Shown here piece by piece: positions 1 through 64,000 of a stretch of DNA of 64,000 nucleotides. Each line of letters opens with the position of its first letter. Positions within the stretch are counted from its first letter, which is position 1. The notes under the pieces are model-generated. The model was not told the origin of the DNA. It did not search any database and saw nothing but the letters and a program-made list of their open reading frames with translations. The DNA comes from an uncultured Muribaculaceae bacterium (GTDB lineage Bacteria > Pseudomonadota > Alphaproteobacteria > Rs-D84), in the NCBI GenBank assembly GCA_964619545.1, contig CAZUED010000003.1, positions 163 through 64,162 on the forward strand, written 5' to 3'. The position numbers and the translations under genes were made by a program.

Positions 1-124
1 TTCGTTCTGGTGATTATTGAGCACCAGCCACCCTCTGATCCATTCCGAACCAGACAGGGAAACGATGTATCGCCGATGGTACTTTGGCTTAAGCCACGGA
101 AGAGTAGGTCGTCGCCAGAACGAA
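1..124 (+). rRNA. rrf: 5S rRNA (distal gene of an rRNA operon lying upstream of the window)
   Basis: nt 1-12 (ttcgttctggtg) pair with 113-124 (cgccagaacgaa) as helix I; conserved 5S strings ccattccgaac and cgccgatggtac...agagtaggtcg present; intrinsic terminator follows. Confidence 0.85.
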
Positions 125-160
125 ATTCATAAAGACATGTAAAGCCGAGACAATGAAATA

Positions 161-187
161 CCGCCCCATTTTTGGGGCGTTTTTTTA
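161..187 (+). terminator. rho-independent terminator after 5S rRNA
   Basis: cgcccc-attttt-ggggcg hairpin followed by a T-run. Confidence 0.7.
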
Positions 188-474
188 TCCGATGTCATTC
201 CTATCACAATAGTTATAAATTTTAGTTATAATTTTTACATGGTTCAAAATAATCCGGACTTAAATTTTCCAAATTATACGGCACAGAATATGCCGCCAAA
301 AAATCCATGTGAAACCTGTTTGTTTTGGGGAATCACATGTAATCAATTAATATGCTCGAATTTCCAAAAATATAAAGAAGATACGAAAAAATTTGCGCTG
401 AGCAATGAAATTTCTCCCTTTAACAATTTATATTGATGTGATATAATCAGATGAAAGTAGAGAAGGGGTTTTTT

Positions 475-2439
475 ATGAAAAGCCGGTTTTTAGCGTATTT
501 TGTGTTCGCATTTAGCGCTGTTTTTGTATTGCCTGGGGCGGCTGATCCAATTGCTGGATATGGCCAGACTGCGCCTGTTGCAACAACAAGCGCAACACAA
601 TCTCCGCGTGCAACAGGTCAGCGCGGCGGTCGTGCGACCCCCAGCCCCACTGCGGCAGCCAAAGTTGGCGCAACACAATCAGCGTCGCGTAGTGTGTCAT
701 CAAGAAGCGTTGGTGCGCGTGCAACCGCAACATCTGCGCAAAATATAGTTTCGCGTGGCACCAGTTCGCGTACAACAAGCAGTCGCGCGGTACGCGCTCG
801 TACAGCAAGTTCAGCAACAACGGCCAGGGTTTCGCTGACCGGTACCGCAATTCGCGGCAGCAGCACTTCGACCACAACACTTGCTAACAAGCTTTATACC
901 GGGACATATTCTAATATTATTGATCCTACAACCGGTTTAATTTCAGCAGATGCCTACAGCAACTGTCTTGAATCTTATTATGCTTGCATGGATGAAATTT
1001 GTACGGCGCGTAATCCAGGACAACGTCGTTGCGCGTGCGCCGGTCGAGTAAAAACTTTTGCTAATGTAGAAGCGCAATTGCAGACAGCACGTGAAGATTT
1101 ATTAAAAGTTTCGGGACAATTGTCATTATTAATCCTTACCAAGGGCAAGGATGTTACGTCTGCATTTACTTTGACCGAGTCAGAAAAAGTTTTGAATTGC
1201 GTTTCTTGGCGTGATGCCAAAACCGCTGGAAAGACCGATGAATGGTGCGAAAGTCATACCATGCTGTCTGGCACAACAAGTTGCACCAGCTATTCTGGGC
1301 CACCGGCGTTTGTAGCGGAATACTGCTCTAGTAACGATTTTGTTCTGGGTGGATCCGATTGGATGAATGTCTTGAATGGGGCGGATTCTGATATACTTTC
1401 CAGCTTGGAAACCTATGCCAGCACGATAAACCAAGTCAATGTTATTACCACAGATAACACAAACAGCTTGTTCAGTTCATTCATGAATGTCAGCGATATA
1501 GTTGGACAGCTGGACGGCACCGGGAATTTGTTCAGTTCAACAGAAACGGCGCCCGATACTTTGGCCCAGCTGTGGGGGTATAACTTGTTCCAGTACGCCC
1601 ATAACAATGTTTGCAATCGTGTTCTGAATTCTTGCTTTAACGGAATTTATGAAGCATGCGGAAGCAATAACGGAACAACTGGTCCATATAATTATAACAA
1701 TACAATAACTGTTAACAATGATGGATCGGACTTGAATTTTGTTGTTCCAGGATCGTCTTCTTCAACCAGCACGAATACAGCAACTTGCTTTGGTTATACA
1801 AGCAGCAGTGGCGATCCATATTCAACGTTGCGCCGGCCAGTGGCGGATTCGCGCCGCAGCATTTTGCAAAAGTATGCACTGGACGCAAATGCTGATTGCG
1901 ATACGTATGGTGAAGAGTTGAAAAAGCAAGCGACAAATATGGCATATCAAAAGATAGCCGCGACTCAGTACCTGCAGCAAAAGCGTCTTGAATTCGCAAA
2001 TGAAGATGAAACAAATACAACTGCTGAATTAGTTGCTGCCAAAGAGTCTTATCGCAGTTGCGTCAGCGAGGTTTATGATTGCTATGACCAACAGACACGG
2101 ACTAATCCAACCTGGACTGCGGCACGTGTAAAGAACTATTGCTCGCAAAGCGCGGAAGTTCCCAGCTGCTATGAAACGATGGTATGTGATCAAGAAGTTG
2201 GTCGTTTGATTGATGTCGCAGACAGCATAACATGCACAAGTACCCAAGATTGGGCAGCGAACACTTGCCGCAATGTTGTCAGATTGTCAGAAATCTTGAA
2301 TGGCACGGGCGCGGCAGCGGTTTCGACTGGTGCGAACTCGGCAGGTTTGCGCGAGTACTGCTTGCAAAGCACCCCAGGTGTATATGGCGAAGGCAGTATA
2401 CGTGATTTTGGCACCGGCTGGGGTCCAGGAAGTTTATAA
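475..2439 (+). CDS. secreted cysteine-rich protein P1 (signal peptide, R/S/T/A-rich low-complexity region, CxxxYxxCMDxxC...RCxC motif, coiled coil, long Cys-rich region); family not recognised
   Basis: ORF 451-2439; start moved to the ATG at 475 (gaagggg SD upstream; MKSRFLAYFVFAFSAVFVLPGAADP is a classic signal peptide); paralogous to the next gene. Confidence 0.8.
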   Translation: MKSRFLAYFVFAFSAVFVLPGAADPIAGYGQTAPVATTSATQSPRATGQRGGRATPSPTAAAKVGATQSASRSVSSRSVGARATATSAQNIVSRGTSSRTTSSRAVRARTASSATTARVSLTGTAIRGSSTSTTTLANKLYTGTYSNIIDPTTGLISADAYSNCLESYYACMDEICTARNPGQRRCACAGRVKTFANVEAQLQTAREDLLKVSGQLSLLILTKGKDVTSAFTLTESEKVLNCVSWRDAKTAGKTDEWCESHTMLSGTTSCTSYSGPPAFVAEYCSSNDFVLGGSDWMNVLNGADSDILSSLETYASTINQVNVITTDNTNSLFSSFMNVSDIVGQLDGTGNLFSSTETAPDTLAQLWGYNLFQYAHNNVCNRVLNSCFNGIYEACGSNNGTTGPYNYNNTITVNNDGSDLNFVVPGSSSSTSTNTATCFGYTSSSGDPYSTLRRPVADSRRSILQKYALDANADCDTYGEELKKQATNMAYQKIAATQYLQQKRLEFANEDETNTTAELVAAKESYRSCVSEVYDCYDQQTRTNPTWTAARVKNYCSQSAEVPSCYETMVCDQEVGRLIDVADSITCTSTQDWAANTCRNVVRLSEILNGTGAAAVSTGANSAGLREYCLQSTPGVYGEGSIRDFGTGWGPGSL

Positions 2440-2460
2440 AGCACAAGGCGTAGATAATAA

Positions 2461-4704
2461 ATGAATAAAAATTCCAGATTTTGCAAAAAGTTTGGTGCAT
2501 GTTTATCTATGCCTTATGCTGTTTTTTTGATGTTCTGCATGGGTATAGCTGATGCAGCTGAAGTAAGTCGTGCACTTCCCGGAAAACAAGTTGCTATTTC
2601 AACGACATTCCAAAATCAGATACAATCCGAAGATGAAGTACCGGTGATAGAGCCCGGACAAGTTTCTGTACCCATATCGGTTTCACGTACGGCAGCATTG
2701 CCTGCACAAAGAAGTCAAAATGAAATAAGATCACGCACAGCGGCGACAGCTGTTCCACGCGATGCACTGAATGAAGCTGCGCGCCAAGTTGGACGCAGCG
2801 CCAAGGCCGAGGCAGCAAGTATGAATGCAACGGCACCAGTTCGTCGTGCGGGGATTTCTTTACGTCCGACAGCTGCCGAGGTTGGCGGCCGTGCAGCAGT
2901 TGTTACAGCTGGTACAACTACAGCTTCAAGTGTCAGCGCGGCAAGTCGTAGATTAACTTCACGTGCTGCAACTACAGGTCCCGATACAGCTGGGATTGAC
3001 GATACAATAGCTGTGACGGAATCATGCCAAGCGCAATATACCGACTGCATGGATCAGTTCTGCGCTGTCATTGATGCCAACCAAAAAAGATGCAGCTGCA
3101 GTAATCGTCTTTCTTCTTATTCGCGTGTAGAAACATCTGTAAAAGAAGCAAACAATCAGCTGAATGACGTCGCACAACGCATACGCTATGTGGGATTGTC
3201 TGCGGATGAAATTAGTGCGATTATGAGCGCGACCGAGGCTGAGATTGCATTACAAAATACCCGTGATACAACAGAATCACGGAATATGCTGGATGAAATT
3301 GAAAATCTTATTCGTTCGCCGGAAAATGTTGTTGCGCAAAGTTCTTCATCAACGATTGATTTGGACTTGAGTTTTGATGCAGAGGCTGATCCCATGGAGT
3401 TGTTTAATCTTTCCGGATCATCAACAGGGTCATTTTCTAATTTGCGTGGAACGGATTTGCTAAATGCCGCAAAAAAACGTTGCCAATCTGTGCTGACATC
3501 ATGCAAAGCCAAAGGTGCAAACGTCAATCAAATTACAGGTCGGTATGAAATAGAGATAGATAAAGACTGCATAACATATGAAAAAGGTCTGGAAAAGATG
3601 AATCAGACCTTGCGCACAAATGTTCGCAGTGCAACACAAATGTTGCAAAAGGCAAGACTTGCTGTGCTTGAAAATCATAACTCTTACGACGCCAAGGGTT
3701 GTGTTGGTGCTTTGGAACAATGCATGCACGACGAAATGGTTTGCGGAAGCGACTATTCTAAATGCCTTGATCCGACTAAACGCTTTATAGACGAAAGCGG
3801 AAAAGTAGTTTTGGGTCAAAATATTTCCATGATAAGAAACATTATGGCGAATTTTGATAATTCTATAATAGACGAGTCGTTTATAGGTTCAGCATGGGCA
3901 ATGTCGGGAATGTCTGGTTGTGATCAGGCACCAAATAATAATGGCAAATGCATTGTGAAGTATTTGTTGGGAAAAATCGGAATGGGCGAAGATAGCAGCT
4001 CTGGTTTGTGTCGCCCGGTTTTAGACAAGTGTCAAAAACAAACGTATGATGGCCGCGGCAAATATAATCCGAAAAACGCAATAGTCGTGGGCTATATACA
4101 GCGCGCAATGACTAATATTCGTGCTGCCCAGGAAAATATAATTTCAGATTACGCATCGACATGTATGGCGGAAATTGCAACTTGCTATTCCAAGCAGGTT
4201 ACGCAAATCAATGCATGGTCATCAAATGCCAACGTTCAGAATGTGTATTCAGTTCTGAAAGGCGCATGTCGTAATGTTGCACTGACATGCAGCTATGCGG
4301 TTTTCTCGGCCGACCAAACTGTGAATGGTTGCCCAATAACCAGCAATGATATGGCTGGAACCGATGGTGATAGGCAAAGCAAATGTATAGAAAACATTTC
4401 GGATATATTCTATCAATCAATGTTGTGTCCAGATTATTCGACATGGGTCCCGGCACAGACAGGTGCTATCGCAGGCACTATGTATCCTTATTCGCCCGAT
4501 ACACCGATCAGAGTGCATGTTAACGAGCGCTGTGTATGCCAATCAGGATATGGCGTAAATGCGGGTAGTTGTGAACAATGCCCGACCGGATACGCATTCA
4601 ATGCAAATTGCACTTATGCCAGTGCATCCCAAGGTTGTCCGATTATAGGATGCGGTTGCCCAGCGGGTACGACTTGGAATACGACTGCATCTGCGTGCCA
4701 ATAA
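2461..4704 (+). CDS. secreted cysteine-rich protein P2, paralogue of P1, with a C-terminal furin/ephrin-receptor-like Cys-rich tail
   Basis: 747-aa ORF with signal peptide (...FLMFCMGIADA/AEV); shares CQAQYTDCMDQFC...KRCSCSNR with CLESYYACMDEIC...RRCACAGR of P1; exact start uncertain. Confidence 0.8.
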   Translation: MNKNSRFCKKFGACLSMPYAVFLMFCMGIADAAEVSRALPGKQVAISTTFQNQIQSEDEVPVIEPGQVSVPISVSRTAALPAQRSQNEIRSRTAATAVPRDALNEAARQVGRSAKAEAASMNATAPVRRAGISLRPTAAEVGGRAAVVTAGTTTASSVSAASRRLTSRAATTGPDTAGIDDTIAVTESCQAQYTDCMDQFCAVIDANQKRCSCSNRLSSYSRVETSVKEANNQLNDVAQRIRYVGLSADEISAIMSATEAEIALQNTRDTTESRNMLDEIENLIRSPENVVAQSSSSTIDLDLSFDAEADPMELFNLSGSSTGSFSNLRGTDLLNAAKKRCQSVLTSCKAKGANVNQITGRYEIEIDKDCITYEKGLEKMNQTLRTNVRSATQMLQKARLAVLENHNSYDAKGCVGALEQCMHDEMVCGSDYSKCLDPTKRFIDESGKVVLGQNISMIRNIMANFDNSIIDESFIGSAWAMSGMSGCDQAPNNNGKCIVKYLLGKIGMGEDSSSGLCRPVLDKCQKQTYDGRGKYNPKNAIVVGYIQRAMTNIRAAQENIISDYASTCMAEIATCYSKQVTQINAWSSNANVQNVYSVLKGACRNVALTCSYAVFSADQTVNGCPITSNDMAGTDGDRQSKCIENISDIFYQSMLCPDYSTWVPAQTGAIAGTMYPYSPDTPIRVHVNERCVCQSGYGVNAGSCEQCPTGYAFNANCTYASASQGCPIIGCGCPAGTTWNTTASACQ

Positions 4705-4763
4705 AACCCTTGAAAATCGTGTGGTATTTGCTATGCTTTTCCTATTAAAAGGAAGAAAGCATA

Positions 4764-6308
4764 ATGAGTCAAGCATACGCCGTTCTGGCGCGAAAATACC
4801 GCAGTCAAGATTTTGCCAGTCTGATTGGACAGGACGTTCTTGTTAAAACCCTTACTACAGCAATCAATACAGACCGAATCGCGCATGCGTATATTTTTAC
4901 GGGCATTCGTGGAACTGGGAAAACCAGCACCGCTCGCATTCTGGCCAAGGCGCTGAATTGTTTAAGCGCAAATAAAGCAACCGCTGCCCCATGTGGTGTA
5001 TGTGAAAATTGCAAAGCGATTGCTGCCGGTCAGCATATTGATGTTTTGGAAATTGACGCAGCATCGCACACTGGTGTTGATAATATGCGCGACATTTTGG
5101 ATGCAGCCCAGTATCGTCCAACTAATGGCAGATACAAGGTTTACATTATCGACGAAGTGCATATGCTTTCAACCAGTGCATTTAATGCATTATTAAAAAC
5201 TCTGGAAGAGCCGCCCGAGCATGTTATTTTTATTCTGGCGACGACAGAAATACGAAAAGTTCCTGTAACTATTCTTTCCAGATGCCAACGATTTGATCTT
5301 GTACGTGTTTCAGTCGAAACACTTAAGAAACATTTTGCTTGGATTGCCCAGTCGGAAAAAGTGAATTTGACAGATGGTGCAAACGAATTGTTGTCGCGTG
5401 CAGCAGATGGTTCAGTTCGTGATGGTCTGTCTTTATTGGATCAAGCAATTGCGCAAACAGGCGGCAATGTGGATGAGGCTGCAGTGCTGTCCATGTTAAA
5501 ACGCGCGGACCGCGGCGTGGTCGTTGATTTTATGCAGACATTACTGTCGGGCGATGTTGCGGCCGCAATAGACAAGGCGGACTCTTTGTATGCTAATGGC
5601 GCGGATTTATCAATGTTGCTTACTGACATGATGGAATGGACGCACTGGGCGACTCGTATGCACCCCAGCTTGCATGCAGGTGATGCAGCTGCAATTCCAT
5701 ATACGGCTGATCAAAAAGAACAAATAAGAAAAATTAACGAAACGACTAGCCTGAATACTTTGTCGCGCATATGGCAAGTAATGGTTGCCAGTGTACCTGA
5801 AATGCAGACTGCTGGGAATCAAAAGCAATGCTTTGATATGCTGGTTGTTCGTTTAATGCGTGTTGCTGATATGCCGCCCATCAACGAATTAGTAAAGCAA
5901 ACAGCAACGTCTGCACCCCAAGCAAAACAGCAGATACATAAAGTTCCAGCAAAAGACAATGCATTTATAAAAATTTCAACGCCAATTGAACTTTCTGGCG
6001 CCCTTTCTGATGCCAAAGAACCTTTGTTAATGACTCATTGGGCAAATAATGTAGAGGTTGCAGAATTTTCAGATGGGCAAATTAAGTTTTTTGATCGTAA
6101 TGATGATCGTGATTTCCCTACAAAATTGCGTGATTTTTTACGTACCAAAACCGGCAAAGAATGGATTTTGGAAAAGATAGAACCAGAGCAGAAAAATCAG
6201 CCCATGCAAACCCCGACCGAGGCACAGCGCGCAGAACTTGAAGCCGATCCTGTGGTTGCAAACGCGCTGGATTTATTTGCTGGTGCCGAAATTATTTCGG
6301 TAAAATAA
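4764..6308 (+). CDS. dnaX: DNA polymerase III subunit gamma/tau
   Basis: Walker A GIRGTGKTSTARILAKALNC, Zn module CGVCENCKAI, DEVHML, SRCQRF; SD aaggaag upstream. Confidence 0.95.
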   Translation: MSQAYAVLARKYRSQDFASLIGQDVLVKTLTTAINTDRIAHAYIFTGIRGTGKTSTARILAKALNCLSANKATAAPCGVCENCKAIAAGQHIDVLEIDAASHTGVDNMRDILDAAQYRPTNGRYKVYIIDEVHMLSTSAFNALLKTLEEPPEHVIFILATTEIRKVPVTILSRCQRFDLVRVSVETLKKHFAWIAQSEKVNLTDGANELLSRAADGSVRDGLSLLDQAIAQTGGNVDEAAVLSMLKRADRGVVVDFMQTLLSGDVAAAIDKADSLYANGADLSMLLTDMMEWTHWATRMHPSLHAGDAAAIPYTADQKEQIRKINETTSLNTLSRIWQVMVASVPEMQTAGNQKQCFDMLVVRLMRVADMPPINELVKQTATSAPQAKQQIHKVPAKDNAFIKISTPIELSGALSDAKEPLLMTHWANNVEVAEFSDGQIKFFDRNDDRDFPTKLRDFLRTKTGKEWILEKIEPEQKNQPMQTPTEAQRAELEADPVVANALDLFAGAEIISVK

Positions 6309-6318
6309 GGAGAGAAAA

Positions 6319-6777
6319 ATGAGAGAGCAATGCGGACGCAGCCTGATTGAAATGCTTGGAGTGCTGGCCATCGCAGGTGTTATGACCGCTGGTGCAATTG
6401 CTATGTATAACATTGTGCGCACCCGACAGATTCGGATGGTGGCGACCCAAGATATGAAAACAATCGCAAATAATACAAAGCTGTTGTATGCCGCGCGCCG
6501 TGATTATACCGGCATATCCGCAGATTATTTGGTTAAGGCTGGCGCAATGCGCAATGAAAAATCTCCTTTGGCTGGCGCTCAGTTTTCTATTTCTGCAAGT
6601 CCAGGCCCCAAGGAATTCGCAATGGTTTTTGCAGAATTAAATTTTAATGATTGCTCTTGGCTTGCGACGCAGAATTTTGATTGGGCGGACAGAATTAGTG
6701 TGAATGGGTATTTTGAGTCCGCATCGACTTATTGTCGTCAGATGGATAAAAATGAAGTTGCGGTTTGGGTGAAATAA
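6319..6777 (+). CDS. type IV pilin / pseudopilin-like protein
   Basis: N-terminus MREQCG/RSLIEMLGVLAIAGVMTAGAIAMY has a short leader, Gly(-1), Glu(+5) and a hydrophobic alpha1-N; C-terminal Cys pair (DCSW...TYC) fits a pilin D-region; strong SD aaggagag. Confidence 0.7.
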   Translation: MREQCGRSLIEMLGVLAIAGVMTAGAIAMYNIVRTRQIRMVATQDMKTIANNTKLLYAARRDYTGISADYLVKAGAMRNEKSPLAGAQFSISASPGPKEFAMVFAELNFNDCSWLATQNFDWADRISVNGYFESASTYCRQMDKNEVAVWVK

Positions 6778-6826
6778 AAATTAAAGAGCAAAGAGTTCCA
6801 CGGTACATTAATATAAAAGATAAGCT

Positions 6827-7546
6827 ATGAAAGTAAAACTGAAATGTTTTTATAAAACTTCATTTGCAAATTGCTCGTTGCTCTTTTCTCTTTGCGCATT
6901 TTTAAGTGGTTGTGTCACATATCAAACGCCGCCGCGCAATGATTGGCCGATTATTTTACGTGGCGCGACCTTCTCTGAAATGACCGATACTATGAAAATT
7001 GCAAAGCGACCCGTTTTTATTGGTGGTGGTGGAAAAATAATAAACAAAGATGCCGGGCCAGAAAATATAAGTCAATATGGTAAAGAGCCCACGCCAACAG
7101 ACATTAGTCCAGCAGTATTAAAGTATATGGCTTCGCTGGAATATGAGTTATATGATTCTTTATTAAAACCGGGAATCCAGGTTCAGCGCGTGGGCACCGA
7201 TGTTGTTTTATTGCTGACACGTGATTCGTTTATGTATTTGGACGCACCAGAAGTTTCGGATGATGGTGAAGATACATTGAAAATCGTTGCAAAAATACTG
7301 AAAAAATATGATGCTACGTTTATGGAAATTTCGGGTTATACCGATGCAACAATAGACAAGAATGCGGCATCTGCACTTTCGTTGGATATGGCGCAAAGGG
7401 TTGGAATTTTTATGGCAAACCATGATATAAACCCTGCACGTATGTTTATTGTTGGTCGGGGCGCTGCACGTCCTATTGCGGCCCAAGATGATACAGGTCG
7501 GCGCATGAATCGGCGCGTTGAAATCAGATTGTCGCCAGCAAGATAG
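6827..7546 (+). CDS. OmpA-family peptidoglycan-binding lipoprotein
   Basis: lipobox FLSGC; C-terminal OmpA-like domain (ISGYTDAT...ALSLDMAQRV...GRGAARPIA...NRRVEIRL). Confidence 0.8.
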   Translation: MKVKLKCFYKTSFANCSLLFSLCAFLSGCVTYQTPPRNDWPIILRGATFSEMTDTMKIAKRPVFIGGGGKIINKDAGPENISQYGKEPTPTDISPAVLKYMASLEYELYDSLLKPGIQVQRVGTDVVLLLTRDSFMYLDAPEVSDDGEDTLKIVAKILKKYDATFMEISGYTDATIDKNAASALSLDMAQRVGIFMANHDINPARMFIVGRGAARPIAAQDDTGRRMNRRVEIRLSPAR

Positions 7547-7613
7547 CAAATTTTCTGATTGAAATTTATTTTTTATGGATTACAATTAGCAAAGAAAACA
7601 AAAAGGAAGGAAA

Positions 7614-8273
7614 ATGAAAAACCAAAAACCGCTTCCAAAAAAAGCGAAAAACTACAAGAAAATTGGTCTTATCGCTGCTGTGGTTGTCGCCGTGGCTGCA
7701 TTGGGATTTTGGGCTGTTCGGTATTTTACCGCACCGATTTCAATTGAAAAAGCAATCGAGCATGTTTCAACTGAAGCGGTAAGCGGCAGCGACCTGCGTA
7801 TTGCGGTCGTACGTATGGATGCAATTCAGACCCAAGCAAAAGTTTTGGCCGATTTGCATAAACAACGCGAATCTTATGAGAATAAGCTGCGTGATGAATT
7901 GTCAAATCGTCAGAAAGAGCTAGAAAATGAAAAGGCAGAAATAGAAAAATCGCAAGATGTTCTTTCACGTGAAGCTTTACAAAAACGCGTTTCTGATTAT
8001 CAGCAGAAAGTTTCAAAGTTGCAGCAAGATTTGACTACTCGCGCCCAGGCAATAGATGCATCTTTCCAGAAAGCATTGGCCAAGGTACAAAGCGAACATC
8101 TGGATCCGATAATTGACGCTGTTATTACAAAAAAGAACTTGTCATTGGTTATTGATGGCCGTTTGGCTCGCACAGGCGGAGAAATCAAGAATCTGGACAT
8201 TACGGATGACATAGTGATTGCTTTGGATAAAAGAATCCCAAGCGTCAAAATGGAAACTCCAAAAGGGTTCTAA
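7614..8273 (+). CDS. skp: OmpH/Skp-like periplasmic chaperone (membrane-anchored, coiled coil)
   Basis: basic N-terminus plus hydrophobic segment, then long K/E/Q-rich helical region; lies upstream of lpxD-fabZ where skp normally sits; SD aggaagga. Confidence 0.55.
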   Translation: MKNQKPLPKKAKNYKKIGLIAAVVVAVAALGFWAVRYFTAPISIEKAIEHVSTEAVSGSDLRIAVVRMDAIQTQAKVLADLHKQRESYENKLRDELSNRQKELENEKAEIEKSQDVLSREALQKRVSDYQQKVSKLQQDLTTRAQAIDASFQKALAKVQSEHLDPIIDAVITKKNLSLVIDGRLARTGGEIKNLDITDDIVIALDKRIPSVKMETPKGF

Positions 8274-8287
8274 AATAGTTCTGAATT

Positions 8288-8316
8288 AAATCGCCGCAAT
8301 CGCGGCGATTTTTTTA
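8288..8316 (+). terminator. rho-independent terminator after skp-like gene
   Basis: tcgccgc-aatc-gcggcga hairpin plus T-run. Confidence 0.7.
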
Positions 8317-8403
8317 ATATAAAAATGTTTTGTAAAAAACTTTGATTTTGTTGATTTTGCCTTTCTACTTTTGCCTTTTGTTTTTTTGTGTTATAATTCA
8401 CCT

Positions 8404-9147
8404 ATGAAAAAGTTTTTTGCTTCATTGTTTGTTATTAGTTTTTCATTGCTGTTCATGGCGCCTGTGCGTGCATCAGATGCCCCGGATTTCAAGATTTACG
8501 AAGACGTTTCCATAAATAATCAGCCAAAATCCATGCCAGAAATAGAGGAATTATTTCTTAATCCCCGTGCCCAGACAGAAAATCTTTGGGCTGCCGGAAA
8601 AAATTCAATGTTAGAAATTTCTTATACTGGTTGCCCATTTCATACAATTCGTGAATGCCTGATTTGGAAGCGTAAACCAGTAATAATGGAAACAATCCCA
8701 TTGCCAACGCGGCATATTAAAAAAACTGATGATTATCAAACCGCATTGGTAAAAAGGTACGAGGCTCTGATGCAGGCAGCCAGATCTTGTTGCACTGCCG
8801 GCATGGAGAACAAGTTGATAAATTCTGGCGCATCCGCTGGTTTGATTTATAAATTTATGGTTGATGATGCAAACTTTTACGGATTTGGGGATAGATGCTT
8901 GATGATAACAGATGAAGAACTGCAAGAAAACTATTCTGGGACTGCAACCGCAAGGGCGGTGATGGGTGTTCGTGATACATGCCTGTGTCAGCGGCGGGAT
9001 TATTTTGATGCACTACTGGCGCCATTTGACGATTTTCCAGACGAAGAGTATAATTATACTTATCAAGATGGATTGAAGCGCGAGGTAAATGTTTCAATCA
9101 GCAATGATGTACGTGCAGTCAAAGAAATTTTGACACGCTGCCTATAA
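8404..9147 (+). CDS. secreted Cys-containing hypothetical protein
   Basis: ORF 8371-9147; ATG at 8404 gives MKKFFASLFVISFSLLFMAPVRA/SDAP signal peptide; several Cys pairs (SCCTAG, CLCQRR); no family recognised. Confidence 0.65.
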   Translation: MKKFFASLFVISFSLLFMAPVRASDAPDFKIYEDVSINNQPKSMPEIEELFLNPRAQTENLWAAGKNSMLEISYTGCPFHTIRECLIWKRKPVIMETIPLPTRHIKKTDDYQTALVKRYEALMQAARSCCTAGMENKLINSGASAGLIYKFMVDDANFYGFGDRCLMITDEELQENYSGTATARAVMGVRDTCLCQRRDYFDALLAPFDDFPDEEYNYTYQDGLKREVNVSISNDVRAVKEILTRCL

Positions 9148-9215
9148 AAAAGTTAATAATCACTACATTTCCAATAAACTTGCACTGACAATTTCTGTGT
9201 GGTATTATTTCAATC

Positions 9216-10265
9216 ATGAAAAAACTAATACAATTTTTGTTCGGCCAATGTGCTGAAAAAACTACTGCCGGTGCGCTGGCTAAGAAATTTGGCATGGAGC
9301 TGCATGGTAATGCTTCGGTTCCAGTTCGTGGTGTTGCGCCTATTGCGGATGCAAAGCCCGGTGACTTGGCATTCTATTCAACCGAGAGAAATTCCGAAGC
9401 ATTCAAGATTTTACCGATTGAAACATTAAAAAATACCAAGGCATCGGTAATATTGGTACAAAAAGAAAATGTGAAATTTGCCCCAAAATGTGCAACTTTG
9501 CTGCTGACCGACAGCCCTCGCGCAAACATTATAAAAATCATAGGTGAAATTTATAAAGAAAAACCGCGACTGGGTGTTCATTGGGCTGCTAATATAGAGC
9601 ATGGGGTATTTTTCCGTAAACGCCGAAGTGTTTATGTTAGTCAGTTTGCAACTATTGAAAAGGGTGCGGTGATAGAACAGGGGGTGAAAATTTATCCGGG
9701 GGCTTTCATCGGTCGCGGTGTGGTGCTGGGGACTGGAACAATCGTTCATACTGGTGCACATATTGAAAATGCCACCATTGGTGCGAATTGTGTAATTCAC
9801 AGCGGTGCTGTTATTGGCAAGGAAGGATTTGGATATACGCGTCAAAATGGTAAGAATGTATTTATTCCGCACGTTGGTCGCGTGGTTATCGGGGATCGCG
9901 TTTCTGTTGGTGCAAATTCTTGCATAGATCGCGGAATGATGACAGATACAACCATTGGGGCTGGAACAAAGATTGATAACTTGATTCAGATTGCGCATGG
10001 CGTTGTTATAGGTCAAGAGTGTTTTTTAGCCGCAGGCGTTGGTCTGGCCGGTGGGGTTGTAATTGGCGACAGGGCAATGATTGGCGGTCATGTTGGAATT
10101 GCCAATGGTGTTAAAGTTGGTGATGATGCTGAAATAGGCGCGCAAAGTGGTGTTTTTCGCGATATTCCAGCGGGCGAGCGTCATATGGGCTATCCCGCAG
10201 TTCCGGGGATGGAATTTATGCGCGCTCATGCATGGGTCAAGAAAAACATGAGGGATAAGAAATGA
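9216..10265 (+). CDS. lpxD: UDP-3-O-acylglucosamine N-acyltransferase
   Basis: N-terminal LpxD domain plus long left-handed hexapeptide-repeat region; 4-nt overlap with fabZ. Confidence 0.92.
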   Translation: MKKLIQFLFGQCAEKTTAGALAKKFGMELHGNASVPVRGVAPIADAKPGDLAFYSTERNSEAFKILPIETLKNTKASVILVQKENVKFAPKCATLLLTDSPRANIIKIIGEIYKEKPRLGVHWAANIEHGVFFRKRRSVYVSQFATIEKGAVIEQGVKIYPGAFIGRGVVLGTGTIVHTGAHIENATIGANCVIHSGAVIGKEGFGYTRQNGKNVFIPHVGRVVIGDRVSVGANSCIDRGMMTDTTIGAGTKIDNLIQIAHGVVIGQECFLAAGVGLAGGVVIGDRAMIGGHVGIANGVKVGDDAEIGAQSGVFRDIPAGERHMGYPAVPGMEFMRAHAWVKKNMRDKK

Positions 10266-10690
10266 TGGTAGATACAAAGGGTGTAGAAGCTGTAATTCCA
10301 CATCGCGGCAATATGAGATTGGTGGATGAAATTCGCGAATTTAATGAAATCAGTGGTGTTGGTATAAAACATGTCAGGGATGATGAATTTTGGTGTGCCG
10401 GACATTTTCCCGGAAATCCGATAATGCCTGGTGTTTTACAGGTCGAGGCCTTGGCGCAAACTGCATGCTTTATTGTGTTCAAGCAAATGGGTGCAACAGG
10501 TAAGGACACTTTGGGCTATTTTACCACTATGGAAAAAATCAGATTTTCGCACATGGTAAAACCTGGCGATACGCTTGAATTGCATGTAGAAATTTTGGCA
10601 AAAAAATTAAACATGTATAAATTTCATGGAATTGCAATGGTTGGCGGGAAAAAAGTTTCCGAGGCTACATTTTCCGCAATCATGAATTAA
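10262..10690 (+). CDS. fabZ: 3-hydroxyacyl-ACP dehydratase
   Basis: IPHRGNMRLVD and HFPGNPIMPGVLQVEALAQ signature. Confidence 0.95.
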   Translation: MMVDTKGVEAVIPHRGNMRLVDEIREFNEISGVGIKHVRDDEFWCAGHFPGNPIMPGVLQVEALAQTACFIVFKQMGATGKDTLGYFTTMEKIRFSHMVKPGDTLELHVEILAKKLNMYKFHGIAMVGGKKVSEATFSAIMN

Positions 10691-11072
10691 AATCGCTGTA
10701 CGTGCCTTTATCGGCAGTTAAATACTTGTATAAAGCATCGGGCGTCCATATAAATGGCGCCCGAATTTTTAATACGTGTTTTGCGAAAGAAACACAGGTT
10801 ATGTTAGAGCATAAGTTATAGGGCATAACGCATAGATATTTTTTACCTTGTGCCTTATGCTCTAAAAACACCCATCCATTTTGTTCCAGGATTTTTAGGT
10901 CGCGGGTTTGCAGCAGTATAAAGTTTATTTTCCCTGAACCGACTTGTATCATAGTGTATCTATGTCTTATGCCTTTAGCCTTATGCTCTAAAACGATTGC
11001 GCAGTGTCGAAATTTTCGGCAAAAAATGCGTGGCATTATTTTCCTGGTATTATTTGTAAATCCGATAAGCAT
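10680..11072 (-). CDS. hypothetical protein with an internal duplicated (A/W)xxLEHKAxG segment
   Basis: 130-aa ORF convergent with fabZ (11-nt overlap); no family recognised; coding status uncertain. Confidence 0.35.
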   Translation of the reverse strand: MLIGFTNNTRKIMPRIFCRKFRHCAIVLEHKAKGIRHRYTMIQVGSGKINFILLQTRDLKILEQNGWVFLEHKAQGKKYLCVMPYNLCSNITCVSFAKHVLKIRAPFIWTPDALYKYLTADKGTYSDFNS

Positions 11073-11205
11073 GAAAATCTCCGATTTTTATTTAATTTTC
11101 AAAGTGCAATTGTGGTGTCGGCTTCACCGACAACCTATAAATAATTATTTTACCTGTGAGCAACGCGAACACATTAATTGCACATTGCACTTTGCTAATT
11201 GCTCA

Positions 11206-11601
11206 TTAGTTTTCCAGCCATCCTTTGATTTTTGCAGCTTGCGCGATAGTTTGCATTGCATCATTCCACAGGGCAGCTTTGGCATTTTCTGACCATTCAT
11301 GCTGATGTGGAGCGCGCCGCAAGTCTCCAAATTCTTTCAAGACTTCCAGTTGTTTGGGCGTTAGCTTGCCGGCCAGGTAAAGCCGAGTGATAAGAGTTTC
11401 AACATCAATAGCTTCACAAGGATATGGATTTCGTGCCACTGGTCTTCCGATACGCATACGCGCAATGCTGGCAGATGAAAGCGCATCCTTTTGTCGGCAA
11501 GTTAAAAACCAAAACCACATTTGATCGGCGTCTTGAAATTTTCTTTCTGGTGCGTCAAAAGCCGTAGAAGGTATATTTTTTTGTTTTAAGTTGGCGTTCA
11601 T
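11206..11601 (-). CDS. hypothetical protein, possible DNA-binding (LTPKQLEVLKEFG helix)
   Basis: ORF 11206-11616; second ATG at 11601 has a ggagag SD; no confident family assignment. Confidence 0.5.
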   Translation of the reverse strand: MNANLKQKNIPSTAFDAPERKFQDADQMWFWFLTCRQKDALSSASIARMRIGRPVARNPYPCEAIDVETLITRLYLAGKLTPKQLEVLKEFGDLRRAPHQHEWSENAKAALWNDAMQTIAQAAKIKGWLEN

Positions 11602-11739
11602 TTTTTCTCTCTCCATTTTACCCCGTATAATTACTGGGTATGCATTCCTACACTAAAAATAATTGAATTATATCAAATGATACAACTACAAATAGATACT
11701 GCGGTTAGGTTTCTGACATTTTTTGTTTTTTGATAAATT

Positions 11740-11764
11740 AAAAAAATTCGCCACTTGGGCGAAT
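11740..11764 (-). terminator. rho-independent terminator ending the virB8-9-10-P3 operon
   Basis: attcgcc-loop-ggcgaat hairpin followed on the minus strand by a T-run, 27 nt past the P3 stop codon. Confidence 0.7.
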
Positions 11765-11790
11765 CGGAGAATTGTAAATACTAAATAAAA

Positions 11791-13938
11791 TTATCTATCT
11801 TGACCGATTTTGGTAGATGTTCCGGATTTCAGGTTGTCATTGGCTATACGAAGTTGTACTTGGTATGCGTTTATACAATCTGTCATACTGGAATTAGTCA
11901 TAGAATCGCCACATTTTTCAAATTGAGATTCAGATAATTTCAATGTTGTTGACATTCCTTTCAGCAAGTCAGAATCAAATTTAAGCTGCTTTCTGGCATC
12001 TGTTTTATTTGATGCGGAACGTATTACGCTCAAGTTGTTATTCAAGCAAGAAATCATATCTGATGTGCTGTAAACCTCATTACAATCACGAGCACCATTT
12101 AATCTTACATTACCTTTAGAAGATTTGCTTGCACTAGTAGAAGAATCATCAGTAGTATCGCCGCCAGCGGCCTGTAATTTTGATACCAGAATGGATTTCT
12201 CCATCTGAGTCTTTAACCGCTTCATAGTAACGTCCAAAAAGTCATACTGACGTTTCATCTGTTGAGTAATAATTGTCGTTTTCAATGCGATTGTATCCGC
12301 CATCATTTGTTTGTCAGCGGCCGAGGTTGGATTTTTTGTACTTCCAATGTTATAAGCATGGGTGCTGCACAAAGCGATGGCTGAATTGATATAATCATTT
12401 CCGCTGTCTTCTTTGCACCCGTTATCAGCTGTGCCAATGGAAAGAATTGCGTCCAGATTGTTGTTTTTGACACACAGATTGCGATCTGGCAAACGTCTTA
12501 GCTGTGCCAAATTACTTATAACAGCTAACTGATCAGAATTTGTTGCACACCATTTTATTGCGTCGGCTGCAGATTCTTCGCCGCGAATTACACTTGGTGC
12601 GTCCTGGGCAATTATTCTGCGCAAAGTTTCTATATCAATCGTCGATTGCTTTTTGCGATTTTTAAATAACACGGAATTATCAATTGCGTCAGATGCACAT
12701 GCAACGCGAATCCCGCCAGAACTGCCCGCATCCATATCCAGCCAGTTTTGTTGAATGTCCTCTTGATTATTTAACATCTTTAACAAAGTGCAATGGGGCT
12801 GTTGAGATTTTACTCGGCGGTTCCCCTGAGCATCATTTTCGTATGCTATAGGCCAGTATCCGCGGCCGGTTTTTGTATCATAATCGCAAGTTATGCTTGT
12901 CTTATCATCAATTTTTTCAGTTTGATTTTGAGAACATGTCTCGCACATATATTGCCCCCAGACATTGCAAGAGCCATTCAGCATCATGTAAATATCTGTT
13001 ATATCAACGCCCAAAGATTGCGCTAAAACCAACGCATCATACAACTCGTCCAAAACTGCATCATACGGATCAAAGAATTTATTTGCCTTATCCTTGAACG
13101 CTTTGACTCGCCGAGGACCCTGGCAATTATTTCCATTAGAATCACAACGCGCATAATCAAAAACATTTTGCATTGTGTTTTTTAAATCTTTCATCGCAAC
13201 ATCAGAATTTTCAAGCTGGGTCAGTATTTGACCACCAATTTGTTCGCGTGCCAAAACATCTGCCGATACACCCGCATTGACTGCATTAGTAATTGTTTTA
13301 TCGGGTGCTGATGCGCTTGCTGCTTGGGCCGCGGCCTGTGCTTGCTGGGCCGCCAGTTGTTTTTGCTCTTCCAATGCTTGCTGAACAGCCGCGGCGGATT
13401 GAGCAGATTGTTCTTGCATCTGTTGCTGCATCTGCATCATCTGCGCTTGCATTTGTTCTATCTGAGTGTTTGATTGCGCCGCTGCTGCATTTGCAGCCTG
13501 CGTTGTTGCAGCATTTTGCGCCTCGGTTGCTTTTGCAATAGCGGCACTTACCATCTGTGCCGCCAATGTTTGGATTAAATCGTCACCATATTGCTCGCAC
13601 GAAGGATTACTTTTCACGCAACCTTTCACAATCGGAAGCGCCAATTCCATGGTTGTGCAGCCCGCGCACTTTGGCTGGGCGCAACGCAAAATAAGTGAAT
13701 TACAATTTCCAAAATCTGCAACCGGCCTTTGTTGCCCCAGTGGATTAGGGTTTATCGCGGCATTCCACTGATTGTTGTTCAATGCGCCGGCACTGCCGGT
13801 AAATACAGTTCTGTTACCTGAAATTCCGCCAGAATTTGCAAAAGAAGGCCCTGGTCCGCCGATAGGACTGTCGCCATAGGCAGTCCCCAGTGCAAAGCAG
13901 GCGGTACAAACAGATAAAAATCTGATTAAAATCTTCAT
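11791..13938 (-). CDS. secreted cysteine-rich coiled-coil protein P3 (Q/A-rich helix, many Cys pairs)
   Basis: ORF 11791-13998; ATG at 13938 gives MKILIRFLSVCTACFALGTAYG/DSP signal peptide with an agagaga SD; Q/A-rich stretch AQNAATTQAANAAAAQSNTQIEQMQAQMMQMQQQMQEQ; co-directional with and 67 nt after virB10. Confidence 0.8.
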   Translation of the reverse strand: MKILIRFLSVCTACFALGTAYGDSPIGGPGPSFANSGGISGNRTVFTGSAGALNNNQWNAAINPNPLGQQRPVADFGNCNSLILRCAQPKCAGCTTMELALPIVKGCVKSNPSCEQYGDDLIQTLAAQMVSAAIAKATEAQNAATTQAANAAAAQSNTQIEQMQAQMMQMQQQMQEQSAQSAAAVQQALEEQKQLAAQQAQAAAQAASASAPDKTITNAVNAGVSADVLAREQIGGQILTQLENSDVAMKDLKNTMQNVFDYARCDSNGNNCQGPRRVKAFKDKANKFFDPYDAVLDELYDALVLAQSLGVDITDIYMMLNGSCNVWGQYMCETCSQNQTEKIDDKTSITCDYDTKTGRGYWPIAYENDAQGNRRVKSQQPHCTLLKMLNNQEDIQQNWLDMDAGSSGGIRVACASDAIDNSVLFKNRKKQSTIDIETLRRIIAQDAPSVIRGEESAADAIKWCATNSDQLAVISNLAQLRRLPDRNLCVKNNNLDAILSIGTADNGCKEDSGNDYINSAIALCSTHAYNIGSTKNPTSAADKQMMADTIALKTTIITQQMKRQYDFLDVTMKRLKTQMEKSILVSKLQAAGGDTTDDSSTSASKSSKGNVRLNGARDCNEVYSTSDMISCLNNNLSVIRSASNKTDARKQLKFDSDLLKGMSTTLKLSESQFEKCGDSMTNSSMTDCINAYQVQLRIANDNLKSGTSTKIGQDR

Positions 13939-14005
13939 ATTCTCTCTTGAAGCAAGTTTATCATAAAATGCGAGGAAATGCAAGCCTCCCTTTAACAAGT
14001 GGAAG

Positions 14006-16300
14006 CTAAATTATTGGGGGAAAGCAATCACCGCCAGCTGCTGGACAGCAGTTGAATCCTTGGCTACCCATGTCTGTATAAACCTCGCCCGTGCAACAGC
14101 CGTTTAAGTCTGGCGATGTACCATCTTCGCAGGTCAGTGCCGTCGTGGTGGTGGTTGCGGGTGGTGTTTCTTTGGCAAATGGATTTTTTATTGTACCGTC
14201 CGCATTGTATTGCAGGCCCAAAACTTGCTCGTTATATTCTTTTGTTCCCTTAGTTAATTGCTGGCCATTGGTTCCGACAATACCGGTTTGCTGCTGGTTA
14301 TTCCAAATAGCCTGCTGTTGGGCATTATTTATCGCTTGATACTGAATTGCTTTACAATATGCAACAACGGTACGATAGTCATAGCCAGCCTCGGAAATAG
14401 TTTGTGCTGTTACACCCGCACTCAGCTGTCCATTAGTGCCGCAGTATTTCTGTATATCAAATCCGCGAACTTGTCCAACCCATGATGCATCATCATAATT
14501 TGGTATGGCTTCGGACGCTTTATGAGAAACATATTGCGAAGGAGTCAAATTGCAATTTTCAAGCCCATTCACCTTGTCGCAGAAGTTCACAATTAAATCC
14601 TTTGGCGAATAAACCGTTATGCGCGTACCAGCGGCAATAGAAAATGGAGGAACCGTGTTGTCCAGCATATCAACCATTAATTTTTGCGCAACTCTGTTCC
14701 ATGTTGAAATAATTTCATTTTTTGCCAGCTCGGACGAGCGAACTTGACCACTTTGTGTAACCGTATTGTTATCCAGATCAATTTGATTTACGAACTTGTC
14801 TGAAATTGGCGCAATCAAATTAACAGCGGCAGGCACAACTGCCGTTATCATCGGCATTATGAATTGCTCCATATAATCTGTGCTGCCGTGACCTGGAACG
14901 CCAACGCGACCTTGGCTGTCGCCAGCAAAGGGCTCGTCCCCGGCAAAGCTGAATTCAACTCCGTCCGGTCTAACAAAGCGATACCATTTGATTTGCATAC
15001 GACCGATGGCTTTATACGGACCCGGCATTTCACCAGTCAAATAACCCAACATCAATGTTCCGGTCGGAATTATTATAGTGCGTCCGTTATCAGAATAGAC
15101 ATGTCTATCAACTGTTGCCTGAACTGGCAACATGGATTGACGCTCTATCTTTGCATCTGCACGTATTTCATTTACGATTGTCGCAGGAATAGGCTTGTAC
15201 TGGCGCAGAACAAAAGTGCGGTCATAGGGCTCGGTCGATATAAATGCATCGCCCGCAGATGAAGGTACCAGGTTACTTTCTGGTTTATATGCAAATGCTG
15301 GATTTATCTCTGACAAACGTTTTGCACCACCCGCAGCTCTGGGTAATTCTGCCGCTGCTGCATTTACTTGTCTTGCTCGATTTTGTACGCGTGCGTTCGC
15401 CGGATTGGACAATACAGGAACATTCGCGCTTGATGCAATAAATCCGATTCGATCAAAGTCAGAGCCTATTTTTCTGCTGGGATTTTTAAGATCGGTAATA
15501 AATCCGGTATCCAAATTATATTCACCCAGTGGGCTGGTGCAGTCCAAGTCAGAAAAAGGATGAAAAAGATAATGTCCACCTTGGGGACGTATCCATCCGA
15601 TTTGCTTTCCATATGCGTCATAGCCGCCGAATGCAAATTCATAGCAGCGCTCGGTATTTAATGCTGCTGTAGTTACTGGCGCAGGCAAATTTTCTGTTGC
15701 AAATTTTGGCGCAAGGGTTTCGACCGCCTCGGCCACAGGATTAATTTCAGGGGCAGTCAAAACAGGTTCTGGTTCTGGCAATTGCACTGGTTTTTGTGGT
15801 TCTACTTTTTTTGTAGATAAAGCAACAGGAATTTCAGCAGTTTGTGCCATTTTGGCCTCGGCACTGGCGGGGTAATACTCAATAAGTACTTTAATGCCGG
15901 TTGGTTCCAAGTCTGCAGCAGGCGTCCAAGTTAATTCTGCACTGCAAGGAATGCCAAGTGTAATTTCGCCCATATTTGTACAGGTGGTATCTATGCTTAA
16001 TCCATCAATTTTTTGGGATAGTTTTACGCTGGGAATCATTGCGACTGCATTCGAAGAAATTTTAATAGTCTGTGTCTGTTTTTCGCCAACTGGAATGTTT
16101 TGCCATGCGATCTCAGATGGATCCATGGTCAGCTCCAGAACTGGTTTTGATTCGGACTTTGGTTTATCCTTGGAATCGCGACCCATCAGAATAACCAGCA
16201 AAACAACGACTACCAAAAAAGCAGCGAACATCACGATCCACAGCACATGCCGTGGCATGGACTTTTTTACATCGCTGATAGTGGTTGTTATCATCGCCAA
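14006..16300 (-). CDS. virB10: VirB10/TrbI-family T4SS core protein with a ~190-aa Cys-rich C-terminal extension
   Basis: N-terminal TM (VLWIVMFAAFLVVVVLLVILM), Pro-rich linker (VQLPEPEPVLTAPEINP) and TrbI-type domain (LPVQATVDRHVYSDNGRTIIIPTGTLMLGY...GDSQGRVGVPGH...PPFSIAAGTRITVYSPKDL); TTG start with aggag SD. Confidence 0.85.
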   Translation of the reverse strand: MAMITTTISDVKKSMPRHVLWIVMFAAFLVVVVLLVILMGRDSKDKPKSESKPVLELTMDPSEIAWQNIPVGEKQTQTIKISSNAVAMIPSVKLSQKIDGLSIDTTCTNMGEITLGIPCSAELTWTPAADLEPTGIKVLIEYYPASAEAKMAQTAEIPVALSTKKVEPQKPVQLPEPEPVLTAPEINPVAEAVETLAPKFATENLPAPVTTAALNTERCYEFAFGGYDAYGKQIGWIRPQGGHYLFHPFSDLDCTSPLGEYNLDTGFITDLKNPSRKIGSDFDRIGFIASSANVPVLSNPANARVQNRARQVNAAAAELPRAAGGAKRLSEINPAFAYKPESNLVPSSAGDAFISTEPYDRTFVLRQYKPIPATIVNEIRADAKIERQSMLPVQATVDRHVYSDNGRTIIIPTGTLMLGYLTGEMPGPYKAIGRMQIKWYRFVRPDGVEFSFAGDEPFAGDSQGRVGVPGHGSTDYMEQFIMPMITAVVPAAVNLIAPISDKFVNQIDLDNNTVTQSGQVRSSELAKNEIISTWNRVAQKLMVDMLDNTVPPFSIAAGTRITVYSPKDLIVNFCDKVNGLENCNLTPSQYVSHKASEAIPNYDDASWVGQVRGFDIQKYCGTNGQLSAGVTAQTISEAGYDYRTVVAYCKAIQYQAINNAQQQAIWNNQQQTGIVGTNGQQLTKGTKEYNEQVLGLQYNADGTIKNPFAKETPPATTTTTALTCEDGTSPDLNGCCTGEVYTDMGSQGFNCCPAAGGDCFPPII

Positions 16301-16321
16301 CGCAGACTCCTGAGCCTTTTA

Positions 16322-17797
16322 TTATTGAACTCTTACTACATTGCAAGCGGTCCCTTGGAACTTTGTCATTTTATCACAAAGCTTTTGTGCGCTTTCAATG
16401 TCCGACATGGGCCCAATACGCAGGCGATAAAGCCGCGCGGTTGCAGCGCCCGTACCCAGATCTCCAACTCCAGACTCGTCAACTGCGAAATAAACCATAT
16501 TACGATAAGGATTCAGCAGTCCTTGTCCATCATCACCACTGAATTTCGCCAGCAGCTTTGTCCAATAATCATTCAGTGCTTTGACAGAAGTATCGGATTT
16601 CAGCTCAACAGCGACACCTGCTTGATTAGAGGTTATAATTGGAATGTCGCTTTGCGGCAGGAACGAGCCCGCAGTATTGCGAACACTTGGCAGCATATTA
16701 ACGCCAGTCGCACCAGTTGATGCGCCATTTGTCGGCATTACCATCGGCGGTTGAAATCCATTAACCTGTTGGTCAGTGATTGGCTGCAACATTGCACCAG
16801 AATCAACCGGCATATTTCCATAACCAACATTTTGCAAGGATTGTGATGATTGCATGCTTTGCATAACGTTAGATTCAGCCAGTGCCATGACGCTGGAAGT
16901 GTCAGCAATCAAGAAGGGTTTTGCGCGACGCTTGATACAAACAATTCGCTGACCACTGCGCAATACCATATCCCCAACTGCTTCTACAATCAACAGGCGT
17001 CCGTTTTCACCATCAGTACGAAAACCGACTGGCGATTCACCACCTTCGACCAAGATAGAAACAACTGGTCTTTGAGTCATTGCGATAACCTTGTCGCCAA
17101 AATCAATATAGGTAAAGATTCTGTCGCGCCATACGCGTTCAGGCGCAATTACAAAGTCATCAGGATTCGGGACAAAAATGTCTAAATCAAAGCGGAACTC
17201 TGACGGATCAATTTTCATTGTTTTTATCCAGCCGTAATCTTCGCCGTCAACGCCCAAGGTAGAAGTTGAATTTTTCTTTGGGAAAATAGAGTTCATACCA
17301 GAAGTTTGACCAGCAGAAGAGCTGGTTGCATTTGGTATGCTAGAACGCCCATCCAGAACAACATCAACCTGGGAATAAGAAATTTCGCTGGAATTAGCAG
17401 GTTCGGAACGCAGATAGAATAAATATTTATTTCCTGATTTGCCAGTAATAATCAAATTTGTGTCGCTGCCCTGATTTGTTGCAACCGGTGTCATATAAAT
17501 TGTTCTGCCACCTTTTTGCGGATCCATTTGGAACAAACCTTCGTTACCAATGACGCCATCTTCGATAATTTCGCCTTCGGGCAAATTTATCATGGTTACC
17601 ATTCCATTACGCAAACGAATCGGAAGAACTGCGCCTGGCGCCCATGTCAGTTGGGCAAAGCCAGGTTTAGAACTGCCTGTGGCCATATTTGCCTCTGGGT
17701 TATCCCACGCATCCTGGACACCATAATCTTCGGCACTTGCCCCGCCAATACAAAAGGCAAAAATCAAAGGGCAAAGAGCAAATAATTTTATATTCAT
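16322..17797 (-). CDS. virB9: VirB9/TrbG/CagX-family T4SS core protein fused to a C-terminal SPOR-like domain
   Basis: signal peptide; VirB9 N-domain (VLPIRLRNGMVTMINLPEGEIIEDGVIGNEGLFQM...TNLIITGKSGNKYLFYLRS) and C-domain (ERVWRDRIFTYIDFGDK...LVLRSGQRIVCIKRR); SPOR-like tail (YRLRIGPMSDIESAQKLCDKM...CNVVRV). Confidence 0.85.
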   Translation of the reverse strand: MNIKLFALCPLIFAFCIGGASAEDYGVQDAWDNPEANMATGSSKPGFAQLTWAPGAVLPIRLRNGMVTMINLPEGEIIEDGVIGNEGLFQMDPQKGGRTIYMTPVATNQGSDTNLIITGKSGNKYLFYLRSEPANSSEISYSQVDVVLDGRSSIPNATSSSAGQTSGMNSIFPKKNSTSTLGVDGEDYGWIKTMKIDPSEFRFDLDIFVPNPDDFVIAPERVWRDRIFTYIDFGDKVIAMTQRPVVSILVEGGESPVGFRTDGENGRLLIVEAVGDMVLRSGQRIVCIKRRAKPFLIADTSSVMALAESNVMQSMQSSQSLQNVGYGNMPVDSGAMLQPITDQQVNGFQPPMVMPTNGASTGATGVNMLPSVRNTAGSFLPQSDIPIITSNQAGVAVELKSDTSVKALNDYWTKLLAKFSGDDGQGLLNPYRNMVYFAVDESGVGDLGTGAATARLYRLRIGPMSDIESAQKLCDKMTKFQGTACNVVRVQ

Positions 17798-17876
17798 TTC
17801 ACATCCTTCCTAATTTTTTTCTCAAGCGAATTCAGCTGTGACATTTGCCACTTGCCGTTTGCTATTTAAGTTTATG

Positions 17877-18530
17877 CTATTGCATAAAATCGAGCGGATC
17901 ACTTCCCCCTGATTCCACCCGGTATTCCGAGACTTGCAGCCCCAGCGGATTTTCCTGTCTGTTGCCCCATTTCAATTCTGGCGTGTAGGTCAATCCTATT
18001 ACAATAGTAAAATCTTTTGGCGGGGTATGTCCAGCGCTTTCTGATGTGCAAAACCATCTGAATTTTACAGCGAATTTATCACTTCCGCGTGGCTCAATTG
18101 CGGGCGATTGAAACTCTACAGGGCACGAAAACTGAACGTTCGGAGAATCCTGCATGAAAGCAGACCATAACTGAGTTGTTGCAAATCTGGCATAAACCTC
18201 TCTAGATGACCAGATATAAACTGGGCCGTCTGGGCTGCGCCACTTGTACCGCATGGTATTTACATTGGGTGTTATTTCGTTGCGCGCGCGAATATATTCC
18301 TTGATGAAGCTTTCCTTGTAATCGATCATAGTTTTGTTATTTACTGGCAGTTGTTGAATTTCGATTATTTGACCCTCGACACGGCGCGCATTCAGCAAGA
18401 AAACCTGGGTCCTATTCAATGGGAACATGTTAGAGACTGCGAAAATCATGGCCAAAGCAGTTGCAATTGCTGCGGCCAGCACGAAAGACATCATGCGCGC
18501 GGTAAAAGCATTGGGTGTGACAACTGCCAT
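17877..18530 (-). CDS. virB8: VirB8-family T4SS inner-membrane protein
   Basis: short N-tail, one TM (MMSFVLAAAIATALAMIFAV), periplasmic domain with FIKEYIRARNEI and terminal NPLGLQVSEYRV typical of the VirB8 fold. Confidence 0.75.
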   Translation of the reverse strand: MAVVTPNAFTARMMSFVLAAAIATALAMIFAVSNMFPLNRTQVFLLNARRVEGQIIEIQQLPVNNKTMIDYKESFIKEYIRARNEITPNVNTMRYKWRSPDGPVYIWSSREVYARFATTQLWSAFMQDSPNVQFSCPVEFQSPAIEPRGSDKFAVKFRWFCTSESAGHTPPKDFTIVIGLTYTPELKWGNRQENPLGLQVSEYRVESGGSDPLDFMQ

Positions 18531-18729
18531 TTTCTTCAGAATTCTCCCTTCTTTGCGCGATTGTAGTAAATTTCCAGATTACTATGCAAGGGAAAAGTTC
18601 AATTTTCAATTATCAAAGTGCAATTAACGTGTTCGCTGCGCTCACAATTAAATAATTATAAAAGCATCGGTGAATGCCGACACCACAATTGCTAATTGAA
18701 TTTTGTACATTGCACATTAAACTTTTCCC

Positions 18730-18758
18730 TTGCCTTAAAAAAACTAATAGGGTAGAAT
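18730..18758 (+). promoter_or_regulatory. candidate sigma70 promoter for tRNA-Trp/secE/nusG
   Basis: TTGCCT, 17-nt spacer, TAGAAT, about 115 nt upstream of tRNA-Trp. Confidence 0.4.
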
Positions 18759-18873
18759 ACTTTTCGCTTGATTTTGGTAATAAATGTGTTATTGTGCGCG
18801 AACGAAAATAAGATAAACTGGGGTGGAGTTCGCACGATTCCTGCGGTGCAGGCGCGTGGCAGACAAGAGTTTT

Positions 18874-18947
18874 AGGGGCATAGTTCAACGGTAGAATAGA
18901 GGTCTCCAAAACCTTTGGTGTGGGTTCGATTCCTACTGCCCCTGCCA
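18874..18947 (+). tRNA. trnW: tRNA-Trp (anticodon CCA)
   Basis: folded by hand: acceptor AGGGGCA/TGCCCCT, anticodon loop CTCCAAA, T-loop GGTTCGATTCC, encoded CCA end. Confidence 0.9.
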
Positions 18948-19018
18948 AAAAGCTTTTGTGATGGGTATAAAAATGTCCACCAAAAGCCAAGCGACCAGTT
19001 AAAAAGTTTGGAACACGT

Positions 19019-19198
19019 ATGAAGAAATTTCTTGATTACATCAAAGCAGTTCGCCAGGAATGGTTTAAAATTGTGTGGCCATCACGCGATGCGGTTATTC
19101 GCGCGACCATAATGATTTTGGTGTTTTCAGGACTTGCAGCGCTGTTCTTTTTTATCACCGATAGTGCATTGAATGCGCTGGTGGAGTGGATTTTTTAG
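19019..19198 (+). CDS. secE: preprotein translocase subunit SecE (59 aa, below the ORF-track cutoff)
   Basis: MKKFLDYIKAVRQEWFKIVWPSRDAVIRATIMILVFSGLAALFFFITD... is the conserved SecE motif plus a single TM; canonical position between tRNA-Trp and nusG. Confidence 0.85.
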   Translation: MKKFLDYIKAVRQEWFKIVWPSRDAVIRATIMILVFSGLAALFFFITDSALNALVEWIF

Positions 19199-19244
19199 AA
19201 AATGTGCAATCTGCACATAAAACGAATTGAGTGGAGCAATTATG

Positions 19245-19763
19245 AATTGGTATGTCGTGAATGTTCATACAGGATGCGAGGATAAAGTAGCGCGTGAATT
19301 GCGTGAGCAAATCAATACGCGAAAATTAAATCCTTTATTCGGCGAGATACTGGTACCAACTCGCGAAGTATCCGAGGTAAAGGGCGGCAAACGCGTAAAA
19401 ACGGAAAGAAAATTTTTCCCTGGATATATCGTTGTTCAAATGCAAATGACTAACGAGACTTTTTCGTTGGTAAAGTTGCACCCTCAGGTTGTTATGTTCT
19501 TGGGACAAAAGCAAAAACCTGTAGCGATAACAGAGGATGAAGCCCGCCGTCTGATGAAACAGATGGAAGAGGGTTCGGCAAGTTTGGACGAGTCTGAATA
19601 CGAAGTCGGTCAAGAAATTCACATTATTGATGGTCCATTCATGAACTTTAACGGAATTGCCGCCGAGGTTGATAATTTGAAACAGAAAATGGTTGTGAAC
19701 GTTTTAGTGTTCGGCCGTGAAACCAGCGTCAGCTTAGACTTTAACCAGGTGGAAAAAGTTTAG
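19245..19763 (+). CDS. nusG: transcription termination/antitermination factor NusG
   Basis: MNWYVVNVHTGCEDKV..., KOW region GQEIHIIDGPFMNFNGI; start moved to the ATG at 19245 (ggag SD). Confidence 0.93.
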   Translation, partial: NWYVVNVHTGCEDKVARELREQINTRKLNPLFGEILVPTREVSEVKGGKRVKTERKFFPGYIVVQMQMTNETFSLVKLHPQVVMFLGQKQKPVAITEDEARRLMKQMEEGSASLDESEYEVGQEIHIIDGPFMNFNGIAAEVDNLKQKMVVNVLVFGRETSVSLDFNQVEKV

Positions 19764-19896
19764 TTAAATCGAGTGGTTTAATTATAGGGATTTTTATGGT
19801 TTAGGAATGTTCTGAAAACCATATCCTGGAAACGGGAAATAAACGCGGAAGCAGTAGCCACTGCGCACCGCAAACTCTAAAACAACGGAGAAAAAA

Positions 19897-20328
19897 ATGG
19901 CAAAGAAAGAGTTCAAGGGGCTGGTAAAGCTTGTTGCCCCTGCAAAACAGGCGAACCCATCGCCTCCGATTGGCCCAATTTTGGGCGCTAACGGCGTTAA
20001 CATCGCCGAATTCTGCAAACAATTTAATGATGCAACCAAGGACATGGAAGCAGGTATGCCTGTTCCAGTCATTATTACTGTTTATACTGACCGCAGTTTC
20101 GAATTTATTATGAAATTGCCACCAGTGTCGTACTTTATTAAAAAGGCGTTGAAATTGAAATCTGGTTCTAAAAAGCCAGGTCGTGATTTTGTCGGAACTT
20201 TATCAATGGCCGAAGTTCGCAAAATTGCCGAAGGTAAAATGCCAGACTTGAATTGCTCTACCATTGATGCGGCCGCAAAAATCGTTGCCGGACAATGCCG
20301 TTCTATGGGCGTAAAGGTGGAGGAATAA
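19897..20328 (+). CDS. rplK: 50S ribosomal protein L11
   Basis: KLVAPAKQANPSPPIGPILG signature. Confidence 0.97.
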   Translation: MAKKEFKGLVKLVAPAKQANPSPPIGPILGANGVNIAEFCKQFNDATKDMEAGMPVPVIITVYTDRSFEFIMKLPPVSYFIKKALKLKSGSKKPGRDFVGTLSMAEVRKIAEGKMPDLNCSTIDAAAKIVAGQCRSMGVKVEE

Positions 20329-20331
20329 GAT

Positions 20332-21003
20332 ATGAAAACGACAAAAAGAATGAAAGCTTGGGAAGCATTGGATACAAAAAAAATATATGGTCTGAACGAA
20401 GCTATCGAAGTTTTGCGCGGCTATGCCAGCAAAAAATTCGATGAAAGTCTGGAAGTTGCGGTTCGCTTGGGTATTGATGTTACCAAGGCTGACCAAAACA
20501 TTCGCTTGATGTTGGCATTGCCAAATGGCACCGGGAAAAAAGTTCGTGTCGCGGTTATCACCAATGACAAACAAGATGAAGCCAAAAAAGCAGGTGCAGA
20601 TTTGGTTGGTGCAGACGACTTGATTGATAAAATCGCAGCTGGCGAAATGAATTTTGATCGAGTAATTGCATCCCCAGACATGATGCCAAAAATGTCAAAG
20701 GTTGCCCGTGTATTGGGCCCCAAGGGTTTAATGCCGAATCCAAAATTGGGTACAGTTACAAATAATGTTGCCGAAGCAATTAAAACGGCTAAGGCCGGTC
20801 AGGTTGAGCTGCGCGCCGAAAAGAAAGGCATAATTCACGCAGGCTGTGGCAAAATGTCGTTCAAGAATGAAGAATTATCCCAGAACGTTTTGGCGATAAT
20901 TGATACATTGAAAAAGGCAAAGCCAGCCAGCAGCAAAGGCCAGTATATTATTGGTGTTTGTGTGTCCACGACACAGGGGCCTGGGTTAAAGGTAAATATA
21001 TAA
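20332..21003 (+). CDS. rplA: 50S ribosomal protein L1
   Basis: conserved L1 sequence and rplK-rplA synteny. Confidence 0.97.
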   Translation: MKTTKRMKAWEALDTKKIYGLNEAIEVLRGYASKKFDESLEVAVRLGIDVTKADQNIRLMLALPNGTGKKVRVAVITNDKQDEAKKAGADLVGADDLIDKIAAGEMNFDRVIASPDMMPKMSKVARVLGPKGLMPNPKLGTVTNNVAEAIKTAKAGQVELRAEKKGIIHAGCGKMSFKNEELSQNVLAIIDTLKKAKPASSKGQYIIGVCVSTTQGPGLKVNI

Positions 21004-21174
21004 AGAATTCTTGTCCAAGACTGATGGGGGAGAAATCCTTAAAAAAATAACCCCTCAATAGACAAAAGAGATGAATACTCTTTTGGGACAGAATGAAAGG
21101 GTGGAAAAATCCACCCTCCAAAAGAGCCCCAATCGAAAGATTGGAAAAAAGAAACGAAAGCAAAAGGATAAAGC
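21004..21174 (+). promoter_or_regulatory. rplJL leader region (possible L10 autoregulatory leader)
   Basis: 171-nt structured spacer with hairpins (for example gggtgg-aaaaat-ccaccc near 21100) at the position of the known L10 leader; not modelled. Confidence 0.35.
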
Positions 21175-21651
21175 GTGAAAAGAGATGAAAAATCCGCGCT
21201 GGTATCGTCTTTGCAGGAAAACATCAAATCCGCGAATGGTATTTTCGTTATAGAAAACCATGGAACAAGCGTGAAAGATTTCGAGGCTTTGCGTCGCGAA
21301 CTTGCGCCTGTTACTTCGGTATTCAAGGTCGTGAAAAATCGTTTGTTCAAGTTGGCATTGAAAGATTCCGGCTTTGTTGATGTTGAAAAGCTGATGAAGC
21401 GTCCAACGGCGGTTGCTATTGCAACTGACGGCTTGGCTGTGACCAAAGTTTTGGCAAAATTTGCTGAAACTCACCCAACAATAACAATTGTTGGTGGCCA
21501 AATGGATGCTGGTTTGCTGGATGCAAAAGCGGTAGAGCAATTGTCCAAACTTCCGTCATTGCTTGAAATTCGTGGCACGATTGCACGCATACTGATAGAG
21601 CCTGCGTCTCGTATCGCCCGTGTTTCTGCAGAATACGGAAAAAAGAATTAA
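21175..21651 (+). CDS. rplJ: 50S ribosomal protein L10
   Basis: GTG start; conserved L10 N-terminus and synteny. Confidence 0.93.
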   Translation: MKRDEKSALVSSLQENIKSANGIFVIENHGTSVKDFEALRRELAPVTSVFKVVKNRLFKLALKDSGFVDVEKLMKRPTAVAIATDGLAVTKVLAKFAETHPTITIVGGQMDAGLLDAKAVEQLSKLPSLLEIRGTIARILIEPASRIARVSAEYGKKN

Positions 21652-21669
21652 AATCAAAAGGAAACTAAA

Positions 21670-22032
21670 ATGGCAGATATTCAGAAAATTGTAGAAGACT
21701 TGTCAAAATTGAGTGTTTTAGAAGCAGTTGAATTGTCCAAAGCTTTGGAAGAAGCTTGGGGCGTTTCTGCGGCAGCGGCAGTTGCAGTTGCAGCTGGTCC
21801 AGCAGCCGTAGCAGAAGAAAAAACCGAATTTGATGTTGTGTTGGCAGATGCTGGCAGCAATAAATTGGGTGTTATTAAAGCTGTGAAAGACGCAACTGGT
21901 TTGGGTTTGGGCGATGCAAAAGCGTTCGTCGAATCCGCACCAAAAGTTGTGAAAGAAGGATTGTCCAAGGACGATGCTGAAAAATTGAAAGCAACACTGG
22001 AAGCCGCAGGCGCTAAGGTGGAGCTGAAATAA
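21670..22032 (+). CDS. rplL: 50S ribosomal protein L7/L12
   Basis: Ala-rich hinge, C-terminal [12 protein letters not shown]...[11 protein letters not shown]. Confidence 0.97.
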
Positions 22033-22045
22033 AAAAAAGTAAACA

Positions 22046-22087
22046 GCAAAGTGCAAAGTGCAAGTACGCGCTTTGCCTTTGCTTTTG
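22046..22087 (+). terminator. rplL-rpoB intergenic attenuator hairpin
   Basis: 12-bp stem (gcaaagtgcaaag / ctttgcctttgc, one bulge) followed by tttt; matches the known partial terminator position upstream of rpoB. Confidence 0.5.
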
Positions 22088-22208
22088 CGGATAATTCTGA
22101 GATTGCTTTGCAATTTTTGAGTTATTCAATTGCATCTTGCACCCTGCAAAATGCAAATTTTGCAAAAATCGACAGGCGATTTTTGATATGCGACTAAGGA
22201 GCGAACAT

Positions 22209-25200
22209 ATGGCTGTTATCCAAAAATTCAGAAAGTATTTCGGAAAAAGTTTCTTGAAAACACCCCTGCGTGATTTAGTGGAAATTCAATATGATTCTTA
22301 TAGAGATTTTCTGCAAGAAAATGTTGCACCAAATGCGCGTCGCAATGTCGGCTTGCAAAATGTTTTCAAGTCTGCATTCCCGATAAAGGATTATGCGGGT
22401 ATTGCTGATTTAGAGTTTGTTGAATATACTTTGGACAAGCCTTTGTATAATGTCAAAGAATGCATGCTGCGTAATATGACATATAGCGCGCGTTTAAAAT
22501 TAAAGTTGAAACTTATAATTTGGGATGTTGCGGAAAATGGAAAGAAAACACTTCGCGACATCAAAGATCAAGAAATTTTTATGGGCGAAGTTCCATTGAT
22601 GACCGAACGCGGAACCTTTGTTTCGTCTGGTGTTGAACGTGTTATCGTTTCGCAAATGCATCGTGCACAGGGTGTGGTTTTTGGTCTGACCAAGGAAGCG
22701 AAAACTGCTGATGCGACAAACGCAACATATACTGCCCGTATTATTCCAGAACGCGGATCTTGGATTGATTTCGAAGAAGCCAAGGGCGTTATCTATGTTC
22801 GCATAGATCGCAAACGCAAAATCCCTGCATCTGTTTTGTTGCGCGCATTACCAGCTGCAAGTGATGAAAAAAAGTTTGAATCTGATCCCCGTCGCGCAGC
22901 TGTTTCCGGCATGACTGATGTGGAAATTTTGTCAGAATTTTATAAAAAGATTTCTTTATCGTTTGATGGAAAATTCTGGATTGGCGAAACAGCCGATTTT
23001 ATCGAACTTGGAAATTATCGTCTGAATTACGATCTTTTGGACGTTAAATCTAAAAAGCCGATTGCTGAAAAAGGCGAGCGTATTACCGCAAAAAAATGGG
23101 AAAAGCTGGTCGCGGCTAACAAAGAATTTGCAATAACAAAAGAAAGTGTAATCGGAGAATATTTATTTGATCCACTGGCCAATGGCGGCGAAACATTGTT
23201 CCCATCAGCCACAGAAATCACAGAAGAAATACTGGCGGATTTTGAAAAGCTGGATGTTAAAAATATATCAATTATCTCTATAGATAATATGTTTTATGGC
23301 GCACACATGCGTAATACTTTGGCAGCAAGCAAAACCACAACGCGCGACGAAGCATTAATTGAAATTTACAATGTAATTCGTCCGGGAGAGCGCCCAACAC
23401 CAGAAGCCGCTGCAGCATTGTTCGCGCATCAGGGATTTGATTCTTCTTATTATGATTTGTCAGCAGTTGGTCGATTCAAGATGAACAAGCGCTTGAAAAT
23501 TGATTCTGGCAAAAAACCAGAAGATGAAAGATTGTTAAGCAAACAAGATTTTCTGGCGACATTAAAAACTTTGGCAAACATTATTGATCGCAAAGATGTT
23601 ATTGATGACATTGATAACCTGTCGAACCGCCGTGTGCGTACGGTTGGAGAATTGCTGGAACAGCAATTCCGTATTGGTATGGCGCGTATCGAAAGATTAG
23701 TTCGCGAGCATTTGGCATCACCAAACATTTCAAACATGAAGCCCCAGGATGTTATCAATGTAAAGCCTTTGACGGCTTTGGTTGCTGAATTCTTTGGCAC
23801 ATCACAATTGTCGCAGTTTATGGATGCGTATAATCCATTGGCGGAATTAGAACATAAACGTTTGATTTCTGCAATGGGTCCTGGCGGCCTTAATCGCGAC
23901 CGCGCAGGCATTGATGTCCGTGACGTACATCCGACTCACTATGGTCGCTTGTGCCCGATACACACGCCCGAAGGCGCAAACATTGGTTTGATTAACCATC
24001 TTGCATCATATGCCCGTGTTAATCCGTATGGATTTATTGAAACTCCTTACTACATCGTTAAAAACGGAAAAATTACGGAAGAAATTGTCTATTTGACAGC
24101 TGACGAAGAAACTGGTCATCGTATTGCCCAGGGTAATACTGCGACAAACTCGGATGGAAAAATTTCCGAAGAAGTTGTGACTGCACGTGTTGATGGCGAA
24201 TTCGTAAAAATCCCGCGTGAAGAAATTGACCTTATCGACGTTGCACCGCGTCAGGTTGTGTCTATTGCGCCAGGACTGATACCATTTATTGAAAATGACG
24301 ACGCAAACCGCGCACTGATGGGATCAAACATGCAGCGCCAGGCAATTCCGTTAATGCGCGTTGATGCGCCAACAATCGGAACAGGTATTGAACGCGAAGT
24401 TGCACGTGATTCCAGAACTGGCAAAGTTGCAAAGCACAGCGGTGTTGTTGAATCTGTTGATGCAAATCGTATTGTGGTGAAGTGTATGAACAGCCGCAAT
24501 GTTGTAACCGGTGTTGACATCTATAATTTGGAAAAATTCCAGAAATCAAATTCAGAAACAATGATACACCAAAAACCATTGGTAAAGGTTGGCGATCGTA
24601 TTTCTGCCGGTGACATTATTGCCGATGGTGCCAGTATGAATTATGGCGAACTTGCACTGGGTAAGAATGTGTTGGTTGCCTTTGTGCCTTGGCGTGGTTA
24701 TAACTTTGAAGACTCTATAGTTATTTCTGAAAAGATTTCACGCGATGACGTATTTACTAGCATCAAGATTGTTGAAAAAGAGTTCAAGGCTCGTGATACT
24801 CAACTGGGCCCAGAAAGCTTTACACGCGATATTCCAAACGTTGGCGAAGAAGCACTGAAAAATCTGGACGAGTCTGGAATTATCTATATCGGCAGCCATG
24901 TGAAGCAAGGCGACATCTTGGTTGGTCGTGTATCACCTAAATCTGAAAGCTTGCTGACCCCAGAGGAAGCATTGCTACGCAGCATCTTTGGTGAAAAGGC
25001 TTTATCTGTAAAAGATACATCAATGCGCGTTGGTCCGAACGAGGAAGGCGTTGTTATTGGTGTGAACATCTTGACCCGTCATGGTGTGAAGAAAGACGAA
25101 CGCACGCAGATGATAGAGCTGCAAAAGATCGAACAGATAAACAAAAACCGCGAAGAAGAGATTGCAATTTTGGAGCGTGGATTTGCAGCCCAAGCATTCC

Positions 25201-26348
25201 AGATCGCTGAAGGCCTGACAATCGAAGGCGGTATTGGCAGCGTAAAGCCATTTATTGGTAAAAAGCTGACAGCCGAAGTTTTTGAAGGTATCCGCCCATC
25301 TGATATGAAAAAGATTCAGGTCAAAAGCAAAGAAGCCGCAGAAAAATTGGAAGAGTTGCGTGAACAAAATGCAATAACTTTGAAAAACTTGAACGAAAAG
25401 GCCGACGGGGAAGTTGCGCGCGTGACCGAAAGCAACTCGCTTAATGCAGGTGTATTGAAAGAAGTCAAAGTTTATATCGCGCATAAAATGAAACTGCAAC
25501 CCGGCGATAAAATGGCTGGCCGTCACGGAAACAAGGGTATCGTTTCCAAGGTTGTGCCGATTGAAGATATGCCACACATGGAAGATGGAACGCCGGTTGA
25601 TATAGTTTTGAATCCATTGGGTGTGCCCAGCCGTATGAACATTGGTCAGGTATTAGAAGTTCACTTGGGTATGGCCGCACGTGAATTAGGTAAACAAATC
25701 GGCGAAGTGCTGGATGAAGTAAAGGCAAAGCGCGCCGTGACCGATGACTTGCGCACAATGATTGGCAAAATCTATGGCAAGGATGTTACTCAGCAACTTG
25801 AAAAGATGACTGACACTGATGTTCGCGCCCAGGCTGCATTATTGCGCAGTGGTGTATCAATGGCAACACCGACATTTGACGGGGCTATGCCGGAAGACAT
25901 CAAAAAAATGTTAAAGATGGCAAAGCTTCCAGAGAGCGGACAATTCACTTTGTATGATGGAATGACCGGTGAAAAATTTGCACGACCAGTAACAGTTGGT
26001 GTTATGCATATGTTAAAGCTGCATCACTTGGTGGATGAAAAAATCCATGCGCGTTCAGTAGGCAGCTATTCTTTGGTTACACAACAGCCTTTGTCCGGTA
26101 AAGCGCACAATGGTGGACAGCGTTTGGGTGAAATGGAAGTCTGGGCGCTGGAAGCGCACGGCGCGGCCCACCTGATTAAAGAAATGCTGACCGTTAAATC
26201 GGACGACATTGCGGGCAAAAACAAGATGTATGAAACCATAATCAGCGGAAGCTATGACATTCAAACAGGCACGCCCGAGGCATTTAATGTCTTGACCCGT
26301 GAACTGCGCGGACTGGGCTTGGCTATGACACCGCGAAAGCTAGATTAA
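22209..26348 (+). CDS. rpoB: DNA-directed RNA polymerase subunit beta
   Basis: start moved to the ATG at 22209 (aaggag SD); conserved RpoB motifs throughout. Confidence 0.97.
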   Translation: MAVIQKFRKYFGKSFLKTPLRDLVEIQYDSYRDFLQENVAPNARRNVGLQNVFKSAFPIKDYAGIADLEFVEYTLDKPLYNVKECMLRNMTYSARLKLKLKLIIWDVAENGKKTLRDIKDQEIFMGEVPLMTERGTFVSSGVERVIVSQMHRAQGVVFGLTKEAKTADATNATYTARIIPERGSWIDFEEAKGVIYVRIDRKRKIPASVLLRALPAASDEKKFESDPRRAAVSGMTDVEILSEFYKKISLSFDGKFWIGETADFIELGNYRLNYDLLDVKSKKPIAEKGERITAKKWEKLVAANKEFAITKESVIGEYLFDPLANGGETLFPSATEITEEILADFEKLDVKNISIISIDNMFYGAHMRNTLAASKTTTRDEALIEIYNVIRPGERPTPEAAAALFAHQGFDSSYYDLSAVGRFKMNKRLKIDSGKKPEDERLLSKQDFLATLKTLANIIDRKDVIDDIDNLSNRRVRTVGELLEQQFRIGMARIERLVREHLASPNISNMKPQDVINVKPLTALVAEFFGTSQLSQFMDAYNPLAELEHKRLISAMGPGGLNRDRAGIDVRDVHPTHYGRLCPIHTPEGANIGLINHLASYARVNPYGFIETPYYIVKNGKITEEIVYLTADEETGHRIAQGNTATNSDGKISEEVVTARVDGEFVKIPREEIDLIDVAPRQVVSIAPGLIPFIENDDANRALMGSNMQRQAIPLMRVDAPTIGTGIEREVARDSRTGKVAKHSGVVESVDANRIVVKCMNSRNVVTGVDIYNLEKFQKSNSETMIHQKPLVKVGDRISAGDIIADGASMNYGELALGKNVLVAFVPWRGYNFEDSIVISEKISRDDVFTSIKIVEKEFKARDTQLGPESFTRDIPNVGEEALKNLDESGIIYIGSHVKQGDILVGRVSPKSESLLTPEEALLRSIFGEKALSVKDTSMRVGPNEEGVVIGVNILTRHGVKKDERTQMIELQKIEQINKNREEEIAILERGFAAQAFQIAEGLTIEGGIGSVKPFIGKKLTAEVFEGIRPSDMKKIQVKSKEAAEKLEELREQNAITLKNLNEKADGEVARVTESNSLNAGVLKEVKVYIAHKMKLQPGDKMAGRHGNKGIVSKVVPIEDMPHMEDGTPVDIVLNPLGVPSRMNIGQVLEVHLGMAARELGKQIGEVLDEVKAKRAVTDDLRTMIGKIYGKDVTQQLEKMTDTDVRAQAALLRSGVSMATPTFDGAMPEDIKKMLKMAKLPESGQFTLYDGMTGEKFARPVTVGVMHMLKLHHLVDEKIHARSVGSYSLVTQQPLSGKAHNGGQRLGEMEVWALEAHGAAHLIKEMLTVKSDDIAGKNKMYETIISGSYDIQTGTPEAFNVLTRELRGLGLAMTPRKLD

Positions 26349-26360
26349 ATGATAAATGGC

Positions 26361-26411
26361 GAAAGATGAGTGTTTGCATTCATCTTTCATCACATATCAT
26401 TCATCATTATT
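26361..26411 (+). repeat. hairpin plus heptamer tandem repeat in the rpoB-rpoC spacer
   Basis: gaaagatga (26361-69) is the reverse complement of tcatctttc (26380-88); followed by cattcat ctttcat cacatat cattcat cattatt. Confidence 0.5.
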
Positions 26412-26426
26412 CAAGGAGCAAAATAA

Positions 26427-29400
26427 ATGACTAACATGCTGCAAAAGATTTTTGGCCAGATTGAAACGAAGGAGCAGTTTGATGCGCTGCAAATAAAAAT
26501 TGCGTCACCAGAAGAAATTCTGTCTTGGTCTCATGGCGAAGTTAAAAAGCCTGAAACCATCAACTATCATTCGTTAAAGCCGGAATCAGATGGATTGTTT
26601 TGCCAGCAGATTTTTGGCCCCAGCAAAGATTACGAATGCGCATGTGGAAAATACAAACGTGTTAAGTTCCGCGGTGTAGTATGCGAGCGTTGTGGTGTCG
26701 AAGTCGGATCAAGCAGTGTTCGTCGTGAGCGTATGGGACATATTAAATTGGCGACACCCGTATCTCACTTTTGGTTCATGCGCGAAGGAAAAATTGCTAC
26801 TCTTTTGAACAATATGCCGCAAAAAAAGTTAGAGCAGGTTATTTATTATGACGCTTATATTGTGACCGAGCCAGGTCTGACCAAGCTGAAACTTTATGAT
26901 GTTATTTCCGAAGATGAATACCAAGAAGCACTGACTGAATTCGGCGATGGAGCATTCCATGTTGGAATTGGTGCAGACGGCGTACGCAGTGTTATTGCAA
27001 ATTTGGATATGGGGGATGAGCGGACTCGTTTGCGTCAAGAGTTGTCGGAAACAAAATCCGAAGCAAAACGCAAAGGAATTATCAAACATCTGAAATTAGT
27101 TGAAGCATTCATGGATTCTAAAACAGAACCTGCATGGATGTTGCCGGATGTTTTGCCGGTTATTCCACCAGATATGCGTCCTTTGGTTACGCTCGAGGCT
27201 GGACATGTCGCTTCATCTGACTTGAACGATTTGTATCGCCGCGTAATTATTCGCAACAATCGTCTGAAAAAATTGATAGACTTGCGTGCACCAGAAATCA
27301 TCGTGCGCAACGAAAAACGTATGTTACAGGAAGCGGTTGATGCCTTGTTCGATAACGGACACAAAAGCCGCCCATTGGTTTCGCAAAATCGTCAAAAGTT
27401 AAAGTCTTTGTCAGATTCATTGTTGGGGAAGCAGGGTCGCTTCCGTATGAATATGTTAGGTAAACGTGTGGATTATTCTGGACGCAGTGTTATCGTGTCG
27501 GGCCCCAGCTTGAAATTACACCAGGTTGGTTTGCCGAAATCCATGGCACTGGAGCTGTTTAAACCTTTTGTTTATGCACGTTTATTGGCTGGCGACTATG
27601 CTAATACATTAAAGACCGCAAGAAAGATGGTCGAAGCCGGTGAAGACATTGTGTGGGAAATGTTGGAAAAGGTTATTTATCAGCATCCGGTCTTGTTAAA
27701 CCGCGCGCCATCTTTGCATCGTCTTTCAATGCTTGCGTTCGAGCCCATCTTAATCGAAGGTAAAGCAATTCGTCTACATCCGTTGGTTACCAAGGGATTT
27801 AATGCTGACTTTGACGGCGACCAAATGTCTGTCTATGTCCCTATTTCATTGGAAGCACAATTAGAAGCGCGTACATTAATGTTGTCTTCTAATAACGTGT
27901 TGTTACCTGCGAACGGCGAACCGGTTATAGTTCCATCACAAGACATGGTTTTAGGTGTTTATTATTTATCATTGGTAAATGGTGAACATAACGAAAAATC
28001 ACCACGTTTTGCATCAATGGATGAAATTTATATGGCATTGAATGCAAAGACAATTACTTTGCACACTCCAATCATTGCGCGTTATCACGCGGCCGAGGGG
28101 ACTCAAACCGTAAAGACGACTGCTGGTCGTATGATTTTGGGCGAATTGCTGCCGAAAAAACCTGGCATGCCATTTGACTTGGTAAATCAGGAAATGCCAG
28201 TCGGAAAGATAAAATCATTGTTGGCAACTACTTACGAACGTTGTGGCGACAAGGATATGATTGCTTTGGCGGATAATCTGAAAAATACAGGTTTCGAGCA
28301 AGCTGCACGCAGCGGAATTTCCATTGGCTTTGACGATATAAAAATTCCAGAAGAAAAACAGGAAATTATCGCCAATGCAACAACTCAGACAGAAGAAATT
28401 GAAACCCAGTATCAAAATGGATTGATTTCACGCAAAGAAAAATATAACAAAATTGTCGATATGTGGCATGGGGTTACAAACAGACTGGCGGATTTGGCTT
28501 TCTCGAACTTGCGTAAGTCCGAAGGCGATAACTGGAACAGCATCTCGATGATGCAGGCATCTGGTGCCCGTGGATCTAAAACCCAAATTCAGCAGCTGGC
28601 AGGTATGCGTGGAATGATGATGAAGCCGGACGGATCTATTATCGAGGTTCCGATTATCTCGAACTTTAAAGAAGGTCTGTCAATGGCGGAATACTTTACC
28701 AGTACGCACGGCGCGCGCAAAGGTATGTCCGATACAGCATTAAAGACTGCGAACGCGGGTTATCTGACACGCAGAATGGTTATCTTGGCTCAGAATACAT
28801 TTATTACCGAACATGATTGCGGTACAGATGAATCCATAACTGCAAAACCAGTATTTGATGGCTCTATGTTGTCTATTTCACTGGGCGATGTAGTTTTGGG
28901 CAGAACCGCAGCGCAAGATGTTGTGAATCCTGGAACTGGTGAATTAATCGTTAAAAGGGGCGACTTGATTACAAAGGCGGATTCAAAGAAAATTAATGAT
29001 TCCGGTTTGGGCAGTATTGAAATTCGCAGTGGTTTGACATGCAAATCTAATGGTTTGTGCGCAAAATGTTATGGTATGGATTTGTCGCGCGGTACTTTGG
29101 TGCATGTTGGTGAAGCAGTTGGTGTTATCGCTGGACAATCTATTGGTGAGCCCGGAACTCAGTTGACCCTTAGAACCTTCCACGTTGGTGGAATTGCGTC
29201 CTCTGGCAGCGGCAGCAACTTTATCGAAGCGCCAATGAATGGTCGCCTGGAACTGATTGATGCCGACTTGGTCACAAACAGCGCAGGCAAAAACATAGTT
29301 GTATCGCGCAACTCGAAAATAGCGGTCACCGATAACAAAGGTAATCATTTATTTACCGCAAAATTGCCGTATGCTTCGTGGCTGATTGTAAAAGATGGGG

Positions 29401-30551
29401 CAATGGTTGAAAAGGGAACAAAGATTGCAGAATGGGATGCGTACGCTAATCTGATTATTGCTGAAAAAGATGGAAAAGTTCAGTTGTCAGATATGATTGA
29501 GAATATTTCATTCTCGGAAAGTATTGATCCTATGACTGGAATAACCAGTCGCAAAATCTTGAACTGGAAAAACCAGACCAAGAAAGCATTGCAGCCGAAA
29601 GTATCGCTTTTGGGTGCAAATGGCGCAGTGGTTTCTTTGGGTGGTAAGAAATTGGCAGAATATATGTTGCCGATATACTCGGTTCTGAACGTTGCCGAAG
29701 GTGCATCCGTTCGTGCTGGCGATGTCTTGGCGCGTATTCCAATTGAAAGCAAAAAAGTTCATGACATTACCGGCGGATTGCCACGAATCAATGAACTGCT
29801 GGAAGTTCGTCATCCAAAGAATCCAGCGATACTGGCCGAAATTGATGGCGAGATTGAAATCGAAGACAGCGGAAAGAATAAAGTTGTTGTCCGTATTGTT
29901 CCTACCGAGGGAACGCCAGTGGAATATATGATTCCAAAGGGCGAACCACTATTAGTTCGCAGCGGTGACATTGTGAAAAAAGCCGATATGTTGGTCAGTG
30001 GTGATCCAGTCGCACAAGACATCTTGCGCATATTGGGTCAAAAAGCATTGGCGACATTTATGGTGAATCAAATCCAACAAGTTTATCGCTTGCAGGGCGT
30101 GGTTATCAACAATAAGCACATCGAAATCTTGATACGTGAAATGACCAGACGTGTAGAGGTCTCGGAACCGGGCGACACCCAGTTCTTGATGGGACAGGTT
30201 GTTGATCGTGTTGATTTCGAAGAAGAAAACGAACGCGTAGCACGTGAAAATGGGCGCCAAGCCGAAGCCAGCCAAATTTTGGTTGGATTGACCCGTGCCA
30301 GCTTGACCAGCCGTTCATTTATATCTAACGCGGCTTTCCAACAGACAACAAAGATCTTGGTGGATGCAGCGATAAATGGTGCAACCGATAAATTGGCAGG
30401 TATAAACGAAAACCTTATTGTTGGTCGCTTGATACCAGTTGGTACGGGCTCTTATGTTCGTCGAGTTCGCGAAATTGCCAAAGAGGAAGAGCGTCAGGAA
30501 AAACTGGCCAGCGAAAACTCTGGTGGTGAACAGCAAATGTTGGGAATATAA
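26427..30551 (+). CDS. rpoC: DNA-directed RNA polymerase subunit beta'
   Basis: Zn finger [23 protein letters not shown], catalytic NADFDGD. Confidence 0.98.
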   Translation: [1374 protein letters not shown]

Positions 30552-30570
30552 AACCCCAAGGGTAAATAAA

Positions 30571-30600
30571 AAGGGCGCGAAATGCGCCTTTTTATTTTTT
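30571..30600 (+). terminator. rho-independent terminator after rpoC
   Basis: ggcgc-gaaat-gcgcc hairpin plus T-run. Confidence 0.75.
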
Positions 30601-30785
30601 TAATTATTATTTAATTAGTATGTAAAAATTATACATCCGAATCAAACCGCGCCTGTGCGCGGTTTTTGTATAGGCCTTTGTATGTAAAAAAATTGAACAA
30701 AAAATAAAAAAATTACAAAAAAAGGTCGTGCCGATTCGAAAAATAGGCAGATTTCTGGTAAAAATAAAGTTTCTTAAAAATCCTC

Positions 30786-30815
30786 TTGACGGGCGATTCG
30801 TTTTTGTTCTATGAT
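30786..30815 (+). promoter_or_regulatory. candidate sigma70 promoter for the 30882 ORF
   Basis: TTGACG, 18-nt spacer, TATGAT. Confidence 0.4.
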
Positions 30816-30881
30816 TCGTGTGTAGACAAGAGTATAGGCGATAAAAACCGCAGAAAATAGGGAAAAACAAAGGAGGGCGAT

Positions 30882-31211
30882 GTGCCGAAAAACATTAAAG
30901 AAATAATGATTGCGCTGGACAGCGTTCTCACCACAAGTGTTTGGGTAAATGGCGATCGCCAAATAGTTTCATTGGCTGACGAATTGCACATTGGGGTAGG
31001 AACAGCGCCACGTAGTATCGAGGATTTGCCTCGTGCGTCATTGGTGGGTGCATATGTATCTTTGCAAATTCGCACAGATAATTTTGACATTGCAGCAGAA
31101 AGTCTGGAAACAGAGGTTTTGGCATGCAAGGTCAAAGAAATGGTATTTGCGGAAGCAAAAAAGATAATGGACGCATCCGAGACAGAAGAAAAAATTGCCA
31201 AGGCTGCATAA
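30882..31211 (+). CDS. hypothetical protein (109 aa)
   Basis: GTG start 7 nt after aaggaggg; own promoter candidate and a strong terminator at 31264-31291. Confidence 0.55.
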   Translation: MPKNIKEIMIALDSVLTTSVWVNGDRQIVSLADELHIGVGTAPRSIEDLPRASLVGAYVSLQIRTDNFDIAAESLETEVLACKVKEMVFAEAKKIMDASETEEKIAKAA

Positions 31212-31263
31212 GTAAAAAGCGCCAAAGCGAATAAAGTTTCCGGTATCCGGAAGGAAGGGAGAG

Positions 31264-31291
31264 GCCGCGGGCAATTTGCCCGCGGTTTTTT
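31264..31291 (+). terminator. rho-independent terminator
   Basis: perfect 9-bp stem ccgcgggca/tgcccgcgg plus T-run. Confidence 0.75.
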
Positions 31292-31344
31292 GTTTAATTA
31301 CTGATTAATAAAAATAAATAGGCGGTAAGAATTTTTTAGAATTT

Positions 31345-31920
31345 TTAATGTTCAAAGCCAAGTGCGTGTGCCAGCTCTTTTGCAAATAAAGTTCGATAAT
31401 TTACATAAAATGCAAGATTGTCTGCACTATCTTCGCGCGTGTAATCTGGTGAATACCAGTGACCCACTATTTTTACAATGCCATACCATTTACCGCGAAC
31501 TTTCATAAAGCCGTATGCATGACGGCTGTTTTTACTATCTTTCTCTTGAAAATAAAATTTTGATATATCTACGTCTCGCATACATTTCATTTTATTCCAA
31601 AGCGTTCGAACAGCAGAAAAATTTTTATCGTGATTAGTAACAGCAATAGATTCAATTTCCTTTGGATTCACACCAATCATGTTTGCCATTATTTTCTGAA
31701 AGTTTTTCCAACAAGCAGCATCATAGCAAATAGTTGTTTGTTTGCGCGCTTTGCCATGATACTTATATTCCCAAGCCCAACCATTCGCAATGGCTTTTTC
31801 AACAAGTTCGGTCATTTCATGTTGAGATATATTGGTAACGGCCATGGGATTTTGTATATTATATTCGCATTGATGTTTTTTTTGATTTTTTAACACAGGA
31901 ATAGTTATAGACTCACTCAT
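31345..31920 (-). CDS. hypothetical protein (191 aa)
   Basis: intact ORF in an AT-rich orphan region; no family recognised. Confidence 0.5.
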   Translation of the reverse strand: MSESITIPVLKNQKKHQCEYNIQNPMAVTNISQHEMTELVEKAIANGWAWEYKYHGKARKQTTICYDAACWKNFQKIMANMIGVNPKEIESIAVTNHDKNFSAVRTLWNKMKCMRDVDISKFYFQEKDSKNSRHAYGFMKVRGKWYGIVKIVGHWYSPDYTREDSADNLAFYVNYRTLFAKELAHALGFEH

Positions 31921-32011
31921 AATACTCAGTCCTTATTTATTTTGGTCAAGATTATAGTCGTATATTATATTTCGTCAAGAGTTTTATAAATTGTTGCAAT
32001 ATGTAAATGTT

Positions 32012-32044
32012 AAAAAAATCGCCGCGTTTGCGGCGATTTTTTTC
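32012..32044. terminator. bidirectional hairpin terminator downstream of rpmA
   Basis: atcgccgc-gttt-gcggcgat flanked by an A-run and a T-run. Confidence 0.7.
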
Positions 32045-32053
32045 TTTTACAAT

Positions 32054-32308
32054 TTATTCAGCAACAACTGAAACTGTTTTACGATCGCGAACGCCACGTT
32101 TGAATTCTACGTGTCCGTTAACTTTCGCAAACAATGTGTGATCTTTGCCCATGCCGACATTTAATCCCGGATGAACAGTTGTTCCACGTTGTCTGACAAT
32201 AATGTTGCCAGCAATTACTTTCTGACCGCCGCCTTTTTTGACGCCCAACCGACGTCCGGCCGAGTCGCGTCCATTCGTAGATGCTGAACCTGCTTTCTTA
32301 TGTGCCAT
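32054..32308 (-). CDS. rpmA: 50S ribosomal protein L27
   Basis: [24 protein letters not shown] signature. Confidence 0.97.
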
Positions 32309-32342
32309 AATTTGCTCCTTTCAGTCGCAAATAGTCTATAGA

Positions 32343-32645
32343 CTATCCCTTGATTTCTGTTATCTTCAAGACCGTGATGTTTTGGCGGTGGCCTTTGGTT
32401 CTGCGATAGTTGTGACGACGTTTTTTCTTGAAAACCAAGATTTTGTCCGCACGTTCTTGCGCAATAACCTGGGCGGATACTTTCGCGCCTGAAACCAACG
32501 GATTTCCAATTTTATCGCCGACCATCAAAACCTGGTCAAAGTCAATTTTTTCATCAGCTTTCAGCTTTTCTACCTTTATGGTATCACCGGTTTTAACACG
32601 GTATTGCTTTCCACCGGTCTGAAATATTGCATAAATTTCTGCCAT
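32343..32645 (-). CDS. rplU: 50S ribosomal protein L21
   Basis: [14 protein letters not shown]-type N-terminus; rplU-rpmA synteny. Confidence 0.96.
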
Positions 32646-32955
32646 ATTTTTACCCTTTTTTGCTCAGTTTGTAAAAAACTTTATGCAATAATAGCGTTTT
32701 TATAGCAAAAGTCAAGCTAAAATTCGTCGACTATAAAATTGTAAATATATTTTTTATTTATAGGTTTTAAGACAAAAATACCAATAATTTCGGTTATAAC
32801 AGATGGTCAAGGGCCATCGTATGTTTACTTATACATTTTTTGTGCAAAAAACTAACGAATCGCCAAAGGAAAAAATGCCCGAAAACGAGGCTATTCATAA
32901 AATCAAGCACCAAATACACATAATTGTAAAAAAAATTATCGCCCGGTACGCTAAA

Positions 32956-32971
32956 ATACTATATCTTGTGT
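32956..32971 (+). promoter_or_regulatory. candidate single NrdR box upstream of nrdJ
   Basis: ATACTATATCTTGTGT matches the published acaCwAtATaTwGtgt palindrome at 14 of 16 positions, ~105 nt upstream of the RNR start; no convincing second box found. Confidence 0.3.
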
Positions 32972-33076
32972 CTTAGAGGCTGGTTTGGCCACTACCTGTT
33001 GATTTTTTGTGATTCTGGGGAGGGCGCAAAAACAATAGTAAATATGTTTAAAAAGTAATATAAAGGGCCGATAATA

Positions 33077-34948
33077 ATGAACGAATCATTGAAACTTTTA
33101 TCCGATTTGGTTTATTACATGAAATACAGCCGGTATTTGCCAGATTTAAAGCGCCGTGAAACATGGAAAGAAACAGTTTTGCGTAATAAAGAAATGATGA
33201 TGGCTAAATATGCCCATATCCCCAATGTTTTTCCATATATTGATAAAGCTTTTGATCTTGTGTTGGAAAAAAAGATTTTGCCATCTGGCCGTTCTTTGCA
33301 ATTTGGTGGCGAAGGCATTCTGAAAAACAACAATAAAATTTATAATTGTTCTGCCATAGGGATTGATTCCATCAAGGCTTTTACTGATTTGATGTTTTTG
33401 TTGCTTTGTGGGTGTGGTGCTGGAATTTCTGTGCGTCATGTTTTCATAGATAAACTGCCATTATTGATACCAAAGTCTGGTAAAAAAGTAAAATTTAAAC
33501 CGGACGATTCTATCGAAGGTTGGGCGGATTGTTTGAACGAACTTTTGCATGCTTCGTTTGAAACCGGTGCGGATGTAGAGTTTGATTTTTCAGCTGTTCG
33601 GCCAAAGGGTGCATTAATTAGATCTTCGTTGTGCAGCGCACCAGGACCAGAGCCGTTGGCAGAAATGTTGAAAAACATCAAAACATTTATAGATAAAAAA
33701 ATTGCGGCCGAAGATTACAAAATGACATCGCTTGATTGCTTTGACATTTGTTGTTTGGCGGCCGATGCAGTTTTGTCTGGTGGAATTCGCCGTAGCGCAT
33801 TGATTACCCTGTTTGACAAGGATGATGAATTAATGCTGCATGCGAAAGAAGGTAAGTGGTGGGAAACTGCTCCTTGGCGTGGAAATTCTAATAACTCGGT
33901 TCAATTTGATCGTGCGACCACGACCAAGGAAGAGTTTGATAAGATTTTTGAACAATGCAAAAAATCCGAATGTGGCGAACCTGGATTCGTTTGGACCAAT
34001 AATCCAGAGTGGTGTGTGAATCCGTGCTGTGAAATTTCAATGCCCAGCCATGGTTTTTGCAATCTTTCATCTATAAATTTGGGCAGTGTTGAATCCCAGG
34101 AAGATTTTAATGATCGTGCTTATTGGTGTTCGGTCCTTGGGACTTTGCAGGCTGGATTTACAGATCTGAAATACATTGATTCTAAATGGAAAGAAACTGC
34201 CGAAGACATGTCTTTAATTGGCGTTTCCATAACTGGTATTGCATCTCATCCTGACATTACGCAACTCAGCTTTGAAGAAGCAGTATCGCATGTAAAAAAG
34301 GCAAATGAAGAAGTTGCAAAAATTTTGGGCATAAAACCGGCTGACAGATTAACCAATGTAAAGCCTGATGGAACTGGTGCACCAGTATTGGGAACCAGCA
34401 GCGGAATTCACAGCTGGCATGCAAAGCATTACTATCGTCGTATTCGCGTGAACAAGCTGGAGCCGATATATGAATACATGGTCAAAAATTTCCCAGACTT
34501 GGTAGAAGATGACAAGCGTAAATCCACAGACGGGGTTATAACTTTGGTTATTCGTGCACCCGAGGGAGCAGTTACTCGTCGTAATGAAACAGCCATAGAA
34601 TTTTTGGAACGTGTGAAGTATATTTTTGAACATTGGGTAAAGCCTGGACACATCCGCGGCGACAATTACAACAATGTTTCATGCACATGCAATGTAAAGA
34701 ATCACGAATGGGACGAGGTTCGCGAATGGATGTGGGAAAATCGTGAAAACTATACTGGAATTTCTTTATTGCCTTATTCGGATGCCAGTTATGAACAAGC
34801 CCCATTCGAAGATACTAATGAAGATGTATACAGAGAGTTTGCTGCAAAAAATTATAATTTCGAATTTGATAAGATAAAAGAAGAAAAAAATTGGGTGAAC
34901 TTTGGCGCAGCGATGGCATGTTCGGGCGGCGGATGCGAGGTTTTCTGA
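33077..34948 (+). CDS. nrdJ: class II (adenosylcobalamin-dependent) ribonucleotide reductase, monomeric RTPR-like type
   Basis: N-terminal YSRY...RRETWKETVLR, active-site NPCCEISMPSHGFCNLSSINL, C-terminal Cys pair CSGGGCEV. Confidence 0.8.
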   Translation: MNESLKLLSDLVYYMKYSRYLPDLKRRETWKETVLRNKEMMMAKYAHIPNVFPYIDKAFDLVLEKKILPSGRSLQFGGEGILKNNNKIYNCSAIGIDSIKAFTDLMFLLLCGCGAGISVRHVFIDKLPLLIPKSGKKVKFKPDDSIEGWADCLNELLHASFETGADVEFDFSAVRPKGALIRSSLCSAPGPEPLAEMLKNIKTFIDKKIAAEDYKMTSLDCFDICCLAADAVLSGGIRRSALITLFDKDDELMLHAKEGKWWETAPWRGNSNNSVQFDRATTTKEEFDKIFEQCKKSECGEPGFVWTNNPEWCVNPCCEISMPSHGFCNLSSINLGSVESQEDFNDRAYWCSVLGTLQAGFTDLKYIDSKWKETAEDMSLIGVSITGIASHPDITQLSFEEAVSHVKKANEEVAKILGIKPADRLTNVKPDGTGAPVLGTSSGIHSWHAKHYYRRIRVNKLEPIYEYMVKNFPDLVEDDKRKSTDGVITLVIRAPEGAVTRRNETAIEFLERVKYIFEHWVKPGHIRGDNYNNVSCTCNVKNHEWDEVREWMWENRENYTGISLLPYSDASYEQAPFEDTNEDVYREFAAKNYNFEFDKIKEEKNWVNFGAAMACSGGGCEVF

Positions 34949-34949
34949 T

Positions 34950-35405
34950 ATGAAGCTGAAAATCGTATTTGAATCTGAAAAAATCCGCGATGCATATCTG
35001 AATGGTCAGAAAAAATTCGCTTGGGCTAATGGGGATTCAGGAATTGATTTGCGCAGCGCAGAAGATGCATTTGATTTGCAGCCAGGGGAAAGAAAGTTGG
35101 TCAGTTCGGGGGTTCGAACTCAACTGATTGCGGAAAATGATTTGTGGGAGATTCAGCTTCGCCCAAGATCAGGAATGAATGCCAATGGTATTTATGTGGC
35201 ATTTGGAACGATAGATTATTCTTATACTGGTGTTATCGGGGCTGTGATGACGAATCAAACTTTACAGCCAGTCAGGGTCGAGTTTGGTGATCGTATCGCG
35301 CAAATCGTGGTATGTCCAATAGCAAAGCCAGAAATAGAATTTGTTGAAAACTTGAATAAAACAGACAGAAGCGGCAATGGATTTGGGTCAACAGGGATAA
35401 AATGA
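34950..35405 (+). CDS. dut: dUTP diphosphatase (trimeric dUTPase)
   Basis: motifs DSGIDL, RPRSG, GTIDYSYTG, GDRIAQIV, RSGNGFGSTG; ATG at 34950 directly after the nrdJ stop. Confidence 0.88.
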   Translation: MKLKIVFESEKIRDAYLNGQKKFAWANGDSGIDLRSAEDAFDLQPGERKLVSSGVRTQLIAENDLWEIQLRPRSGMNANGIYVAFGTIDYSYTGVIGAVMTNQTLQPVRVEFGDRIAQIVVCPIAKPEIEFVENLNKTDRSGNGFGSTGIK

Positions 35406-35432
35406 ACCATTAAAAAAATTAAAGGGTTTGTC

Positions 35433-35975
35433 ATGGCACAAATTACAACCAAGAAAGGTGATTACGGAATGACTCAGCTGAATCCAGACAGGATTGCCAG
35501 CAAGACTCATCCTGTGATTGAAATTATGGGGTCCGTGGACGAGCTTTCATGCGCCCTGGGATTGTGTGATGACAAGTATGATGGTATACAGACCTTTTTG
35601 TCGGAAATGATGGGATACCTGTATTATAAAACGATTGATGAAAGACGTGTTGCGCAACAGATTTGGCAACTGGAAGATTATATTACGACTCACAATAATT
35701 CTATACCTCCGTTTTTTGTAAATCCACGTGGCTATGTCAGCTTGGCGCGCGCAATATGCCGTCGCGCAGAAAGACGTGTTGTGGAATTTATGGAGGCCGA
35801 GCGTAATGCATCCCTGGAAGAAAGATATGGATTGAATTTGCAGCCTATCCAGCAATACCTGAACAGATTGAGTGATTATCTGTTTGTAAAAAGCTTTGAA
35901 CGTGTCGTTGCTGAACCCAGCCTGTTCCAAGATGAGCTGGCGACAAATCCACAAGTATTTGCAGCTGTTGCATAA
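35433..35975 (+). CDS. PduO-type ATP:cob(I)alamin adenosyltransferase
   Basis: N-terminal TTKKGDYGMTQL (TxxGDxGxTxL) and ARAICRRAERRVV motifs. Confidence 0.8.
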   Translation: MAQITTKKGDYGMTQLNPDRIASKTHPVIEIMGSVDELSCALGLCDDKYDGIQTFLSEMMGYLYYKTIDERRVAQQIWQLEDYITTHNNSIPPFFVNPRGYVSLARAICRRAERRVVEFMEAERNASLEERYGLNLQPIQQYLNRLSDYLFVKSFERVVAEPSLFQDELATNPQVFAAVA

Positions 35976-36002
35976 AAAATCCGCCAATTTGGCGGATTTT
36001 TT
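35974..36002. terminator. bidirectional hairpin terminator
   Basis: atccgcc-aattt-ggcggat flanked by an A-run and a T-run, between convergent genes. Confidence 0.75.
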
Positions 36003-36117
36003 ATTCTGTTGGATAATTTCGTGGGAACTGGTCACCACCTGGGTGTTTCAGGTTGGATTTTACACCACAACCACCCAGCACAATAACCAGCATTAAAAAT
36101 AAAATTACTTTCTTCAT
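36001..36117 (-). CDS. small lipoprotein, LptM/YifL-like (38 aa, below the ORF-track cutoff)
   Basis: MKKVILFLMLVIVLGGCGVKSNLKHPGGDQFPRNYPTE: lipobox LGGC followed by GxK...P, as in the small LptM-type lipoproteins. Confidence 0.55.
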   Translation of the reverse strand: MKKVILFLMLVIVLGGCGVKSNLKHPGGDQFPRNYPTE

Positions 36118-36237
36118 ATCCCGATTATACATTAGAAAAGTGAAAAATAAACAAAAAATGTCACTTGCACGGCATTCGCAATTAAGTTATTATTCGCATG
36201 CTATAACAGATTATCAAATTATAAAAAAGGAAGGAAA

Positions 36238-36744
36238 ATGAGATTTGGAAAAGTTCTTATTGGATTGGGCTTTGCGGTTATTACTCAGGGCGCAATCGCC
36301 GGACAAAATATTGAAATTTATTATTCGCCATCATGCCCCCATTGTCACCATGCAATGGAGTTTATTGATAAAACTTTGAGCGTGCAGTACAAAGATTTGC
36401 AGGTCAACAAGGTAAATGTTGTCGAACAAAAAAATCGTGATGCATTCATGAATGTTTTGAAAAAATGTGAATACAAATCTGGTGGTGTTCCAGTGATGGT
36501 CGTAAATGGTAAATGCTTCCAAGGTTATGCCGAATTCATGAATACAGAAATAATGCAGGCAATGGGCCCGGCCGATGTTGCTAGTGATAAAGCTGTCGCA
36601 ACAGAAAAATCTGAATCTGTTGCCCAGCTTCCGCCCGAACAAATACAGCCGGCAGACAAGGGAACATCAACAATGCTTTATGTTTTGCTGGGTTTGTTGG
36701 TAGCAGCGCTGGGCGTAGTATTGTTCGTTAAGAAGAAAAAATAA
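36238..36744 (+). CDS. exported glutaredoxin/thioredoxin-fold protein (CPHC) with a C-terminal membrane anchor
   Basis: signal peptide, YYSPSCPHCHHAMEFI active-site-like motif, GVPVMVVNGKCFQGY (cis-Pro region), C-terminal TM LYVLLGLLVAALGVVLFV plus KKKK. Confidence 0.7.
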   Translation: MRFGKVLIGLGFAVITQGAIAGQNIEIYYSPSCPHCHHAMEFIDKTLSVQYKDLQVNKVNVVEQKNRDAFMNVLKKCEYKSGGVPVMVVNGKCFQGYAEFMNTEIMQAMGPADVASDKAVATEKSESVAQLPPEQIQPADKGTSTMLYVLLGLLVAALGVVLFVKKKK

Positions 36745-36806
36745 ATAAATAGGGGATAGGATTAGAATGCAGAAATTTTTCTGTTTATTAACTATTACTT
36801 ACAAAA

Positions 36807-37562
36807 ATGTTTGACTTAACTACTCTTGATTATATTTACATAGGATTGTTGTTGGTATCGACAATTTGGGCGTCGATTCGCGGTGGTGTGTATGAAACTG
36901 TGGCGACGATTTCTTGGATTGTTGCGGCATTGGCGGCGCGTTTTATATCACCCTTACTGGATGGATTGCTGCAAGGCTGGTTCAATCTGAATGAATCTAC
37001 GATTGGAACATTGGTTACTTCGTATTTTATCGTCTTTTTTGTAATTTTGGTCATATTTGGGCTGTTTAATCAAAAGCTGCGTGACCGCGTGCAAGATAGT
37101 ATGCTGAATGTAACCGACCATGCATTTGGAATTATTTTCGGCATTATTCGCGGTATAGCGGTAATGGGTTTGGTTTATTGGGTTTTACTTTGGTATTATT
37201 CAGACACAAAATTGCCTTCTTATATTACGACTTCGCGGACGCGACCAGTTATGCAGCTGACTACAAAGAAAATACATGACTGGTTTATCCCGGGTGACAA
37301 TAAATTATTAGAACGTGATATACAGGGCGAGCAAGAGGCACAAAAGATATATGAAAATCTGATAAATCCAGCAGTAAGCCCAAAAACCACATCACAACAA
37401 AATGCACAAACATCCAATGAAAAACCTGTGAAAGCTGAACCAGTTGCCAATACCACGAATGCTTCTGCTGAAATAAATTTGGATAAACCTGCCGAGGTTG
37501 GATATAAGGATTCCGAGCGCCAAGCCCTGGATAACCAGTTAATCCAAATTGAATCAAAGTAA
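36807..37562 (+). CDS. cvpA: CvpA-family membrane protein with a long hydrophilic tail
   Basis: N-terminal DYIYIGLLLVSTIWASIRGGVYE and 4 TM segments typical of CvpA. Confidence 0.7.
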   Translation: MFDLTTLDYIYIGLLLVSTIWASIRGGVYETVATISWIVAALAARFISPLLDGLLQGWFNLNESTIGTLVTSYFIVFFVILVIFGLFNQKLRDRVQDSMLNVTDHAFGIIFGIIRGIAVMGLVYWVLLWYYSDTKLPSYITTSRTRPVMQLTTKKIHDWFIPGDNKLLERDIQGEQEAQKIYENLINPAVSPKTTSQQNAQTSNEKPVKAEPVANTTNASAEINLDKPAEVGYKDSERQALDNQLIQIESK

Positions 37563-37571
37563 TAATAAATA

Positions 37572-37604
37572 AAAAAAAATCGCGCTGTTTAGCGCGATTT
37601 TTTA
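37572..37604. terminator. bidirectional hairpin terminator (cvpA / frr)
   Basis: atcgcgct-gttt-agcgcgat flanked by an A-run and a T-run. Confidence 0.75.
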
Positions 37605-38162
37605 TACACTCATTATATCTTGTTCTTTTTGTTTGGCCAGTTTATCTACTTCGGCCGCGCGCGCATCAAAAACTTTTTGTAAATCTTCTTCGTATCTGTG
37701 CTGATCGTCTTCGGAAATGTCTTTATCGTCTTTGGCGCGTTTTATTTTACCCATAGCATCCTGGCGGATGTTTCGCATAGAAATTTTTGCATCCTCGGCA
37801 TATTTTCCAGCAACTTTCACCAGTTCTTTGCGGCGTTCTTCTGTCAAAGGCGGCAGATTCAGGCGAATTACTCCGCCGGCGGTCATTGGGTTCAGTCCCA
37901 GGCCAGATTCACGAATTGCCTTTTCAACAGCAGCAGCGTTTGATAAATCCCACACGGAAATGGATAAAACCTGGGATTCGGGTGCGGAAACGGTTGCCAG
38001 CTGATCAACAGGCATTTCAGTTCCATATACGGGTACGCGAATACCATCCAGTAAATGTACGGACGCACGGCCTGTGCGCAGTCCTGCGAATTCTGTTTTT
38101 AATACTTCTATAGTTTGCAGCGTTTTTACCTCTGCTTCGGATTTTAAATTATCGTAATCCAT
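37602..38162 (-). CDS. frr: ribosome recycling factor
   Basis: conserved Frr sequence (LRTGRASVHLLDGI..., PPLTEERRKELVK). Confidence 0.96.
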   Translation of the reverse strand: MDYDNLKSEAEVKTLQTIEVLKTEFAGLRTGRASVHLLDGIRVPVYGTEMPVDQLATVSAPESQVLSISVWDLSNAAAVEKAIRESGLGLNPMTAGGVIRLNLPPLTEERRKELVKVAGKYAEDAKISMRNIRQDAMGKIKRAKDDKDISEDDQHRYEEDLQKVFDARAAEVDKLAKQKEQDIMSV

Positions 38163-38240
38163 TAAAGCTCCTTTTGGACTATAATCTTAGCAAAATCGTT
38201 TGACTTTTGGCAAGTGTAAATATAGAATGCGCAGATGTTC

Positions 38241-38316
38241 GGGGTTGTAGCTCAGTTGGTAGAGCACTTGCATGGCATGCAAGGGGTCGTCGGTTCGAGT
38301 CCGATCAGCTCCACCA
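38241..38316 (+). tRNA. trnA: tRNA-Ala (anticodon GGC)
   Basis: folded by hand: acceptor GGGGTTG/CAGCTCC with the G3:U70 Ala identity pair, anticodon loop ATGGCAT, encoded CCA. Confidence 0.88.
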
Positions 38317-38355
38317 TGTTTTTTGAAAGACAAAAAATAATAAAAAGGTTCAGCT

Positions 38356-39048
38356 ATGAAAATAACGTCTTTATTTGATGTTCTTTCGCAGATTGGTAAA
38401 CCTGATTCAGGAAATCAAGATTATTTTTTTGCAAAACAAAGCTTTAATAGTTTCGACAGTTTTATAGTCGTAGGTGTTGGTCATAAATCAAGAATTTCCA
38501 ACATAGATAATTTCCGTACTTTTGATAATTATGTTTTAGATCATTTATATAAGTTTAACTTGGATTCATACGAATTAGTCGAAGAAATAGAAAAACATAA
38601 AATACATAAAAGAAGCATTTGTAAATCGCCAGAGAAAGAAGATACGTATTTCATGGGTGCGATAGAGGTTAAGGCTTTTAAGCAGCATCTTGAGATGGGA
38701 AATGGATTGTTAAGAAAATTCCCACAGATAGATAAAAAAATCATTCCTAATGGAATTGGTAAAAAATTTCATTTTTTTACGGATTTCCCAACTGATGATT
38801 ATTTAAGCGAAATGCCGTTCTTCCCAGGAATTGGGAAGGGTACTTTTGCATATTTTCAACCAGAAAACAAAGAAGAGTTACTTAATCAAATGCGCAATCT
38901 GGATGAATGGGTAGGGCGAAAGAAATCCATAACAGAAGAAGAGTTTGCATACGTAAAAAATTATAAAGAGTATTTGAATAAACGTGGCAAGAATTTACAA
39001 CAAAATGTAAATATGCCGGGAATGTTGGATGGACGTAGGGAAAAGTAA
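38356..39048 (+). CDS. hypothetical protein (230 aa, AT-rich orphan)
   Basis: intact ORF between tRNA-Ala and tRNA-His, visibly more AT-rich than its neighbours; no family recognised. Confidence 0.5.
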   Translation: MKITSLFDVLSQIGKPDSGNQDYFFAKQSFNSFDSFIVVGVGHKSRISNIDNFRTFDNYVLDHLYKFNLDSYELVEEIEKHKIHKRSICKSPEKEDTYFMGAIEVKAFKQHLEMGNGLLRKFPQIDKKIIPNGIGKKFHFFTDFPTDDYLSEMPFFPGIGKGTFAYFQPENKEELLNQMRNLDEWVGRKKSITEEEFAYVKNYKEYLNKRGKNLQQNVNMPGMLDGRREK

Positions 39049-39114
39049 GATTGGACTTTTATATATTTTCCTTGAAAATCTAAATTTTGGATGCTAGGCT
39101 TGCAAAGCTTCGAC

Positions 39115-39191
39115 GGCGGATGTAGCTCAGTTGGTAGAGCGCCGGTTTGTGGTACCGGTTGTCGCGGGTTCGAACCCCGTCATTCGCCCCA
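39115..39191 (+). tRNA. trnH: tRNA-His (anticodon GTG) with encoded G-1
   Basis: folded by hand: G-1 opposite C73, acceptor GCGGATG/CATTCGC, anticodon loop TTGTGGT, encoded CCA. Confidence 0.88.
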
Positions 39192-39196
39192 TTATT

Positions 39197-39235
39197 AAAA
39201 AAAACCGCCGCAATTCGCGGCGGTTTTTATTTTTT
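39197..39235 (+). terminator. terminator hairpin; copy 1 of a ~34-nt direct repeat
   Basis: aaaaaaccgccgcaattcgcggcggtttttattt; near-identical copy at 39603-39634. Confidence 0.7.
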
Positions 39236-39311
39236 ACTAGATTTATCATATTTCAAGGGTTAATATGCTCGACCCAATAATTATAAGAAATAAAAAATAA
39301 AAGAGATAGAA

Positions 39312-39587
39312 ATGGCAAAAAATAAAAAAATAGATGGTTTTCGTATGCTTGTGTTAAAGAATGGACTTATAGATTTTAGTTCTACAATGAGTTTTATTTG
39401 TTTAAATTGTTCAAAGGGACAATGCGCAGGTGAATGTGAAAAAATAAAAGAGATTAAAAAAATTGAAGATATTAAAATTCAAGAAAATGATGAATTGAGT
39501 AAGGGCGATATTATATTTGATAATAGTGGTCGACTTATGAGTGTTATGAATAAGCTTTTAAATGAAAAATTACAAAATCAAAAGTAA
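39312..39587 (+). CDS. hypothetical protein (91 aa) with a CxxCxxxxCxxxC cluster
   Basis: very AT-rich ORF bracketed by the duplicated hairpin repeat; CLNCSKGQCAGEC. Confidence 0.4.
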   Translation: MAKNKKIDGFRMLVLKNGLIDFSSTMSFICLNCSKGQCAGECEKIKEIKKIEDIKIQENDELSKGDIIFDNSGRLMSVMNKLLNEKLQNQK

Positions 39588-39602
39588 TAAATAACAGCTA
39601 TT

Positions 39603-39634
39603 AAAAAACCGCCGCAATCCGCGGCGGTTTTTAT
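39603..39634. terminator. terminator hairpin; copy 2 of the direct repeat (also serves ispA)
   Basis: aaaaaaccgccgcaatccgcggcggtttttattt, one mismatch to copy 1; abuts the ispA stop at 39635. Confidence 0.7.
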
Positions 39635-40519
39635 TTATGACTCTCGGGTAATCATATAATCCATCAACTCTCGCAAATCGTCTGCGCGGTTATCAAAAAT
39701 GCTTAAGGCTGACTTTGCATCAACCGCAAATTGCCGGGCGTACTTTCTTGCGCCGTCCAATCCGTACAGCGAAATGTATGTTGCTTTGCCCGCCGCATCA
39801 TCTTTGCGCAAAGTTTTACCCACCTTTGATTCGTCGCCAATTGCGTCCAGAATGTCATCGGTAATCTGAAAGCACAATCCCATTGCGTCGGTGAATTTCT
39901 TTAATGCTGCGCGCTGCACATCACTTGCATTTCCCAATGTTGCACCAAACATGGTGCAAGCGTTAAAGATACAACCTGTTTTCAATGATTGAATTTCATT
40001 TACTTCTTCCAATGTTTGAAAGCTTCCCGTTTCAGCCTGAACATCCATCCATTCACCTAACAGCATTCCTTCGGTCATTTGCGAAAGTATACGGGCAAGT
40101 TCCATCCGAGTTTTAAAATTATCAGAAATCTTTTCATCAGTTGCCAGGATAAAGTAAGGACGATTTAACAAATAATCGCCGCCCAGCATTCCATCACACT
40201 CTCCGAATTTAGCCCAAGCAGATGCGCGCCCACGGCGCAGCCGGTCATTATCAATGCAAGGCATATCATCGTGTATTAATGAAAAGTTATGCACCATTTC
40301 AATGCATGCACCAGCCCGCAATGCAGGTTCATAATCAACACCAAACAATTTTGCAGATTGAATACACAAGAAAGTACGCAAACGTTTACCAGCGTCCAAT
40401 GCGGAATAGCGCGCGACATTAGCGGGCGCACCAGTCCAATCGGCACGAGAACTTGGAATCATTTCATCCAATACTTTATCAACATCATTTGCTATGCGTG
40501 AAAGTTCGGTTTTAAGCAT
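39635..40519 (-). CDS. ispA: polyprenyl (farnesyl/geranylgeranyl) diphosphate synthase
   Basis: first and second Asp-rich motifs LIHDDMPCIDNDRLRRG and FQITDDILD. Confidence 0.9.
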   Translation of the reverse strand: MLKTELSRIANDVDKVLDEMIPSSRADWTGAPANVARYSALDAGKRLRTFLCIQSAKLFGVDYEPALRAGACIEMVHNFSLIHDDMPCIDNDRLRRGRASAWAKFGECDGMLGGDYLLNRPYFILATDEKISDNFKTRMELARILSQMTEGMLLGEWMDVQAETGSFQTLEEVNEIQSLKTGCIFNACTMFGATLGNASDVQRAALKKFTDAMGLCFQITDDILDAIGDESKVGKTLRKDDAAGKATYISLYGLDGARKYARQFAVDAKSALSIFDNRADDLRELMDYMITRES

Positions 40520-40536
40520 TTGCCCCCCCTATAATT

Positions 40537-41595
40537 TTAATTCCATCCAAATACTCGTGCAAAATCATTCCACATCGTGAATGCGAACAAAGCCATTATT
40601 AAAATCCAGCCAAATAAAATCACAAAGTCCATACCGCGACCTTGCAATTTTTTACGAATCACACCCTCGACCCCCAGAATTAAAAGATAGCCACCATCCA
40701 AAACCGGCAAAGGCAACAGATTGATGATTGCCAAGTTAACCGACAAAAGTCCGATTATTGACAGCAATGCGAAAATGCCAGAGCTCATGGCTTTGCCGCT
40801 GACCTCGGCAATAGTAATAAAGCTGCCCAATTGTTTGGAAGAACGTTCGCCAGTTATTATTTGCTTTAATACACGGACAAGGGTTTTGCTTTGCACCCAT
40901 GTTTCGCGTGCGCCGCTGTATGCGGCCTGGAAAATGTTTTTCTTTTGTAATTCAGATCTTGTTCCATCCGCGACCAAACCCCATCTGTCACCCGGTGCAA
41001 TTTTAACCTGGACCAGTGATTCGCCGCGAATCAAGACTACATCCGCATCGCGTTTACCAGCCAGTTCTTTACCTAAAATAATTTCACCCCAGTTGGTAAT
41101 TTTCGCACCATCAATTCTTGCAATAGTATCACCTGCACGCACGCCTGCAATAAATGCAGGGCTGCCCTGGATAACCTGACCAACAACTGGCAATTGTACC
41201 ATACGTGGTTTTGCTGCAAACATTGCCGTATAAATTCCCCATGCCAGAAGGAAATTCATGATAACGCCGGCCGCAACAATCAATGCTTGTTTCCAAGCTG
41301 GGACAGAAAGGTAATGACCTTTCTTTTTTGCGGCGGAAAGTTTGGCGTATTTTTTACGATCAAACATATCTTCTTGGCCATATGCCGCGCAATACCCACC
41401 AAGTGGCAAAACAGAAATTTTCCACAATGTGCCATGCTTGTCATGCCATTTAATCAGTGCAGGTCCGAATCCGATAGAAAAAGTATTAACACGAACACCC
41501 GCCCAGCGCGCGGCCAGAAAGTGTCCCAGCTCGTGAATAAATACCACGACACCCAGAACAATCAATAAAGCAATAATCATTAAAAAAATATTCAT
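40537..41595 (-). CDS. rseP: RIP zinc metalloprotease RseP
   Basis: HELGHF, PDZ region, NLLPLPVLDGG. Confidence 0.93.
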   Translation of the reverse strand: MNIFLMIIALLIVLGVVVFIHELGHFLAARWAGVRVNTFSIGFGPALIKWHDKHGTLWKISVLPLGGYCAAYGQEDMFDRKKYAKLSAAKKKGHYLSVPAWKQALIVAAGVIMNFLLAWGIYTAMFAAKPRMVQLPVVGQVIQGSPAFIAGVRAGDTIARIDGAKITNWGEIILGKELAGKRDADVVLIRGESLVQVKIAPGDRWGLVADGTRSELQKKNIFQAAYSGARETWVQSKTLVRVLKQIITGERSSKQLGSFITIAEVSGKAMSSGIFALLSIIGLLSVNLAIINLLPLPVLDGGYLLILGVEGVIRKKLQGRGMDFVILFGWILIMALFAFTMWNDFARVFGWN

Positions 41596-41617
41596 TAAAT
41601 TTTTCCTTACTTATTAT

Positions 41618-42247
41618 TTACAGCATAACCAACCAGACCAATGGCAAAACCAAAATCCAGCCATCAAAGCGATCTATAAATCCACCATGTCCCGGCAGAG
41701 ATTTTCCAAAATCATCAATGCCAATTTTACGTTTCAAAGTACTGGCAATCATTCCTCCGTATTGTGACAGCAAGGAAATTGAAATTCCAATCCACATCAG
41801 CTGGGGCATAAAAGTATCTGTTCCCAGCAAACCATAAAGTACTGCAGCGGCTGTTCCGCATGCGATACCTGCGATTTGTCCGGACCATGTTTTGTTCGGA
41901 GAAACTTTTGGCCACATTTTATCACCGCCTATTTTGCGTCCAAAAAACCAAGCACCTATGTCAGCTGCAGATATAATCAACAACAGCAGTAAAATTATCC
42001 AAGGCCGAGTACCCACAAAATAAGCACTGACACCAACCAAAATCAGCCAAGCGCCAAATGCTACGCGCAATGTGCACAACTTTTTATCCTTTATCTTCAG
42101 CATCATGGTTTCAAGAATCATAATTGCAACAACCAATGGCGCCAAATAACGTACAACAGGAATTCCATAGTGTTCGGCAATCCCCGCGCCCAATGCAGCC
42201 AAGAACATTGCACCGCCGGTTAAAATTCTTTTCAAGGTATTAGTCAT
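41618..42247 (-). CDS. cdsA: phosphatidate cytidylyltransferase
   Basis: signature STLKRKIGIDDFGKSLPGHGGFIDRFDG. Confidence 0.92.
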   Translation of the reverse strand: MTNTLKRILTGGAMFLAALGAGIAEHYGIPVVRYLAPLVVAIMILETMMLKIKDKKLCTLRVAFGAWLILVGVSAYFVGTRPWIILLLLLIISAADIGAWFFGRKIGGDKMWPKVSPNKTWSGQIAGIACGTAAAVLYGLLGTDTFMPQLMWIGISISLLSQYGGMIASTLKRKIGIDDFGKSLPGHGGFIDRFDGWILVLPLVWLVML

Positions 42248-42259
42248 TATATTTTCTCC

Positions 42260-42958
42260 TTATTTTCCAAATCTTCTTTGTCTGTCAGAGTATTCATCCA
42301 GCATTTTCTGAAAATCGCGTTTACCCAGTGCAGGCCAGTATTTTGGATAAAACATCAGCTCGGCATATGCCAGCTTCCACAGCATGAAATTAGAAATGCG
42401 TTGTTCATGACTGGTTCGGACAACCAAATCAATTGGCAATAATTCGCCCGAATCCATAAAACACTCCAAGTCATCTATATTAACAGAATTTCCATCAGCA
42501 ATCGCAGCATTCACAGCGCGTAAAATTTCGTCTTGGCCACCATAATCCAGTGCCATTACGATTGTGCCTGCTGTATTTTCAGATGTTTGTTTTTCTATTT
42601 TCTCAAAAATTTTGATGACTTTCGCAGAAAACCTGTCACGACGCCCTATAATTTTGACACGAATGTTTTTTTTATCAGCGCGGTCCGCATGCTGCTGCAA
42701 TTCTGCCGCTAGTAAATTCATCAAGTATTCTACTTCATTTTTTGGGCGCAGCCAATTTTCCGTAGAAAATAAAAAATAGCTGACCGTTGAAACGCCGCAT
42801 CCAATAAAAAACTCGGCCGACTTATCAACAATGTCAGCGCCCACTTTATATCCTGCAACAGCTGGTATTCCGCGATGCTTTGCCCAGCGGCGATTACCAT
42901 CGCATATAAACGCGATATGCTGTGGTATTTTGAGTTTTTTCTTTTTTATAAAAAACAT
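42260..42958 (-). CDS. uppS: undecaprenyl diphosphate synthase
   Basis: HIAFICDGNRRWA and RTSHEQRISNFMLWKLAYAEL. Confidence 0.94.
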   Translation of the reverse strand: MFFIKKKKLKIPQHIAFICDGNRRWAKHRGIPAVAGYKVGADIVDKSAEFFIGCGVSTVSYFLFSTENWLRPKNEVEYLMNLLAAELQQHADRADKKNIRVKIIGRRDRFSAKVIKIFEKIEKQTSENTAGTIVMALDYGGQDEILRAVNAAIADGNSVNIDDLECFMDSGELLPIDLVVRTSHEQRISNFMLWKLAYAELMFYPKYWPALGKRDFQKMLDEYSDRQRRFGK

Positions 42959-43057
42959 GAACTTTCCTTACTCCGGCAATTTTATATTGTCAAATGGCAA
43001 AAAACAAGTTCTTTTAATCCTTGAAAAGCAAACTATAAATTGCTAGATTGCACAGCG

Positions 43058-45364
43058 ATGAAAAAACCATTATTTGTTATTCTGGGTATATTATCCTTTA
43101 TACCTGTATCTCACGCTGAAATAATTTCGCGGGTGGATGTCGTCGGCAATCGCCGAATGGACGCAGAATCCGTGCGATTACTTGCCGATGTCAAGACTGG
43201 TCAGAACTTGACCACCGAGGGCGTAAATCAGGCTGTAAAGCGTCTGCAGCAGTCTGGCTATTTTTCCAGTGTTCGTGCGCAAATAGATAATGGAGTTCTT
43301 AAAATAAATGTATCGGAATCACCAACTATAGACAAAGTAACAATCGAGGGTAATGACGATATTTCAACAGATGATTTACGAAAAGAACTGCGATTGAAAG
43401 AGCGTGGCACATTCGATGAATCGGTAATTGGCGCAGATGTTCAACGGATTTTGATGGTCTATCAACGTAAGGGATTTTTCGGAACACGTGTAAATCCACA
43501 AAAAATAGAGCAGGCTGATGGCCGCGTAAATGTTGTCTATGAAATTACCGAGGGGCATCCGACTTATGTGAAAGAAATTGATTTTAATGGGAATAAAAAG
43601 TTTTCATCAAGAACACTAAGGGGTGAGTTGCTATCGCGTGAGCATGCTTGGTGGCGCTTTATGTCACAATTTGATGTGTATGACGAAGATCGGATTCAAT
43701 ACGATGCCCAGTTGTTGCGGCAGTTTTACATGCGTAATGGATTTGCCGATGTTCAAGTTAAAATAGCAAGGGGGGCATTTACACCAGATCGTCAGTATTA
43801 TTCTGTTGTTTTCCAAGTAGAAGAGGGTGCGCGTTACAAGGTTGGAACACTGAAAATAGAAAATCCGTTCAAAGATGTTGATAACGAAGATTTGTATGAT
43901 GCATTGAAAATTGGCAAAGGTGACATTTATAATGTTGATCAGGTCGAGGCAACTATCGCTGCATTACGTGGTGTTGTTGCGGGCAGTGGATACTCTTTCA
44001 TAAACGTTGATGTTGTGCCAGAAAAAGATGATTTTGCGCGGACAATTTCTATGACTTTCAAGATTCAGAAAACGAATCGAATTTATTTGGACAGCATAAA
44101 CATACTGGGAAATGTCCGAACATTTGACAGCGTCATAGATCAACAGCTGGGTATTCGTGCAGGCGACCCGTTTTCATTACAGGAAATAGAGGCTGGTCGC
44201 CAAAGAATGATGCGTTCTCGTTATTATAAAGACGTCCAGATGATTCCATCACGCGTTGCAGATGCAAACTTGATGAATTTGGATGTTCAGATTGAAGAAC
44301 AGCCGACCGGTGAATTATCCGGCGGAGTTGGTTGGTCCAGCATCAATGGCTTTATGGTTGATGCAGGAATTACTGAAACTAACTTTATGGGTCGTGGTCA
44401 GATAGTTCAGTTAAAGGGAAGTCTTGCGCAATATACAAAACAAGCCACTTTTAGCTTTACCGAGCCATATCTATTTGGGCGTGAACTTTCCGCCGGATTT
44501 GATGTAAATTACACGGTTTATAATTATGGTAAATTGGGCAGCTATGGATACGATCGGGACAGCATCAGTGTAGCTGGAAGACTGGGGTGGAAACTGACAG
44601 ATCACTGGACCCAGGGATTGCGTTTGTCTGCAATGTATGATCAGAACTATGATTTGCATGCAACCAATGGTTGGCAACAAGCAAATCTGTATACTTTGGG
44701 GACAAATTTCAAGTATCAAAATTTGGATACGGATTTTACGCAAAATACTCATACTGGTGTGGTTGCAAATTTGGGAGTTGCTTATACTGGATTTGGTATC
44801 AGTACAGAACCATTTATGCGATATAACGGCGACATTACTGGTCTGTTGAATTTCTTTGATAACAGGTGGCAGTTAAAATCAAGTTTGGAATTTGGATATG
44901 TTCAACCACTGGATGGCGATTATATCAGTCGCGTGTATCGTTATTTCTTGGGCGGTGAATCTTTACGTGGTTTCCAAATTGCCGGGATGGGTTCCAGAAA
45001 TTGGGCTTATCAGAATTATGCGCTGGGTGGATTATGGAAGGCAAATGGCAGTACCCAATTAAATTTCCCGGTATTTATTCCTGATGAATACCAGGTTAAG
45101 GGTTTTGTCTTTGCGGACTATGGTATGGTTGGCAAGCCACCAAAAGATGAGTATAAATACCGTCCAACAATAGGGTATTCCTGTCCAGCATCAAACCCAG
45201 GATGTGATAACTTTATCGATCAGGATTTACGCACTAGCGTTGGTGTTGGCGTGTATTGGAATACACCGATGGGGCCGATGAATTTTTCATGGGGTTGGCC
45301 GCTGAAGCTGAATGAATACGACCGAGAACAAAGATTTTTGCTATCATTTGAAACTCAGTTTTAA
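43058..45364 (+). CDS. bamA: outer membrane protein assembly factor BamA
   Basis: signal peptide from the ATG at 43058, POTRA repeats, Omp85 barrel ending ...FETQF. Confidence 0.93.
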   Translation: MKKPLFVILGILSFIPVSHAEIISRVDVVGNRRMDAESVRLLADVKTGQNLTTEGVNQAVKRLQQSGYFSSVRAQIDNGVLKINVSESPTIDKVTIEGNDDISTDDLRKELRLKERGTFDESVIGADVQRILMVYQRKGFFGTRVNPQKIEQADGRVNVVYEITEGHPTYVKEIDFNGNKKFSSRTLRGELLSREHAWWRFMSQFDVYDEDRIQYDAQLLRQFYMRNGFADVQVKIARGAFTPDRQYYSVVFQVEEGARYKVGTLKIENPFKDVDNEDLYDALKIGKGDIYNVDQVEATIAALRGVVAGSGYSFINVDVVPEKDDFARTISMTFKIQKTNRIYLDSINILGNVRTFDSVIDQQLGIRAGDPFSLQEIEAGRQRMMRSRYYKDVQMIPSRVADANLMNLDVQIEEQPTGELSGGVGWSSINGFMVDAGITETNFMGRGQIVQLKGSLAQYTKQATFSFTEPYLFGRELSAGFDVNYTVYNYGKLGSYGYDRDSISVAGRLGWKLTDHWTQGLRLSAMYDQNYDLHATNGWQQANLYTLGTNFKYQNLDTDFTQNTHTGVVANLGVAYTGFGISTEPFMRYNGDITGLLNFFDNRWQLKSSLEFGYVQPLDGDYISRVYRYFLGGESLRGFQIAGMGSRNWAYQNYALGGLWKANGSTQLNFPVFIPDEYQVKGFVFADYGMVGKPPKDEYKYRPTIGYSCPASNPGCDNFIDQDLRTSVGVGVYWNTPMGPMNFSWGWPLKLNEYDREQRFLLSFETQF

Positions 45365-45423
45365 GCTTGACTATCCGCGTTAAAATTCTTTATAATTTTT
45401 GATGAAAAGATAAAGGTGGGAAG

Positions 45424-45570
45424 ATGAAAAAAATTCTTTTGGGTTTGTTGGTTGTTTTCGCATTGGCTGGATGCGGGCAAGTTTATGATCGTGAACCAGT
45501 TGGTGTCGGATTTGACAATAATGAATTAAAATTATCTCCTTGCGCATGCATGCAGGTCTATCGCGCATAA
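45424..45570 (+). CDS. small lipoprotein (48 aa, below the ORF-track cutoff); VirB7-like candidate by position
   Basis: MKKILLGLLVVFALAGCGQVYDREPVGVGFDNNELKLSPCACMQVYRA: lipobox LAGC, SD aaaggtggg, extra Cys pair, 12 nt upstream of a VirB8-fold gene. Confidence 0.6.
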   Translation: MKKILLGLLVVFALAGCGQVYDREPVGVGFDNNELKLSPCACMQVYRA

Positions 45571-45582
45571 AGGCGCGAACTG

Positions 45583-46275
45583 GTGAGCGTCATGGATTTT
45601 CCGGCAGATTATGATACAAAGATGTTTCCGGAAACACGCTACCTTGGGATGGCGCGGGCTTTTGCGATTTGGTCCGCGATTTTGTTTTTATTAATTGCTG
45701 GACTTTCTTGGGCATTGGTTTGGACGATGCGTGCCAGCAGGGTAGAACCTGTTTTGGTTTCAATTTCTGCCGATGGTGCAACTTGGACGGCAGTATTGGA
45801 CGGAACAGGTCGCTTAAATTATTCTGTATCGCGCGCAATGCAAGAGGCAACAGTCGGAAAATTCACAAAACTTTGGTTCAGTATTTCGCGTGATGCAAAA
45901 GAAAATGAATCTAACTGGTGTCAATGCGAACAAACAAAATGTTGGGATGACGATGCGGCTGCGCCGCAGTGCAAAGTTTGTTGCGCTTCGGGCACCAGTT
46001 TATTTTCTAATTTCTTACAAGTTGTGAATGGTGACTTTCGTGAGCGGGCCGCGGCCGGCGAAGAATGGTCGATTGTTTCTGATTCGATTCGTGCAACACC
46101 TGTGGGTGAAATCTCTGACAATGGTGGATTATGGCGTGTTACTGCCAGTGTGAAAATGGGCGCGGGTCGGACGCAAAAGATAGAGGCGTTTGCACGTATC
46201 ATCAAAGCATCCGAAGGCTATCCATCAACAATGGGTTATTATGTCGCAGATTTTCATGCATATCCCGGGGAATAA
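45583..46275 (+). CDS. VirB8-fold bitopic membrane protein with a Cys-rich insert
   Basis: N-tail, TM (FAIWSAILFLLIAGLSWALVW), RVEPVLVSISADG..., terminal EGYPSTMGYYVADFHAY resembling the VirB8 NPLGxxV motif; insert WCQCEQTKCWDDDAAAPQCKVCC. Confidence 0.6.
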   Translation: MSVMDFPADYDTKMFPETRYLGMARAFAIWSAILFLLIAGLSWALVWTMRASRVEPVLVSISADGATWTAVLDGTGRLNYSVSRAMQEATVGKFTKLWFSISRDAKENESNWCQCEQTKCWDDDAAAPQCKVCCASGTSLFSNFLQVVNGDFRERAAAGEEWSIVSDSIRATPVGEISDNGGLWRVTASVKMGAGRTQKIEAFARIIKASEGYPSTMGYYVADFHAYPGE

Positions 46276-46283
46276 AAAATTAA

Positions 46284-46934
46284 ATGAAAACACTAGTATC
46301 ATTTTTTTTCGGAATTATTTTGATGGCTTTGGTCTTGGCTATTGCACTAACGGGCGGCAAGTCATTTGATGCCAGTCGAAATTTTTCTATAAATTCTGTA
46401 ATTTTTCAGCCTGCGGATTTATCGCGAGATCGGATTGAAAAGCCAATACCACTGGATGTTTTATCAGACGAGTTTGTGCGCGACAGCCTGATAAAAAAAT
46501 TTGTGAACGAGTATTTTTACATAGCGCCAGATAGCTTTGATATGGCGCGTCGTAGAAGAACAGACAGCACACTTGCAAGAATGTCCGATCCCGCAGTATT
46601 TGATCAATGGAATGAAAAGTTTGCCGAAGATATGGAAAATCTGGCAGATCAAAATGTAATGCGTCGGGTTATTGTAAATAGCATTAATCTGCCAGCTAAC
46701 AGCGAGTATTTCCAAGTGTCATATGACTTGCTGACATGGGATGTTGCGAACGACATCACTCGTCAGCCATTAATCCAAAAAAACAAATCAATGTCTGTTC
46801 GATTGGATTTCGAAAAAGGGGTTCGGCAACAGCAAACAAACGGCGCACGTTTTGATGTAAAAAAATATTTGGTTGATGGTGGTGATCCTGCTACAATTTT
46901 CAGATTCCGAGTGTTGGAAGTAGTTGTGAAATAA
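46284..46934 (+). CDS. VirB8-fold bitopic membrane protein (second paralogue)
   Basis: N-terminal TM, SLIKKFVNEYFYI (compare FIKEYIRARNEI in 17877-18530), YFQVSYDLLTWDV, terminal DPATIFRFRVLEVVV. Confidence 0.55.
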   Translation: MKTLVSFFFGIILMALVLAIALTGGKSFDASRNFSINSVIFQPADLSRDRIEKPIPLDVLSDEFVRDSLIKKFVNEYFYIAPDSFDMARRRRTDSTLARMSDPAVFDQWNEKFAEDMENLADQNVMRRVIVNSINLPANSEYFQVSYDLLTWDVANDITRQPLIQKNKSMSVRLDFEKGVRQQQTNGARFDVKKYLVDGGDPATIFRFRVLEVVVK

Positions 46935-46944
46935 GGGATAAATA

Positions 46945-47805
46945 ATGATGGTTGAAGTAAAAATACTTTTTAGAAAATTAATTAAATCGCTGGTGATAAT
47001 TGGTGTTGCCTTCATCCTTAATCCCTCATCCTTCATCCTTTCTGCGCAAGCTGCGGAAGAGGCGGATCCATTCATAATAAATGCGGCGCTGGGCGAAGAT
47101 GCGAAATTGCCAGATGCAAAAATTTCCGCACCCGAGCCAGTTCAGTTTGATACAGCGCCATTACCACTTAATGATGGCGCAGGCTTTTATGATGTTTCTG
47201 ACTTTGACATTTCGGGCATATATTTGGGTATGCCTTTCGAGGATGTTCAAACTTTGTTTTTCAAAAGCCATTCTCTTTATACGCCACTGAAAAATAATTC
47301 TATAATTTATACATTGGCAGGTGATTGGCGTATTAATTTGGACTATGAATGTCGCCAGCAAGGTATAGTTGTTCCAGCTGGTTTGGAAAATTGCATTTTG
47401 TCTGCGGCGCGAAAACGCGGATTGTTGTACCCGGCCCAGCTTCGTCTGATACGTGAATCCACTGGTGAAACGATAGACATTTATTTTACTAGCAATGCTA
47501 CAGATAACGTGGTTTGGCGGGTAGTATATAAAAATGATGTAAATGATTTAGAAGGCGCGGCAGAAAAGTTTTCGCGTCAACGGGATAATAAAATTTTGTC
47601 TTTTTGGCAGGATGTTGTCGATAAATACGGCCAGCCAAACAGCGGAAATGATAAATGGGCATCCAGTGATAATTCTTTTGATCCGATGCTGACGGCATAC
47701 TATGGCATGCTGGATTTGACCGACCAAGGCTTGATGGCGTCTGATGCAGCAAAGAATGTATCCGATGCGCGTGAAAATTTCCGGGCAAAACCTTATGCGT
47801 TCTAA
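46945..47805 (+). CDS. secreted hypothetical protein (286 aa)
   Basis: long signal peptide ending SAQA/AEEADP; same operon-like spacing as the two VirB8-fold genes; no family recognised. Confidence 0.6.
   Translation: MMVEVKILFRKLIKSLVIIGVAFILNPSSFILSAQAAEEADPFIINAALGEDAKLPDAKISAPEPVQFDTAPLPLNDGAGFYDVSDFDISGIYLGMPFEDVQTLFFKSHSLYTPLKNNSIIYTLAGDWRINLDYECRQQGIVVPAGLENCILSAARKRGLLYPAQLRLIRESTGETIDIYFTSNATDNVVWRVVYKNDVNDLEGAAEKFSRQRDNKILSFWQDVVDKYGQPNSGNDKWASSDNSFDPMLTAYYGMLDLTDQGLMASDAAKNVSDARENFRAKPYAF
47009..47043 (+). repeat. five tandem degenerate heptamers inside the signal-peptide coding region
   Basis: ccttcat ccttaat ccctcat ccttcat cctttct; the same heptamer family occurs at 57161-57181. 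Confidence 0.6.
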
Positions 47806-48145
47806 AAACACTTATCGCGCGGGACTTTTTGCTGAGTTTTTGGCACGAGTTTATTTGCGTATTCATGGATTCAGTATTGTAAAATCCAGATACATAACGG
47901 GTCAACATACCAAACGTGCAGAAATTGATATAATTGCAATACGCGGAAATTTAATTGCGTTTATAGAGGTTAAAAATCGACCAAATGTCCGCACTGCATT
48001 TGATGCGATCGGTCATACCCAGGCGTTAAGGTTGCGACGTGCCGCCGAAACATGGATTGCAAAAAATCGTTGGCATGGTGATGCCAGATTTGATGTAATA
48101 GTTGTAACCCGTTTACATATTCGGTGGTTTAAAAACGCTTTGTAA
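47795..48145 (+). CDS. yraN: YraN-family (UPF0102) endonuclease-like protein
   Basis: GLFAEFLARVYLRIHGFSIV...EIDIIAIRGNLIAFIEVKNR; ATG at 47795 overlaps the upstream stop. Confidence 0.8.
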   Translation: MRSKNTYRAGLFAEFLARVYLRIHGFSIVKSRYITGQHTKRAEIDIIAIRGNLIAFIEVKNRPNVRTAFDAIGHTQALRLRRAAETWIAKNRWHGDARFDVIVVTRLHIRWFKNAL

Positions 48146-48228
48146 AATAAAATTTACATAATGGGTTTTTTAGTTTATAATTGCCCTGTTCTGCCAAGGC
48201 AGTTCTAAACCAATAAAGGAGAAAATAA

Positions 48229-48378
48229 ATGAAAAAAGCATTATTGTTGGGATTTGCAGTTTTAACATTGGCTGCTTGCACAGGTTCTTATAAATCTGGA
48301 AATTGCGAATATGATTTCTTGCTGCACAAAGACATCTCGATTTCCAAAGTAATTGGCAACGCAACAGGCGGCTGCTAA
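48229..48378 (+). CDS. small lipoprotein (49 aa, below the ORF-track cutoff)
   Basis: MKKALLLGFAVLTLAACTGSYKSGNCEYDF...ATGGC; lipobox LAAC, SD aaaggag, terminator follows. Confidence 0.55.
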   Translation: MKKALLLGFAVLTLAACTGSYKSGNCEYDFLLHKDISISKVIGNATGGC

Positions 48379-48392
48379 AAATTAGAATAAAT

Positions 48393-48420
48393 AAAACGCG
48401 GCGGTTGCCGCGTTTTATTT
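48393..48420 (+). terminator. rho-independent terminator
   Basis: aacgcggc-ggtt-gccgcgtt plus T-run. Confidence 0.7.
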
Positions 48421-48764
48421 TATCACTGCTGATTTTATCAAGGATAAGTCTTCTTTAATTCCGTCTATTTTTAATTGCAGCTGACCAATACCCGATTCCA
48501 GAATTGTTGTTCTGTTTTCCAGCGTGGTTATGCGGGCATCAGATTTTTTATTTTTTCCATCTCTTCGTTTGACAGCATAGATTGCATATCAAATGCAGCT
48601 GCAATAAAAGATTGTTCTTGAATATCGTATGGGTTGGAAGTTTTTTTGTCAGCCAATTTCTTTTCAACAACTGCTATCAATTCTTTTTTATGTTTTTCAA
48701 ACATCCGAGTGGCATTTATAGATTCTGCAACTTTTTTTCAATCATCTGTAAGCACTAATGGCAT
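48415..48764 (-). pseudogene. disrupted small coiled-coil gene downstream of the terminase (in-frame TGA plus frameshift)
   Basis: good SD (aaagga) and ATG at 48764; codon 9 is TGA (48738-48740) beside an A7 run; reading continues KKVAESINATRMFEKHKKEL...EEMEKIK, then shifts frame at the A-runs 48541-48558 into SDARITTLENRTTILESGIGQLQLKIDGIKEDLSLIKSAV. Confidence 0.6.
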
Positions 48765-48819
48765 AATTCATCCTTTGTAGTACAGGTCAATTATACTTTT
48801 AAATAATGAGTTTTCAATA

Positions 48820-49656
48820 TTAAATCCTAAACTCGGTTTTTGCCTGGACGGGACGCAAAGTTTGACCAAGTGGACGAACCGGGGCTGCGTTCAGGTCCAG
48901 CGCCCCAGCAATCGCGTCCAGACCGTCATCGTGCCCCGAATCGCCCATCGGCGTCCAACCCAGCATTTCAGACAGCAATGGAGTCGCCTGAATTCTTTGG
49001 TGGGCCCAAATACGACCCGTCGTCAGTAGTGGCTCTACCGCGTTCAGAATCCGAGATTCCTTGCGCGTGTGATTTATGATTTTTTGGATAACAACAGATT
49101 GGTCGTGTTTTTTTGCGACTTCGCGCAAAATCTCGGGCAAGGCGTTTCCCAGCCCATTTACTTCTATCCCGATTATATGCGCGCCATGTATTTTCATAAA
49201 TCCCAAAACTTTCTCGCACTGAGTCGCCAGTGGATGCAAATCATTGTCATCCACAATCAAGTACCGAACATCATGAATAAATGCGCGCCGATTTTTATCG
49301 TCTCGGTAAAGCAAGACACATACACTGGAATCGGCCCCTTTACGCCCGCCTGATGGATCCCAATAGCACGATACGCCCGTTATCAAAAATTCTTTATCAA
49401 TTCCCAGTTTCGCTGTGCGAGCATCAAACTCTCCGTCATAAAAATAAAGCGCGCCTGGATCCAGCCGCGCTTTATCTTCCGAAATATATTCCAGCATCAT
49501 TTGACTGGAAAAATGACGTGGTCCGACCGTTTCCCTTAATTCTTCTATTTTTTCCAGTGGAAAAATATCTGGCCATGCAGGTATGCCGCCAGAATCAATT
49601 ATCGGTAGGCGGAATAATTGGTATCCGCGTAAAAATGGCAAGGTCTGTTCATTCAT
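48820..49656 (-). CDS. phage terminase large subunit, C-terminal nuclease half (fragment of a split gene)
   Basis: WPDIFPLEKIEELRETVGPRHFSSQMMLEY, then RNaseH-like motifs CYWDPSGG, IIGIEVNGLGN, HDDGLDAIAGAL; no SD, and it starts right after the dnaB terminator. Confidence 0.7.
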   Translation of the reverse strand: MNEQTLPFLRGYQLFRLPIIDSGGIPAWPDIFPLEKIEELRETVGPRHFSSQMMLEYISEDKARLDPGALYFYDGEFDARTAKLGIDKEFLITGVSCYWDPSGGRKGADSSVCVLLYRDDKNRRAFIHDVRYLIVDDNDLHPLATQCEKVLGFMKIHGAHIIGIEVNGLGNALPEILREVAKKHDQSVVIQKIINHTRKESRILNAVEPLLTTGRIWAHQRIQATPLLSEMLGWTPMGDSGHDDGLDAIAGALDLNAAPVRPLGQTLRPVQAKTEFRI

Positions 49657-49663
49657 GGGAAAA

Positions 49664-49686
49664 TAAAAAAAACGCGCTATGCGCGT
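49664..49686 (-). terminator. rho-independent terminator after dnaB
   Basis: acgcgc-tat-gcgcgt hairpin followed on the minus strand by a T-run. Confidence 0.65.
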
Positions 49687-49726
49687 CTGTTTGATGCCTC
49701 AATTATATCAAATTTTTCATAAAAAA

Positions 49727-51268
49727 TCAATCTAAAAATGGAACGTCAGCCATATCAGGCACTTCGGCATTACCATTGCTTGCGCTAGCAGGTGCAGAAT
49801 AAGATGGTTCTTCCGATTGATAACCTTCATCCAAATCATCAAACAAAGAATATTCCCCACTGAATTTCAGTTTAATCGTTTCTGGTTTTCCATGACGATT
49901 TTTACCGATAATCAATTCGGCCTTACCGCGTGATGCGTCCAGACGCTTGCGCCAATTGTCTGCCTTGTTGGTTGTAAATTTTTCGGAATGGTCACCGACA
50001 ACATCAGATGGATCGCGACCCTGCAAGTAATACTCTTCACGATAAGTGAACATAACAATGTCGGCATCTTGTTCAATAGACCCAGATTCGCGCAAGTCCG
50101 ACAGCAATGGTCGTTTGTCATCGCGTGATTCGACTGCGCGGGAAAGCTGAGACAGCGCGATAACCGGCGCATCCAATTCCTTGGCCAACATTTTCAGACC
50201 CCGGGTGATTTCTGATAATTCATTAACACGGCTGTCGTTTTTACGAAGAGTTGGTGACTGCATCAACTGCAAATAATCGATAACGATAAGTGCAATACCG
50301 CCATGCTTACGGGCAATACGGCGTGCGCGTGCGCGCATCATAGGGACACTCATCCCCGGGGTATCATCAACCAGCAAAGGAACATTAGATAGTGCATCAG
50401 AATACTGCGACATCCGCAGAAACTCTTGATCATTCAGGCTGCCGTTACGCATAGAACTGGATGGAATTTTCGCCTGGGACGACAGAACGCGAGCCGCCAG
50501 TTGAGATGCTGACATTTCAAGGCTGAAAAACACGACCGCGCCACGATACTTTTTATTTGCGCGATTTGCCATAATTGCGCTGGCCGCGTTAAAGGCAATA
50601 TTCATCGCAACCGTGGTCTTTCCCATAGCAGGACGACCAGCAATTATTACCAAATCAGACTTGTGCAATCCGCTGATAGATTTATCCAAATCACGCAGAC
50701 CTGTGGTCAGACCCGATAATTTTCCATCGGCCTTATAAGCAATTTCGGCTTCTTCTAATGCAACGCGAAGTGCCGCCCCCAGTGGAGATGCCCCGCGGTC
50801 GGACGATCCGGTGGTGGATAAATCAAACAGTTTTTGTTCGGCTATTTCTATTTGTCTGTCTACCGGATTGTCTAAATCTTCGACAAATGCCGAATCGGTA
50901 ATGTTTTGACCTATATTAATCAGGTGACGCCGCAAAGCATTATCATAAACTATTTTGGCATAGCTTTCTATATTTACAACAGATGCGCCGGCACTCGCCA
51001 GTTCTGACAAATACTCGACCCCGCCGACAGAATCAAGAACACCTTGTTGTGTCAGATAGTTTTTTGCCGTAATGATGTCAAATGGGATTCCGGCGGCGAA
51101 TTGCTTTTCGGCAAGTTTAAAAATCTCTTGGTGGGCGGGATGAGTAAAATGTTCAGAGTGTAAAAAATCGCTGACTTTTTCCAGTGCGCGGTTGTTCATC
51201 AAGACTGCTGCCAGCACGGCTTGCTCAGCTTCCAAATTAGTCGGTAAAGACTTGGGAGTAAAATCCAT
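49727..51268 (-). CDS. dnaB: replicative DNA helicase DnaB (with an acidic C-terminal tail)
   Basis: DnaB N-domain (PTNLEAEQAVLAAVL), Walker A GRPAMGKTT, IDYLQLM, SQLSRAVE; ~45-aa acidic tail ...EVPDMADVPFLD. Confidence 0.93.
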   Translation of the reverse strand: MDFTPKSLPTNLEAEQAVLAAVLMNNRALEKVSDFLHSEHFTHPAHQEIFKLAEKQFAAGIPFDIITAKNYLTQQGVLDSVGGVEYLSELASAGASVVNIESYAKIVYDNALRRHLINIGQNITDSAFVEDLDNPVDRQIEIAEQKLFDLSTTGSSDRGASPLGAALRVALEEAEIAYKADGKLSGLTTGLRDLDKSISGLHKSDLVIIAGRPAMGKTTVAMNIAFNAASAIMANRANKKYRGAVVFFSLEMSASQLAARVLSSQAKIPSSSMRNGSLNDQEFLRMSQYSDALSNVPLLVDDTPGMSVPMMRARARRIARKHGGIALIVIDYLQLMQSPTLRKNDSRVNELSEITRGLKMLAKELDAPVIALSQLSRAVESRDDKRPLLSDLRESGSIEQDADIVMFTYREEYYLQGRDPSDVVGDHSEKFTTNKADNWRKRLDASRGKAELIIGKNRHGKPETIKLKFSGEYSLFDDLDEGYQSEEPSYSAPASASNGNAEVPDMADVPFLD

Positions 51269-51371
51269 GTCTCAAACCATACAACACGAATTTTAATTTG
51301 CAATGATTTTTCTTGCTTTGTTATAAAAAAAAAACTACTCTGTTTGTCAATAAGAACAAGAGGATTCAGTC

Positions 51372-52388
51372 ATGGCATGGGAAGAAATCTGTTTTCCAAA
51401 TAACCTTAGAAATATAAGGTTGTCGCGCGGAATGCGTATGACCGAAGTCGCCAAAAAATCCGGCCTTTCGCTGTCAGCAATGTCCAAGGTTGAAAAGGGG
51501 GTGCGCCGGTTAAAACAAAGTCAACTGATGCAGCTTTGCACAATTCTGGACTGCAAGTTGGCCGACATCTTTATAAAGGCTGACGATGAAAAGGCTACCA
51601 AATGGCAATCTGAAATGCAACGTCGCTTGACTGAAAATGAAACCGCTGGTTTGAAGGTATTTGGTGCGGGGATACGGGTTTTACGCCGTGAAGTTGGTAA
51701 GACTATCGCCCAGGCGGCCCATGATGCTAAGATGACGCTAAGCGTATATCACAAGATAGAAACTGGCCAGCGAGAGGTTTATGAAAACGAAATAGAAAAT
51801 TTGGCAAAGGCAATGGGTAAATCGATTGATGAAATGTTCAAGGCAATCGCAGGACTTTATAATTCTGGTGCGCTGAACAGACAAATCGACAAGGCCGAAG
51901 AACGTGTTCGCGAAGCGCTGAAAGTTGGTAAGTCCGAATCTAATTTAGATATGGGCAGCGCGATTTATGGCGCAACGGTTTATGATTCTGTGCGGAAAAA
52001 TTTGGTTCCGGTATATGGAACCGCGAATGGAAAAAATATAGTATTTATGAAATCTGATGACAATATGCTGCCACCATTGCCAAAGATAAAAAGCGGCAGT
52101 GGGATATATGCTGTTCAGGCACCTGCTGGTCGGTTGGGACCGCTGTTTCCGCACAAATCACATTTGCTTGCAAATCCTGGTATAATGCCTGTGGCTGGTG
52201 ATTTAGCGGTTTTGTTTGATGATGATTACGAAAATATCGAGCCTCGTACCCAGGCGACCGCACGGATTGTCATGCTGAAAGAGGATAAAAATGGCACGCT
52301 AATCGGTGTTCAGTCTTATCCAGAAGAGAAAATACAGATAAAGAACGGCAAAAAGCGACTGCATAAAATTGTGCAGATTGTCTGTTAA
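51372..52388 (+). CDS. transcriptional regulator with two tandem XRE-type HTH domains and a C-terminal S24/LexA-like domain lacking the catalytic Ser
   Basis: HTH1 LRNIRLSRGMRMTEVAKKSGLSLSAMSKVEKG, HTH2 IRVLRREVGKTIAQAAHDAKMTLSVYHKIETG; C-terminus VPVYGTANG...AGRLGPLFP...GDLAVLF...RLHKIVQIV resembles the LexA/CI fold but has GRLGP where GDSMxP is expected. Confidence 0.65.
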   Translation: MAWEEICFPNNLRNIRLSRGMRMTEVAKKSGLSLSAMSKVEKGVRRLKQSQLMQLCTILDCKLADIFIKADDEKATKWQSEMQRRLTENETAGLKVFGAGIRVLRREVGKTIAQAAHDAKMTLSVYHKIETGQREVYENEIENLAKAMGKSIDEMFKAIAGLYNSGALNRQIDKAEERVREALKVGKSESNLDMGSAIYGATVYDSVRKNLVPVYGTANGKNIVFMKSDDNMLPPLPKIKSGSGIYAVQAPAGRLGPLFPHKSHLLANPGIMPVAGDLAVLFDDDYENIEPRTQATARIVMLKEDKNGTLIGVQSYPEEKIQIKNGKKRLHKIVQIVC

Positions 52389-52411
52389 TAATTTGTAAAA
52401 TAGAGAGAGAA

Positions 52412-53047
52412 ATGAGAGAACTGACTTCCATAATAGCGCAGCGCTTGTTGAACTTGTATCGCCAGGCTCATGTGATTGATGGCGGCTGGGCAGCTGTTAA
52501 TAAGGCATTGTTGGCCGAGGCAGATAATGAAGTTCTGGCCGATTTGCAAAAATTGCCGAACGGGGGAAAGTTGGTTCAGCATATAAAAAATTTGCAATCT
52601 GGAAAAACGGAAGTCAGCGGAATAGAACGCGAAGTTATACCATATGGTGGTAAGATGGACAGCGCGGTAAAGGCAACGCAAATTTCCAACAAGGATTTGA
52701 AAGAGTTAGAATCTGCGCTGGCAGAATTTCAATCAGACGAAGAACATATTGAAAAAATTAAAAATTTATCATTTGTTCAATCTTTTGGTGAAAAGTGGAT
52801 TTCCGGGGTTCGGTCATCATTATCTGGCAAGCCAGAGTTAGAGAAAAAATGGCTTGAAGTTTCCAGATCCGCACGGGCATATGATTTATGGAATAAAGCC
52901 TATGCCGTTTTAATTCCGCCAGTTTCGGACAGAGCACGTGCCGAGATTCAGGCAGAATTATCTGAATATGAAACTTATCTGCCGATGTTTGGCGAAGACG
53001 GAACGCAACTTTTATCGCGACTCCGCTCATTTGTAAGCAGTTTGTAA
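52412..53047 (+). CDS. hypothetical protein (211 aa)
   Basis: intact ORF 24 nt after the regulator gene; terminator follows; no family recognised. Confidence 0.55.
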   Translation: MRELTSIIAQRLLNLYRQAHVIDGGWAAVNKALLAEADNEVLADLQKLPNGGKLVQHIKNLQSGKTEVSGIEREVIPYGGKMDSAVKATQISNKDLKELESALAEFQSDEEHIEKIKNLSFVQSFGEKWISGVRSSLSGKPELEKKWLEVSRSARAYDLWNKAYAVLIPPVSDRARAEIQAELSEYETYLPMFGEDGTQLLSRLRSFVSSL

Positions 53048-53077
53048 AAAAAACGCGGTGGTTCCCCGCGTTTTTTA
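53046..53077. terminator. bidirectional hairpin terminator at the right edge of the terminase-splitting segment
   Basis: aacgcgg-loop-ccgcgtt flanked by an A-run and a T-run; the stop codon of the terminase N-half lies inside the T-run. Confidence 0.65.
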
Positions 53078-53680
53078 ATTTTCAACCTTATAAATTGTGT
53101 CAACTGCATGTGGTGTGCCGATATAAATCATGGTGCCGCTAGGGGAAAGAATAAAGTCCAGTTCCCGCAGACGCATGCGTAACATTTCTCGTTTTTGAGA
53201 AGTATTGCTGGTGTTGGGAACTTCCACGTCATCGCAGATAATCATATCGGCGCGCTGACCTGTTATATTTCCATGAATACCTTGGCAGACTACAGAAGGT
53301 TCCCGAATTCCAACTTGGCGCGAGATTGTAATTTTATGCATTCCCCATTCTTTTTTAACGTTTGGCAATAAATCTCGGCATTCTGGATGATTTTCCAGAA
53401 TATGTTTTATATGTGACACCATTCTTGATGCCAGATTGGATTCTGCAGAAAGAATAAGTATACGTGTTTGTGGTCTTATAGAAAGTACCCATGCGGCGAA
53501 AATGCCAACAACTGATGATTTTCCTGAATGTCTAAATGCCAATAAAAGCGCCCGACGGGGCGGATTTTCAAGGCTGTTTACCAGAAATCTCAAAATGTTT
53601 TTATGATGTGTTGGTGTTTCCATTCCCAGTATCTGGTTCCATGCATCTAAAAAATTTTTCGCGGATTCATAAAGTTCCAT
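53075..53680 (-). CDS. phage terminase large subunit, N-terminal ATPase half (fragment of a split gene)
   Basis: Walker A-like AFRHSGKSSV, Walker B MIICDDVE, coupling motif IYIGTPH; reading frame ends 10 codons later in the neighbouring terminator; start taken at the ATG at 53680 (ORF extends to 53731). Confidence 0.7.
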   Translation of the reverse strand: MELYESAKNFLDAWNQILGMETPTHHKNILRFLVNSLENPPRRALLLAFRHSGKSSVVGIFAAWVLSIRPQTRILILSAESNLASRMVSHIKHILENHPECRDLLPNVKKEWGMHKITISRQVGIREPSVVCQGIHGNITGQRADMIICDDVEVPNTSNTSQKREMLRMRLRELDFILSPSGTMIYIGTPHAVDTIYKVEN

Positions 53681-54215
53681 AATCATCAATACTTTCACTG
53701 GGGCCTGTATCTGCCGGGGTTCCATAATCATTTATCATTCGCGGCATGGCAGTACTCAGCACTGATAAAAGATTATTATAAAGCCCCAGTGCAGCGCCTC
53801 CACCAGTTTTATCTTCTATTAATTCTTTAATGACATCCATCTGATGCACGACATTGTCATGAATATTTTGCCACTGGGCAATACTGATTTCAACTGAGTT
53901 TAAATCTCGGAAAGCCTCTAGTATAAAATTAAAATCTGCGTTCAGGTTTTCGGGATCAATTTTTGCAGCTGGCTGATAATCGATAAAGCGGGATAGACTT
54001 ATCTTGCGAAATATATCTATACGAGAATTTTGCACGGGTGGATTTGCAAAAGAAATTATTCCACCAATCATATTCTCATCATATTGCAAATTATATTCAG
54101 TAGAATCCAAAATAACTTCATTGATTGCCACATGAACGTCTAATGGCTGAAAAAAAGGAAAAGCAAAGGCAAAGCAATATGCTTCGCCGTCACCGACATA
54201 AGAAATCTTGTACAT
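53667..54215 (-). CDS. T7 gp17-like tail-fibre N-terminal (tail-attachment) domain only, 182 aa
   Basis: YKISYVGDGEAYCFAFAFPFFQPLDVHVAINEV...ISFANPPVQNSRIDIFRKISL...PENLNADFNFILEAFRDL follows the T7 fibre N-domain pattern; no shaft or receptor-binding part. Confidence 0.5.
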   Translation of the reverse strand: MYKISYVGDGEAYCFAFAFPFFQPLDVHVAINEVILDSTEYNLQYDENMIGGIISFANPPVQNSRIDIFRKISLSRFIDYQPAAKIDPENLNADFNFILEAFRDLNSVEISIAQWQNIHDNVVHQMDVIKELIEDKTGGGAALGLYNNLLSVLSTAMPRMINDYGTPADTGPSESIDDYGTL

Positions 54216-54232
54216 TTTATAACCTTTGTTTG

Positions 54233-54580
54233 TCAGGCAATCAATCCATCCAGTCTGGAAATGAATGATTTCAACAGATTGGATTTTGGTGTTTTTATTT
54301 TATAAAGCTTGTCCAGATTGGATTTCTTTTTTTCATCAAATGGTTCTTCGGTTTCTTCACGCAGTCTTTTCAGAACAGCCTCTTCGGTCATTCCTTTATT
54401 TGTCATTCCTGCGCTGCCGTATTTTGCACGTTGTGCGGCTAATGTTTTTTTTACCAGATTGATTTTTGCTTTTTCATCCGCCGCAATTTTTTCTAAAATT
54501 CTTTTTCGTTCTGACACGTTTTCTTTTTTGTCTTGTTTTTGATTTAAGATGTCTGTGACATCTGATACAAGTTGTCCCAT
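54233..54580 (-). CDS. Lys-rich helical hypothetical virion-associated protein (115 aa)
   Basis: intact ORF between the gp12-like and fibre-like genes; no family recognised. Confidence 0.5.
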   Translation of the reverse strand: MGQLVSDVTDILNQKQDKKENVSERKRILEKIAADEKAKINLVKKTLAAQRAKYGSAGMTNKGMTEEAVLKRLREETEEPFDEKKKSNLDKLYKIKTPKSNLLKSFISRLDGLIA

Positions 54581-54590
54581 TTTTTTCTCC

Positions 54591-56315
54591 TTAGATTAAA
54601 TACCAGCCTTCTACTGATATGCCCAGTATGCTTACAGGTAATGGTTCGCTACCCGATATAGTCCAAAGAGGACAGGTAGTATCGTCAATTGTTCCCAATG
54701 AACCTACAGAAACATCTCCGCAGTATCCAGGCGAGTCTACACCAAGTGCATCATTTGGAAGTTGTGCACGAACTGCATTTATAAATAAAGATTTGGTATT
54801 CAGGCATCGTGCGGAAATTTTATGCACTCGAATTTTTTTCGGAGCTCGTCCACTGGCGAATAAAGGCATCGCAGCAGCCGTATGTGAAAATCCGAATTGA
54901 CCAGAATCAAGAGTTTCTGCTGCTGAAAATTTTTCTATGAATACGCCTGATTCGCGCGCGACTATTACAAATGTTTCACCATTCAGCACAGCGACAGATT
55001 TGAATGATCCCAGTGTTTTGTAGATGCCCCAGGCAGAAATTTCCAATGCCGAGTTTTTATTCAGTACTGCCATGGAACCATCTGTCATCACCACAAACAA
55101 CTGGCGTGTTTTATCATTATATGCCAGATCCACGGGATGCTTCATCAAGTGACCGGAAATCGCGCACAAGTTTGGTGCATTGTAGTTTTCACCTAACTCA
55201 TCCATAATCATTTCTCTGATTTCGTTGCCACCTTTGGAAACAAAAATAGTGCTGCGGTCTATCTTTTGTGGCTGCAGATAAATCGAAGAAATACTTCCTG
55301 CATTGGTATGTTGTCTGATGTCCATGGATGATGGAGTTAATGGTTTTGCGCTGATTGCCCATTCGCCTGCTGTGGTTAAAATTTGTAAATTATCGCTGGA
55401 TACAACCGTGCAAATTTGTTGGCGTGCAGATGAAAGCAGTGTCAGAAAAATGGCTTGGTCATCCAATCCTGTTTCAGCATTAAAGTTTTGATGATCACCA
55501 ACGCATGACATCCAAACCCCACATGGCCACGCGCGCGAACCCCCAAATACCAATCGGTCCTGATGAAAAGTGATGCTGCGTGGCCATCCGCGGCGGACAC
55601 CAAATGCGGCTTCGCGCCAATCAGAAATTGCCGCACTGGGCAGCGAGTAAGTTCCATTAGTGTATGCAACGATAGTGGTAGAATTTACATACTCGTAAAT
55701 GACCCATTGCTTACCCATCAAGTAAAGTCTGCCATTGAGATTTTCAGGTGTCCAAAAAGCGGCACTGGCAGTAAAAGTAGCATAGTTATTCCCATTCGCA
55801 TTACTTGATACAGAAATTTTTATACCAGCTGCATCGTCAAATTTCATAAATGGCATATTTCGTGACATATCATCGTTTGTTGAAAAATCAAATGTGGACA
55901 GATAAAACGCGCCACCTGTTTTTTTCAGAACTCGTGGCTGAAAATCCTGATGCACGAAAATCATGGTATCAAAACGTTGCGCATATTGCATGTTACACAA
56001 TGCATCCGCGCCCCAAGGCGAGATCAAGGCCTGGACCATATTCTGACCATCATAAATTTTCATCTGACCATCAGAAATAGCCAGCATATAATTTTCTGAA
56101 TCGGAAATAGAAAAAGGAATCAAAATTGCACCATTTTTTGTCGCAGCAATCCGAATTGTTCCATTCCGCCGTGAAATAGCCCCCGATGCCAAGACATCCA
56201 TATTTTCCATACGCGACAAGCCGCGGGATGAAACATCCAAATCACCACGCGCAAAAAATTCTGGCGATACTTCCCCCAATGCGAAAGAGTTCTGATTGTG
56301 AATAAATTTTCCCAT
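54591..56315 (-). CDS. T7 gp12-like tail tubular protein B (nozzle)
   Basis: N-terminus HNQNSFALGEVSPEFFARGDLDVSSRGLSRMENMDVLASGAISRRNG parallels T7 gp12 (NLKGGISQQPDILRYPDQGSRQVNGW...GLQKRP); C-terminus PVSILGISVEGWYLI parallels NIIGCGWEGNYL; beta-rich. Confidence 0.6.
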   Translation of the reverse strand: MGKFIHNQNSFALGEVSPEFFARGDLDVSSRGLSRMENMDVLASGAISRRNGTIRIAATKNGAILIPFSISDSENYMLAISDGQMKIYDGQNMVQALISPWGADALCNMQYAQRFDTMIFVHQDFQPRVLKKTGGAFYLSTFDFSTNDDMSRNMPFMKFDDAAGIKISVSSNANGNNYATFTASAAFWTPENLNGRLYLMGKQWVIYEYVNSTTIVAYTNGTYSLPSAAISDWREAAFGVRRGWPRSITFHQDRLVFGGSRAWPCGVWMSCVGDHQNFNAETGLDDQAIFLTLLSSARQQICTVVSSDNLQILTTAGEWAISAKPLTPSSMDIRQHTNAGSISSIYLQPQKIDRSTIFVSKGGNEIREMIMDELGENYNAPNLCAISGHLMKHPVDLAYNDKTRQLFVVMTDGSMAVLNKNSALEISAWGIYKTLGSFKSVAVLNGETFVIVARESGVFIEKFSAAETLDSGQFGFSHTAAAMPLFASGRAPKKIRVHKISARCLNTKSLFINAVRAQLPNDALGVDSPGYCGDVSVGSLGTIDDTTCPLWTISGSEPLPVSILGISVEGWYLI

Positions 56316-56842
56316 TAGAACCTCGTTGATATAAGTGAAAAGTCAGGTATGTCATTGCTGGGTGACACAGTGCTGTCTATGAATTTTGCCGCGCGCAGCT
56401 CGGATTCAAACAATGCTGCAATGGTGCGTAATAAATTCTGGTCGCCGGTCAATGGCATACAGAATTCCCGTGCAAGTTGCAATGCAGCGACATTTGAAAA
56501 ATATGAAGGATAATTTTCTGGTCCCATTCGCACAACAGCAGTGATTGAAATTTTATCGGCCGGTGCAGAAATTCTGTTCCCGCTAGTTTGATAAAGCAAG
56601 CAATCACAATCCAAAACACGAAGAATTTCTACTGGCAAAAGAAAATCACCATCTGTGGTCTTGCTTAAATTGAATTTTTTCTGGGCAAATTTCCACGGAT
56701 GCGACGCCAGCAAAGAATCAATCGTAGTATCAAATAGGGTCTTTGCGACTTTGGCTGCAGCACTATCGTCGTTAAAAGACTGAATGGGATTTTCACCAAT
56801 TTTCAATAAAGCAATAGAACACAGATCAATTTTAGTAAGCAT
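56315..56842 (-). CDS. T7 gp11-like tail tubular protein A / adaptor
   Basis: DLCSIALLKIGENPIQSFNDDSAAAKVAKTLFDTTIDSLLASHPWKFA matches the characteristic N-terminal pattern of this family; stop overlaps the next start. Confidence 0.6.
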   Translation of the reverse strand: MLTKIDLCSIALLKIGENPIQSFNDDSAAAKVAKTLFDTTIDSLLASHPWKFAQKKFNLSKTTDGDFLLPVEILRVLDCDCLLYQTSGNRISAPADKISITAVVRMGPENYPSYFSNVAALQLAREFCMPLTGDQNLLRTIAALFESELRAAKFIDSTVSPSNDIPDFSLISTRF

Positions 56843-56865
56843 GGGGAACTCCTGACTTTTAACTT

Positions 56866-57108
56866 TTATGCCAAAGCACTGGTTGTTACATTCTGGGATG
56901 TGATGTTAATTTTTTTGATTACGGTGTTGTCGGAAGCATTGATAATTACAATGTCGCCAATATTCATCAAAGTGCGGACCGGATTAAAAAAACCAGTAGT
57001 ACTGATGGTCGCAATACTTTCTTGGGCGGCATAGTGCCACAGAGTAAATCCATTTGCATACGCAATAACGGACAAGTTTTTGTTTTGGAAATACATGAAA
57101 AACTCCAT
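56866..57108 (-). CDS. small hypothetical phage protein (80 aa)
   Basis: ORF 56866-57150, start taken at MEFFMYFQ...; sits between the capsid and gp11-like genes. Confidence 0.45.
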   Translation of the reverse strand: MEFFMYFQNKNLSVIAYANGFTLWHYAAQESIATISTTGFFNPVRTLMNIGDIVIINASDNTVIKKINITSQNVTTSALA

Positions 57109-57112
57109 TGTT

Positions 57113-57180
57113 TGAGGGATGAAGGAGGAAGTTTGAGGTAAAAAAATCAATAAAACTAAAACCTAATCCTTCATCCCTCA
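57113..57180. repeat. 14-bp perfect inverted repeat built from heptamers, just downstream of the capsid gene
   Basis: tgagggatgaagga (57113-26) is the reverse complement of tccttcatccctca (57167-80); 40-nt loop with further pairing; no T-run after it on the transcribed strand. Confidence 0.7.
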
Positions 57181-57188
57181 TTCTTTAA

Positions 57189-58004
57189 TTATTCGGCGCA
57201 ATTGATTTTGACGATCCCGTCCTGATCAATCAGCACGCTGCCCTGGGACATGCTGTTGCTGATAAAGTGCGCAGCGCGTTCGCCATTCCAAAAGATGTCA
57301 GATTTGACTTCTTGGCCACATGCATGACCGATAGCGGACGAGTGATACATAAAGCACTTACGCATATTGGTACCGGTTGGCAGGCCGTTATGCATAATCC
57401 AATTGATGCCCAACCACTTACGCAGTTCGAATCCACCAATCAAAGGTGTTTCGTTGCCGACGTATTCAGCCGAAACGAATTCATCCATAGACAAAAGCTC
57501 ATTCCACTGATGAACACCGACGACGCAGAATCTGCGACCATCGTCAGGAACGTCTTTAGAGTTCAATGCTTCGACCGCGGACAAAATAATTTCTTTGGTC
57601 AAAGCGGCAGTTCCATCTCCGACAGCGGTTGTTGCATTGGCCATAGATGTTATAATCAGCTCGTCAGTCTTGCGACCCAATGCATATGCACCTGCGCTTG
57701 CGACAACCCGACGTTCATCAATGTTGATTTTTAATTCATCCAAAGCATCAACCCAATCGCCCGCATAATAGTCCTGCAATACGCATTCAACAGGCTCGTG
57801 GTCCAAGTTCATGACAGGAACTAATCCGTGGCGAGATTTGGTAGTGGCAGTACCACGACCAACTTTTTGGAAAGTTGTACTGCTGCCTATAACGCCGGAT
57901 TTACTGCGTATTGTGTTGCGAAGCTTTGTCCCCATTTGTTGATAAGCAAGATGAACATCGGCCTCGAATTGTTTTACGAATATCTGGTCTATTGATTCAG
58001 ACAT
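57189..58004 (-). CDS. T7-like (HK97-fold) major capsid protein, 271 aa
   Basis: FVKQFEADVHLAYQQMGTKLRNTIRSKSGVIGSSTTFQKVGRGTA...LDELKINIDERRVVASAGAYALGRKTDELII parallels the T7 gp10 N-terminal pattern; strong SD aaggag. Confidence 0.7.
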   Translation of the reverse strand: MSESIDQIFVKQFEADVHLAYQQMGTKLRNTIRSKSGVIGSSTTFQKVGRGTATTKSRHGLVPVMNLDHEPVECVLQDYYAGDWVDALDELKINIDERRVVASAGAYALGRKTDELIITSMANATTAVGDGTAALTKEIILSAVEALNSKDVPDDGRRFCVVGVHQWNELLSMDEFVSAEYVGNETPLIGGFELRKWLGINWIMHNGLPTGTNMRKCFMYHSSAIGHACGQEVKSDIFWNGERAAHFISNSMSQGSVLIDQDGIVKINCAE

Positions 58005-58023
58005 AGTTTCTCCTTTTTGATTG

Positions 58024-58049
58024 AAAAAAACCGGACATTATTGTCCGGT
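58024..58049 (-). terminator. rho-independent terminator ~20 nt upstream of the capsid start codon
   Basis: minus strand reads gaccggaca-ataa-tgtccggt + ttttttt, then caatcaaaaaggagaaactATG. Confidence 0.6.
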
Positions 58050-58264
58050 CATAAATAATTTGTTTTTCAGGTTCCGCGCAAAAGCGCGCCGTAAAAACAA
58101 ATATGCGGGTTCGTCAGAATTGTATGTCTTTTTCTGATGCTATGTTTTGCCTTATTATATACCAATTGTCCTTAAATCCGTTTTAGTGGTAGTTGCGAGA
58201 AAACAGCACATTACAGCACTTCATAGGTTGTAATGGGGCATTTTAGCACTAGAAAAGCGGTAAT

Positions 58265-58292
58265 AAAAAATCCCGCTTTGCGGGATTTTTTA
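58265..58292 (-). terminator. rho-independent terminator after the KPAAKK-repeat gene
   Basis: tcccgc-ttt-gcggga hairpin with flanking A and T runs, 20 nt past the stop codon. Confidence 0.7.
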
Positions 58293-58311
58293 TTTCAATA
58301 ATGTAATTACA

Positions 58312-58764
58312 TTATTTCTTTTTAGCAACTGGCTTTTTCGCCGGGGCTTTCTTAGCAACAGGCTTTTTAGCAGCTGGTTTTTTCGCAGCTGGCTTTTTCG
58401 CCGGGGCTTTCTTAGCGACAGGCTTTTTGGCAACCGGCTTTTTAACCGCAACTTTCTTAGCAGCAGGTTTTTTAGCAGCAGGTTTTTTAGCAGCAGGTTT
58501 CTTTGCCATTGGCTTTTTAGCAACAGGTGCTTTTACTGCCAATTTCATAACTTTTTTTGCAGCTGGTTTTTTTGCTGGAGCTTTCTTAGCAACAGGCTTT
58601 TTAGCGGCAACTTTTTTTACAGCTGGTTTTTTTGCAACTGCTTTTTTCACAGCTGGTTTTTTAGCAGCAGGTTTTTTAGCAGCTGGTTTTTTTACAACGG
58701 GCTTTTTAGCAGCTGGTTTTGCAGTTGCTTTCTTTGCCGCTGGTTTCAAGAATGAAAATGCCAT
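58312..58764 (-). CDS. histone H1-like Lys/Ala/Pro-repeat protein (150 aa)
   Basis: MAFSFLKPAAKKATAKPAAKKPVVKKPAAKK... is almost entirely (A/V)KKPAAKKP repeats; strong SD aaggaaggagaag before the ATG at 58764; own terminator. Confidence 0.7.
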   Translation of the reverse strand: MAFSFLKPAAKKATAKPAAKKPVVKKPAAKKPAAKKPAVKKAVAKKPAVKKVAAKKPVAKKAPAKKPAAKKVMKLAVKAPVAKKPMAKKPAAKKPAAKKPAAKKVAVKKPVAKKPVAKKAPAKKPAAKKPAAKKPVAKKAPAKKPVAKKK

Positions 58765-58876
58765 TCTCTTCTCCTTCCTTTTTTTGTTTTTATAGAACAA
58801 AAAATTTTTGTTCTTGATTACATTTTATCTGAAACAAAAAAATTAGTAAAGCGAAAAGAAAAAAATTACATAAAAT

Positions 58877-59530
58877 TTATGAATATAATTTTTTGAAACC
58901 AGTTTCTATTTTACGAATATATTCTGAATCATGATCACGCCAATATTTTGGATCTTTCATCATGTTGCGTAATTCATTATCAGATAGTTTTTCTGATGCA
59001 TGATTTCCAGTTGCAACATCTGGTTCCATTGATTGCATCATTTTATAAATGCTTTGGATTCCCTGGGGTGTAGAGCACAATGACTCAAATGCATCAGATG
59101 GTAAAAACTTTTCACCGAATGCATTGATAGCCTGCATGGCATCTTTCATCTTTTCTTCGCTACCGAAAAAATTTTGTAATGTGGCGATTGATTCTGACTG
59201 GGCGCGCAAAGAGAAAATTTCTGACAATGCTGGGGATAAAAATTCTTCAGCTATCGAATAAATTTTTTCAACTTGCTTTGGAGTCAATCCTGCATCAAAA
59301 AATTTTTTGCGAATCGTTTCATCATCAAACATCGGATTTGATGGATATTCGTCAGCAGTCTTTGGAACCCCCAATGTGCGCATAAATTTTTCACGTGAAT
59401 TTTCGTCGGCATCTTCGCCTGGGATGGATACCATGGTCCCGATTTTCTTTTCCAGTTCGGAATAAGACTTAATCAAAGCATCGCTGTTTAATGTTCCATC
59501 ATCGTTTTGGAATTTTTCTGGAATTTGCAT
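58877..59530 (-). CDS. phage scaffolding (capsid assembly) protein
   Basis: MQIPEKFQNDDGTLNSDALIKSYSELEKKIG is a typical N-terminus of podovirus scaffold proteins; helical and acidic; SD aaagggga before the ATG at 59530. Confidence 0.6.
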   Translation of the reverse strand: MQIPEKFQNDDGTLNSDALIKSYSELEKKIGTMVSIPGEDADENSREKFMRTLGVPKTADEYPSNPMFDDETIRKKFFDAGLTPKQVEKIYSIAEEFLSPALSEIFSLRAQSESIATLQNFFGSEEKMKDAMQAINAFGEKFLPSDAFESLCSTPQGIQSIYKMMQSMEPDVATGNHASEKLSDNELRNMMKDPKYWRDHDSEYIRKIETGFKKLYS

Positions 59531-59720
59531 TCTTTCCCCTTTGAGTTGATTTGCGTAAGAAATATATCCCCGCAAGAGTAAAAATTGAATTCATAGTCGT
59601 AAAAACATTTTCATCACCAACAAGATATGCCGTGATTGCGGATAAAATTCCAACGCCGGAAATTATGTAAGTCCGTTGTCCTGCAAAGAATCCGCCACTT
59701 AAAATTTTTGACATTCGCAT
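59499..59720 (-). CDS. small 2-TM membrane protein with a basic C-tail (holin-like)
   Basis: two hydrophobic segments (IISGVGILSAITAYLV, IFTLAGIYFL) and the tail RKSTQRGKNANSRKIPKR; ggag SD; immediately follows the hydrolase gene. Confidence 0.45.
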   Translation of the reverse strand: MRMSKILSGGFFAGQRTYIISGVGILSAITAYLVGDENVFTTMNSIFTLAGIYFLRKSTQRGKNANSRKIPKR

Positions 59721-59737
59721 AAAAAACTCCGTTCAGG

Positions 59738-60148
59738 TTATTTATAGAAAAGCAGCCCATCAATATCTGCAATACTTCCTTTATCTGTTGCCCAATCTGG
59801 CAAAATGTCTTCGCGATGAAATCGAACTGCGCTACGAACAGAATCAGGCAGTTTCCCATTAATCATTCTTTTTAAGACACGCAAACACATTTGGAATTTT
59901 GGGTCATCTTCGGAAATTAAAAGATCGCTGTGGCGGGAAGATTCTTTTTGCAAACATTCAAATAAAGATTCGTCCGCTGCAATACAAGAAAAAGGCTGCA
60001 TAGATTGTTGATAAATATTTCCAATCATAGACGCCATGGCTTCAACCGCTGGCAAACTTGACGTGCGCGTTTCGGCATAAATAATTTTTCCCAGTTGGAC
60101 AAGTATTGTTTTTTCATCCTGAAACTCATTACGAGGCATTGTTTGCAT
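59738..60148 (-). CDS. SleB/Hydrolase_2-like cell-wall hydrolase (endolysin candidate)
   Basis: LGKIIYAETRTSSLPAVEAMASMIGN and ...AVRFHREDILPDWA...ADIDGLLFYK follow the SleB-type pattern common in alphaproteobacterial phages and GTAs; SD aggaag before the ATG at 60148. Confidence 0.5.
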   Translation of the reverse strand: MQTMPRNEFQDEKTILVQLGKIIYAETRTSSLPAVEAMASMIGNIYQQSMQPFSCIAADESLFECLQKESSRHSDLLISEDDPKFQMCLRVLKRMINGKLPDSVRSAVRFHREDILPDWATDKGSIADIDGLLFYK

Positions 60149-60205
60149 TCGGACTTCCTTTGTATAAGAAAGACCCGCGCAGCAATGCACGGGTCAAAAT
60201 AACAT

Positions 60206-60228
60206 AAAAAAAACGCGCATGGGCGCGA
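60206..60228 (-). terminator. rho-independent terminator after birA
   Basis: cgcgc-atgg-gcgcg hairpin followed on the minus strand by a T-run. Confidence 0.6.
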
Positions 60229-60292
60229 TTAAATTTTTATTGTTTGATAGATTAATCATATCACAAAATCACAAAAAAAGCAACAAGAAAAA

Positions 60293-60976
60293 TTAAATGC
60301 TGATCTCGTCCCCATATGCCATTATGTATTCTTGTCCAGCGCGCAGCACCAATGCGCCATCATCATTCAGTCCGCATAAAACTGCCTGGCGTCCACGATA
60401 GGTAATAGTTTCGTTCAGATTTGCTGCCAAATCCATCCATCTATTTTTAACAATGACGAAGCCGCGAGATAACCAAATATCCATCTGTTTTGCCAAGGTT
60501 GCCAATAATTCGTCGCGAGAAATCTGGTTTGTATAATCTGAAACTTTAGTTGTTTGGTAATCAGCTCTTACACTGGGATTTGATTTAATGTTTATTCCAA
60601 TTCCGATTATTACAAATTCTTTGGCATATTCGATTAAAATCCCACTAATTTTTTTGCCATCTATTAAAATGTCATTAGGCCATTTTATTTGTGGCTGTAT
60701 ACCGAAAGAAATTAAAGTTTCTGCAACAGCAACGGCAACAGCGTATGAAAGTCTGGGCTCGCGATTTTCGATTTTATAAATAAAGCTGGCATACAGATTG
60801 CCATGATGAGAAACCCAAGTGCGACGATAGCGTCCGCGACCATTACTTTGTGAATCAGCTAAAATAATGGTGCGATCGGTTGCGTTTCCCAAACGAATCA
60901 AGTCCTGGGCATACGATTGAGTGCTGGGAATTTTATCAAAAGAGATAAGTTTATAATTTATATTTTCCACCTTCAT
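60293..60976 (-). CDS. birA: biotin--[acetyl-CoA-carboxylase] ligase (no N-terminal HTH)
   Basis: GRGRYRRTWVS (GRGRxGRxW) and KWPNDILIDGKKISGILIE. Confidence 0.9.
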   Translation of the reverse strand: MKVENINYKLISFDKIPSTQSYAQDLIRLGNATDRTIILADSQSNGRGRYRRTWVSHHGNLYASFIYKIENREPRLSYAVAVAVAETLISFGIQPQIKWPNDILIDGKKISGILIEYAKEFVIIGIGINIKSNPSVRADYQTTKVSDYTNQISRDELLATLAKQMDIWLSRGFVIVKNRWMDLAANLNETITYRGRQAVLCGLNDDGALVLRAGQEYIMAYGDEISI

Positions 60977-61358
60977 TTTTTATAAATTCTTTTCCAAAGA
61001 TTTTACGCAGCTGATAGATTGTCGTGCCCACCGCGTTTGTTGCGGCGCCTGGTGCATAGCCTAACTGCTGTTGCAGTTCACCGGCGTTTGCACCAAATGC
61101 GCCCGCGTGGTGCAGTGCAATAATTATTTTTTTCTGCGAACCTGAAAGAGTTGTAACACCGCAGATTTTTTTAATAATTGATACTTCGCGTGCATCACGC
61201 AGACGCAAAATTTCGGCTTTTAATTCAGCGGGAGAAAGTTTTTTATTTGCGGAAAAAATTACATCAGCAGATTCGCGTGCAGCAAACCCCGCGCCCAGGT
61301 CGGTCAGAATCCCGCGCCAAACCATATCATCAGTCCAAATCGTAATTCCATTAAACAC
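60951..61358 (-). CDS. OmpR/PhoB-type winged-helix DNA-binding domain protein without a receiver domain
   Basis: C-terminal LSGSQKKIIIALHHAG...NAVGTTIYQLRKIFGKEFIKNEGGKYKL matches the Trans_reg_C pattern; start uncertain. Confidence 0.5.
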   Translation of the reverse strand: MFNGITIWTDDMVWRGILTDLGAGFAARESADVIFSANKKLSPAELKAEILRLRDAREVSIIKKICGVTTLSGSQKKIIIALHHAGAFGANAGELQQQLGYAPGAATNAVGTTIYQLRKIFGKEFIKNEGGKYKL

Positions 61359-61395
61359 TGATTAGATTATAGACTAAAAAATCCCGCTGCCGCAA

Positions 61396-61420
61396 ATAAA
61401 AATCGCCCATACGGGCGACT
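61396..61420 (-). terminator. rho-independent terminator after ppdK
   Basis: tcgccc-atac-gggcga hairpin followed on the minus strand by a T-rich run. Confidence 0.6.
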
Positions 61421-61421
61421 T

Positions 61422-64000
61422 TTATTTTTTGCCATATTTGACAGCTGCTTGGGCAGCGGCCAGTCTTGCAATTGGCACTCGGAATGGACTGCAAGAAACA
61501 TAGTCCAAACCAGCTTTGTGGAAGAATTCCACAGATTCTGGGTCTCCGCCGTGTTCTCCGCAAACGCCCAAGTGTATTTCATGACCTTTGGCTTCACGTG
61601 CCATTTTAACTGCGCCTGCAACCAGTTGTCCAACACCTGCTTGATCAATGCTGGCAAATGGGTCTGCAACATAGACTCCACGAGCGCGATACTCGTCCAA
61701 GATTGCGCCAGTGTCATCACGAGACATTCCAAGAGTTGTTTGAGTTAAATCGTTTGTTCCAAAACCGAAAAACTCTGCGCTTTGGGCAATTTCATTTGCC
61801 AATAAAGCAGCGCGTGGCAATTCAATCATGCATCCGACCTTGTATTTAACCCTTTCACCGGATTCAGCAAAAATCTGTGCAGCGGTTGAATCAATAATGG
61901 CCTTTACAATGTCTTGTTCTTTTTTCGAGCCTATCAAAGGAACTTCGATTTCAGGCAAAACTTTTACGCCAGATTTTACGCACTCGATAGCTGCGCCCAA
62001 GATAGCGCGGGTCTGCATTTCGCAAATTTCTGGATAAGTGATCGCCAAGCGGCAACCACGATGTCCCAGCATTGGATTTTGTTCATGCAACGCTGCGGTG
62101 CGCTCTTTAACGAACGACGCAGGCTTTCCAATATGATCGGCCAACAATTTGATGTCTTCTTCTGTATGTGGCAAGAATTCATGAAGTGGTGGATCGATCA
62201 AGCGGATAACGACAGGCAATCCATCCATAATTTTGAACAATTCAACAAAGTCCGCACGTTGATAAGGTAACAACTTGTTTAGTGCATTACGGCGACCTTC
62301 GGTTGTTTCTGCCAAAATCATTTCGCGCATATCCATAATACGTGAAGGATCAAAGAACATGTGCTCGGTACGAGCCAAACCAATTCCTTCGGCGCCGAAT
62401 TCCAATGCTTGTTTTGCATCACGTGGAGTTTCAGCGTTTGCACGAACTTCCAAAGTTTTGATTGAATCAACCCACTCCATCAACTTACCAAAGTTTCCAG
62501 TCATTTCGACAGAAACTGTTGGAACCTGACCCAAGATGATTTCACCCTTTGCGCCATCAATAGAAATCCAATCACCTTCGTTGATAACGTCGCCCTTGGT
62601 GGTTTTCATAGTTTTTGAAGCATAGTCAATTTTGATGTCTGCGCTACCTGAAACGCAAGGAGTCCCCATACCGCGTGCAACGACAGCAGCGTGAGAAGTC
62701 ATTCCACCACGAGCAGTGATAACGCCCTGGGCTGCGTCCATTCCAGCAATGTCTTCAGGGGAAGTTTCAATACGGACAAGGATAACTTTTTCACCACGAC
62801 CTGCCCATTCAACAGCGTCTTCGGCATTGAAAACTGCGCGTCCAACAGCCGCACCAGGGGATGCAGGCAAACCAGTTGCAATTACATTCTTGTTTGCTTT
62901 TGGATCAAGCATAGGATGCAACAAGTGATTTAATTGATCTGCACCAACGCGCAGTATTGCTTCTTCTTTATTCAGCAATCCTTCGCTAACCATTTCAACA
63001 GCGATACGAACTGCGGCGGCGGCGGTACGCTTTCCATTACGAGTTTGCAGCATCCACAATTTTCCATGCTCGATAGTAAATTCCATATCTTGCATGTCTT
63101 TGTAATGCTGTTCCAGTTTGTTGCGAGCAGCAACCAGTTCGGTATAAACAGCAGGCATAGCTTCTTCCAAAGACAAGCGTCCGCTGTCATCTTTCGCCAT
63201 AGGCTGTGGAGTGCGAATTCCAGCAACAACGTCTTCACCTTGGGCATTGATTAAGTATTCTCCGTAAAAGCGATTTTCGCCGGTCGCCGGATCGCGCGAA
63301 AAACATACGCCAGTTGCGCAATCATCACCGGCGTTTCCAAAGACCATCGCTTGAACATTGACGGCAGTTCCCCAATCGCCCGGAATGTTGTTTAATTTAC
63401 GATAAGTGATTGCTTTCTTTGACATCCAAGAACCGAACACTGCGCCAATACCGGCTTTTAATTGAGCCCATGGATCTTGTGGAAATTCTTTACCAATGTT
63501 TTTTCCAATTTCTTTGAATTTTTCAACCAACTCTTTCAAGTCATTGGCGGTCAGTTCGTTATCAAATTTGTATCCTTTGGATTCTTTCATGTGTTCCAAG
63601 GCATGCTCGAACAAGTCAATGTCTGCGCCCAAAACTACGTCAGAAAACATCATGATAAAACGACGATAAGAATCATAAGCAAAACGTTCATCGTTTGCAG
63701 CAGCGGCCAAAGCCTGTACCGTTTCGTCATTCAAACCCAAATTCAAAACCGTATCCATCATGCCCGGCATAGAAACGCGAGCTCCACTGCGAACAGAAAC
63801 TAACAAAGGATTAGTTTTATCAGCGAATTTTTTACCCATAACTTTTTCAATGTGGGAAATGCCCTCGCGAACTTGGTCATCTAAATCAGCAGGGTAAGAA
63901 TTGTTGTTTTCGTAATAGTACGTGCAAACTTCAGTAGTAACTGAAAAACCGGCAGGGACAGGCAGTCCAACAAGATTCATCTCGGCCAGGTTAGCGCCTT
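61422..64000 (-). CDS. ppdK: pyruvate, phosphate dikinase (5' end beyond the window)
   Basis: window end reads KGANLAEMNLVGLPVPAGF; catalytic GGMTSHAAVVARGMG and C-terminal PEP-utilising TIM barrel present. Confidence 0.95.
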   Translation of the reverse strand, partial: GANLAEMNLVGLPVPAGFSVTTEVCTYYYENNNSYPADLDDQVREGISHIEKVMGKKFADKTNPLLVSVRSGARVSMPGMMDTVLNLGLNDETVQALAAAANDERFAYDSYRRFIMMFSDVVLGADIDLFEHALEHMKESKGYKFDNELTANDLKELVEKFKEIGKNIGKEFPQDPWAQLKAGIGAVFGSWMSKKAITYRKLNNIPGDWGTAVNVQAMVFGNAGDDCATGVCFSRDPATGENRFYGEYLINAQGEDVVAGIRTPQPMAKDDSGRLSLEEAMPAVYTELVAARNKLEQHYKDMQDMEFTIEHGKLWMLQTRNGKRTAAAAVRIAVEMVSEGLLNKEEAILRVGADQLNHLLHPMLDPKANKNVIATGLPASPGAAVGRAVFNAEDAVEWAGRGEKVILVRIETSPEDIAGMDAAQGVITARGGMTSHAAVVARGMGTPCVSGSADIKIDYASKTMKTTKGDVINEGDWISIDGAKGEIILGQVPTVSVEMTGNFGKLMEWVDSIKTLEVRANAETPRDAKQALEFGAEGIGLARTEHMFFDPSRIMDMREMILAETTEGRRNALNKLLPYQRADFVELFKIMDGLPVVIRLIDPPLHEFLPHTEEDIKLLADHIGKPASFVKERTAALHEQNPMLGHRGCRLAITYPEICEMQTRAILGAAIECVKSGVKVLPEIEVPLIGSKKEQDIVKAIIDSTAAQIFAESGERVKYKVGCMIELPRAALLANEIAQSAEFFGFGTNDLTQTTLGMSRDDTGAILDEYRARGVYVADPFASIDQAGVGQLVAGAVKMAREAKGHEIHLGVCGEHGGDPESVEFFHKAGLDYVSCSPFRVPIARLAAAQAAVKYGKK

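What the first reader, a model, noticed from the sequence alone, without database searches (positions are those of the whole stretch)
475..4704. Tandem pair of giant secreted Cys-rich paralogues sharing a CxxxYxxCMDxxC...(K/R)RCxC core
Seen: both proteins have a signal peptide followed by ~150-190 aa of R/S/T/A-rich low complexity (for example SRSVSSRSVGARATATSAQNIVSRGTSSRTTSSRAVRARTASS, and RSRTAATAVPRD...SRRLTSRAATTG). Next comes an obviously homologous block: P1 CLESYYACMDEICTARNPGQRRCACAGRVKTF and P2 CQAQYTDCMDQFCAVIDANQKRCSCSNRLSSY. This is followed by a heptad-like helix and several hundred residues dotted with Cys pairs. They lie directly after the rRNA operon terminator and are 21 nt apart. 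I cannot place the family. Inference: a lineage-specific, disulfide-rich envelope or surface protein family, possibly linked to the VirB-like core genes and to P3 (11791-13938). The resemblance to P3 is in composition and architecture, not in clear sequence identity.
Basis: partly seen in the sequence, partly recalled or inferred. Interest (0 to 1): 0.7.

Follow-up and report, generated by a model that had tools for sequence, protein, structure and literature searches.

The report
Conserved cysteine-stapled helical envelope protein pair
Two adjacent genes encode ancient sister proteins of an undescribed exported family whose helices are probably pinned by disulfide bonds; the family is conserved like housekeeping genes across Rs-D84, an uncultured order of tiny-genome gut bacteria, and is most likely a structural envelope or surface component rather than part of the nearby secretion system.

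Summary
P1 (475-2439, 654 aa) and P2 (2461-4704, 747 aa) are real, co-oriented genes 21 nt apart. They sit behind their own strong promoter, downstream of the 5S rRNA terminator.

- **Homology:** they are homologous over the whole ~470-aa core, not only the Cys block (hhalign 98.7 %, E 2.6e-16).
- **Distribution:** each has more than 1000 homologues at about 50 % identity. Every hit that carries a name comes from an Alphaproteobacteria or Rickettsiales MAG. The lineage is order Rs-D84 / Ca. Enterousia, with genomes under 1 Mb.
- **Selection:** both are under strong purifying selection (core dN/dS 0.06).
- **Family size:** the family has at least three paralogue classes and 666 clusters at 50 % identity.
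- **Architecture:** signal peptide, then a basic tail with invariant Arg, then an acidic all-alpha core with invariant Cys (C-x6-C on helices). P2 adds a C-terminal TNFR/ephrin-receptor-like Cys-rich module of variable length.

P3 is not detectably homologous, and its position next to virB10 is not conserved in the two relatives examined.

Best reading (about 0.4): a disulfide-stapled, oligomeric envelope or surface stalk that displays a variable head. The family is new; the kind of protein is known.

The parts
6..120 (+). 5S rRNA, the end of the rRNA operon that lies upstream of the pair
   Evidence: Rfam RF00001, 66.5 bits
162..189 (+). Intrinsic terminator of the rRNA operon: a 7-bp GC-rich stem followed by a T-run
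   Evidence: Terminator scan and direct reading of the sequence
420..447 (+). Sigma-70-type promoter-like site for P1-P2: TTAACA, 16 nt, TATAAT, with a TG before the second hexamer
   Evidence: 11 of 12 matches, the best site in 1-5000. It is a consensus match only.
460..468 (+). Ribosome-binding site GAGAAGGGG, 6 nt before ATG 475
   Evidence: Direct reading of the sequence
475..2439 (+). P1 coding sequence, 654 aa, the P1-type paralogue. An alternative upstream ATG at 451 is unlikely because it starts only 4 nt after the -10 hexamer.
   Evidence: ORF list; 1206 homologues; dN/dS 0.084 against L001
475..543 (+). P1 signal peptide, aa 1-23, with predicted cleavage at GAA|DP. The mature N-terminus Asp-Pro-(Ile/Val) is conserved across the family.
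   Evidence: Hydropathy; family N-termini
544..924 (+). P1 basic disordered tail, aa 24-150: pI 12, net charge +14, with invariant Arg at 72, 77, 94, 104, 109 and 118
   Evidence: pLDDT below 50; dN/dS 0.19
964..1038 (+). P1 Cys block C-x6-C-x4-C-x9-C-x-C, aa 164-188
   Evidence: All five Cys are invariant in 57 orthologues; the block aligns to the P2 block at E 4.8e-14
925..2436 (+). P1 acidic all-alpha core, aa 151-654: pI 4.5, 21 invariant Cys, including a 91-residue helix at 453-543
   Evidence: AlphaFold2 model; dN/dS 0.059
2461..4704 (+). P2 coding sequence, 747 aa, the P2-type paralogue. It lies 21 nt after P1 with no terminator between them.
   Evidence: dN/dS 0.095
2461..2556 (+). P2 signal peptide, about aa 1-32 (IADA|AE). 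It is followed by the conserved N-terminal motif SR[AV][IL]P[GS].
2557..3000 (+). P2 basic disordered tail, aa 33-180, pI 11.2, with invariant or near-invariant positions including R92, R128, R129 and R135-P136
   Evidence: dN/dS 0.25
3025..3099 (+). P2 Cys block, aa 189-213
   Evidence: Invariant Cys
3001..4425 (+). P2 acidic all-alpha core, aa 181-655. Core length is constant across the family (453-482 aa). C-x6-C pairs lie on predicted helices.
   Evidence: homologous to P1 158-608
4426..4701 (+). P2 C-terminal Cys-rich beta module, aa 656-747. Across the family it varies from 48 to 325 aa and from 4 to 35 Cys. It is TNFR/ephrin-receptor-like in 9 of 57 homologues.
   Evidence: Flg_new repeats lie C-terminal to the core in giant members
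11791..13938 (-). P3, a separate conserved Cys-rich exported family. It shares the design, not detectable homology. It lies downstream of virB8-virB9-virB10 in this window only.
36238..36744 (+). Exported thioredoxin-fold protein with a CPHC motif (DsbA-like): a candidate oxidase for forming the disulfides
   Evidence: Translation; Pfam Glutaredoxin and Thioredoxin_3 hits

Best explanation
P1 and P2 are Sec-exported structural proteins of the cell envelope or surface of an Rs-D84 (Enterousia-related) alphaproteobacterium.

**Proposed mechanism, step by step**
1. After signal-peptide cleavage, a periplasmic DsbA-type oxidase forms intrachain disulfides. These staple long helices through paired C-x6-C motifs into a rigid, acidic helical stalk (inferred).
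2. The two ancient paralogues are co-transcribed from a strong promoter. They probably assemble with each other into an elongated hetero-oligomer (inferred). P1 has a 91-residue helix that is unlikely to be stable alone.
3. The basic, disordered N-terminal tails carry invariant Arg motifs. They act as the proximal anchor, binding an anionic or conserved envelope partner (inferred).
4. The Cys-rich C-terminal module of P2 is the distal, exchangeable head that contacts the outside, for example a partner cell or host surface (inferred).

**Shown here:** export signals, paralogy across the whole core, invariant Cys, strong purifying selection, the constant-core/variable-head architecture, and the absence of any known homologue.

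**Inferred only:** the disulfides themselves, oligomerisation, anchoring, surface exposure and the adhesive role.
For: **Export and oxidation**
- Each protein has one N-terminal hydrophobic segment with AxA-type cleavage and no other transmembrane-like segment.
- A DsbA-like exported CPHC protein is encoded in the window. A DsbA gene lies near the third paralogue in a relative.

**Cysteine pattern**
- 21 of 22 Cys in P1 and 22 Cys in P2 are invariant across 57 orthologues each.
- C-x6-C is the commonest adjacent-Cys spacing. P2 has 9 such pairs against 1.8 expected, and none of 20,000 random placements reached 9.
- In P2 these pairs lie on predicted helices.

**Fold**
- Both cores are predicted all-alpha with long helices. 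Local pLDDT is mostly 75-93 in P2 from about residue 330 to the end.

**Selection and expression context**
- Core dN/dS is 0.06, like dnaX (0.04) and lpxD (0.08).
- The pair has a strong promoter. In Enterousia the genes flank rplU-rpmA.
- P1 lies within 6 kb of P2 in 40 of 64 informative species loci.

**Envelope neighbourhood**
- The neighbours are an OmpA-family lipoprotein, skp, lpxD, fabZ and pagL.

**Variable head**
- The P2 core is constant at 453-482 aa, while the C-terminal tail spans 48-325 aa.
- Family members reach 2338 aa and 121 Cys.
- C-terminal modules hit Ephrin_rec_like, TNFR_ELAPOR1_6th and NCD3G, and the Listeria-Bacteroides surface repeat.

**Tail and core**
- The tail is strongly basic and the core acidic, with invariant Arg.

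**Lifestyle**
- Rs-D84 bacteria are proposed to depend on partner cells and to carry many uncharacterised envelope proteins (PMC12306168).
Against: - No route across the outer membrane has been identified, and nothing here shows where the proteins sit.
- Very low dN/dS is unusual for an exposed adhesin. The window's own P2 C-terminal module is also constrained (0.09) and does not itself reach any Pfam threshold.
- The disulfide pattern is inferred from conservation and spacing. It was not read from model coordinates.
- Model confidence is moderate: mean pLDDT 67 and 62, pTM 0.47 and 0.42.
- No oligomer model was run.
- In 23 of 64 informative loci, P1 is not within 6 kb of P2.
Confidence: 0.4

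Rival explanations
1. The proteins are a purely periplasmic scaffold. P1 and P2 (and perhaps P3) would form a disulfide-cross-linked helical lattice or tether between the peptidoglycan and the outer membrane. This would stiffen the envelope of a reduced-genome symbiont, as the chlamydial cysteine-rich envelope complex does, with no surface exposure.
For: - A Sec signal is the only export signal present.
- dN/dS is at housekeeping level, including in the tails and the P2 C-terminal module.
- The gene neighbourhood is outer-membrane biogenesis: an OmpA-family lipoprotein, skp, lpxD and pagL.
- Several other exported proteins in the window are also Cys-rich: Cys258 at 3.5 % and P3 at 3.4 %, plus the VirB10 C-terminus.
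- A basic tail could bind peptidoglycan or lipid A phosphates.
Against: - The C-terminal modules vary in length and are exchanged between species.
- Those modules are of extracellular-receptor or surface-repeat types: Ephrin_rec_like, TNFR-like and Listeria-Bacteroides repeats.
- Family members reach 2338 aa. This is hard to explain for a periplasmic lattice.
- The Brucella-type N-terminal Ala-Asp motif for linkage to peptidoglycan is not matched, because mature P1 is predicted to start Asp-Pro.
Confidence: 0.28
2. The proteins depend on or belong to the type IV secretion system. They would be exported to the periplasm by Sec, oxidised there, and then taken to the surface by the VirB-like machine in two steps, as pertussis toxin is by Ptl. 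Alternatively they would form its extracellular adhesin or pilus-tip part.
For: - virB8, virB9 and virB10 lie 9 kb away, with the architecturally similar P3 directly downstream of virB10.
- VirB10 carries a Cys-rich C-terminal extension.
- A second VirB8-like gene is in the window.
- From general knowledge: pertussis toxin is a Sec-exported, disulfide-bonded substrate of a type IV system.
Against: - P1 and P2 are not next to virB genes in any locus examined.
- P3 is not next to virB genes in Enterousia or in the FWE50 MAG.
- There is no similarity to TraN, VirB5, VirB2 or any conjugation family in Pfam or NCBIfam.
- Plasmids give no tblastn hit.
- P3 is not homologous to P1 or P2.
Confidence: 0.1
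3. The proteins are a secreted toxin or effector pair that acts on neighbouring cells, such as a colicin-like helical pore-former or a membrane-fusion device.
For: - The C-terminal modules vary.
Against: - No immunity gene was recognised, and the mature proteins have no hydrophobic hairpin.
- The genes are found in 338 species genomes with housekeeping-like constraint, next to ribosomal genes. That does not fit an accessory toxin.
Confidence: 0.05

Closest known systems
Chlamydial cysteine-rich envelope proteins OmcA/OmcB (the disulfide-cross-linked outer membrane complex)
   Same: Both are Sec-exported, Cys-rich envelope proteins of host-dependent bacteria with small genomes, where disulfides are thought to give mechanical stability. 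This comparison rests on general knowledge.
   Different: There is no sequence or predicted-fold similarity, and no Pfam family is hit. P1 and P2 are all-alpha, with C-x6-C pairs on helices in P2. Cross-linking between chains is not shown here.
Twin CX9C (CHCH) and twin CX3C proteins of the mitochondrial intermembrane space
   Same: The design principle is the same: helix-loop-helix hairpins stapled by pairs of CxnC motifs in an oxidising compartment. Here the spacing is C-x6-C, one heptad apart, and it is the commonest Cys spacing in P1, P2 and P3.
   Different: Those are small eukaryotic proteins oxidised by Mia40. P1 and P2 are bacterial multi-helix proteins of 650-750 aa with tails and heads, and there is no homology. 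Which Cys pairs with which was not determined.
Elongated, disulfide-containing helical surface proteins of parasites (Trypanosoma haptoglobin-haemoglobin receptor and VSG type, Plasmodium RH type)
F-type TraN, the Cys-rich mating-pair stabilisation protein
   Same: Both are exported proteins of about 600 aa with about 22 conserved Cys, in a genome that has type IV secretion genes. The TraN description rests on general knowledge.
   Different: No TraN or other conjugation family is hit in Pfam or NCBIfam. Plasmids give no tblastn match. The genes sit in chromosomal housekeeping contexts.
Ephrin_rec_like (PF07699) and TNFR-like Cys-rich repeats
   Same: The C-terminal module of P2-family members hits PF07699 in 9 of 57 (best E 6e-11). 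It also hits TNFR_ELAPOR1_6th in 4 and NCD3G in 3.
   Different: Only the C-terminal module is involved. The window's own P2 does not reach the E <= 0.01 limit of that scan. The conserved core has no match.

Membership tests
Any curated protein family (Pfam-A, NCBIfam, PHROGs, PADLOC) | A profile-HMM match at or above the curated threshold | tested here: not met
   P1 and P2 give no family in Pfam. NCBIfam, PHROGs and PADLOC give only sub-threshold noise.
Any protein with a solved structure | Significant similarity in sequence or fold to a PDB chain | tested here: not met
F-type TraN and other conjugative mating-pair proteins | A match to the TraN or another conjugation-family profile, and occurrence on conjugative elements | tested here: not met
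   No Pfam or NCBIfam hit. tblastn against 72,556 plasmids finds nothing at E <= 1.
Type IV secretion system component or dedicated substrate | Conserved genomic linkage with virB genes | tested here: not met
   P1 and P2 flank rplU-rpmA or sit next to dnaX. The third paralogue lies among housekeeping genes. P3 is next to virB10 only in this window. Genome-wide co-occurrence was not testable.
Alphaproteobacterial envelope proteins linked to peptidoglycan through their N-terminus (Brucella/Agrobacterium type) | A conserved Ala-Asp motif at the mature N-terminus (PMC10787603) | tested here: not met
   The P1 family has an invariant A|D-P-(I/V). The -3/-1 rule places cleavage after the Ala, so mature P1 starts Asp-Pro. 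P2 has no such motif. The actual cleavage site has not been measured.
Ephrin_rec_like / TNFR-like Cys-rich repeat (C-terminal module only) | A PF07699 profile match | tested here: inconclusive
   9 of 57 family members match, with best E 6e-11. The window's P2 does not match at E <= 0.01.
P1/P2 family itself (uncharacterised, Rs-D84) | Signal peptide, then a basic Arg-motif tail, then the C-x6-C-x4-C-x9-C-x-C block, then a helical core with invariant Cys | tested here: met
   Both proteins match each other's family HMM and align profile to profile over 395 columns. The Cys are invariant.
P1/P2 family: does P3 belong? | Detectable homology to the P1 or P2 profile | tested here: not met
   BLASTP gives E above 1. 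hmmsearch gives no hit. hhalign gives 10 % and 2 %, and below 1 % for the block alone. Only the C-x6-C-x4-C opening and the overall architecture are shared.

The most novel reading that the evidence does not exclude
P1, P2, the third paralogue class and the convergently built P3 together form a previously unseen bacterial surface apparatus. It would be a coat or attachment fibre of disulfide-stapled helical stalks, anchored by Arg-motif tails, carrying swappable eukaryote-like Cys-rich heads. It would reach the surface in two steps (Sec, then the VirB-like machine or a pilin-type system). The sub-1-Mb Rs-D84 bacteria would use it to attach to and exploit partner cells in animal guts.
Probability: 0.12. 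Interest if true: 0.8.

Novelty: new variant of a known kind. Interest (0 to 1): 0.5.

Why it matters
Rs-D84 / Ca. Enterousia bacteria are widespread in human, livestock and termite guts. Their genomes are under 1 Mb and lack most biosynthetic pathways. They are thought to live off other cells, but no interaction machinery is known for them (PMC12306168).

P1 and P2 belong to a multi-paralogue family that is constrained like housekeeping genes. It was found in 338 species genomes and has no homologue of known function or structure. Such proteins are prime candidates for the envelope or attachment structure that defines this lifestyle.

The family also shows a clear design that could be tested: repeated C-x6-C staples on long helices in an anaerobic gut bacterium.

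It gives concrete targets for antibodies, metaproteomics, cryo-ET and heterologous expression, and it deserves a family definition in the protein databases.

Tried and rejected
1. **Curated libraries.** Pfam, NCBIfam, PHROGs and PADLOC gave nothing for P1, P2 or P3.
2. **PDB sequences.** Profile searches found nothing.
4. **Plasmids.** tblastn found nothing, which rejects a conjugative-element origin.
5. **P3 as a distant paralogue.** Tested by BLASTP, hmmsearch, full-length hhalign and block-only hhalign. All were negative. A shared G[VL]SAD motif after the helix reached only 10 % probability.
6. **Further paralogues in the window.** The family HMMs hit only P1 and P2.
7. **Brucella-type Ala-Asp peptidoglycan anchor.** The motif is offset by one residue, because cleavage is predicted after the Ala.
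8. **Pseudogene or non-functional ORFs.** Rejected by dN/dS of 0.06-0.25.
9. **Start codon at 451.** Rejected because it starts 4 nt after the -10 hexamer.
10. **Literature.** Searches for Enterousia, Rs-D84 and Cx6C found no description of these proteins.
11. **Source names.** Cluster look-ups gave only 'hypothetical protein', plus one evident misannotation as a methyl-accepting chemotaxis protein.

Full report
**1. What is in the sequence**

The window opens with a 5S rRNA at 6-120. A strong intrinsic terminator follows: a 7-bp GC-rich stem at 162-179 with a T-run. About 240 nt further on lies the best sigma-70-like site in the first 5 kb. It reads TTAACA-16 nt-TATAAT at 420-447, matches 11 of 12 positions and has a TG before the second hexamer. 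Next come GAGAAGGGG at 460-468 and ATG 475.

P1 therefore runs 475-2439 (654 aa). The upstream ATG at 451 starts only 4 nt after the -10 hexamer, so it is unlikely to be used. P2 runs 2461-4704 (747 aa). It starts 21 nt after the P1 stop, and no terminator lies between them.

**2. Protein anatomy**

Each protein has one N-terminal hydrophobic segment with an AxA-type cleavage site: GAA|DP in P1 and IADA|AE in P2. Neither has any other transmembrane-like segment.

A tail of 125-150 residues follows. AlphaFold2 predicts it to be disordered (pLDDT below 50), and it is strongly basic. The P1 tail has pI 12.0, net charge +14 and only one acidic residue. The P2 tail has pI 11.2.

The tails are not plain low complexity:
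- R72, R77, R94, R104, R109 and R118 of P1 are invariant in 57 orthologues. R92 and R135 of P2 are invariant, and R128, R129 and P136 are nearly so.
- The mature N-terminus of P1 (Asp-Pro-Ile/Val) is conserved across its family. So is an SR[AV][IL]P[GS] motif 5-10 residues into mature P2.
- Tail dN/dS is 0.19-0.25.

Next comes the block C-x6-C-x4-C-x9-C-x-C, at P1 164-188 and P2 189-213. Every Cys in it is invariant, and a helix follows it. The rest is an acidic core (pI 4.5-5.0) that is predicted all-alpha. It includes a 91-residue helix in P1 (453-543), and helices of 50 and 45 residues in P2.

P1 has 22 Cys, of which 21 are invariant. P2 has 32 Cys in the mature protein; 22 are invariant and six more are conserved in at least 93 % of orthologues.

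The commonest spacing between adjacent Cys is C-x6-C, which is one heptad. It accounts for 26 % of adjacent pairs in the P2 family, 15 % in P1 and 14 % in P3. P2 has 9 such pairs against 1.8 expected, and none of 20,000 random placements reached 9. In the P2 model these pairs lie on helices.

P2 ends in a small Cys-rich beta module (656-747), predicted with pLDDT of about 80-92.

**3. P1 and P2 are ancient paralogues across the whole core**

- BLASTP gives E 3e-12 for the tail, block and helix region, and E 1e-4 for a second segment.
- Each family HMM finds the other protein, at E 4e-9 and 3e-14 among the window's ORFs.
- Profile-profile alignment gives 98.7 % probability and E 2.6e-16 over 395 columns, aligning P2 183-650 with P1 158-608. 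Several C-x6-C pairs align with each other.
- The block region alone gives E 4.8e-14.

**4. Who has these proteins**

P2 returns 1023 homologues and P1 returns 1206, both capped counts. Beyond the closest relatives they are typically 48-56 % identical over most of the length. All are unnamed or 'hypothetical protein' from MAGs labelled Alphaproteobacteria or Rickettsiales bacterium.

A scan of one genome per GTDB species found relatives in 338 genomes. Those carrying a genus name are Candidatus Enterousia. Complete chromosomes are 0.72 and 0.96 Mb. This is the order Rs-D84: gut bacteria with genomes under 1 Mb that lack most biosynthesis and are proposed to be obligate symbionts or parasites of other cells (PMC12306168).

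An exhaustive HMM search of 1.84 billion representative proteins with a mixed P1+P2 profile found 666 clusters at 50 % identity with E <= 1e-3. Of these, 477 had E <= 1e-10 and 222 had E <= 1e-30.

The best 150 fall into three classes:
- P1-type proteins.
- P2-type orthologues.
- A divergent P2-like class, with members up to 2338 aa and 121 Cys.

One member of the third class, FWE50_00830, is 32 % identical to P2 over the full length. It comes from the same MAG that also carries a P1, a P2 and a P3 orthologue. The family therefore has at least three paralogue classes in some genomes.

Only the best 150 hits were visible, so members outside Rs-D84 cannot be excluded. Every named hit is an Alphaproteobacteria, Rickettsiales or Proteobacteria MAG protein.

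**5. Selection**

Against the closest relative (L001, dS about 0.65), dN/dS is 0.084 for P1 and 0.095 for P2, and the cores are at 0.059 and 0.060. This is the range of the neighbouring housekeeping genes: dnaX 0.038, skp 0.075, lpxD 0.081.

**6. Gene context**

In the window's closest relatives (L001, L003-L005) the order matches the window: P1-P2-dnaX-prepilin-like-OmpA lipoprotein-skp-Cys258-lpxD. L006 to L008 keep most of this order.

In Enterousia the usual order is pagL-P1-rplU-rpmA-P2. Of 64 species loci with at least 4.5 kb of upstream sequence, 40 have P1 within 6 kb of P2. About 30 of these have the ribosomal genes in between, and 8 are directly tandem.

The third paralogue lies between a tRNA synthetase gene and pgk, with a DsbA gene nearby.

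The association of P1 with P2 is therefore old. The contexts are highly expressed or outer-membrane biogenesis genes. None of the loci examined places P1 or P2 beside virB genes.

**7. P3 and the VirB genes**

The window has virB8 (17877-18530), virB9/CagX (16322-17797) and virB10/TrbI (14006-16300) on the minus strand. P3 lies directly downstream.

P3 also has more than 1200 homologues in the same lineage, but it is not detectably related to P1 or P2. BLASTP gives E above 1 and hmmsearch gives no hit. hhalign gives 10 % and 2 %, and below 1 % for the block alone.

P3 shares the build: signal peptide, disordered tail, a block that opens C-x6-C-x4-C, then a long helix. C-x6-C pairs are also enriched in it, with 3 observed against 0.75 expected (P = 0.03).

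Its position beside virB10 is not conserved. In Enterousia its neighbours are an LRR protein and unknown genes. In the FWE50 MAG it lies between skp and a 247-aa gene, six genes after P2. The suggested T4SS link therefore rests on a local rearrangement.

**8. Comparison with what is known**

- Pfam, NCBIfam, PHROGs and PADLOC give no family for P1, P2 or P3.
- Profile searches of PDB sequences give nothing.
- 72,556 plasmids give nothing.
- The AFDB library could not be searched.

The only recognisable pieces are C-terminal. Nine of 57 P2-family members hit Ephrin_rec_like (best E 6e-11), four hit TNFR_ELAPOR1_6th and three hit NCD3G. Two giant members carry Listeria-Bacteroides surface repeats after the core.

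Across the P2 family the core length is constant at 453-482 aa. The C-terminal module varies from 48 to 325 aa and from 4 to 35 Cys, and it differs even between fairly close relatives.

**9. How it most likely works**

*Shown:* export signals; paralogy across the core; invariant Cys with heptad spacing, on predicted helices in P2; a basic tail with conserved Arg motifs and an acidic core; a constant core with a variable Cys-rich head; housekeeping-like constraint; co-transcription signals; and an exported DsbA-like CPHC protein in the same window (36238-36744).

*Inferred:* after Sec export, the Cys are oxidised into intrachain staples that lock helical hairpins. The principle resembles twin-CX9C or twin-CX3C proteins, but on a far larger scale. 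P1 and P2 then assemble into an elongated oligomer, because a 91-residue helix is unlikely to be stable alone. The basic tails hold the assembly to a conserved envelope partner. The P2 C-terminal module faces outward as an exchangeable binding head. I put this at about 0.4.

The main rival is a purely periplasmic disulfide-linked scaffold, analogous to the chlamydial cysteine-rich envelope complex. It fits the low dN/dS and the lack of any identified route across the outer membrane. It does not explain the variable, extracellular-type heads or the giant members. I put it at about 0.28.

A two-step, T4SS-dependent export, as for pertussis toxin with Ptl, would supply the missing route. It has no support from conserved synteny, so I put it at about 0.1. 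A toxin or fusogen reading rests only on non-significant helical matches, at about 0.05.

I also tested a Brucella-type N-terminal Ala-Asp peptidoglycan anchor (PMC10787603). The motif is offset, because predicted cleavage leaves Asp-Pro at the N-terminus.

**10. Verdict**

The 'envelope or surface family' reading is supported as far as sequence analysis can go. The link to VirB and P3 is not.

The family is undescribed: it has no name, no domain model and no structural relative. It is large, old and strongly constrained in a little-known but widespread gut lineage.

The kind of thing it is, an exported disulfide-rich structural or surface protein, is known. I therefore class it as a new variant of a known kind and score interest at 0.5. 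The upside would come if it proves to be the partner-attachment apparatus of these reduced-genome bacteria.

Noticed in passing
window 36238-36744 (+): An exported thioredoxin-fold protein with a signal peptide, a CPHC active-site motif (the same tetrapeptide as E. coli DsbA) and a C-terminal transmembrane anchor. It lies next to a CvpA-family gene (36807-37562). It is a candidate periplasmic disulfide oxidase for the many Cys-rich exported proteins.
   Followed up: partly
window 14006-18530 (-): A virB8-virB9(CagX)-virB10(TrbI) cluster. In VirB10 the TrbI domain covers only residues 365-569 of 764. It has a long N-terminal extension and a Cys-rich C-terminal extension (...CEDGTSPDLNGCCTGE...NCCPAAGGDCFPP). 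VirB9 has a weak, just sub-threshold SPOR-like C-terminal end. No virB4, virB11 or virD4 was recognised among the larger ORFs annotated.
   Followed up: partly
window 43040-46275 (+): BamA (five POTRA domains plus Omp85) is followed directly by a second, weak, sub-threshold VirB8-like ORF (45583-46275, Pfam E 5e-4). Two ORFs with no family follow it (46284-46934 and 46945-47805).
   Followed up: no
window ~48800-58000: A phage-like block on the minus strand: a T7-type terminase RNaseH-like domain (48820-49656), DnaB helicase (49727-51268), a double-HTH regulator (51372-52388) and a Phage_capsid_2 protein (57189-58004). It may be a prophage or a gene-transfer-agent-like remnant in a genome under 1 Mb.
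   Followed up: no
window 8371-9147 (+): Another exported Cys-rich protein with no family (258 aa, 9 Cys) lies between skp and lpxD. It is conserved at 55-88 % identity in L001 and L003-L005.
   Followed up: partly
window 6319-6777 (+): A prepilin-like ORF of 152 aa with a weak, sub-threshold N-terminal methylation-motif match. It is conserved in synteny right after dnaX in the closest relatives. It hints at a pilus or type II-like system that could be an export route.
   Followed up: no
loci L001, L002, L004, L018, L023, L040: Several GenBank MAGs that carry this alphaproteobacterial locus are titled 'uncultured Muribaculaceae bacterium' or 'Bacteroides fragilis'. One P3 homologue is labelled Lachnospiraceae, and one family member is annotated 'methyl-accepting chemotaxis protein'. 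These look like taxonomic or functional mislabels in public records.
   Followed up: no
L082 2897-4366 and 20435-21262: In a related MAG, the contig carrying the third paralogue also encodes a Pom-family porin (PF17251) and a DsbA-family protein.
   Followed up: no
window 10680-11616 (-): Two small ORFs with no family (130 aa and 136 aa) lie between fabZ and P3. This is roughly where gene order differs from the FWE50 MAG, in which P3 follows skp.
   Followed up: no

Follow-up and report, generated by a model that had tools for sequence, protein, structure and literature searches.

Genes of type IV secretion systems (T4SS) are common cargo of integrative elements, and tRNA genes are common integration sites. 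To our knowledge, a VirB4-family ATPase is universal in T4SS. The genes of one system need not lie together: reduced alphaproteobacteria such as the Rickettsiales normally carry their T4SS genes in separate clusters, and the rvh operon of the Rickettsiales runs virB8-virB9-virB10-virB11-virD4. A further described arrangement that bears on the locus considered here is the canonical E. coli cluster rseP-bamA-skp-lpxD-fabZ-lpxA-lpxB (b0176-b0182). Our locus is a virB8-virB9-virB10 module from the order Rs-D84 (Candidatus Enterousia and relatives), a lineage of uncultured gut alphaproteobacteria with genomes of less than about 1 Mb. It lies in an 8-kb block between fabZ and tRNA-Trp in the window (the whole stretch of DNA that was analysed, 64,000 nucleotides). 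A preliminary description of this DNA saw an accessory block in the place of lpxA and suggested that the VirB-like operon may sit in an inserted or rearranged segment abutting the tRNA gene. We consider it likely that the 8-kb block is instead a resident chromosomal module and not a mobile or recently inserted island. The recent changes, found in the window's clade only, are the neighbour on the fabZ side and the gene P3.

The gene order itself was described correctly: the ORF listing and the Pfam and NCBIfam scans agree that six genes on the minus strand (s130, s136, P3, virB10, virB9 and virB8) come after fabZ and run up to the tRNA-Trp/secE/nusG block (Table 1). fabZ and s130 are convergent, and the 3′ end of s130 overlaps the fabZ stop by 11 nt. 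Plus-strand ORFs within the 8-kb block are short and nested.

Table 1. Features of the VirB locus and its flanks, with positions in the window.
Feature	Position	Strand	Description
skp(ompH)-orf258-lpxD-fabZ	7614..10690	+	end of the dnaX-orf152-ompA-skp-lpxD-fabZ block
lpxD	9216-10265	+	ORF listing, Pfam/NCBIfam
fabZ	10262-10690	+	ORF listing, Pfam/NCBIfam
s130	10680..11072	-	small cytoplasmic protein, predicted permuted papain-like hydrolase/acyltransferase
el1	11090..11200	.	hairpin-rich, partly palindromic, intergenic between s136 and s130; inverted copy of el2
s136	11206..11616	-	small protein of four helices; kept immediately downstream of virB10 throughout the order
intrinsic-terminator-like hairpin and T-run	11745..11765	-	8-bp stem, then TTTTTAATTT; just past the P3 stop
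P3	11791..13998	-	secreted Cys-rich protein, 24 Cys, Q/A-rich coiled-coil stretch
virB10	14006..16300	-	VirB10-like, 764 aa; PF03743, 67 bits vs cut-off 35, 2.6e-18
virB9	16322..17797	-	VirB9-like, 491 aa; PF03524, 77.5 bits vs cut-off 34.2, 1.6e-21
virB8	17877..18530	-	VirB8-like bitopic inner-membrane protein, 217 aa; PF04335, 52.7 bits vs 23.2, 6.6e-14
el2	18586..18733	.	41-nt inverted-repeat arms (18586-18626, 18693-18733) around a copy of the el1 core
tRNA-Trp (CCA)	18874..18947	+	intact; Rfam 66.5 bits
secE	19019-19198	+	
nusG	19227-19763	+	followed by L11, L1, L10, L7/L12, rpoB

The VirB8-like gene is the first of the operon; its product scores 18 bits against NCBIfam VirB8 (equivalog cut-off 188) and reaches 0.05 at best against VirB8 and TrwG in the PDB. 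The VirB9-like protein carries a signal peptide; its CagX/VirB9 domain covers residues 49-290, and the end of its C-terminal extension weakly matches the peptidoglycan-binding SPOR domain (4.9e-4, just under the Pfam cut-off). It scores 47 bits against NCBIfam VirB9 (equivalog cut-off 218), with TrwF as the nearest solved sequence (8e-4). In the VirB10-like protein an N-terminal transmembrane helix is followed by an extension (about 330 aa, unknown fold). The TrbI/VirB10 domain (residues ~365-569) comes next, and then a C-terminal extension of about 190 aa with a Cys-rich tail at its end. This protein scores 59 bits against NCBIfam VirB10 (equivalog cut-off 220) and 48 bits against NCBIfam ComB10 (cut-off 300; 7.9e-13), and its nearest solved sequences are CagY (1e-7), Xanthomonas VirB10 (1e-4) and ComB10 (PDB 2bhv, 3e-3). 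Equivalog-level similarity to characterised VirB8, VirB9 or VirB10 was reached by none of the three in NCBIfam. The orthologues in an Enterousia genome (L012) repeat the Pfam VirB8, VirB9 and VirB10 matches, and there, too, VirB9 matches both PF03524 and SPOR.

Relatives were collected by a VirB10 search of one genome per species, which gave 64 loci with full-length orthologues and to which members of the order without the module are invisible. Identity across the related genomes is 43-93% for VirB10 and 62-83% for VirB9, and VirB8 has orthologues in 57 loci. The dN/dS values (VirB9, 0.053; VirB10, 0.055; P3, 0.062) compare with 0.038-0.081 for dnaX and lpxD. Genes for VirB4, VirB11, VirD4, VirB6, VirB2/3 and VirB7 were found neither in the 64-kb window nor, across about 60 genomes, at distances of up to 10 kb from the module (flanks assigned by Pfam or similarity grouping), and a complete machine is therefore putative only. 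VirB5 is likewise missing from the window and from the module's immediate surroundings. Two ORFs downstream of bamA, orf216 and orf230, are possible extra VirB8-like paralogues.

From these features, VirB8 in the inner membrane, VirB9 and VirB10 would together build the core that crosses the envelope in a very divergent type IV secretion-like machine. VirB10 would span both membranes, VirB9 would sit in the periplasm or outer membrane, where its SPOR-like tail would hold it to peptidoglycan, and any ATPases would be encoded elsewhere. Such a machine would serve interaction with partner cells, either delivering effectors or toxins or taking up macromolecules or DNA. As context for such a role, Rs-D84 bacteria are metabolically dependent on other cells; the lifestyle of the lineage has been described (PMC12306168).

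A narrower function is possible, if unlikely: VirB8-9-10 could be the envelope part of a ComB-like competence system that scavenges DNA or nucleotides. The three-gene make-up is that of comB8-comB9-comB10, with the ATPases unlinked, ComB10 is among the weak matches of VirB10 in both NCBIfam and the PDB, and, according to PMC12306168, nucleotide biosynthesis and type IV pili are missing from Rs-D84 genomes. However, the VirB10 and CagY matches outscore the ComB10 match, the sequence examined holds no comB2/3/4/6 or comEC homologue, and none of the data are specific to DNA uptake. It is decidedly unlikely that the three proteins are a repurposed or relic envelope scaffold, that is, a peptidoglycan-anchored trans-envelope tether or an outer-membrane structure with neither a secretion channel nor T4SS ATPases. 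The lack of ATPase and VirB6 genes in the 10-kb surroundings (about 60 genomes), the unusual SPOR-like tail of VirB9, the long VirB10 extensions and the scores of all three proteins far under the equivalog thresholds speak for it, as do neighbours with envelope functions (an ompA-family gene, skp and lpxD here; yidC, lspA and dacC-SPOR elsewhere). Strong purifying selection on full-length proteins fits an active T4SS equally, though, and scattered clusters are normal for the T4SS of other reduced alphaproteobacteria such as Rickettsiales.

The prediction for s130 is a permuted papain-like cysteine hydrolase or acyltransferase (NlpC/P60, YiiX/TseH-like): its predicted fold is papain-like, and the catalytic His comes before the Cys in the sequence, both being conserved. 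Pfam, NCBIfam and PHROG gave no match at E<=0.01, and a PDB profile search was empty. It was compared with three permuted NlpC/P60 enzymes of the papain fold, YiiX/Peptidase C92, the T6SS effector TseH and the MARTX RID acyltransferase; unlike these, s130, the activity of which is predicted only, is much smaller (a core of ~115 aa) and has no signal peptide. It would act as a cell-wall- or lipid-modifying accessory, or would be a substrate. Weak indications suggest that s136 may be a transcription factor resembling sigma region 4 or Q, which may regulate the virB unit. s136 is present in 53 loci and s130 in 47; they are missing from several genomes (L011, L013, L026, L037, L044) and are therefore not obligatory parts of the module.

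P3 likely starts at the ATG at 13938, which yields the signal peptide MKILIRFLSVCTACFALGTAYG. It has no Pfam, NCBIfam or PHROG match, and it belongs to a large family (347 representative clusters at E<=1e-3) whose copies elsewhere do not adjoin VirB genes; only in the window's clade does P3 adjoin virB10. The evidence supports a clade-specific gain between virB10 and s136. P3 of the window is a fusion of P3a (residues 1-523) and P3b (524-735), which are separate genes in most close relatives: in L001, L004, L005, L007 and L063 it is split into two ORFs, the second with its own signal peptide. The hairpin behind its stop codon is probably the end of a virB8-virB9-virB10-P3 transcript, and in the window's clade P3 would share a transcript with the VirB core, its product being secreted or on the surface.

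Across the order the usual unit has five genes, virB8-virB9 (SPOR-tailed)-virB10 (extended)-s136-s130, and lies beside tRNA-Trp-secE-nusG. The secE/tRNA-Trp genes are immediately upstream of virB8 and divergent from it in all 55 loci that cover both sides, and no empty site occurs among these loci, all of which were found through VirB10. The junction of tRNA-Trp/secE/nusG with virB8-9-10 therefore predates the radiation of the order. tRNA-Trp, the first gene of a conserved tRNA-Trp-secE-nusG-rplKAJL-rpoBC block, has an identical position in 15 of 15 scanned loci that cover the interval, and its 8-mers recur in 55/55. The other flank in about 36 loci is yidC-lspA-kefB-ksgA-recR-dacC-pyk, convergent downstream; in most members the module thus stands between two housekeeping blocks, and it was therefore in place before the order diversified.

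The fabZ side is different. Direct contact between fabZ and the VirB module is limited to L001, L004, L005 and L007; L006 and L063 show variants (further inversions). The dnaX-orf152-ompA-skp-lpxD-fabZ block is kept as one unit across Rs-D84, and in L065 and L066 it is present with no VirB neighbour. In the clade's history, the pair of genes for secreted Cys-rich proteins, P3a and P3b (fused into one ORF in the window's genome), was first inserted between virB10 and s136, and a later rearrangement swapped the yidC-side flank for the convergent dnaX-ompA-skp-orf258-lpxD-fabZ block. The suggestion of an inserted or rearranged segment thus keeps its force for P3 and for the fabZ side, where a rearrangement is confined to the window's clade. 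It does not hold for the VirB operon at tRNA-Trp, where the arrangement is ancestral in the 55 loci and the composition is indistinguishable.

The absence of lpxA after fabZ was likewise seen correctly. Neither lpxA nor lpxB is among the window ORFs of at least 110 aa scanned (nearly all non-nested ones), and tblastn queries with E. coli LpxA and LpxB matched only the lpxD paralogue, with no lpxA or lpxB in the 1.27 Mb of sequence searched. The block does not take the place of lpxA, however. Among the Rs-D84 loci examined, nine have lpxD with fabZ, and lpxA is never directly downstream of fabZ; two more lpxD loci (L067 and L068) are without fabZ too. An Enterousia-like genome has the VirB module (~74-96 kb) and lpxD-fabZ (~177 kb) on one 340-kb contig, about 90 kb apart, and the genes after fabZ on it are a 73-aa ORF, nth and ileS rather than lpxA. 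The absence thus does not depend on the VirB module, and we infer that lpxA was missing from the downstream side of fabZ before lpxD-fabZ and VirB were juxtaposed. As in the E. coli cluster, skp-lpxD-fabZ are adjacent and co-oriented in the window, and uppS-cdsA-rseP and bamA are neighbours, at another place. Unlike that cluster, the window's version has two breaks: after bamA (43040-45364) come three unknown envelope proteins and not skp, and lpxA-lpxB do not follow fabZ, either in the window or at any other Rs-D84 lpxD locus examined.

These data bear on the more drastic proposal that a genomic island integrated site-specifically at tRNA-Trp, its VirB-like operon displacing lpxA. The frequent use of tRNA genes as integration sites and of T4SS genes as cargo speaks for it, P3 is a genuinely clade-specific addition, and a partly palindromic element of ~95 nt occurs twice in the window, inverted, bracketing the block (el1 and el2). 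The copies share collinear inverted matches (26 nt at 96%, 19 nt at 95%, 18 nt at 94%), with a local-alignment z-score of 22.7 versus shuffles. This bracketing repeat, however, is absent from 36 other genomes. Its el2 copy lies between virB8 and tRNA-Trp, in an intergenic region that probably contains the promoter (a promoter-like site is at 18609-18581, minus strand). No ORF from 451 to 22032 has an integrase or recombinase domain in Pfam or NCBIfam, and no relaxase is in or beside the block. The preliminary description had found neither an integrase nor flanking direct repeats and had called mobility unsupported; both negatives are confirmed, and the caution is upheld. A partial tRNA-Trp duplication was sought with blastn-short, and the longest other match in the window is 10 nt, which is chance level. 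Foreign origin finds no support in composition: GC is 43.4% in the block versus 42.1%, 31% of control segments of equal size have a larger tetranucleotide distance than the block, the block's codon usage resembles that of bamA and rpoB, and its dN/dS values, too, are native. The tRNA-side junction is identical down to 43% VirB10 identity, and fabZ is without lpxA even where the module is 90 kb distant. An island at tRNA-Trp is accordingly very improbable; a tRNA-integrated island or ICE, as a candidate, failed on integrase, tRNA 3′-end direct repeat, atypical composition and patchy presence alike. That the fabZ/s130 junction is a chimeric join is practically negligible as an explanation: the source is a metagenome-assembled contig of 64,874 bp and several related records carry implausible taxonomic titles (Muribaculaceae, Clostridia), but the junction recurs in L001, L004, L005 and L007, independently assembled in different projects, with a gap of 4-17 nt or an overlap in the closest relatives, and composition is uniform across it.

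The resident module can then be set beside the described systems. Like the ComB operon of Helicobacter and Campylobacter, it is limited to B8, B9 and B10 homologues and has weak ComB10 matches; unlike ComB, its ComB10 score is far from the equivalog cut-off, comB6 and comB7 are not upstream of virB8, and nothing in the module data bears on DNA uptake. The type IVA systems compared (Agrobacterium VirB, R388 Trw, Xanthomonas X-T4SS and Helicobacter Cag) share with it three consecutive genes in the canonical order B8-B9-B10, VirB8, CagX/VirB9 and TrbI/VirB10 domains that all exceed the Pfam gathering cut-offs, and the predicted topology (bitopic VirB8, a signal peptide on VirB9, an N-terminal transmembrane helix in VirB10). 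Unlike them, it has no adjacent VirB1-7, VirB11 or VirD4 and no VirB7 lipoprotein gene, its VirB9 has a tail of ~200 aa that ends SPOR-like, and its VirB10, with extensions at both termini that recall those of CagY, yet are much smaller, has about double the usual length. No solved system is more than marginally similar (E 1e-7 to 0.05), and the site is a fixed chromosomal one beside secE-nusG, not a plasmid, ICE or pathogenicity island. Compared by gene order with rvh, virB10 here is followed by s136-s130 or P3, never by virB11/virD4 (about 60 genomes). As in the rvh system of Rickettsiales, there are possible extra VirB8-like paralogues, and the T4SS set is chromosomal, vertically inherited and scattered, in host-dependent Alphaproteobacteria with reduced genomes.

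The block of minus-strand genes between fabZ and tRNA-Trp is an undescribed and very divergent core module of a type IV secretion system (T4SS), fixed in a symbiont-like lineage, and the synteny anomaly around it is ordinary: a rearrangement in a fast-shuffling reduced genome and not gene transfer. The 64-kb window (G+C about 42%) was taken from a 64,874-bp metagenome-assembled contig, and its dnaX best matches an alphaproteobacterial model. ORF and domain scans bore out the gene order given in the preliminary description, with lpxD-fabZ followed by six minus-strand ORFs and then by tRNA-Trp, secE and nusG.

Coordinates of the module, its flanking genes and the phage-like genes in the window
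Feature	Position	Strand	Remark
lpxD	9216-10265	+	
fabZ	10262-10690	+	
s130	10680-11072	-	
s136	11206-11616	-	
P3	11791-13998	-	
VirB10-like gene	14006-16300	-	
VirB9-like gene	16322-17797	-	
VirB8-like gene	17877-18530	-	
tRNA-Trp	18874-18947	+	
secE, nusG, rplK, rplA, rplJ, rplL, rpoB		+	after tRNA-Trp
Terminase C-terminal half	48820-49656	-	
dnaB	49727-51268		between terminase halves
Double-HTH gene	51372-52388		between terminase halves
Terminase N-terminal half	53075-53731	-	
Tail tube	56315-56842	-	
Major capsid	57189-58004	-	PF19821
Scaffold	58877-59575	-	PF05396

VirB8, VirB9 and VirB10 were assigned by Pfam models PF04335, PF03524 and PF03743, all above gathering cut-offs. The trio is very divergent: NCBIfam equivalog scores are about a quarter of the cut-offs or less, and the closest solved structures are CagY (1e-7), TrwF (8e-4) and VirB8/TrwG (0.05). 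VirB10 (764 aa) has a TrbI domain extended on both sides, and VirB9 has a long C-terminal tail with a sub-threshold SPOR match at its end that recurs in a distant orthologue. T4SS-scaffold domains and topologies are found in three intact, strongly constrained genes; dN/dS against the closest relative was 0.053 for VirB9, 0.055 for VirB10 and 0.062 for P3, alongside 0.038 for dnaX and 0.081 for lpxD. A literature search found no earlier description of type IV secretion for RF32, Rs-D84 or Enterousia.

A further group of genes in the window touches on the same protein family. Three uncharacterised envelope proteins are encoded 3′ of bamA (45583-47805), where skp-lpxD would stand. Against a profile built from VirB8 orthologues of the module, orf216 gave an hhalign probability of 56% (E 1e-4, 132 columns), and orf286 has a signal peptide. 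A Pfam VirB8 match in orf230 is sub-threshold (5e-4), and BLASTP and hhalign were both negative for homology between orf230 and the window's VirB8. Judged from sequence, the window may hold another T4SS-related cluster here, one that carries VirB8 paralogues.

Searching with the VirB10-like protein, one genome per species, gave 64 loci, titled mostly “Alphaproteobacteria bacterium” or “Candidatus Enterousia sp.”, with a few termite-gut metagenome-assembled genomes titled “Rickettsiales bacterium”. Candidatus Enterousia is a member of the GTDB order Rs-D84 (PMC12306168). Four of the related loci (L001, L002, L004 and L062) were deposited as uncultured Muribaculaceae or Clostridia; their gene content is clearly that of alphaproteobacterial Rs-D84, and probably the contigs were mis-binned or the taxonomic labels are wrong. 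Twenty window proteins were then placed on all loci with tblastn. All 55 loci covering both sides have rpoB-rplL-rplJ-rplA-rplK-nusG-secE-tRNA-Trp and then divergent virB8-virB9-virB10, and this tRNA-side order is kept down to 43% VirB10 identity. The gene after virB10 is s136 in 53 loci, and the one after s136 is s130 in 47. The other flank, in about 36 loci, consists of convergent genes for yidC, lspA, a kefB-type antiporter, ksgA, recR, a SPOR-tailed D-Ala-D-Ala carboxypeptidase and pyruvate kinase. Because conserved housekeeping blocks lie on both sides, the module is embedded in the chromosome and is older than the diversification of the sampled order.

The window's own arrangement is confined to its close relatives. 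P3 adjoins virB10 only in L001, L002, L004, L005, L007 and L063, and fabZ-lpxD abuts s130 only in L001, L004, L005 and L007; the same pieces are present, further inverted, in L006 and L063. Independent assemblies of these relatives share the s130/fabZ junction, which rules out an assembly artefact. Other local changes were seen in these genomes. In the closest relative, L001 (6738-7295), about 50 codons of the s136 orthologue are duplicated in tandem within the gene (182 aa vs about 130), and orf258 (8371-9147), a 9-Cys uncharacterised protein inserted between skp and lpxD, is present in the window's clade only and missing at the Enterousia-type skp-lpxD junction. In two Enterousia-like loci (L011 and L026), virB10 is followed directly by a 1058-1163-aa uncharacterised protein, with no s136 or s130, and then by an ORF of about 320 aa and five uncharacterised ORFs. 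This set resembles, in number, order and size, the ORFs upstream of dnaX-ompA-skp-lpxD-fabZ in the related contigs L065 and L066 (1-6000), where the 318-aa gene is a rluD-like pseudouridine synthase. Should the two sets prove identical, the VirB module and the dnaX-lpxD neighbourhood would have become neighbours more than once and in different orientations.

Neither lpxA nor lpxB was found in the window, and E. coli LpxA and LpxB queries matched only the lpxD paralogue in the 1.27 Mb of sequence searched. The lpxD neighbourhoods of more distant members were collected via LpxD homologues. On one 340-kb contig the VirB module lies at about 74-96 kb and dnaX-orf151-ompA-skp-lpxD-fabZ at about 173-178 kb, with fabZ followed by a 73-aa ORF, nth and ileS. 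The fabZ-lpxA link is missing in every Rs-D84 lpxD locus examined; its absence does not depend on the VirB module. The module did not replace lpxA. Within the window the canonical cluster is also broken at a second point, with uppS-cdsA-rseP and bamA at 40.5-45.4 kb.

The block likewise lacks the marks of an island. Its tetranucleotide profile does not stand out (31% of control segments of equal size deviate more), its G+C is 43.4% vs 42.1%, and P3, virB10, virB9 and virB8 resemble bamA and rpoB in GC3 and codon usage. Pfam and NCBIfam scans of the block and its surroundings found no integrase, relaxase or transposase domains, in agreement with the preliminary description, which had reported no integrase and no flanking direct repeats; the repeat pair that was seen is inverted. 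A partial tRNA-Trp duplication, suggested as a trace of integration, was sought by blastn-short of tRNA-Trp against the window, which gave no partial copy (longest other match 10 nt), and Rfam models run over 9-23 kb (E<=1) matched the tRNA alone. At the opposite end, the convergent genes fabZ and s130 share 11 nt, which leaves no space for an attachment scar. The proposal of an “inserted or rearranged segment” is supported as to rearrangement, which applies to the fabZ flank and to P3. Insertion at tRNA-Trp in place of lpxA is refuted, since the 10.7-18.9 kb block is native in composition and its tRNA-side arrangement is ancestral.

The repeat pair (el1 and el2) consists of two inverted copies of a hairpin-rich element of about 95 nt, one in the s136/s130 gap (11090-11200) and one in the virB8/tRNA-Trp gap (18586-18733). 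The copies were rejected as att sites or an island boundary, being inverted and partly palindromic with no match in related loci by blastn-short. L007 carries an analogous pair, unrelated in sequence, in the corresponding two gaps (7546-7572 and 16492-16518), and no pair was found there in the 36 other genomes tested (38 in all), in which the s136-s130 spacer is 20-240 nt and mostly below 90. Both pairs look like intergenic elements peculiar to their lineages, which may be terminator or operator cassettes, rather than island ends. Their shared positions may point to a regulatory cassette under concerted evolution, or to small mobile repeats inserted by chance. The motif GTGCAA(A/T)GTGCAA is found upstream of rpoB as well (22047-22063).

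s130, s136 and P3 had no match in Pfam, NCBIfam, PHROGs or PDB profile searches, and a Foldseek search of the PDB with an s136 model gave no significant match. P3 is a secreted protein with 24 Cys. Most relatives encode it as two genes, P3a and P3b (the latter with its own signal peptide), which are fused in the window and L002. A terminator-like hairpin follows P3, and P3 is therefore probably co-transcribed with virB8-10 in this clade. The large P3 family comprises 347 representative clusters (50% identity), and copies elsewhere stand in unrelated contexts, one of them (L070) beside a homologue of o662 and PagL, whose presence suggests that lipid A is made. o662 and o747 (451-4704) are tandem paralogous secreted cysteine-rich proteins (BLASTP 1e-11) styled like P3, with a signal peptide, an S/T/A-rich linker and a C-x6-C-x4-C motif. 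P3 was rejected as their paralogue, since neither BLASTP nor jackhmmer gave a significant link and only the motif and general style are shared. In L022 an o662 homologue lies directly downstream of s130. The large P3 and o662 families appear to shift position together within genomes, and their members are candidates for surface or effector proteins.

A T7-like phage-derived gene set occupies 48820-59575 on the minus strand. Possible origins are a degraded prophage, a domesticated particle-forming element and rearrangement. Between its capsid and scaffold genes, a 162-aa K/A-rich ORF (58312-58800) matches histone H1-like HC2 (PF07382), and within it a 15-nt unit is repeated in tandem about 17 times (58259-58750).

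The only published genome analysis of Rs-D84 that we found describes genomes of less than about 1 Mb, with no respiration and few biosynthetic pathways, and infers a probable lifestyle of obligate symbiosis or parasitism; it mentions unidentified membrane proteins that possibly mediate cell-cell interaction, and no secretion systems (PMC12306168). An order-wide, strongly constrained VirB8-9-10 module is a concrete candidate for such machinery and could also serve as a marker locus for the group. As a module it is of moderate interest for work on these gut bacteria; as a synteny anomaly its interest is low.

The window has no VirB4, VirB6, VirB11 or VirD4 gene, and in about 60 genomes none lies within 10 kb of the module. 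A ComB-like DNA-uptake system seems an unlikely identity for the module, and a repurposed scaffold working without ATPases seems quite improbable. It is similarly a long shot that all Rs-D84 have a stripped-down, chromosomally fixed T4SS core (VirB8, SPOR-anchored VirB9 and extended VirB10) with a co-inherited permuted-papain hydrolase and a small regulator, with no linked ATPases and possibly no VirB4, VirB11 or VirD4, that takes up macromolecules from a partner or attaches to it. As a divergent T4SS core, VirB8, VirB9 and VirB10 would assemble an envelope-spanning structure, with VirB9 tethered to peptidoglycan, whose likely use would be interaction with partner cells. The energising and channel components would be encoded elsewhere in the genome, as happens in other reduced alphaproteobacteria.

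What the first reader, a model, noticed from the sequence alone, without database searches (positions are those of the whole stretch)
11791..18530. Stand-alone virB8-virB9-virB10 operon that ends in a 715-aa Cys-rich coiled-coil exoprotein instead of virB11/virD4
Seen: four co-directional ORFs are separated by only 79, 21 and 67 nt, and the only convincing terminator (11740-11764) follows the last one. The first three carry VirB8, VirB9 (both domains) and VirB10/TrbI hallmarks. The fourth has a signal peptide, a Q/A-rich coiled coil and many Cys pairs, and I do not recognise the family. No ORF in the 64 kb looks like VirB4, VirB11 or VirD4 (the only Walker-type proteins are DnaX, DnaB and terminase), like a polytopic VirB6, or like VirB2/3/5. 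Established: in P-type T4SS and in Rickettsiales rvh loci, virB8-9-10 is normally followed by virB11 and virD4. Inference: this is either a scattered T4SS whose core operon has gained a lineage-specific surface or substrate component, or an outer-membrane core complex re-used for something else, such as display of the Cys-rich proteins. This is my best candidate for an undescribed system.
Basis: partly seen in the sequence, partly recalled or inferred. Interest (0 to 1): 0.75.

Follow-up and report, generated by a model that had tools for sequence, protein, structure and literature searches.

The report
Scattered type IV secretion genes, gut symbiont
The three secretion-system genes are real, but they are one piece of a type IV secretion system scattered around the small genome of an uncultured gut alphaproteobacterium (order Rs-D84), and the cysteine-rich fourth gene sits beside them only in some relatives.

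Summary
Four co-directional minus-strand ORFs have gaps of 79, 21 and 67 nt. The first three pass Pfam thresholds for VirB8, VirB9/CagX and VirB10/TrbI, and a terminator follows the fourth. The window has no VirB4, VirB11 or VirD4.

The interpretation needs correcting.
- **Host lineage.** The window comes from order Rs-D84 (Candidatus Enterousia and relatives), gut bacteria with genomes under 1 Mb.
- **virB8-9-10.** This is a conserved chromosomal cluster across the order, next to secE-nusG. In the two distant relatives examined, two small ORFs follow it directly, not P3.
- **VirD4.** A solitary, highly conserved VirD4 (61-81% identity) is found across the order. It lies on the same contigs as virB8-9-10-P3 in the window's own subclade. 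In the closest long-contig relative it sits about 8 kb beyond the window's left edge, across an rRNA operon where the contig breaks.
- **Extra VirB8.** The window holds a second VirB8-like gene at 46284-46934.
- **P3.** This is a core, lineage-specific, Sec-exported Cys-rich protein with relatives in 250 species genomes and no known fold. Only 6 of 80 species loci place it after virB10. It is inverted in one close relative and lies elsewhere in the rest.

This is a Rickettsia-style scattered T4SS, not a stand-alone core. VirB4, VirB6 and VirB11 remain unlocated.

The parts
17877..18530 (-). virB8 homologue (217 aa). Bitopic protein with an N-terminal membrane helix and a periplasmic VirB8 domain.
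   Evidence: Pfam VirB8 6.6e-14, 52.7 bits against a cut-off of 23.2. Hydrophobic segment at aa 8-26. Orthologues show 44-84% identity in Rs-D84 loci.
16322..17797 (-). virB9 homologue (491 aa). Signal peptide, CagX/VirB9 domains (aa 49-290), a variable linker and a conserved SPOR-like C-terminal domain (about aa 385-491).
   Evidence: Pfam CagX 1.6e-21. SPOR 4.9e-4, at 20.8 bits against a cut-off of 21. PDB sequence hit to TrwF/VirB9. Identity is 70-93% across 10 orthologues, and the C-terminal module is nearly invariant.
14006..16300 (-). virB10 homologue (764 aa, about twice the canonical length). Membrane helix at aa 17-39, Ig/ASH-like domain 57-164, Pro-rich linker, small beta domain 224-290, and TrbI barrel 371-570 with two long 'antenna' helices (473-505, 521-548). 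The C-terminal extension ends in an invariant Cys-rich tail (aa 721-764).
   Evidence: Pfam TrbI 2.6e-18. NCBIfam VirB10 and ComB10 domain hits. The AF2 model matches CagY, Xanthomonas VirB10, TrwE, TraF and ComB10 by Foldseek at 3e-10 to 1e-6. 13 of 14 Cys are invariant or nearly so in 40 orthologues. Full-length homologues are 47-93% identical.
11791..13938 (-). P3 (715 aa). Sec-exported, Cys-rich (24 Cys), Q/A-rich coiled-coil protein of an uncharacterised lineage-specific family. It lies downstream of virB10 here but not in most relatives.
11745..11765 (-). Intrinsic-terminator-like hairpin plus T-run just after the P3 stop codon.
   Evidence: 8-bp stem, 4 GC pairs, tail TTTTTAATTT.
18581..18609 (-). 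Promoter-like site upstream of virB8, in the 343-nt spacer between tRNA-Trp and virB8.
   Evidence: TTGAAA-17-CATAGT, 9 of 12 matches. This is a consensus match only. No VirB7-like lipoprotein ORF lies in this spacer.
11206..11616 (-). s136, a small conserved ORF with no signal peptide. It follows virB10 directly in distant relatives and follows P3 here.
   Evidence: 49-51% identical ORF immediately after virB10 in L091 and L092. No convincing Pfam family.
10680..11072 (-). s130, the second small conserved ORF that travels with s136.
   Evidence: 35-38% identical ORF after s136 in L091 and L092. It is linked to P3-s136 in L009, L016 and L017.
46284..46934 (+). Second VirB8-like gene (216 aa, N-terminal membrane helix), in a three-gene cluster just after bamA.
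   Evidence: 12 of 76 family members hit Pfam VirB8, best E 9.6e-6. Profile-profile comparison with the Rs-D84 VirB8 family gives probability 85%, E 6.5e-6 over 196 columns. The cluster is conserved in a relative (L096).
45583..46275 (+). Possible third VirB8-like gene (230 aa, membrane helix, 6 Cys).
   Evidence: Pfam VirB8 E 5.3e-4, 20.3 bits against a cut-off of 23.2. hhalign of the Rs-D84 VirB8 family alignment against this single sequence found nothing, E 0.55. Inconclusive.

Best explanation
Window 14006-18530 encodes the VirB8-VirB9-VirB10 'islet' of a chromosomal, vertically inherited type IV secretion system. Its genes are dispersed around the reduced genome of an Rs-D84 alphaproteobacterium (Candidatus Enterousia and relatives).

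**Shown.**
- The three proteins belong to their families by sequence, and VirB10 also by fold.
- The cluster is conserved next to secE-nusG in relatives as distant as about 47% VirB10 identity.
- A solitary, very conserved coupling-protein gene (virD4) occurs across the order. In the window's subclade it lies on the same contigs, about 29 kb from the virB8-9-10-P3 cluster. It sits just across the rRNA operon at which this contig breaks.
- The window holds an extra VirB8-like paralogue.

**Inferred.**
- VirB8 nucleates assembly at the inner membrane.
- VirB9 and VirB10 form the periplasm-spanning outer-membrane core. The two VirB10 antenna helices line the outer-membrane pore.
- The SPOR-like VirB9 tail tethers the core to peptidoglycan.
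- VirD4, and presumably an unlocated VirB4, power substrate transfer to the partner cell that this auxotrophic bacterium depends on.

**P3.** P3 is a separate, Sec-exported, disulfide-rich envelope or surface protein. It is one of several lineage-specific Cys-rich exported proteins. Genome rearrangement placed its gene downstream of virB10 in a sub-lineage. In this window it is probably read through from the virB promoter (67-nt gap, no terminator), but it is not a conserved part of the operon.
For: - **Domain and fold membership:**
- **Lineage identity:**
- **virB8-9-10 conservation and context:**
- **VirD4, breadth:** Pfam 2.8e-51. More than 1700 homologues; the top 120 are 72-81% identical and sit on Rs-D84 contigs, including contigs that also carry P3.
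- **VirD4, same contigs as the operon:** L146 and L017 are the same 122,099-bp contig. L169 is a 355,004-bp contig, the same length as the longest contig recorded for P0010, the P3 homologue of a window-subclade relative.
- **Window boundary:** the window's left edge is collinear with L169 downstream of its 16S-23S-5S operon. virD4 lies about 3 kb upstream of the 16S gene.
- **VirB8 paralogue:**
- **P3 synteny:** virB10 lies upstream and co-directional in 6 of 80 species loci. It is absent within at least 5.6 kb upstream in 61 of 80, convergent in L009, and on a different contig of the same MAG in L018/L092.
- **P3's usual neighbours:** other Cys-rich exported proteins or lpxD-fabZ. A C258 homologue is present in 36 of 80 loci.
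- **Read-through in this window:** terminator only after P3.
Against: - No VirB4, VirB6, VirB11 or VirB2/3/5 was found in 2.78 Mb of fetched DNA, mostly Rs-D84 loci. Those loci cluster around three anchor genes and sample only about 236 conserved gene families, roughly a quarter of a genome. Completeness of the system is therefore unproven.
- VirD4 was shown in close relatives, not in the window's own MAG, because the contig ends at the rRNA operon.
- P3 lies co-directionally downstream of virB10 in two divergent lineages with different flanking genes (nusG side versus rpsL-rpsG side, with an extra OMP gene in L019). That would be an unlikely coincidence if the two origins were independent, and it hints at a functional tie.
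- There are no expression data.
Confidence: 0.7

Rival explanations
1. P3 is a true lineage-specific accessory of the T4SS. It could be a surface adhesin, a cap, or an outer-membrane-associated partner of the VirB9/VirB10 core, co-expressed with it. Its gene is free to move because both are constitutively expressed core genes.
For: - In this window P3 is co-directional with virB10, 67 nt downstream, with no intervening terminator.
- The same arrangement occurs in the window's subclade and in the divergent L019, with different flanks.
- P3 and virB10 are both near-universal in the order.
- VirB10 carries its own invariant Cys-rich tail that could disulfide-bond to Cys-rich partners.
- From general knowledge: Wolbachia co-transcribes the surface-protein gene wspB with virB8-D4.
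Against: - The genes are unlinked in 61-74 of 80 species loci, and P3 is inverted relative to virB10 in L009.
- The two distant relatives with no P3 nearby share the order virB10-s136-s130.
- P3 associates more often with lpxD-fabZ and with other Cys-rich exported proteins.
- P3 has no structural resemblance to any T4SS component.
- The B9+B10 tree allows a single origin of the adjacency.
Confidence: 0.15
2. The cluster is a ComB-like DNA-uptake system. VirB8/9/10 form an outer-membrane DNA import channel that feeds ComEC, as in Helicobacter, which would explain the absence of virB11 after virB10.
For: - VirB10 hits NCBIfam ComB10 (7.9e-13) and the ComB10 structure.
- No virB11 lies next to virB10 in any relative.
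- A ComEC gene is present in the lineage (L091).
- Pilin-like genes are present.
- These bacteria cannot make nucleotides (PMC12306168).
Against: - The hits to ComB10 are no better than those to VirB10, CagY and TraF.
- The lineage keeps a VirD4 coupling protein at 61-81% identity. From general knowledge, ComB systems lack VirD4, and it marks substrate export.
- ComB4, ComB6 and ComB2/3 equivalents were not found either.
Confidence: 0.08
3. The cluster is a stand-alone VirB8/9/10 envelope complex that works without T4SS ATPases. It would serve as a passive conduit or as a scaffold that displays the Cys-rich proteins.
For: - No VirB4, VirB11 or VirB6 was found in the window or in 2.78 Mb of fetched DNA, mostly related loci.
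- VirB9 and VirB10 carry unusual extra domains.
- Cys-rich exported proteins are abundant near by.
Against: - VirD4 is conserved and sits on the same contigs.
- Only about a quarter of the gene families of a genome were sampled.
- From general knowledge, no ATPase-free VirB8/9/10 system is known.
Confidence: 0.04

Closest known systems
Rickettsiales vir homologue (rvh) T4SS 'archipelago' (Gillespie et al. 2009, PMC2653234)
   Same: - A chromosomal, vertically inherited P-type-like T4SS in a reduced-genome, host-dependent alphaproteobacterium.
- Its genes are split into separated islets.
- VirB8 is duplicated.
- Non-vir genes sit inside or beside the islets (here).
   Different: - In Rickettsiales virB8-virB9-virB10-virB11-virD4 are contiguous. 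Here virD4 is solitary, about 29 kb away on the one contig where the distance was measured, and no virB11 follows virB10.
- VirB10 is about twice the usual length, with an Ig/ASH-like domain and a Cys-rich tail.
- VirB9 carries a SPOR-like domain.
- Counterparts of the virB3-virB4-virB6 islet were not located.
- Phylogenetic relationship to rvh was not tested.
Helicobacter pylori ComB DNA-uptake T4SS (comB6-10 and comB2-4)
   Same: - A virB8-9-10-type cluster without virB11 or virD4 beside it.
- VirB10 matches ComB10 in sequence and structure.
- ComEC is present in the lineage.
   Different: - The lineage has a strongly conserved VirD4, which ComB lacks (general knowledge).
- No ComB6/7-like genes were seen next to virB8.
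Wolbachia virB8-virB9-virB10-virB11-virD4-wspB operon (general knowledge, not checked in a paper here)
   Same: A gene for a surface or envelope protein lies directly downstream of, and is co-transcribed with, the T4SS core operon in a reduced alphaproteobacterial symbiont.
   Different: - wspB is an outer-membrane beta-barrel protein. P3 is a helical, coiled-coil, Cys-rich protein with no known fold.
- In Rs-D84 the adjacency is limited to a minority of lineages.
Chlamydial cysteine-rich outer-membrane complex (OmcA/OmcB), as an analogy for P3 and its Cys-rich neighbours (general knowledge)
   Same: Several Sec-exported, cysteine-rich envelope proteins in a reduced-genome, host-dependent Gram-negative bacterium.
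   Different: - No sequence or structural similarity was found.
- Rs-D84 genomes keep peptidoglycan synthesis genes.
- Disulfide cross-linking was not tested.

Membership tests
VirB8 (PF04335) | Profile match above the curated threshold | tested here: met
   52.7 bits against a cut-off of 23.2, covering aa 11-205 of 217.
VirB8 (PF04335) | Bitopic topology: short cytoplasmic N-terminus, one membrane helix, periplasmic NTF2-like domain | tested here: met
   A single hydrophobic segment at aa 8-26. Weak PDB sequence hits to Bartonella VirB8/TrwG periplasmic domains. The fold itself was not modelled.
VirB9 / CagX (PF03524) | Profile match above threshold covering both VirB9 domains, plus a signal peptide | tested here: met
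   77.5 bits against a cut-off of 34.2, aa 49-290 matching profile positions 5-197 of 198. N-terminal hydrophobic signal. TrwF C-terminal-domain hit.
SPOR domain (PF05036) on VirB9 | Profile match above the curated threshold | tested here: inconclusive
   20.8 bits against a cut-off of 21, and only the last 35 residues align. The C-terminal roughly 100 aa are nearly invariant in 11 orthologues.
VirB10 / TrbI (PF03743) | Profile match above threshold | tested here: met
   67 bits against a cut-off of 35, aa 365-569. NCBIfam T4SS_VirB10 domain 3.6e-16, which is below the equivalog cut-off.
VirB10 / TrbI (PF03743) | Beta-barrel C-terminal domain with a two-helix 'antenna', an N-terminal inner-membrane helix and a Pro-rich linker | tested here: met
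   The AF2 model shows the membrane helix at 17-39, a disordered Pro-rich stretch at 170-216, the barrel at 371-570 and helices at 473-505 and 521-548. Foldseek matches CagY, VirB10, TrwE and TraF at 3e-10 to 2e-7 with TM-score (target-normalised) about 0.56.
Complete P-type (VirB/D4) T4SS | VirD4 coupling ATPase in the genome | tested here: met
   Absent from the window. Present on the same contigs as virB8-9-10-P3 in the window's subclade (L146 with L017; L169) and across the order. Not shown for the window's own MAG.
Complete P-type (VirB/D4) T4SS | VirB4 ATPase (universal T4SS component) | tested here: inconclusive
   No hit in the window or in 2.78 Mb of fetched DNA, mostly related loci. 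Only about 236 gene families, roughly a quarter of a genome, were sampled. Whole genomes could not be fetched.
Complete P-type (VirB/D4) T4SS | VirB11, VirB6, VirB2/3/5, VirB7 | tested here: inconclusive
   None was found next to virB10, virD4 or P3 in 170 or so loci. No lipoprotein ORF lies upstream of virB8. Small or divergent components could escape a single-reference phmmer search.
Rickettsiales rvh-type scattered T4SS | Components split into separated chromosomal islets, with VirB8 duplication | tested here: met
   virB8-10 and virD4 lie about 29 kb apart on one contig. A VirB8-like paralogue lies 28 kb from virB8 in the window.
Rickettsiales rvh-type scattered T4SS | Contiguous virB8-virB9-virB10-virB11-virD4 islet; shared ancestry with rvh | tested here: not met
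   No virB11 or virD4 follows virB10 in any of about 15 loci. Phylogeny against rvh proteins was not done.
ComB DNA-uptake T4SS | No coupling protein (VirD4) and no VirB11; works with ComEC | tested here: not met
   VirD4 is conserved in the lineage. ComEC is present.
Any described family for P3 | Sequence or fold match to a curated family or a solved structure | tested here: not met

The most novel reading that the evidence does not exclude
P3, perhaps together with the other Cys-rich exported proteins of Rs-D84, is an undescribed extracellular partner of the T4SS. It would be a disulfide-linked surface structure that docks onto the invariant Cys-rich tail of the unusually long VirB10. It would mediate contact with the partner cell from which these auxotrophic gut bacteria draw their metabolites. 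Under this reading, the appearance of P3 downstream of virB10 in two divergent lineages reflects selection for co-expression.
Probability: 0.15. Interest if true: 0.65.

Novelty: new variant of a known kind. Interest (0 to 1): 0.42.

Why it matters
Rs-D84 (Candidatus Enterousia and relatives) is a widespread, uncultured group of gut bacteria in humans, ruminants, horses and termites. Their genomes are under 1 Mb. They lack biosynthetic pathways and standard transporters, so they are predicted to live off other cells (PMC12306168). That paper does not mention a secretion system, and how they exploit a partner is unknown.

A T4SS whose parts are among the best conserved proteins sampled (VirD4 61-81%, VirB9 about 70%) is an obvious candidate for the partner-interaction machine. 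It gives a concrete target for metatranscriptomics, imaging and effector prediction.

The modified core is a variation on T4SS architecture that structural biologists could test. It consists of a VirB9 with a SPOR-like tail and a double-length VirB10 with an Ig-like domain and a Cys-rich tail.

The P3 family and its Cys-rich neighbours are large, conserved protein families with no known fold or function.

There is also a methodological lesson. The apparent 'stand-alone' operon arose from a contig break at an rRNA operon.

Tried and rejected
- **Paralogy of P3 with other Cys-rich proteins.** BLASTP links only X662 and X747 to each other. P3 and C258 show no detectable similarity to them.
- **Search for VirB4/B6/B11/B2/B3/B5.** I ran phmmer with Sinorhizobium pRmeGR4a reference proteins against all ORFs of the window and about 175 related loci. 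Only VirB9, VirB10 and VirD4 were recovered. Whole Rs-D84 chromosomes could not be fetched, so this stays open.
- **Unknown conserved neighbours.** Pfam on neighbours of virD4, and on a conserved cluster of genes with no Pfam match seen in L005 and L094, found no T4SS families.
- **VirB7-like lipoprotein upstream of virB8.** None was found.
- **ORF 45583-46275 as a VirB8 paralogue.** There is only a sub-threshold Pfam hit, BLASTP against VirB8 finds nothing, and hhalign is negative. I left it as 'possible'.
- **Literature.** Searches for Rs-D84 and Enterousia found no description of a T4SS in this lineage.
- **Exact look-up of the window's VirB8.** It gave only a 1.7-kb Logan contig.
- **Polarity of the P3-virB10 adjacency.** The P3 tree and the VirB9+VirB10 tree do not settle whether it arose once or twice.


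Full report
**1.
Four minus-strand ORFs occupy 17877-18530 (217 aa), 16322-17797 (491 aa), 14006-16300 (764 aa) and 11791-13938 (715 aa). The 715-aa ORF starts at the ATG that homologues confirm as the true start. The gaps are 79, 21 and 67 nt.

The first three pass Pfam's curated thresholds for VirB8 (52.7 bits), CagX/VirB9 (77.5 bits) and TrbI/VirB10 (67 bits). A SPOR match at the VirB9 C-terminus falls just short, at 20.8 against 21 bits. NCBIfam agrees at domain level.

The fourth protein (P3) has no family in Pfam or NCBIfam, a signal peptide and 24 cysteines. A hairpin plus T-run at 11745-11765 follows P3, and nothing convincing separates virB10 from P3.

Pfam scans of the window's large ORFs found no VirB4, VirB11 or VirD4. 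A phmmer search with a reference virB1-11/virD4 set also found none, and no VirB6.

**2. What organism this is.**
P3 has more than 1200 homologues, all from uncultured Alphaproteobacteria or 'Rickettsiales' MAGs, some on contigs of 0.85-0.95 Mb. A scan of one genome per GTDB species found P3 relatives in 250 species. These include many named Candidatus Enterousia and one complete 716,531-bp chromosome.

Enterousia belongs to order Rs-D84. These gut bacteria have genomes under 1 Mb and lack amino-acid, nucleotide and lipid biosynthesis, respiration and standard transporters. They are predicted to be obligate symbionts or parasites of other cells (PMC12306168). That paper does not mention a secretion system, and no other paper found does so.

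**3. virB8-9-10 is a conserved chromosomal cluster, and P3 is not part of it in the distant relatives examined.**
VirB10 homologues of the same unusual length (about 740-830 aa) are 47-93% identical over the full length across the order. VirB9 is 70-93% identical in the orthologues aligned.

Two distant relatives show the same order: a Hadza-gut 885-kb contig (L091) and a Zodletone MAG (L092). It reads rpoB<-rplLJAK<-nusG<-secE | virB8>virB9>virB10>two small ORFs | <-yidC. The small ORFs are homologues of window ORFs s136 (11206-11616) and s130 (10680-11072).

In the window's subclade P3 sits between virB10 and s136 (L006-L008, L011-L013, L015, L017). In the close relative L009 the order is lpxD>fabZ>P3>s136>s130> <-virB10<-virB9<-virB8, so P3 converges on virB10.

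Counts over the 80 species-representative loci:
- 6 have virB10 upstream and co-directional.
- 61 have at least 5.6 kb of upstream sequence with no virB10.
- 13 are too short upstream to judge.

In one MAG, P3 (L018) and virB8-10 (L092) lie on different contigs. P3 is more often next to lpxD-fabZ (17-18 loci), a homologue of the Cys-rich ORF at 8371-9147 (36 loci), or the Cys-rich paralogues X662 and X747 (11-13 loci).

One caveat applies. The divergent L019 also has virB8>virB9>virB10>OMP>P3, but flanked by rpsL-rpsG and mltG-fabF. A P3 tree and a VirB9+VirB10 tree do not settle whether the adjacency arose once or twice.

**4. The system is scattered, not stand-alone.**
One P3 locus from a termite-gut relative (L032) carries a solitary VirD4 among housekeeping genes (T4SS-DNA_transf 2.8e-51). 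That protein has more than 1700 homologues. The best 120 are 72-81% identical, 721-760 aa long, and sit on Rs-D84 contigs, several of which also carry P3 (contig lengths 418380, 283484, 75140, 66728, 59309). One of these homologues (P0257) is encoded on the complete chromosome OZ246409.1, within about 20 kb of that genome's P3 gene.

A metagenome scan returned 80 further VirD4 loci. Two tie VirD4 to the window's subclade:
- **L146** is the same 122,099-bp contig as L017. virB8-P3 lies at about 23.9-31.7 kb and virD4 at about 60.6-62.8 kb.
- **L169** is a 355,004-bp contig. That matches the longest contig recorded for P0010, a P3 homologue 67% identical to the window's.

L169 reads yidC>(rsmE)<virD4>rluD ... 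16S-tRNA-23S-5S ... X662. Window bases 1-184 align at 90% to the 5S region of L169, and the window's first feature is a 5S rRNA at 6-120.

So in the nearest long-contig relative, virD4 lies about 3 kb upstream of the rRNA operon, roughly 8 kb left of window position 1. The window's contig evidently breaks at that operon.

The window also has a second VirB8-like gene (46284-46934):
- 12 of 76 family members hit Pfam VirB8, the only recurrent family.
- Profile-profile comparison with the Rs-D84 VirB8 family gives 85% probability, E 6.5e-6 over 196 columns.
- The neighbouring ORF 45583-46275 has a sub-threshold VirB8 hit.

**5. What was not found.**
VirB4, VirB6, VirB11 and VirB2/3/5 were absent from 2.78 Mb of fetched DNA, mostly Rs-D84 loci. 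No VirB7-like lipoprotein ORF lies upstream of virB8.

Those loci surround only three anchor genes. They sample about 236 conserved gene families out of roughly 820-960 genes per genome. Absence is therefore unproven, and whole chromosomes could not be fetched with these tools.

**6. Anatomy.**
The AF2 model of VirB10 has a mean pLDDT of 65, with well-predicted domains:
- an inner-membrane helix (17-39);
- an Ig/ASH-like domain (57-164);
- a disordered Pro-rich linker;
- a small beta domain (224-290);
- the TrbI barrel (371-570) with two long helices (473-505, 521-548) where the VirB10 antenna lies;
- a C-terminal extension ending in a small Cys-rich hairpin.

Its best structural matches are CagY, Xanthomonas VirB10, TrwE, TraF and ComB10, at E 3e-10 to 1e-6. 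Thirteen of 14 cysteines, including the tail pattern C-x10-CC-x14-CC-x6-C, are invariant or nearly so in 40 orthologues. The C-terminal roughly 100 residues of VirB9 are nearly invariant.

P3 models at pLDDT 74.5 as helical bundles, a long coiled coil and a beta-rich domain. It has no significant match in the PDB.

**7. Explanation.**
The best-supported reading (confidence about 0.7) is that 14006-18530 is the VirB8/9/10 islet of a scattered, vertically inherited T4SS.

The shown steps are:
- family and fold membership;
- conservation of the cluster across the order;
- a conserved VirD4 on the same contigs;
- VirB8 duplication.

The inferred steps are:
- assembly of an envelope-spanning channel energised by VirD4 and an unlocated VirB4;
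- peptidoglycan tethering by the VirB9 tail;
- use of the system to exploit a partner cell.

P3 is best read as a separate Cys-rich envelope or surface protein whose gene was moved next to virB10 in a sub-lineage. It is probably co-transcribed in this window.

The rivals are:
- P3 as a true T4SS accessory (about 0.15);
- a ComB-like DNA importer (about 0.08, weakened by VirD4);
- an ATPase-free re-used core (about 0.04).

**8. Comparison and novelty.**
The closest known system is the Rickettsiales rvh 'archipelago', with scattered islets and duplicated VirB8 (PMC2653234). Here virD4 is detached from the virB8-10 islet, no virB11 is adjacent, and VirB9 and VirB10 carry extra conserved modules.

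I classify this as a new variant of a known kind. The T4SS genes are already auto-annotated in GenBank records, but no paper found describes them for this lineage. The P3 family is uncharacterised.

Interest is moderate at 0.42. The 'undescribed stand-alone system' reading does not survive. What remains is a well-conserved T4SS in a widespread, biologically opaque gut symbiont lineage, which is a useful lead.

Noticed in passing
window 45583-47805 (+), just after bamA (43040-45364): A three-gene cluster of membrane-anchored proteins (230, 216 and 286 aa). The middle one is a divergent VirB8-like protein and the first may be one too. The cluster bamA-234aa-215aa-285aa-yraN is conserved in a relative at 42% identity (L096).
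   Followed up: yes
window 451-2439, 2461-4704, 8371-9147; L094 4207-7242; L002 5057-8164: A set of Sec-exported, cysteine-rich proteins with no Pfam family: X662 (22 Cys), X747 (35 Cys), C258 (9 Cys), and a 1011-1035-aa protein with 38-41 Cys in relatives. X662 and X747 are paralogues (E 1.5e-11) and share a C..Y..CMD..C......RC.C motif. A similar motif is visible in the 1011-aa protein. They are frequent neighbours of P3 and may form a disulfide-linked envelope layer.
   Followed up: partly
window 48820-59575 (-): T7-like phage structural genes are interleaved with dnaB (49727-51268) and an HTH regulator. They comprise capsid 57189-58004, scaffold 58877-59575, tail tube 56315-56842 and a terminase split into 48820-49656 and 53075-53731. 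A relative (L096) keeps portal, Mu-F-like and terminase genes beside dnaB in the same place. This suggests a conserved, possibly domesticated, phage-derived element in genomes under 1 Mb.
   Followed up: partly
window 6319-6777 (+); L005 10805-14691; L091 22050 onward: A 152-aa protein with a prepilin N-methylation motif sits between dnaX and ompA. Relatives have three 400-450-aa proteins with prepilin-like N-termini, and a ComEC gene. The lineage may also have a type IV filament or competence apparatus.
   Followed up: no
window 6-120 (+): A 5S rRNA is the first feature of the window. In the relative L169 a full 16S-tRNA-23S-5S operon precedes the X662 homologue, with virD4 about 3 kb upstream of the 16S gene. 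The MAG contig evidently breaks in the rRNA operon.
   Followed up: yes
window 10680-11616 (-): Two small conserved ORFs without signal peptides (s136, s130) directly follow virB10 in distant relatives but follow P3 here. They have no family and could be T4SS-associated cytoplasmic factors.
   Followed up: partly
window 36238-36744 (+): A 168-aa glutaredoxin/thioredoxin/DsbA-like protein (sub-threshold DSBA hit) with a hydrophobic C-terminus. It is a candidate oxidoreductase for the many Cys-rich exported proteins.
   Followed up: no
window 58312-58800 (-): A Lys/Ala-rich 162-aa ORF matches the chlamydial histone H1-like HC2 family (2.1e-21). It lies inside the phage-like region, and the match may reflect low-complexity sequence.
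   Followed up: no
loci L011-L014, L019, L023, L031, L088 (GenBank record titles): Several Rs-D84 MAGs are deposited under wrong names ('uncultured Muribaculaceae bacterium', 'Bacteroides fragilis'). One P3 and VirD4 homologue pair is labelled 'Lachnospiraceae bacterium'.
   Followed up: no
L019 7753-8514 (+): In the divergent relative that also has P3 after virB10, a 253-aa outer-membrane beta-barrel protein gene sits between virB10 and P3.
   Followed up: partly
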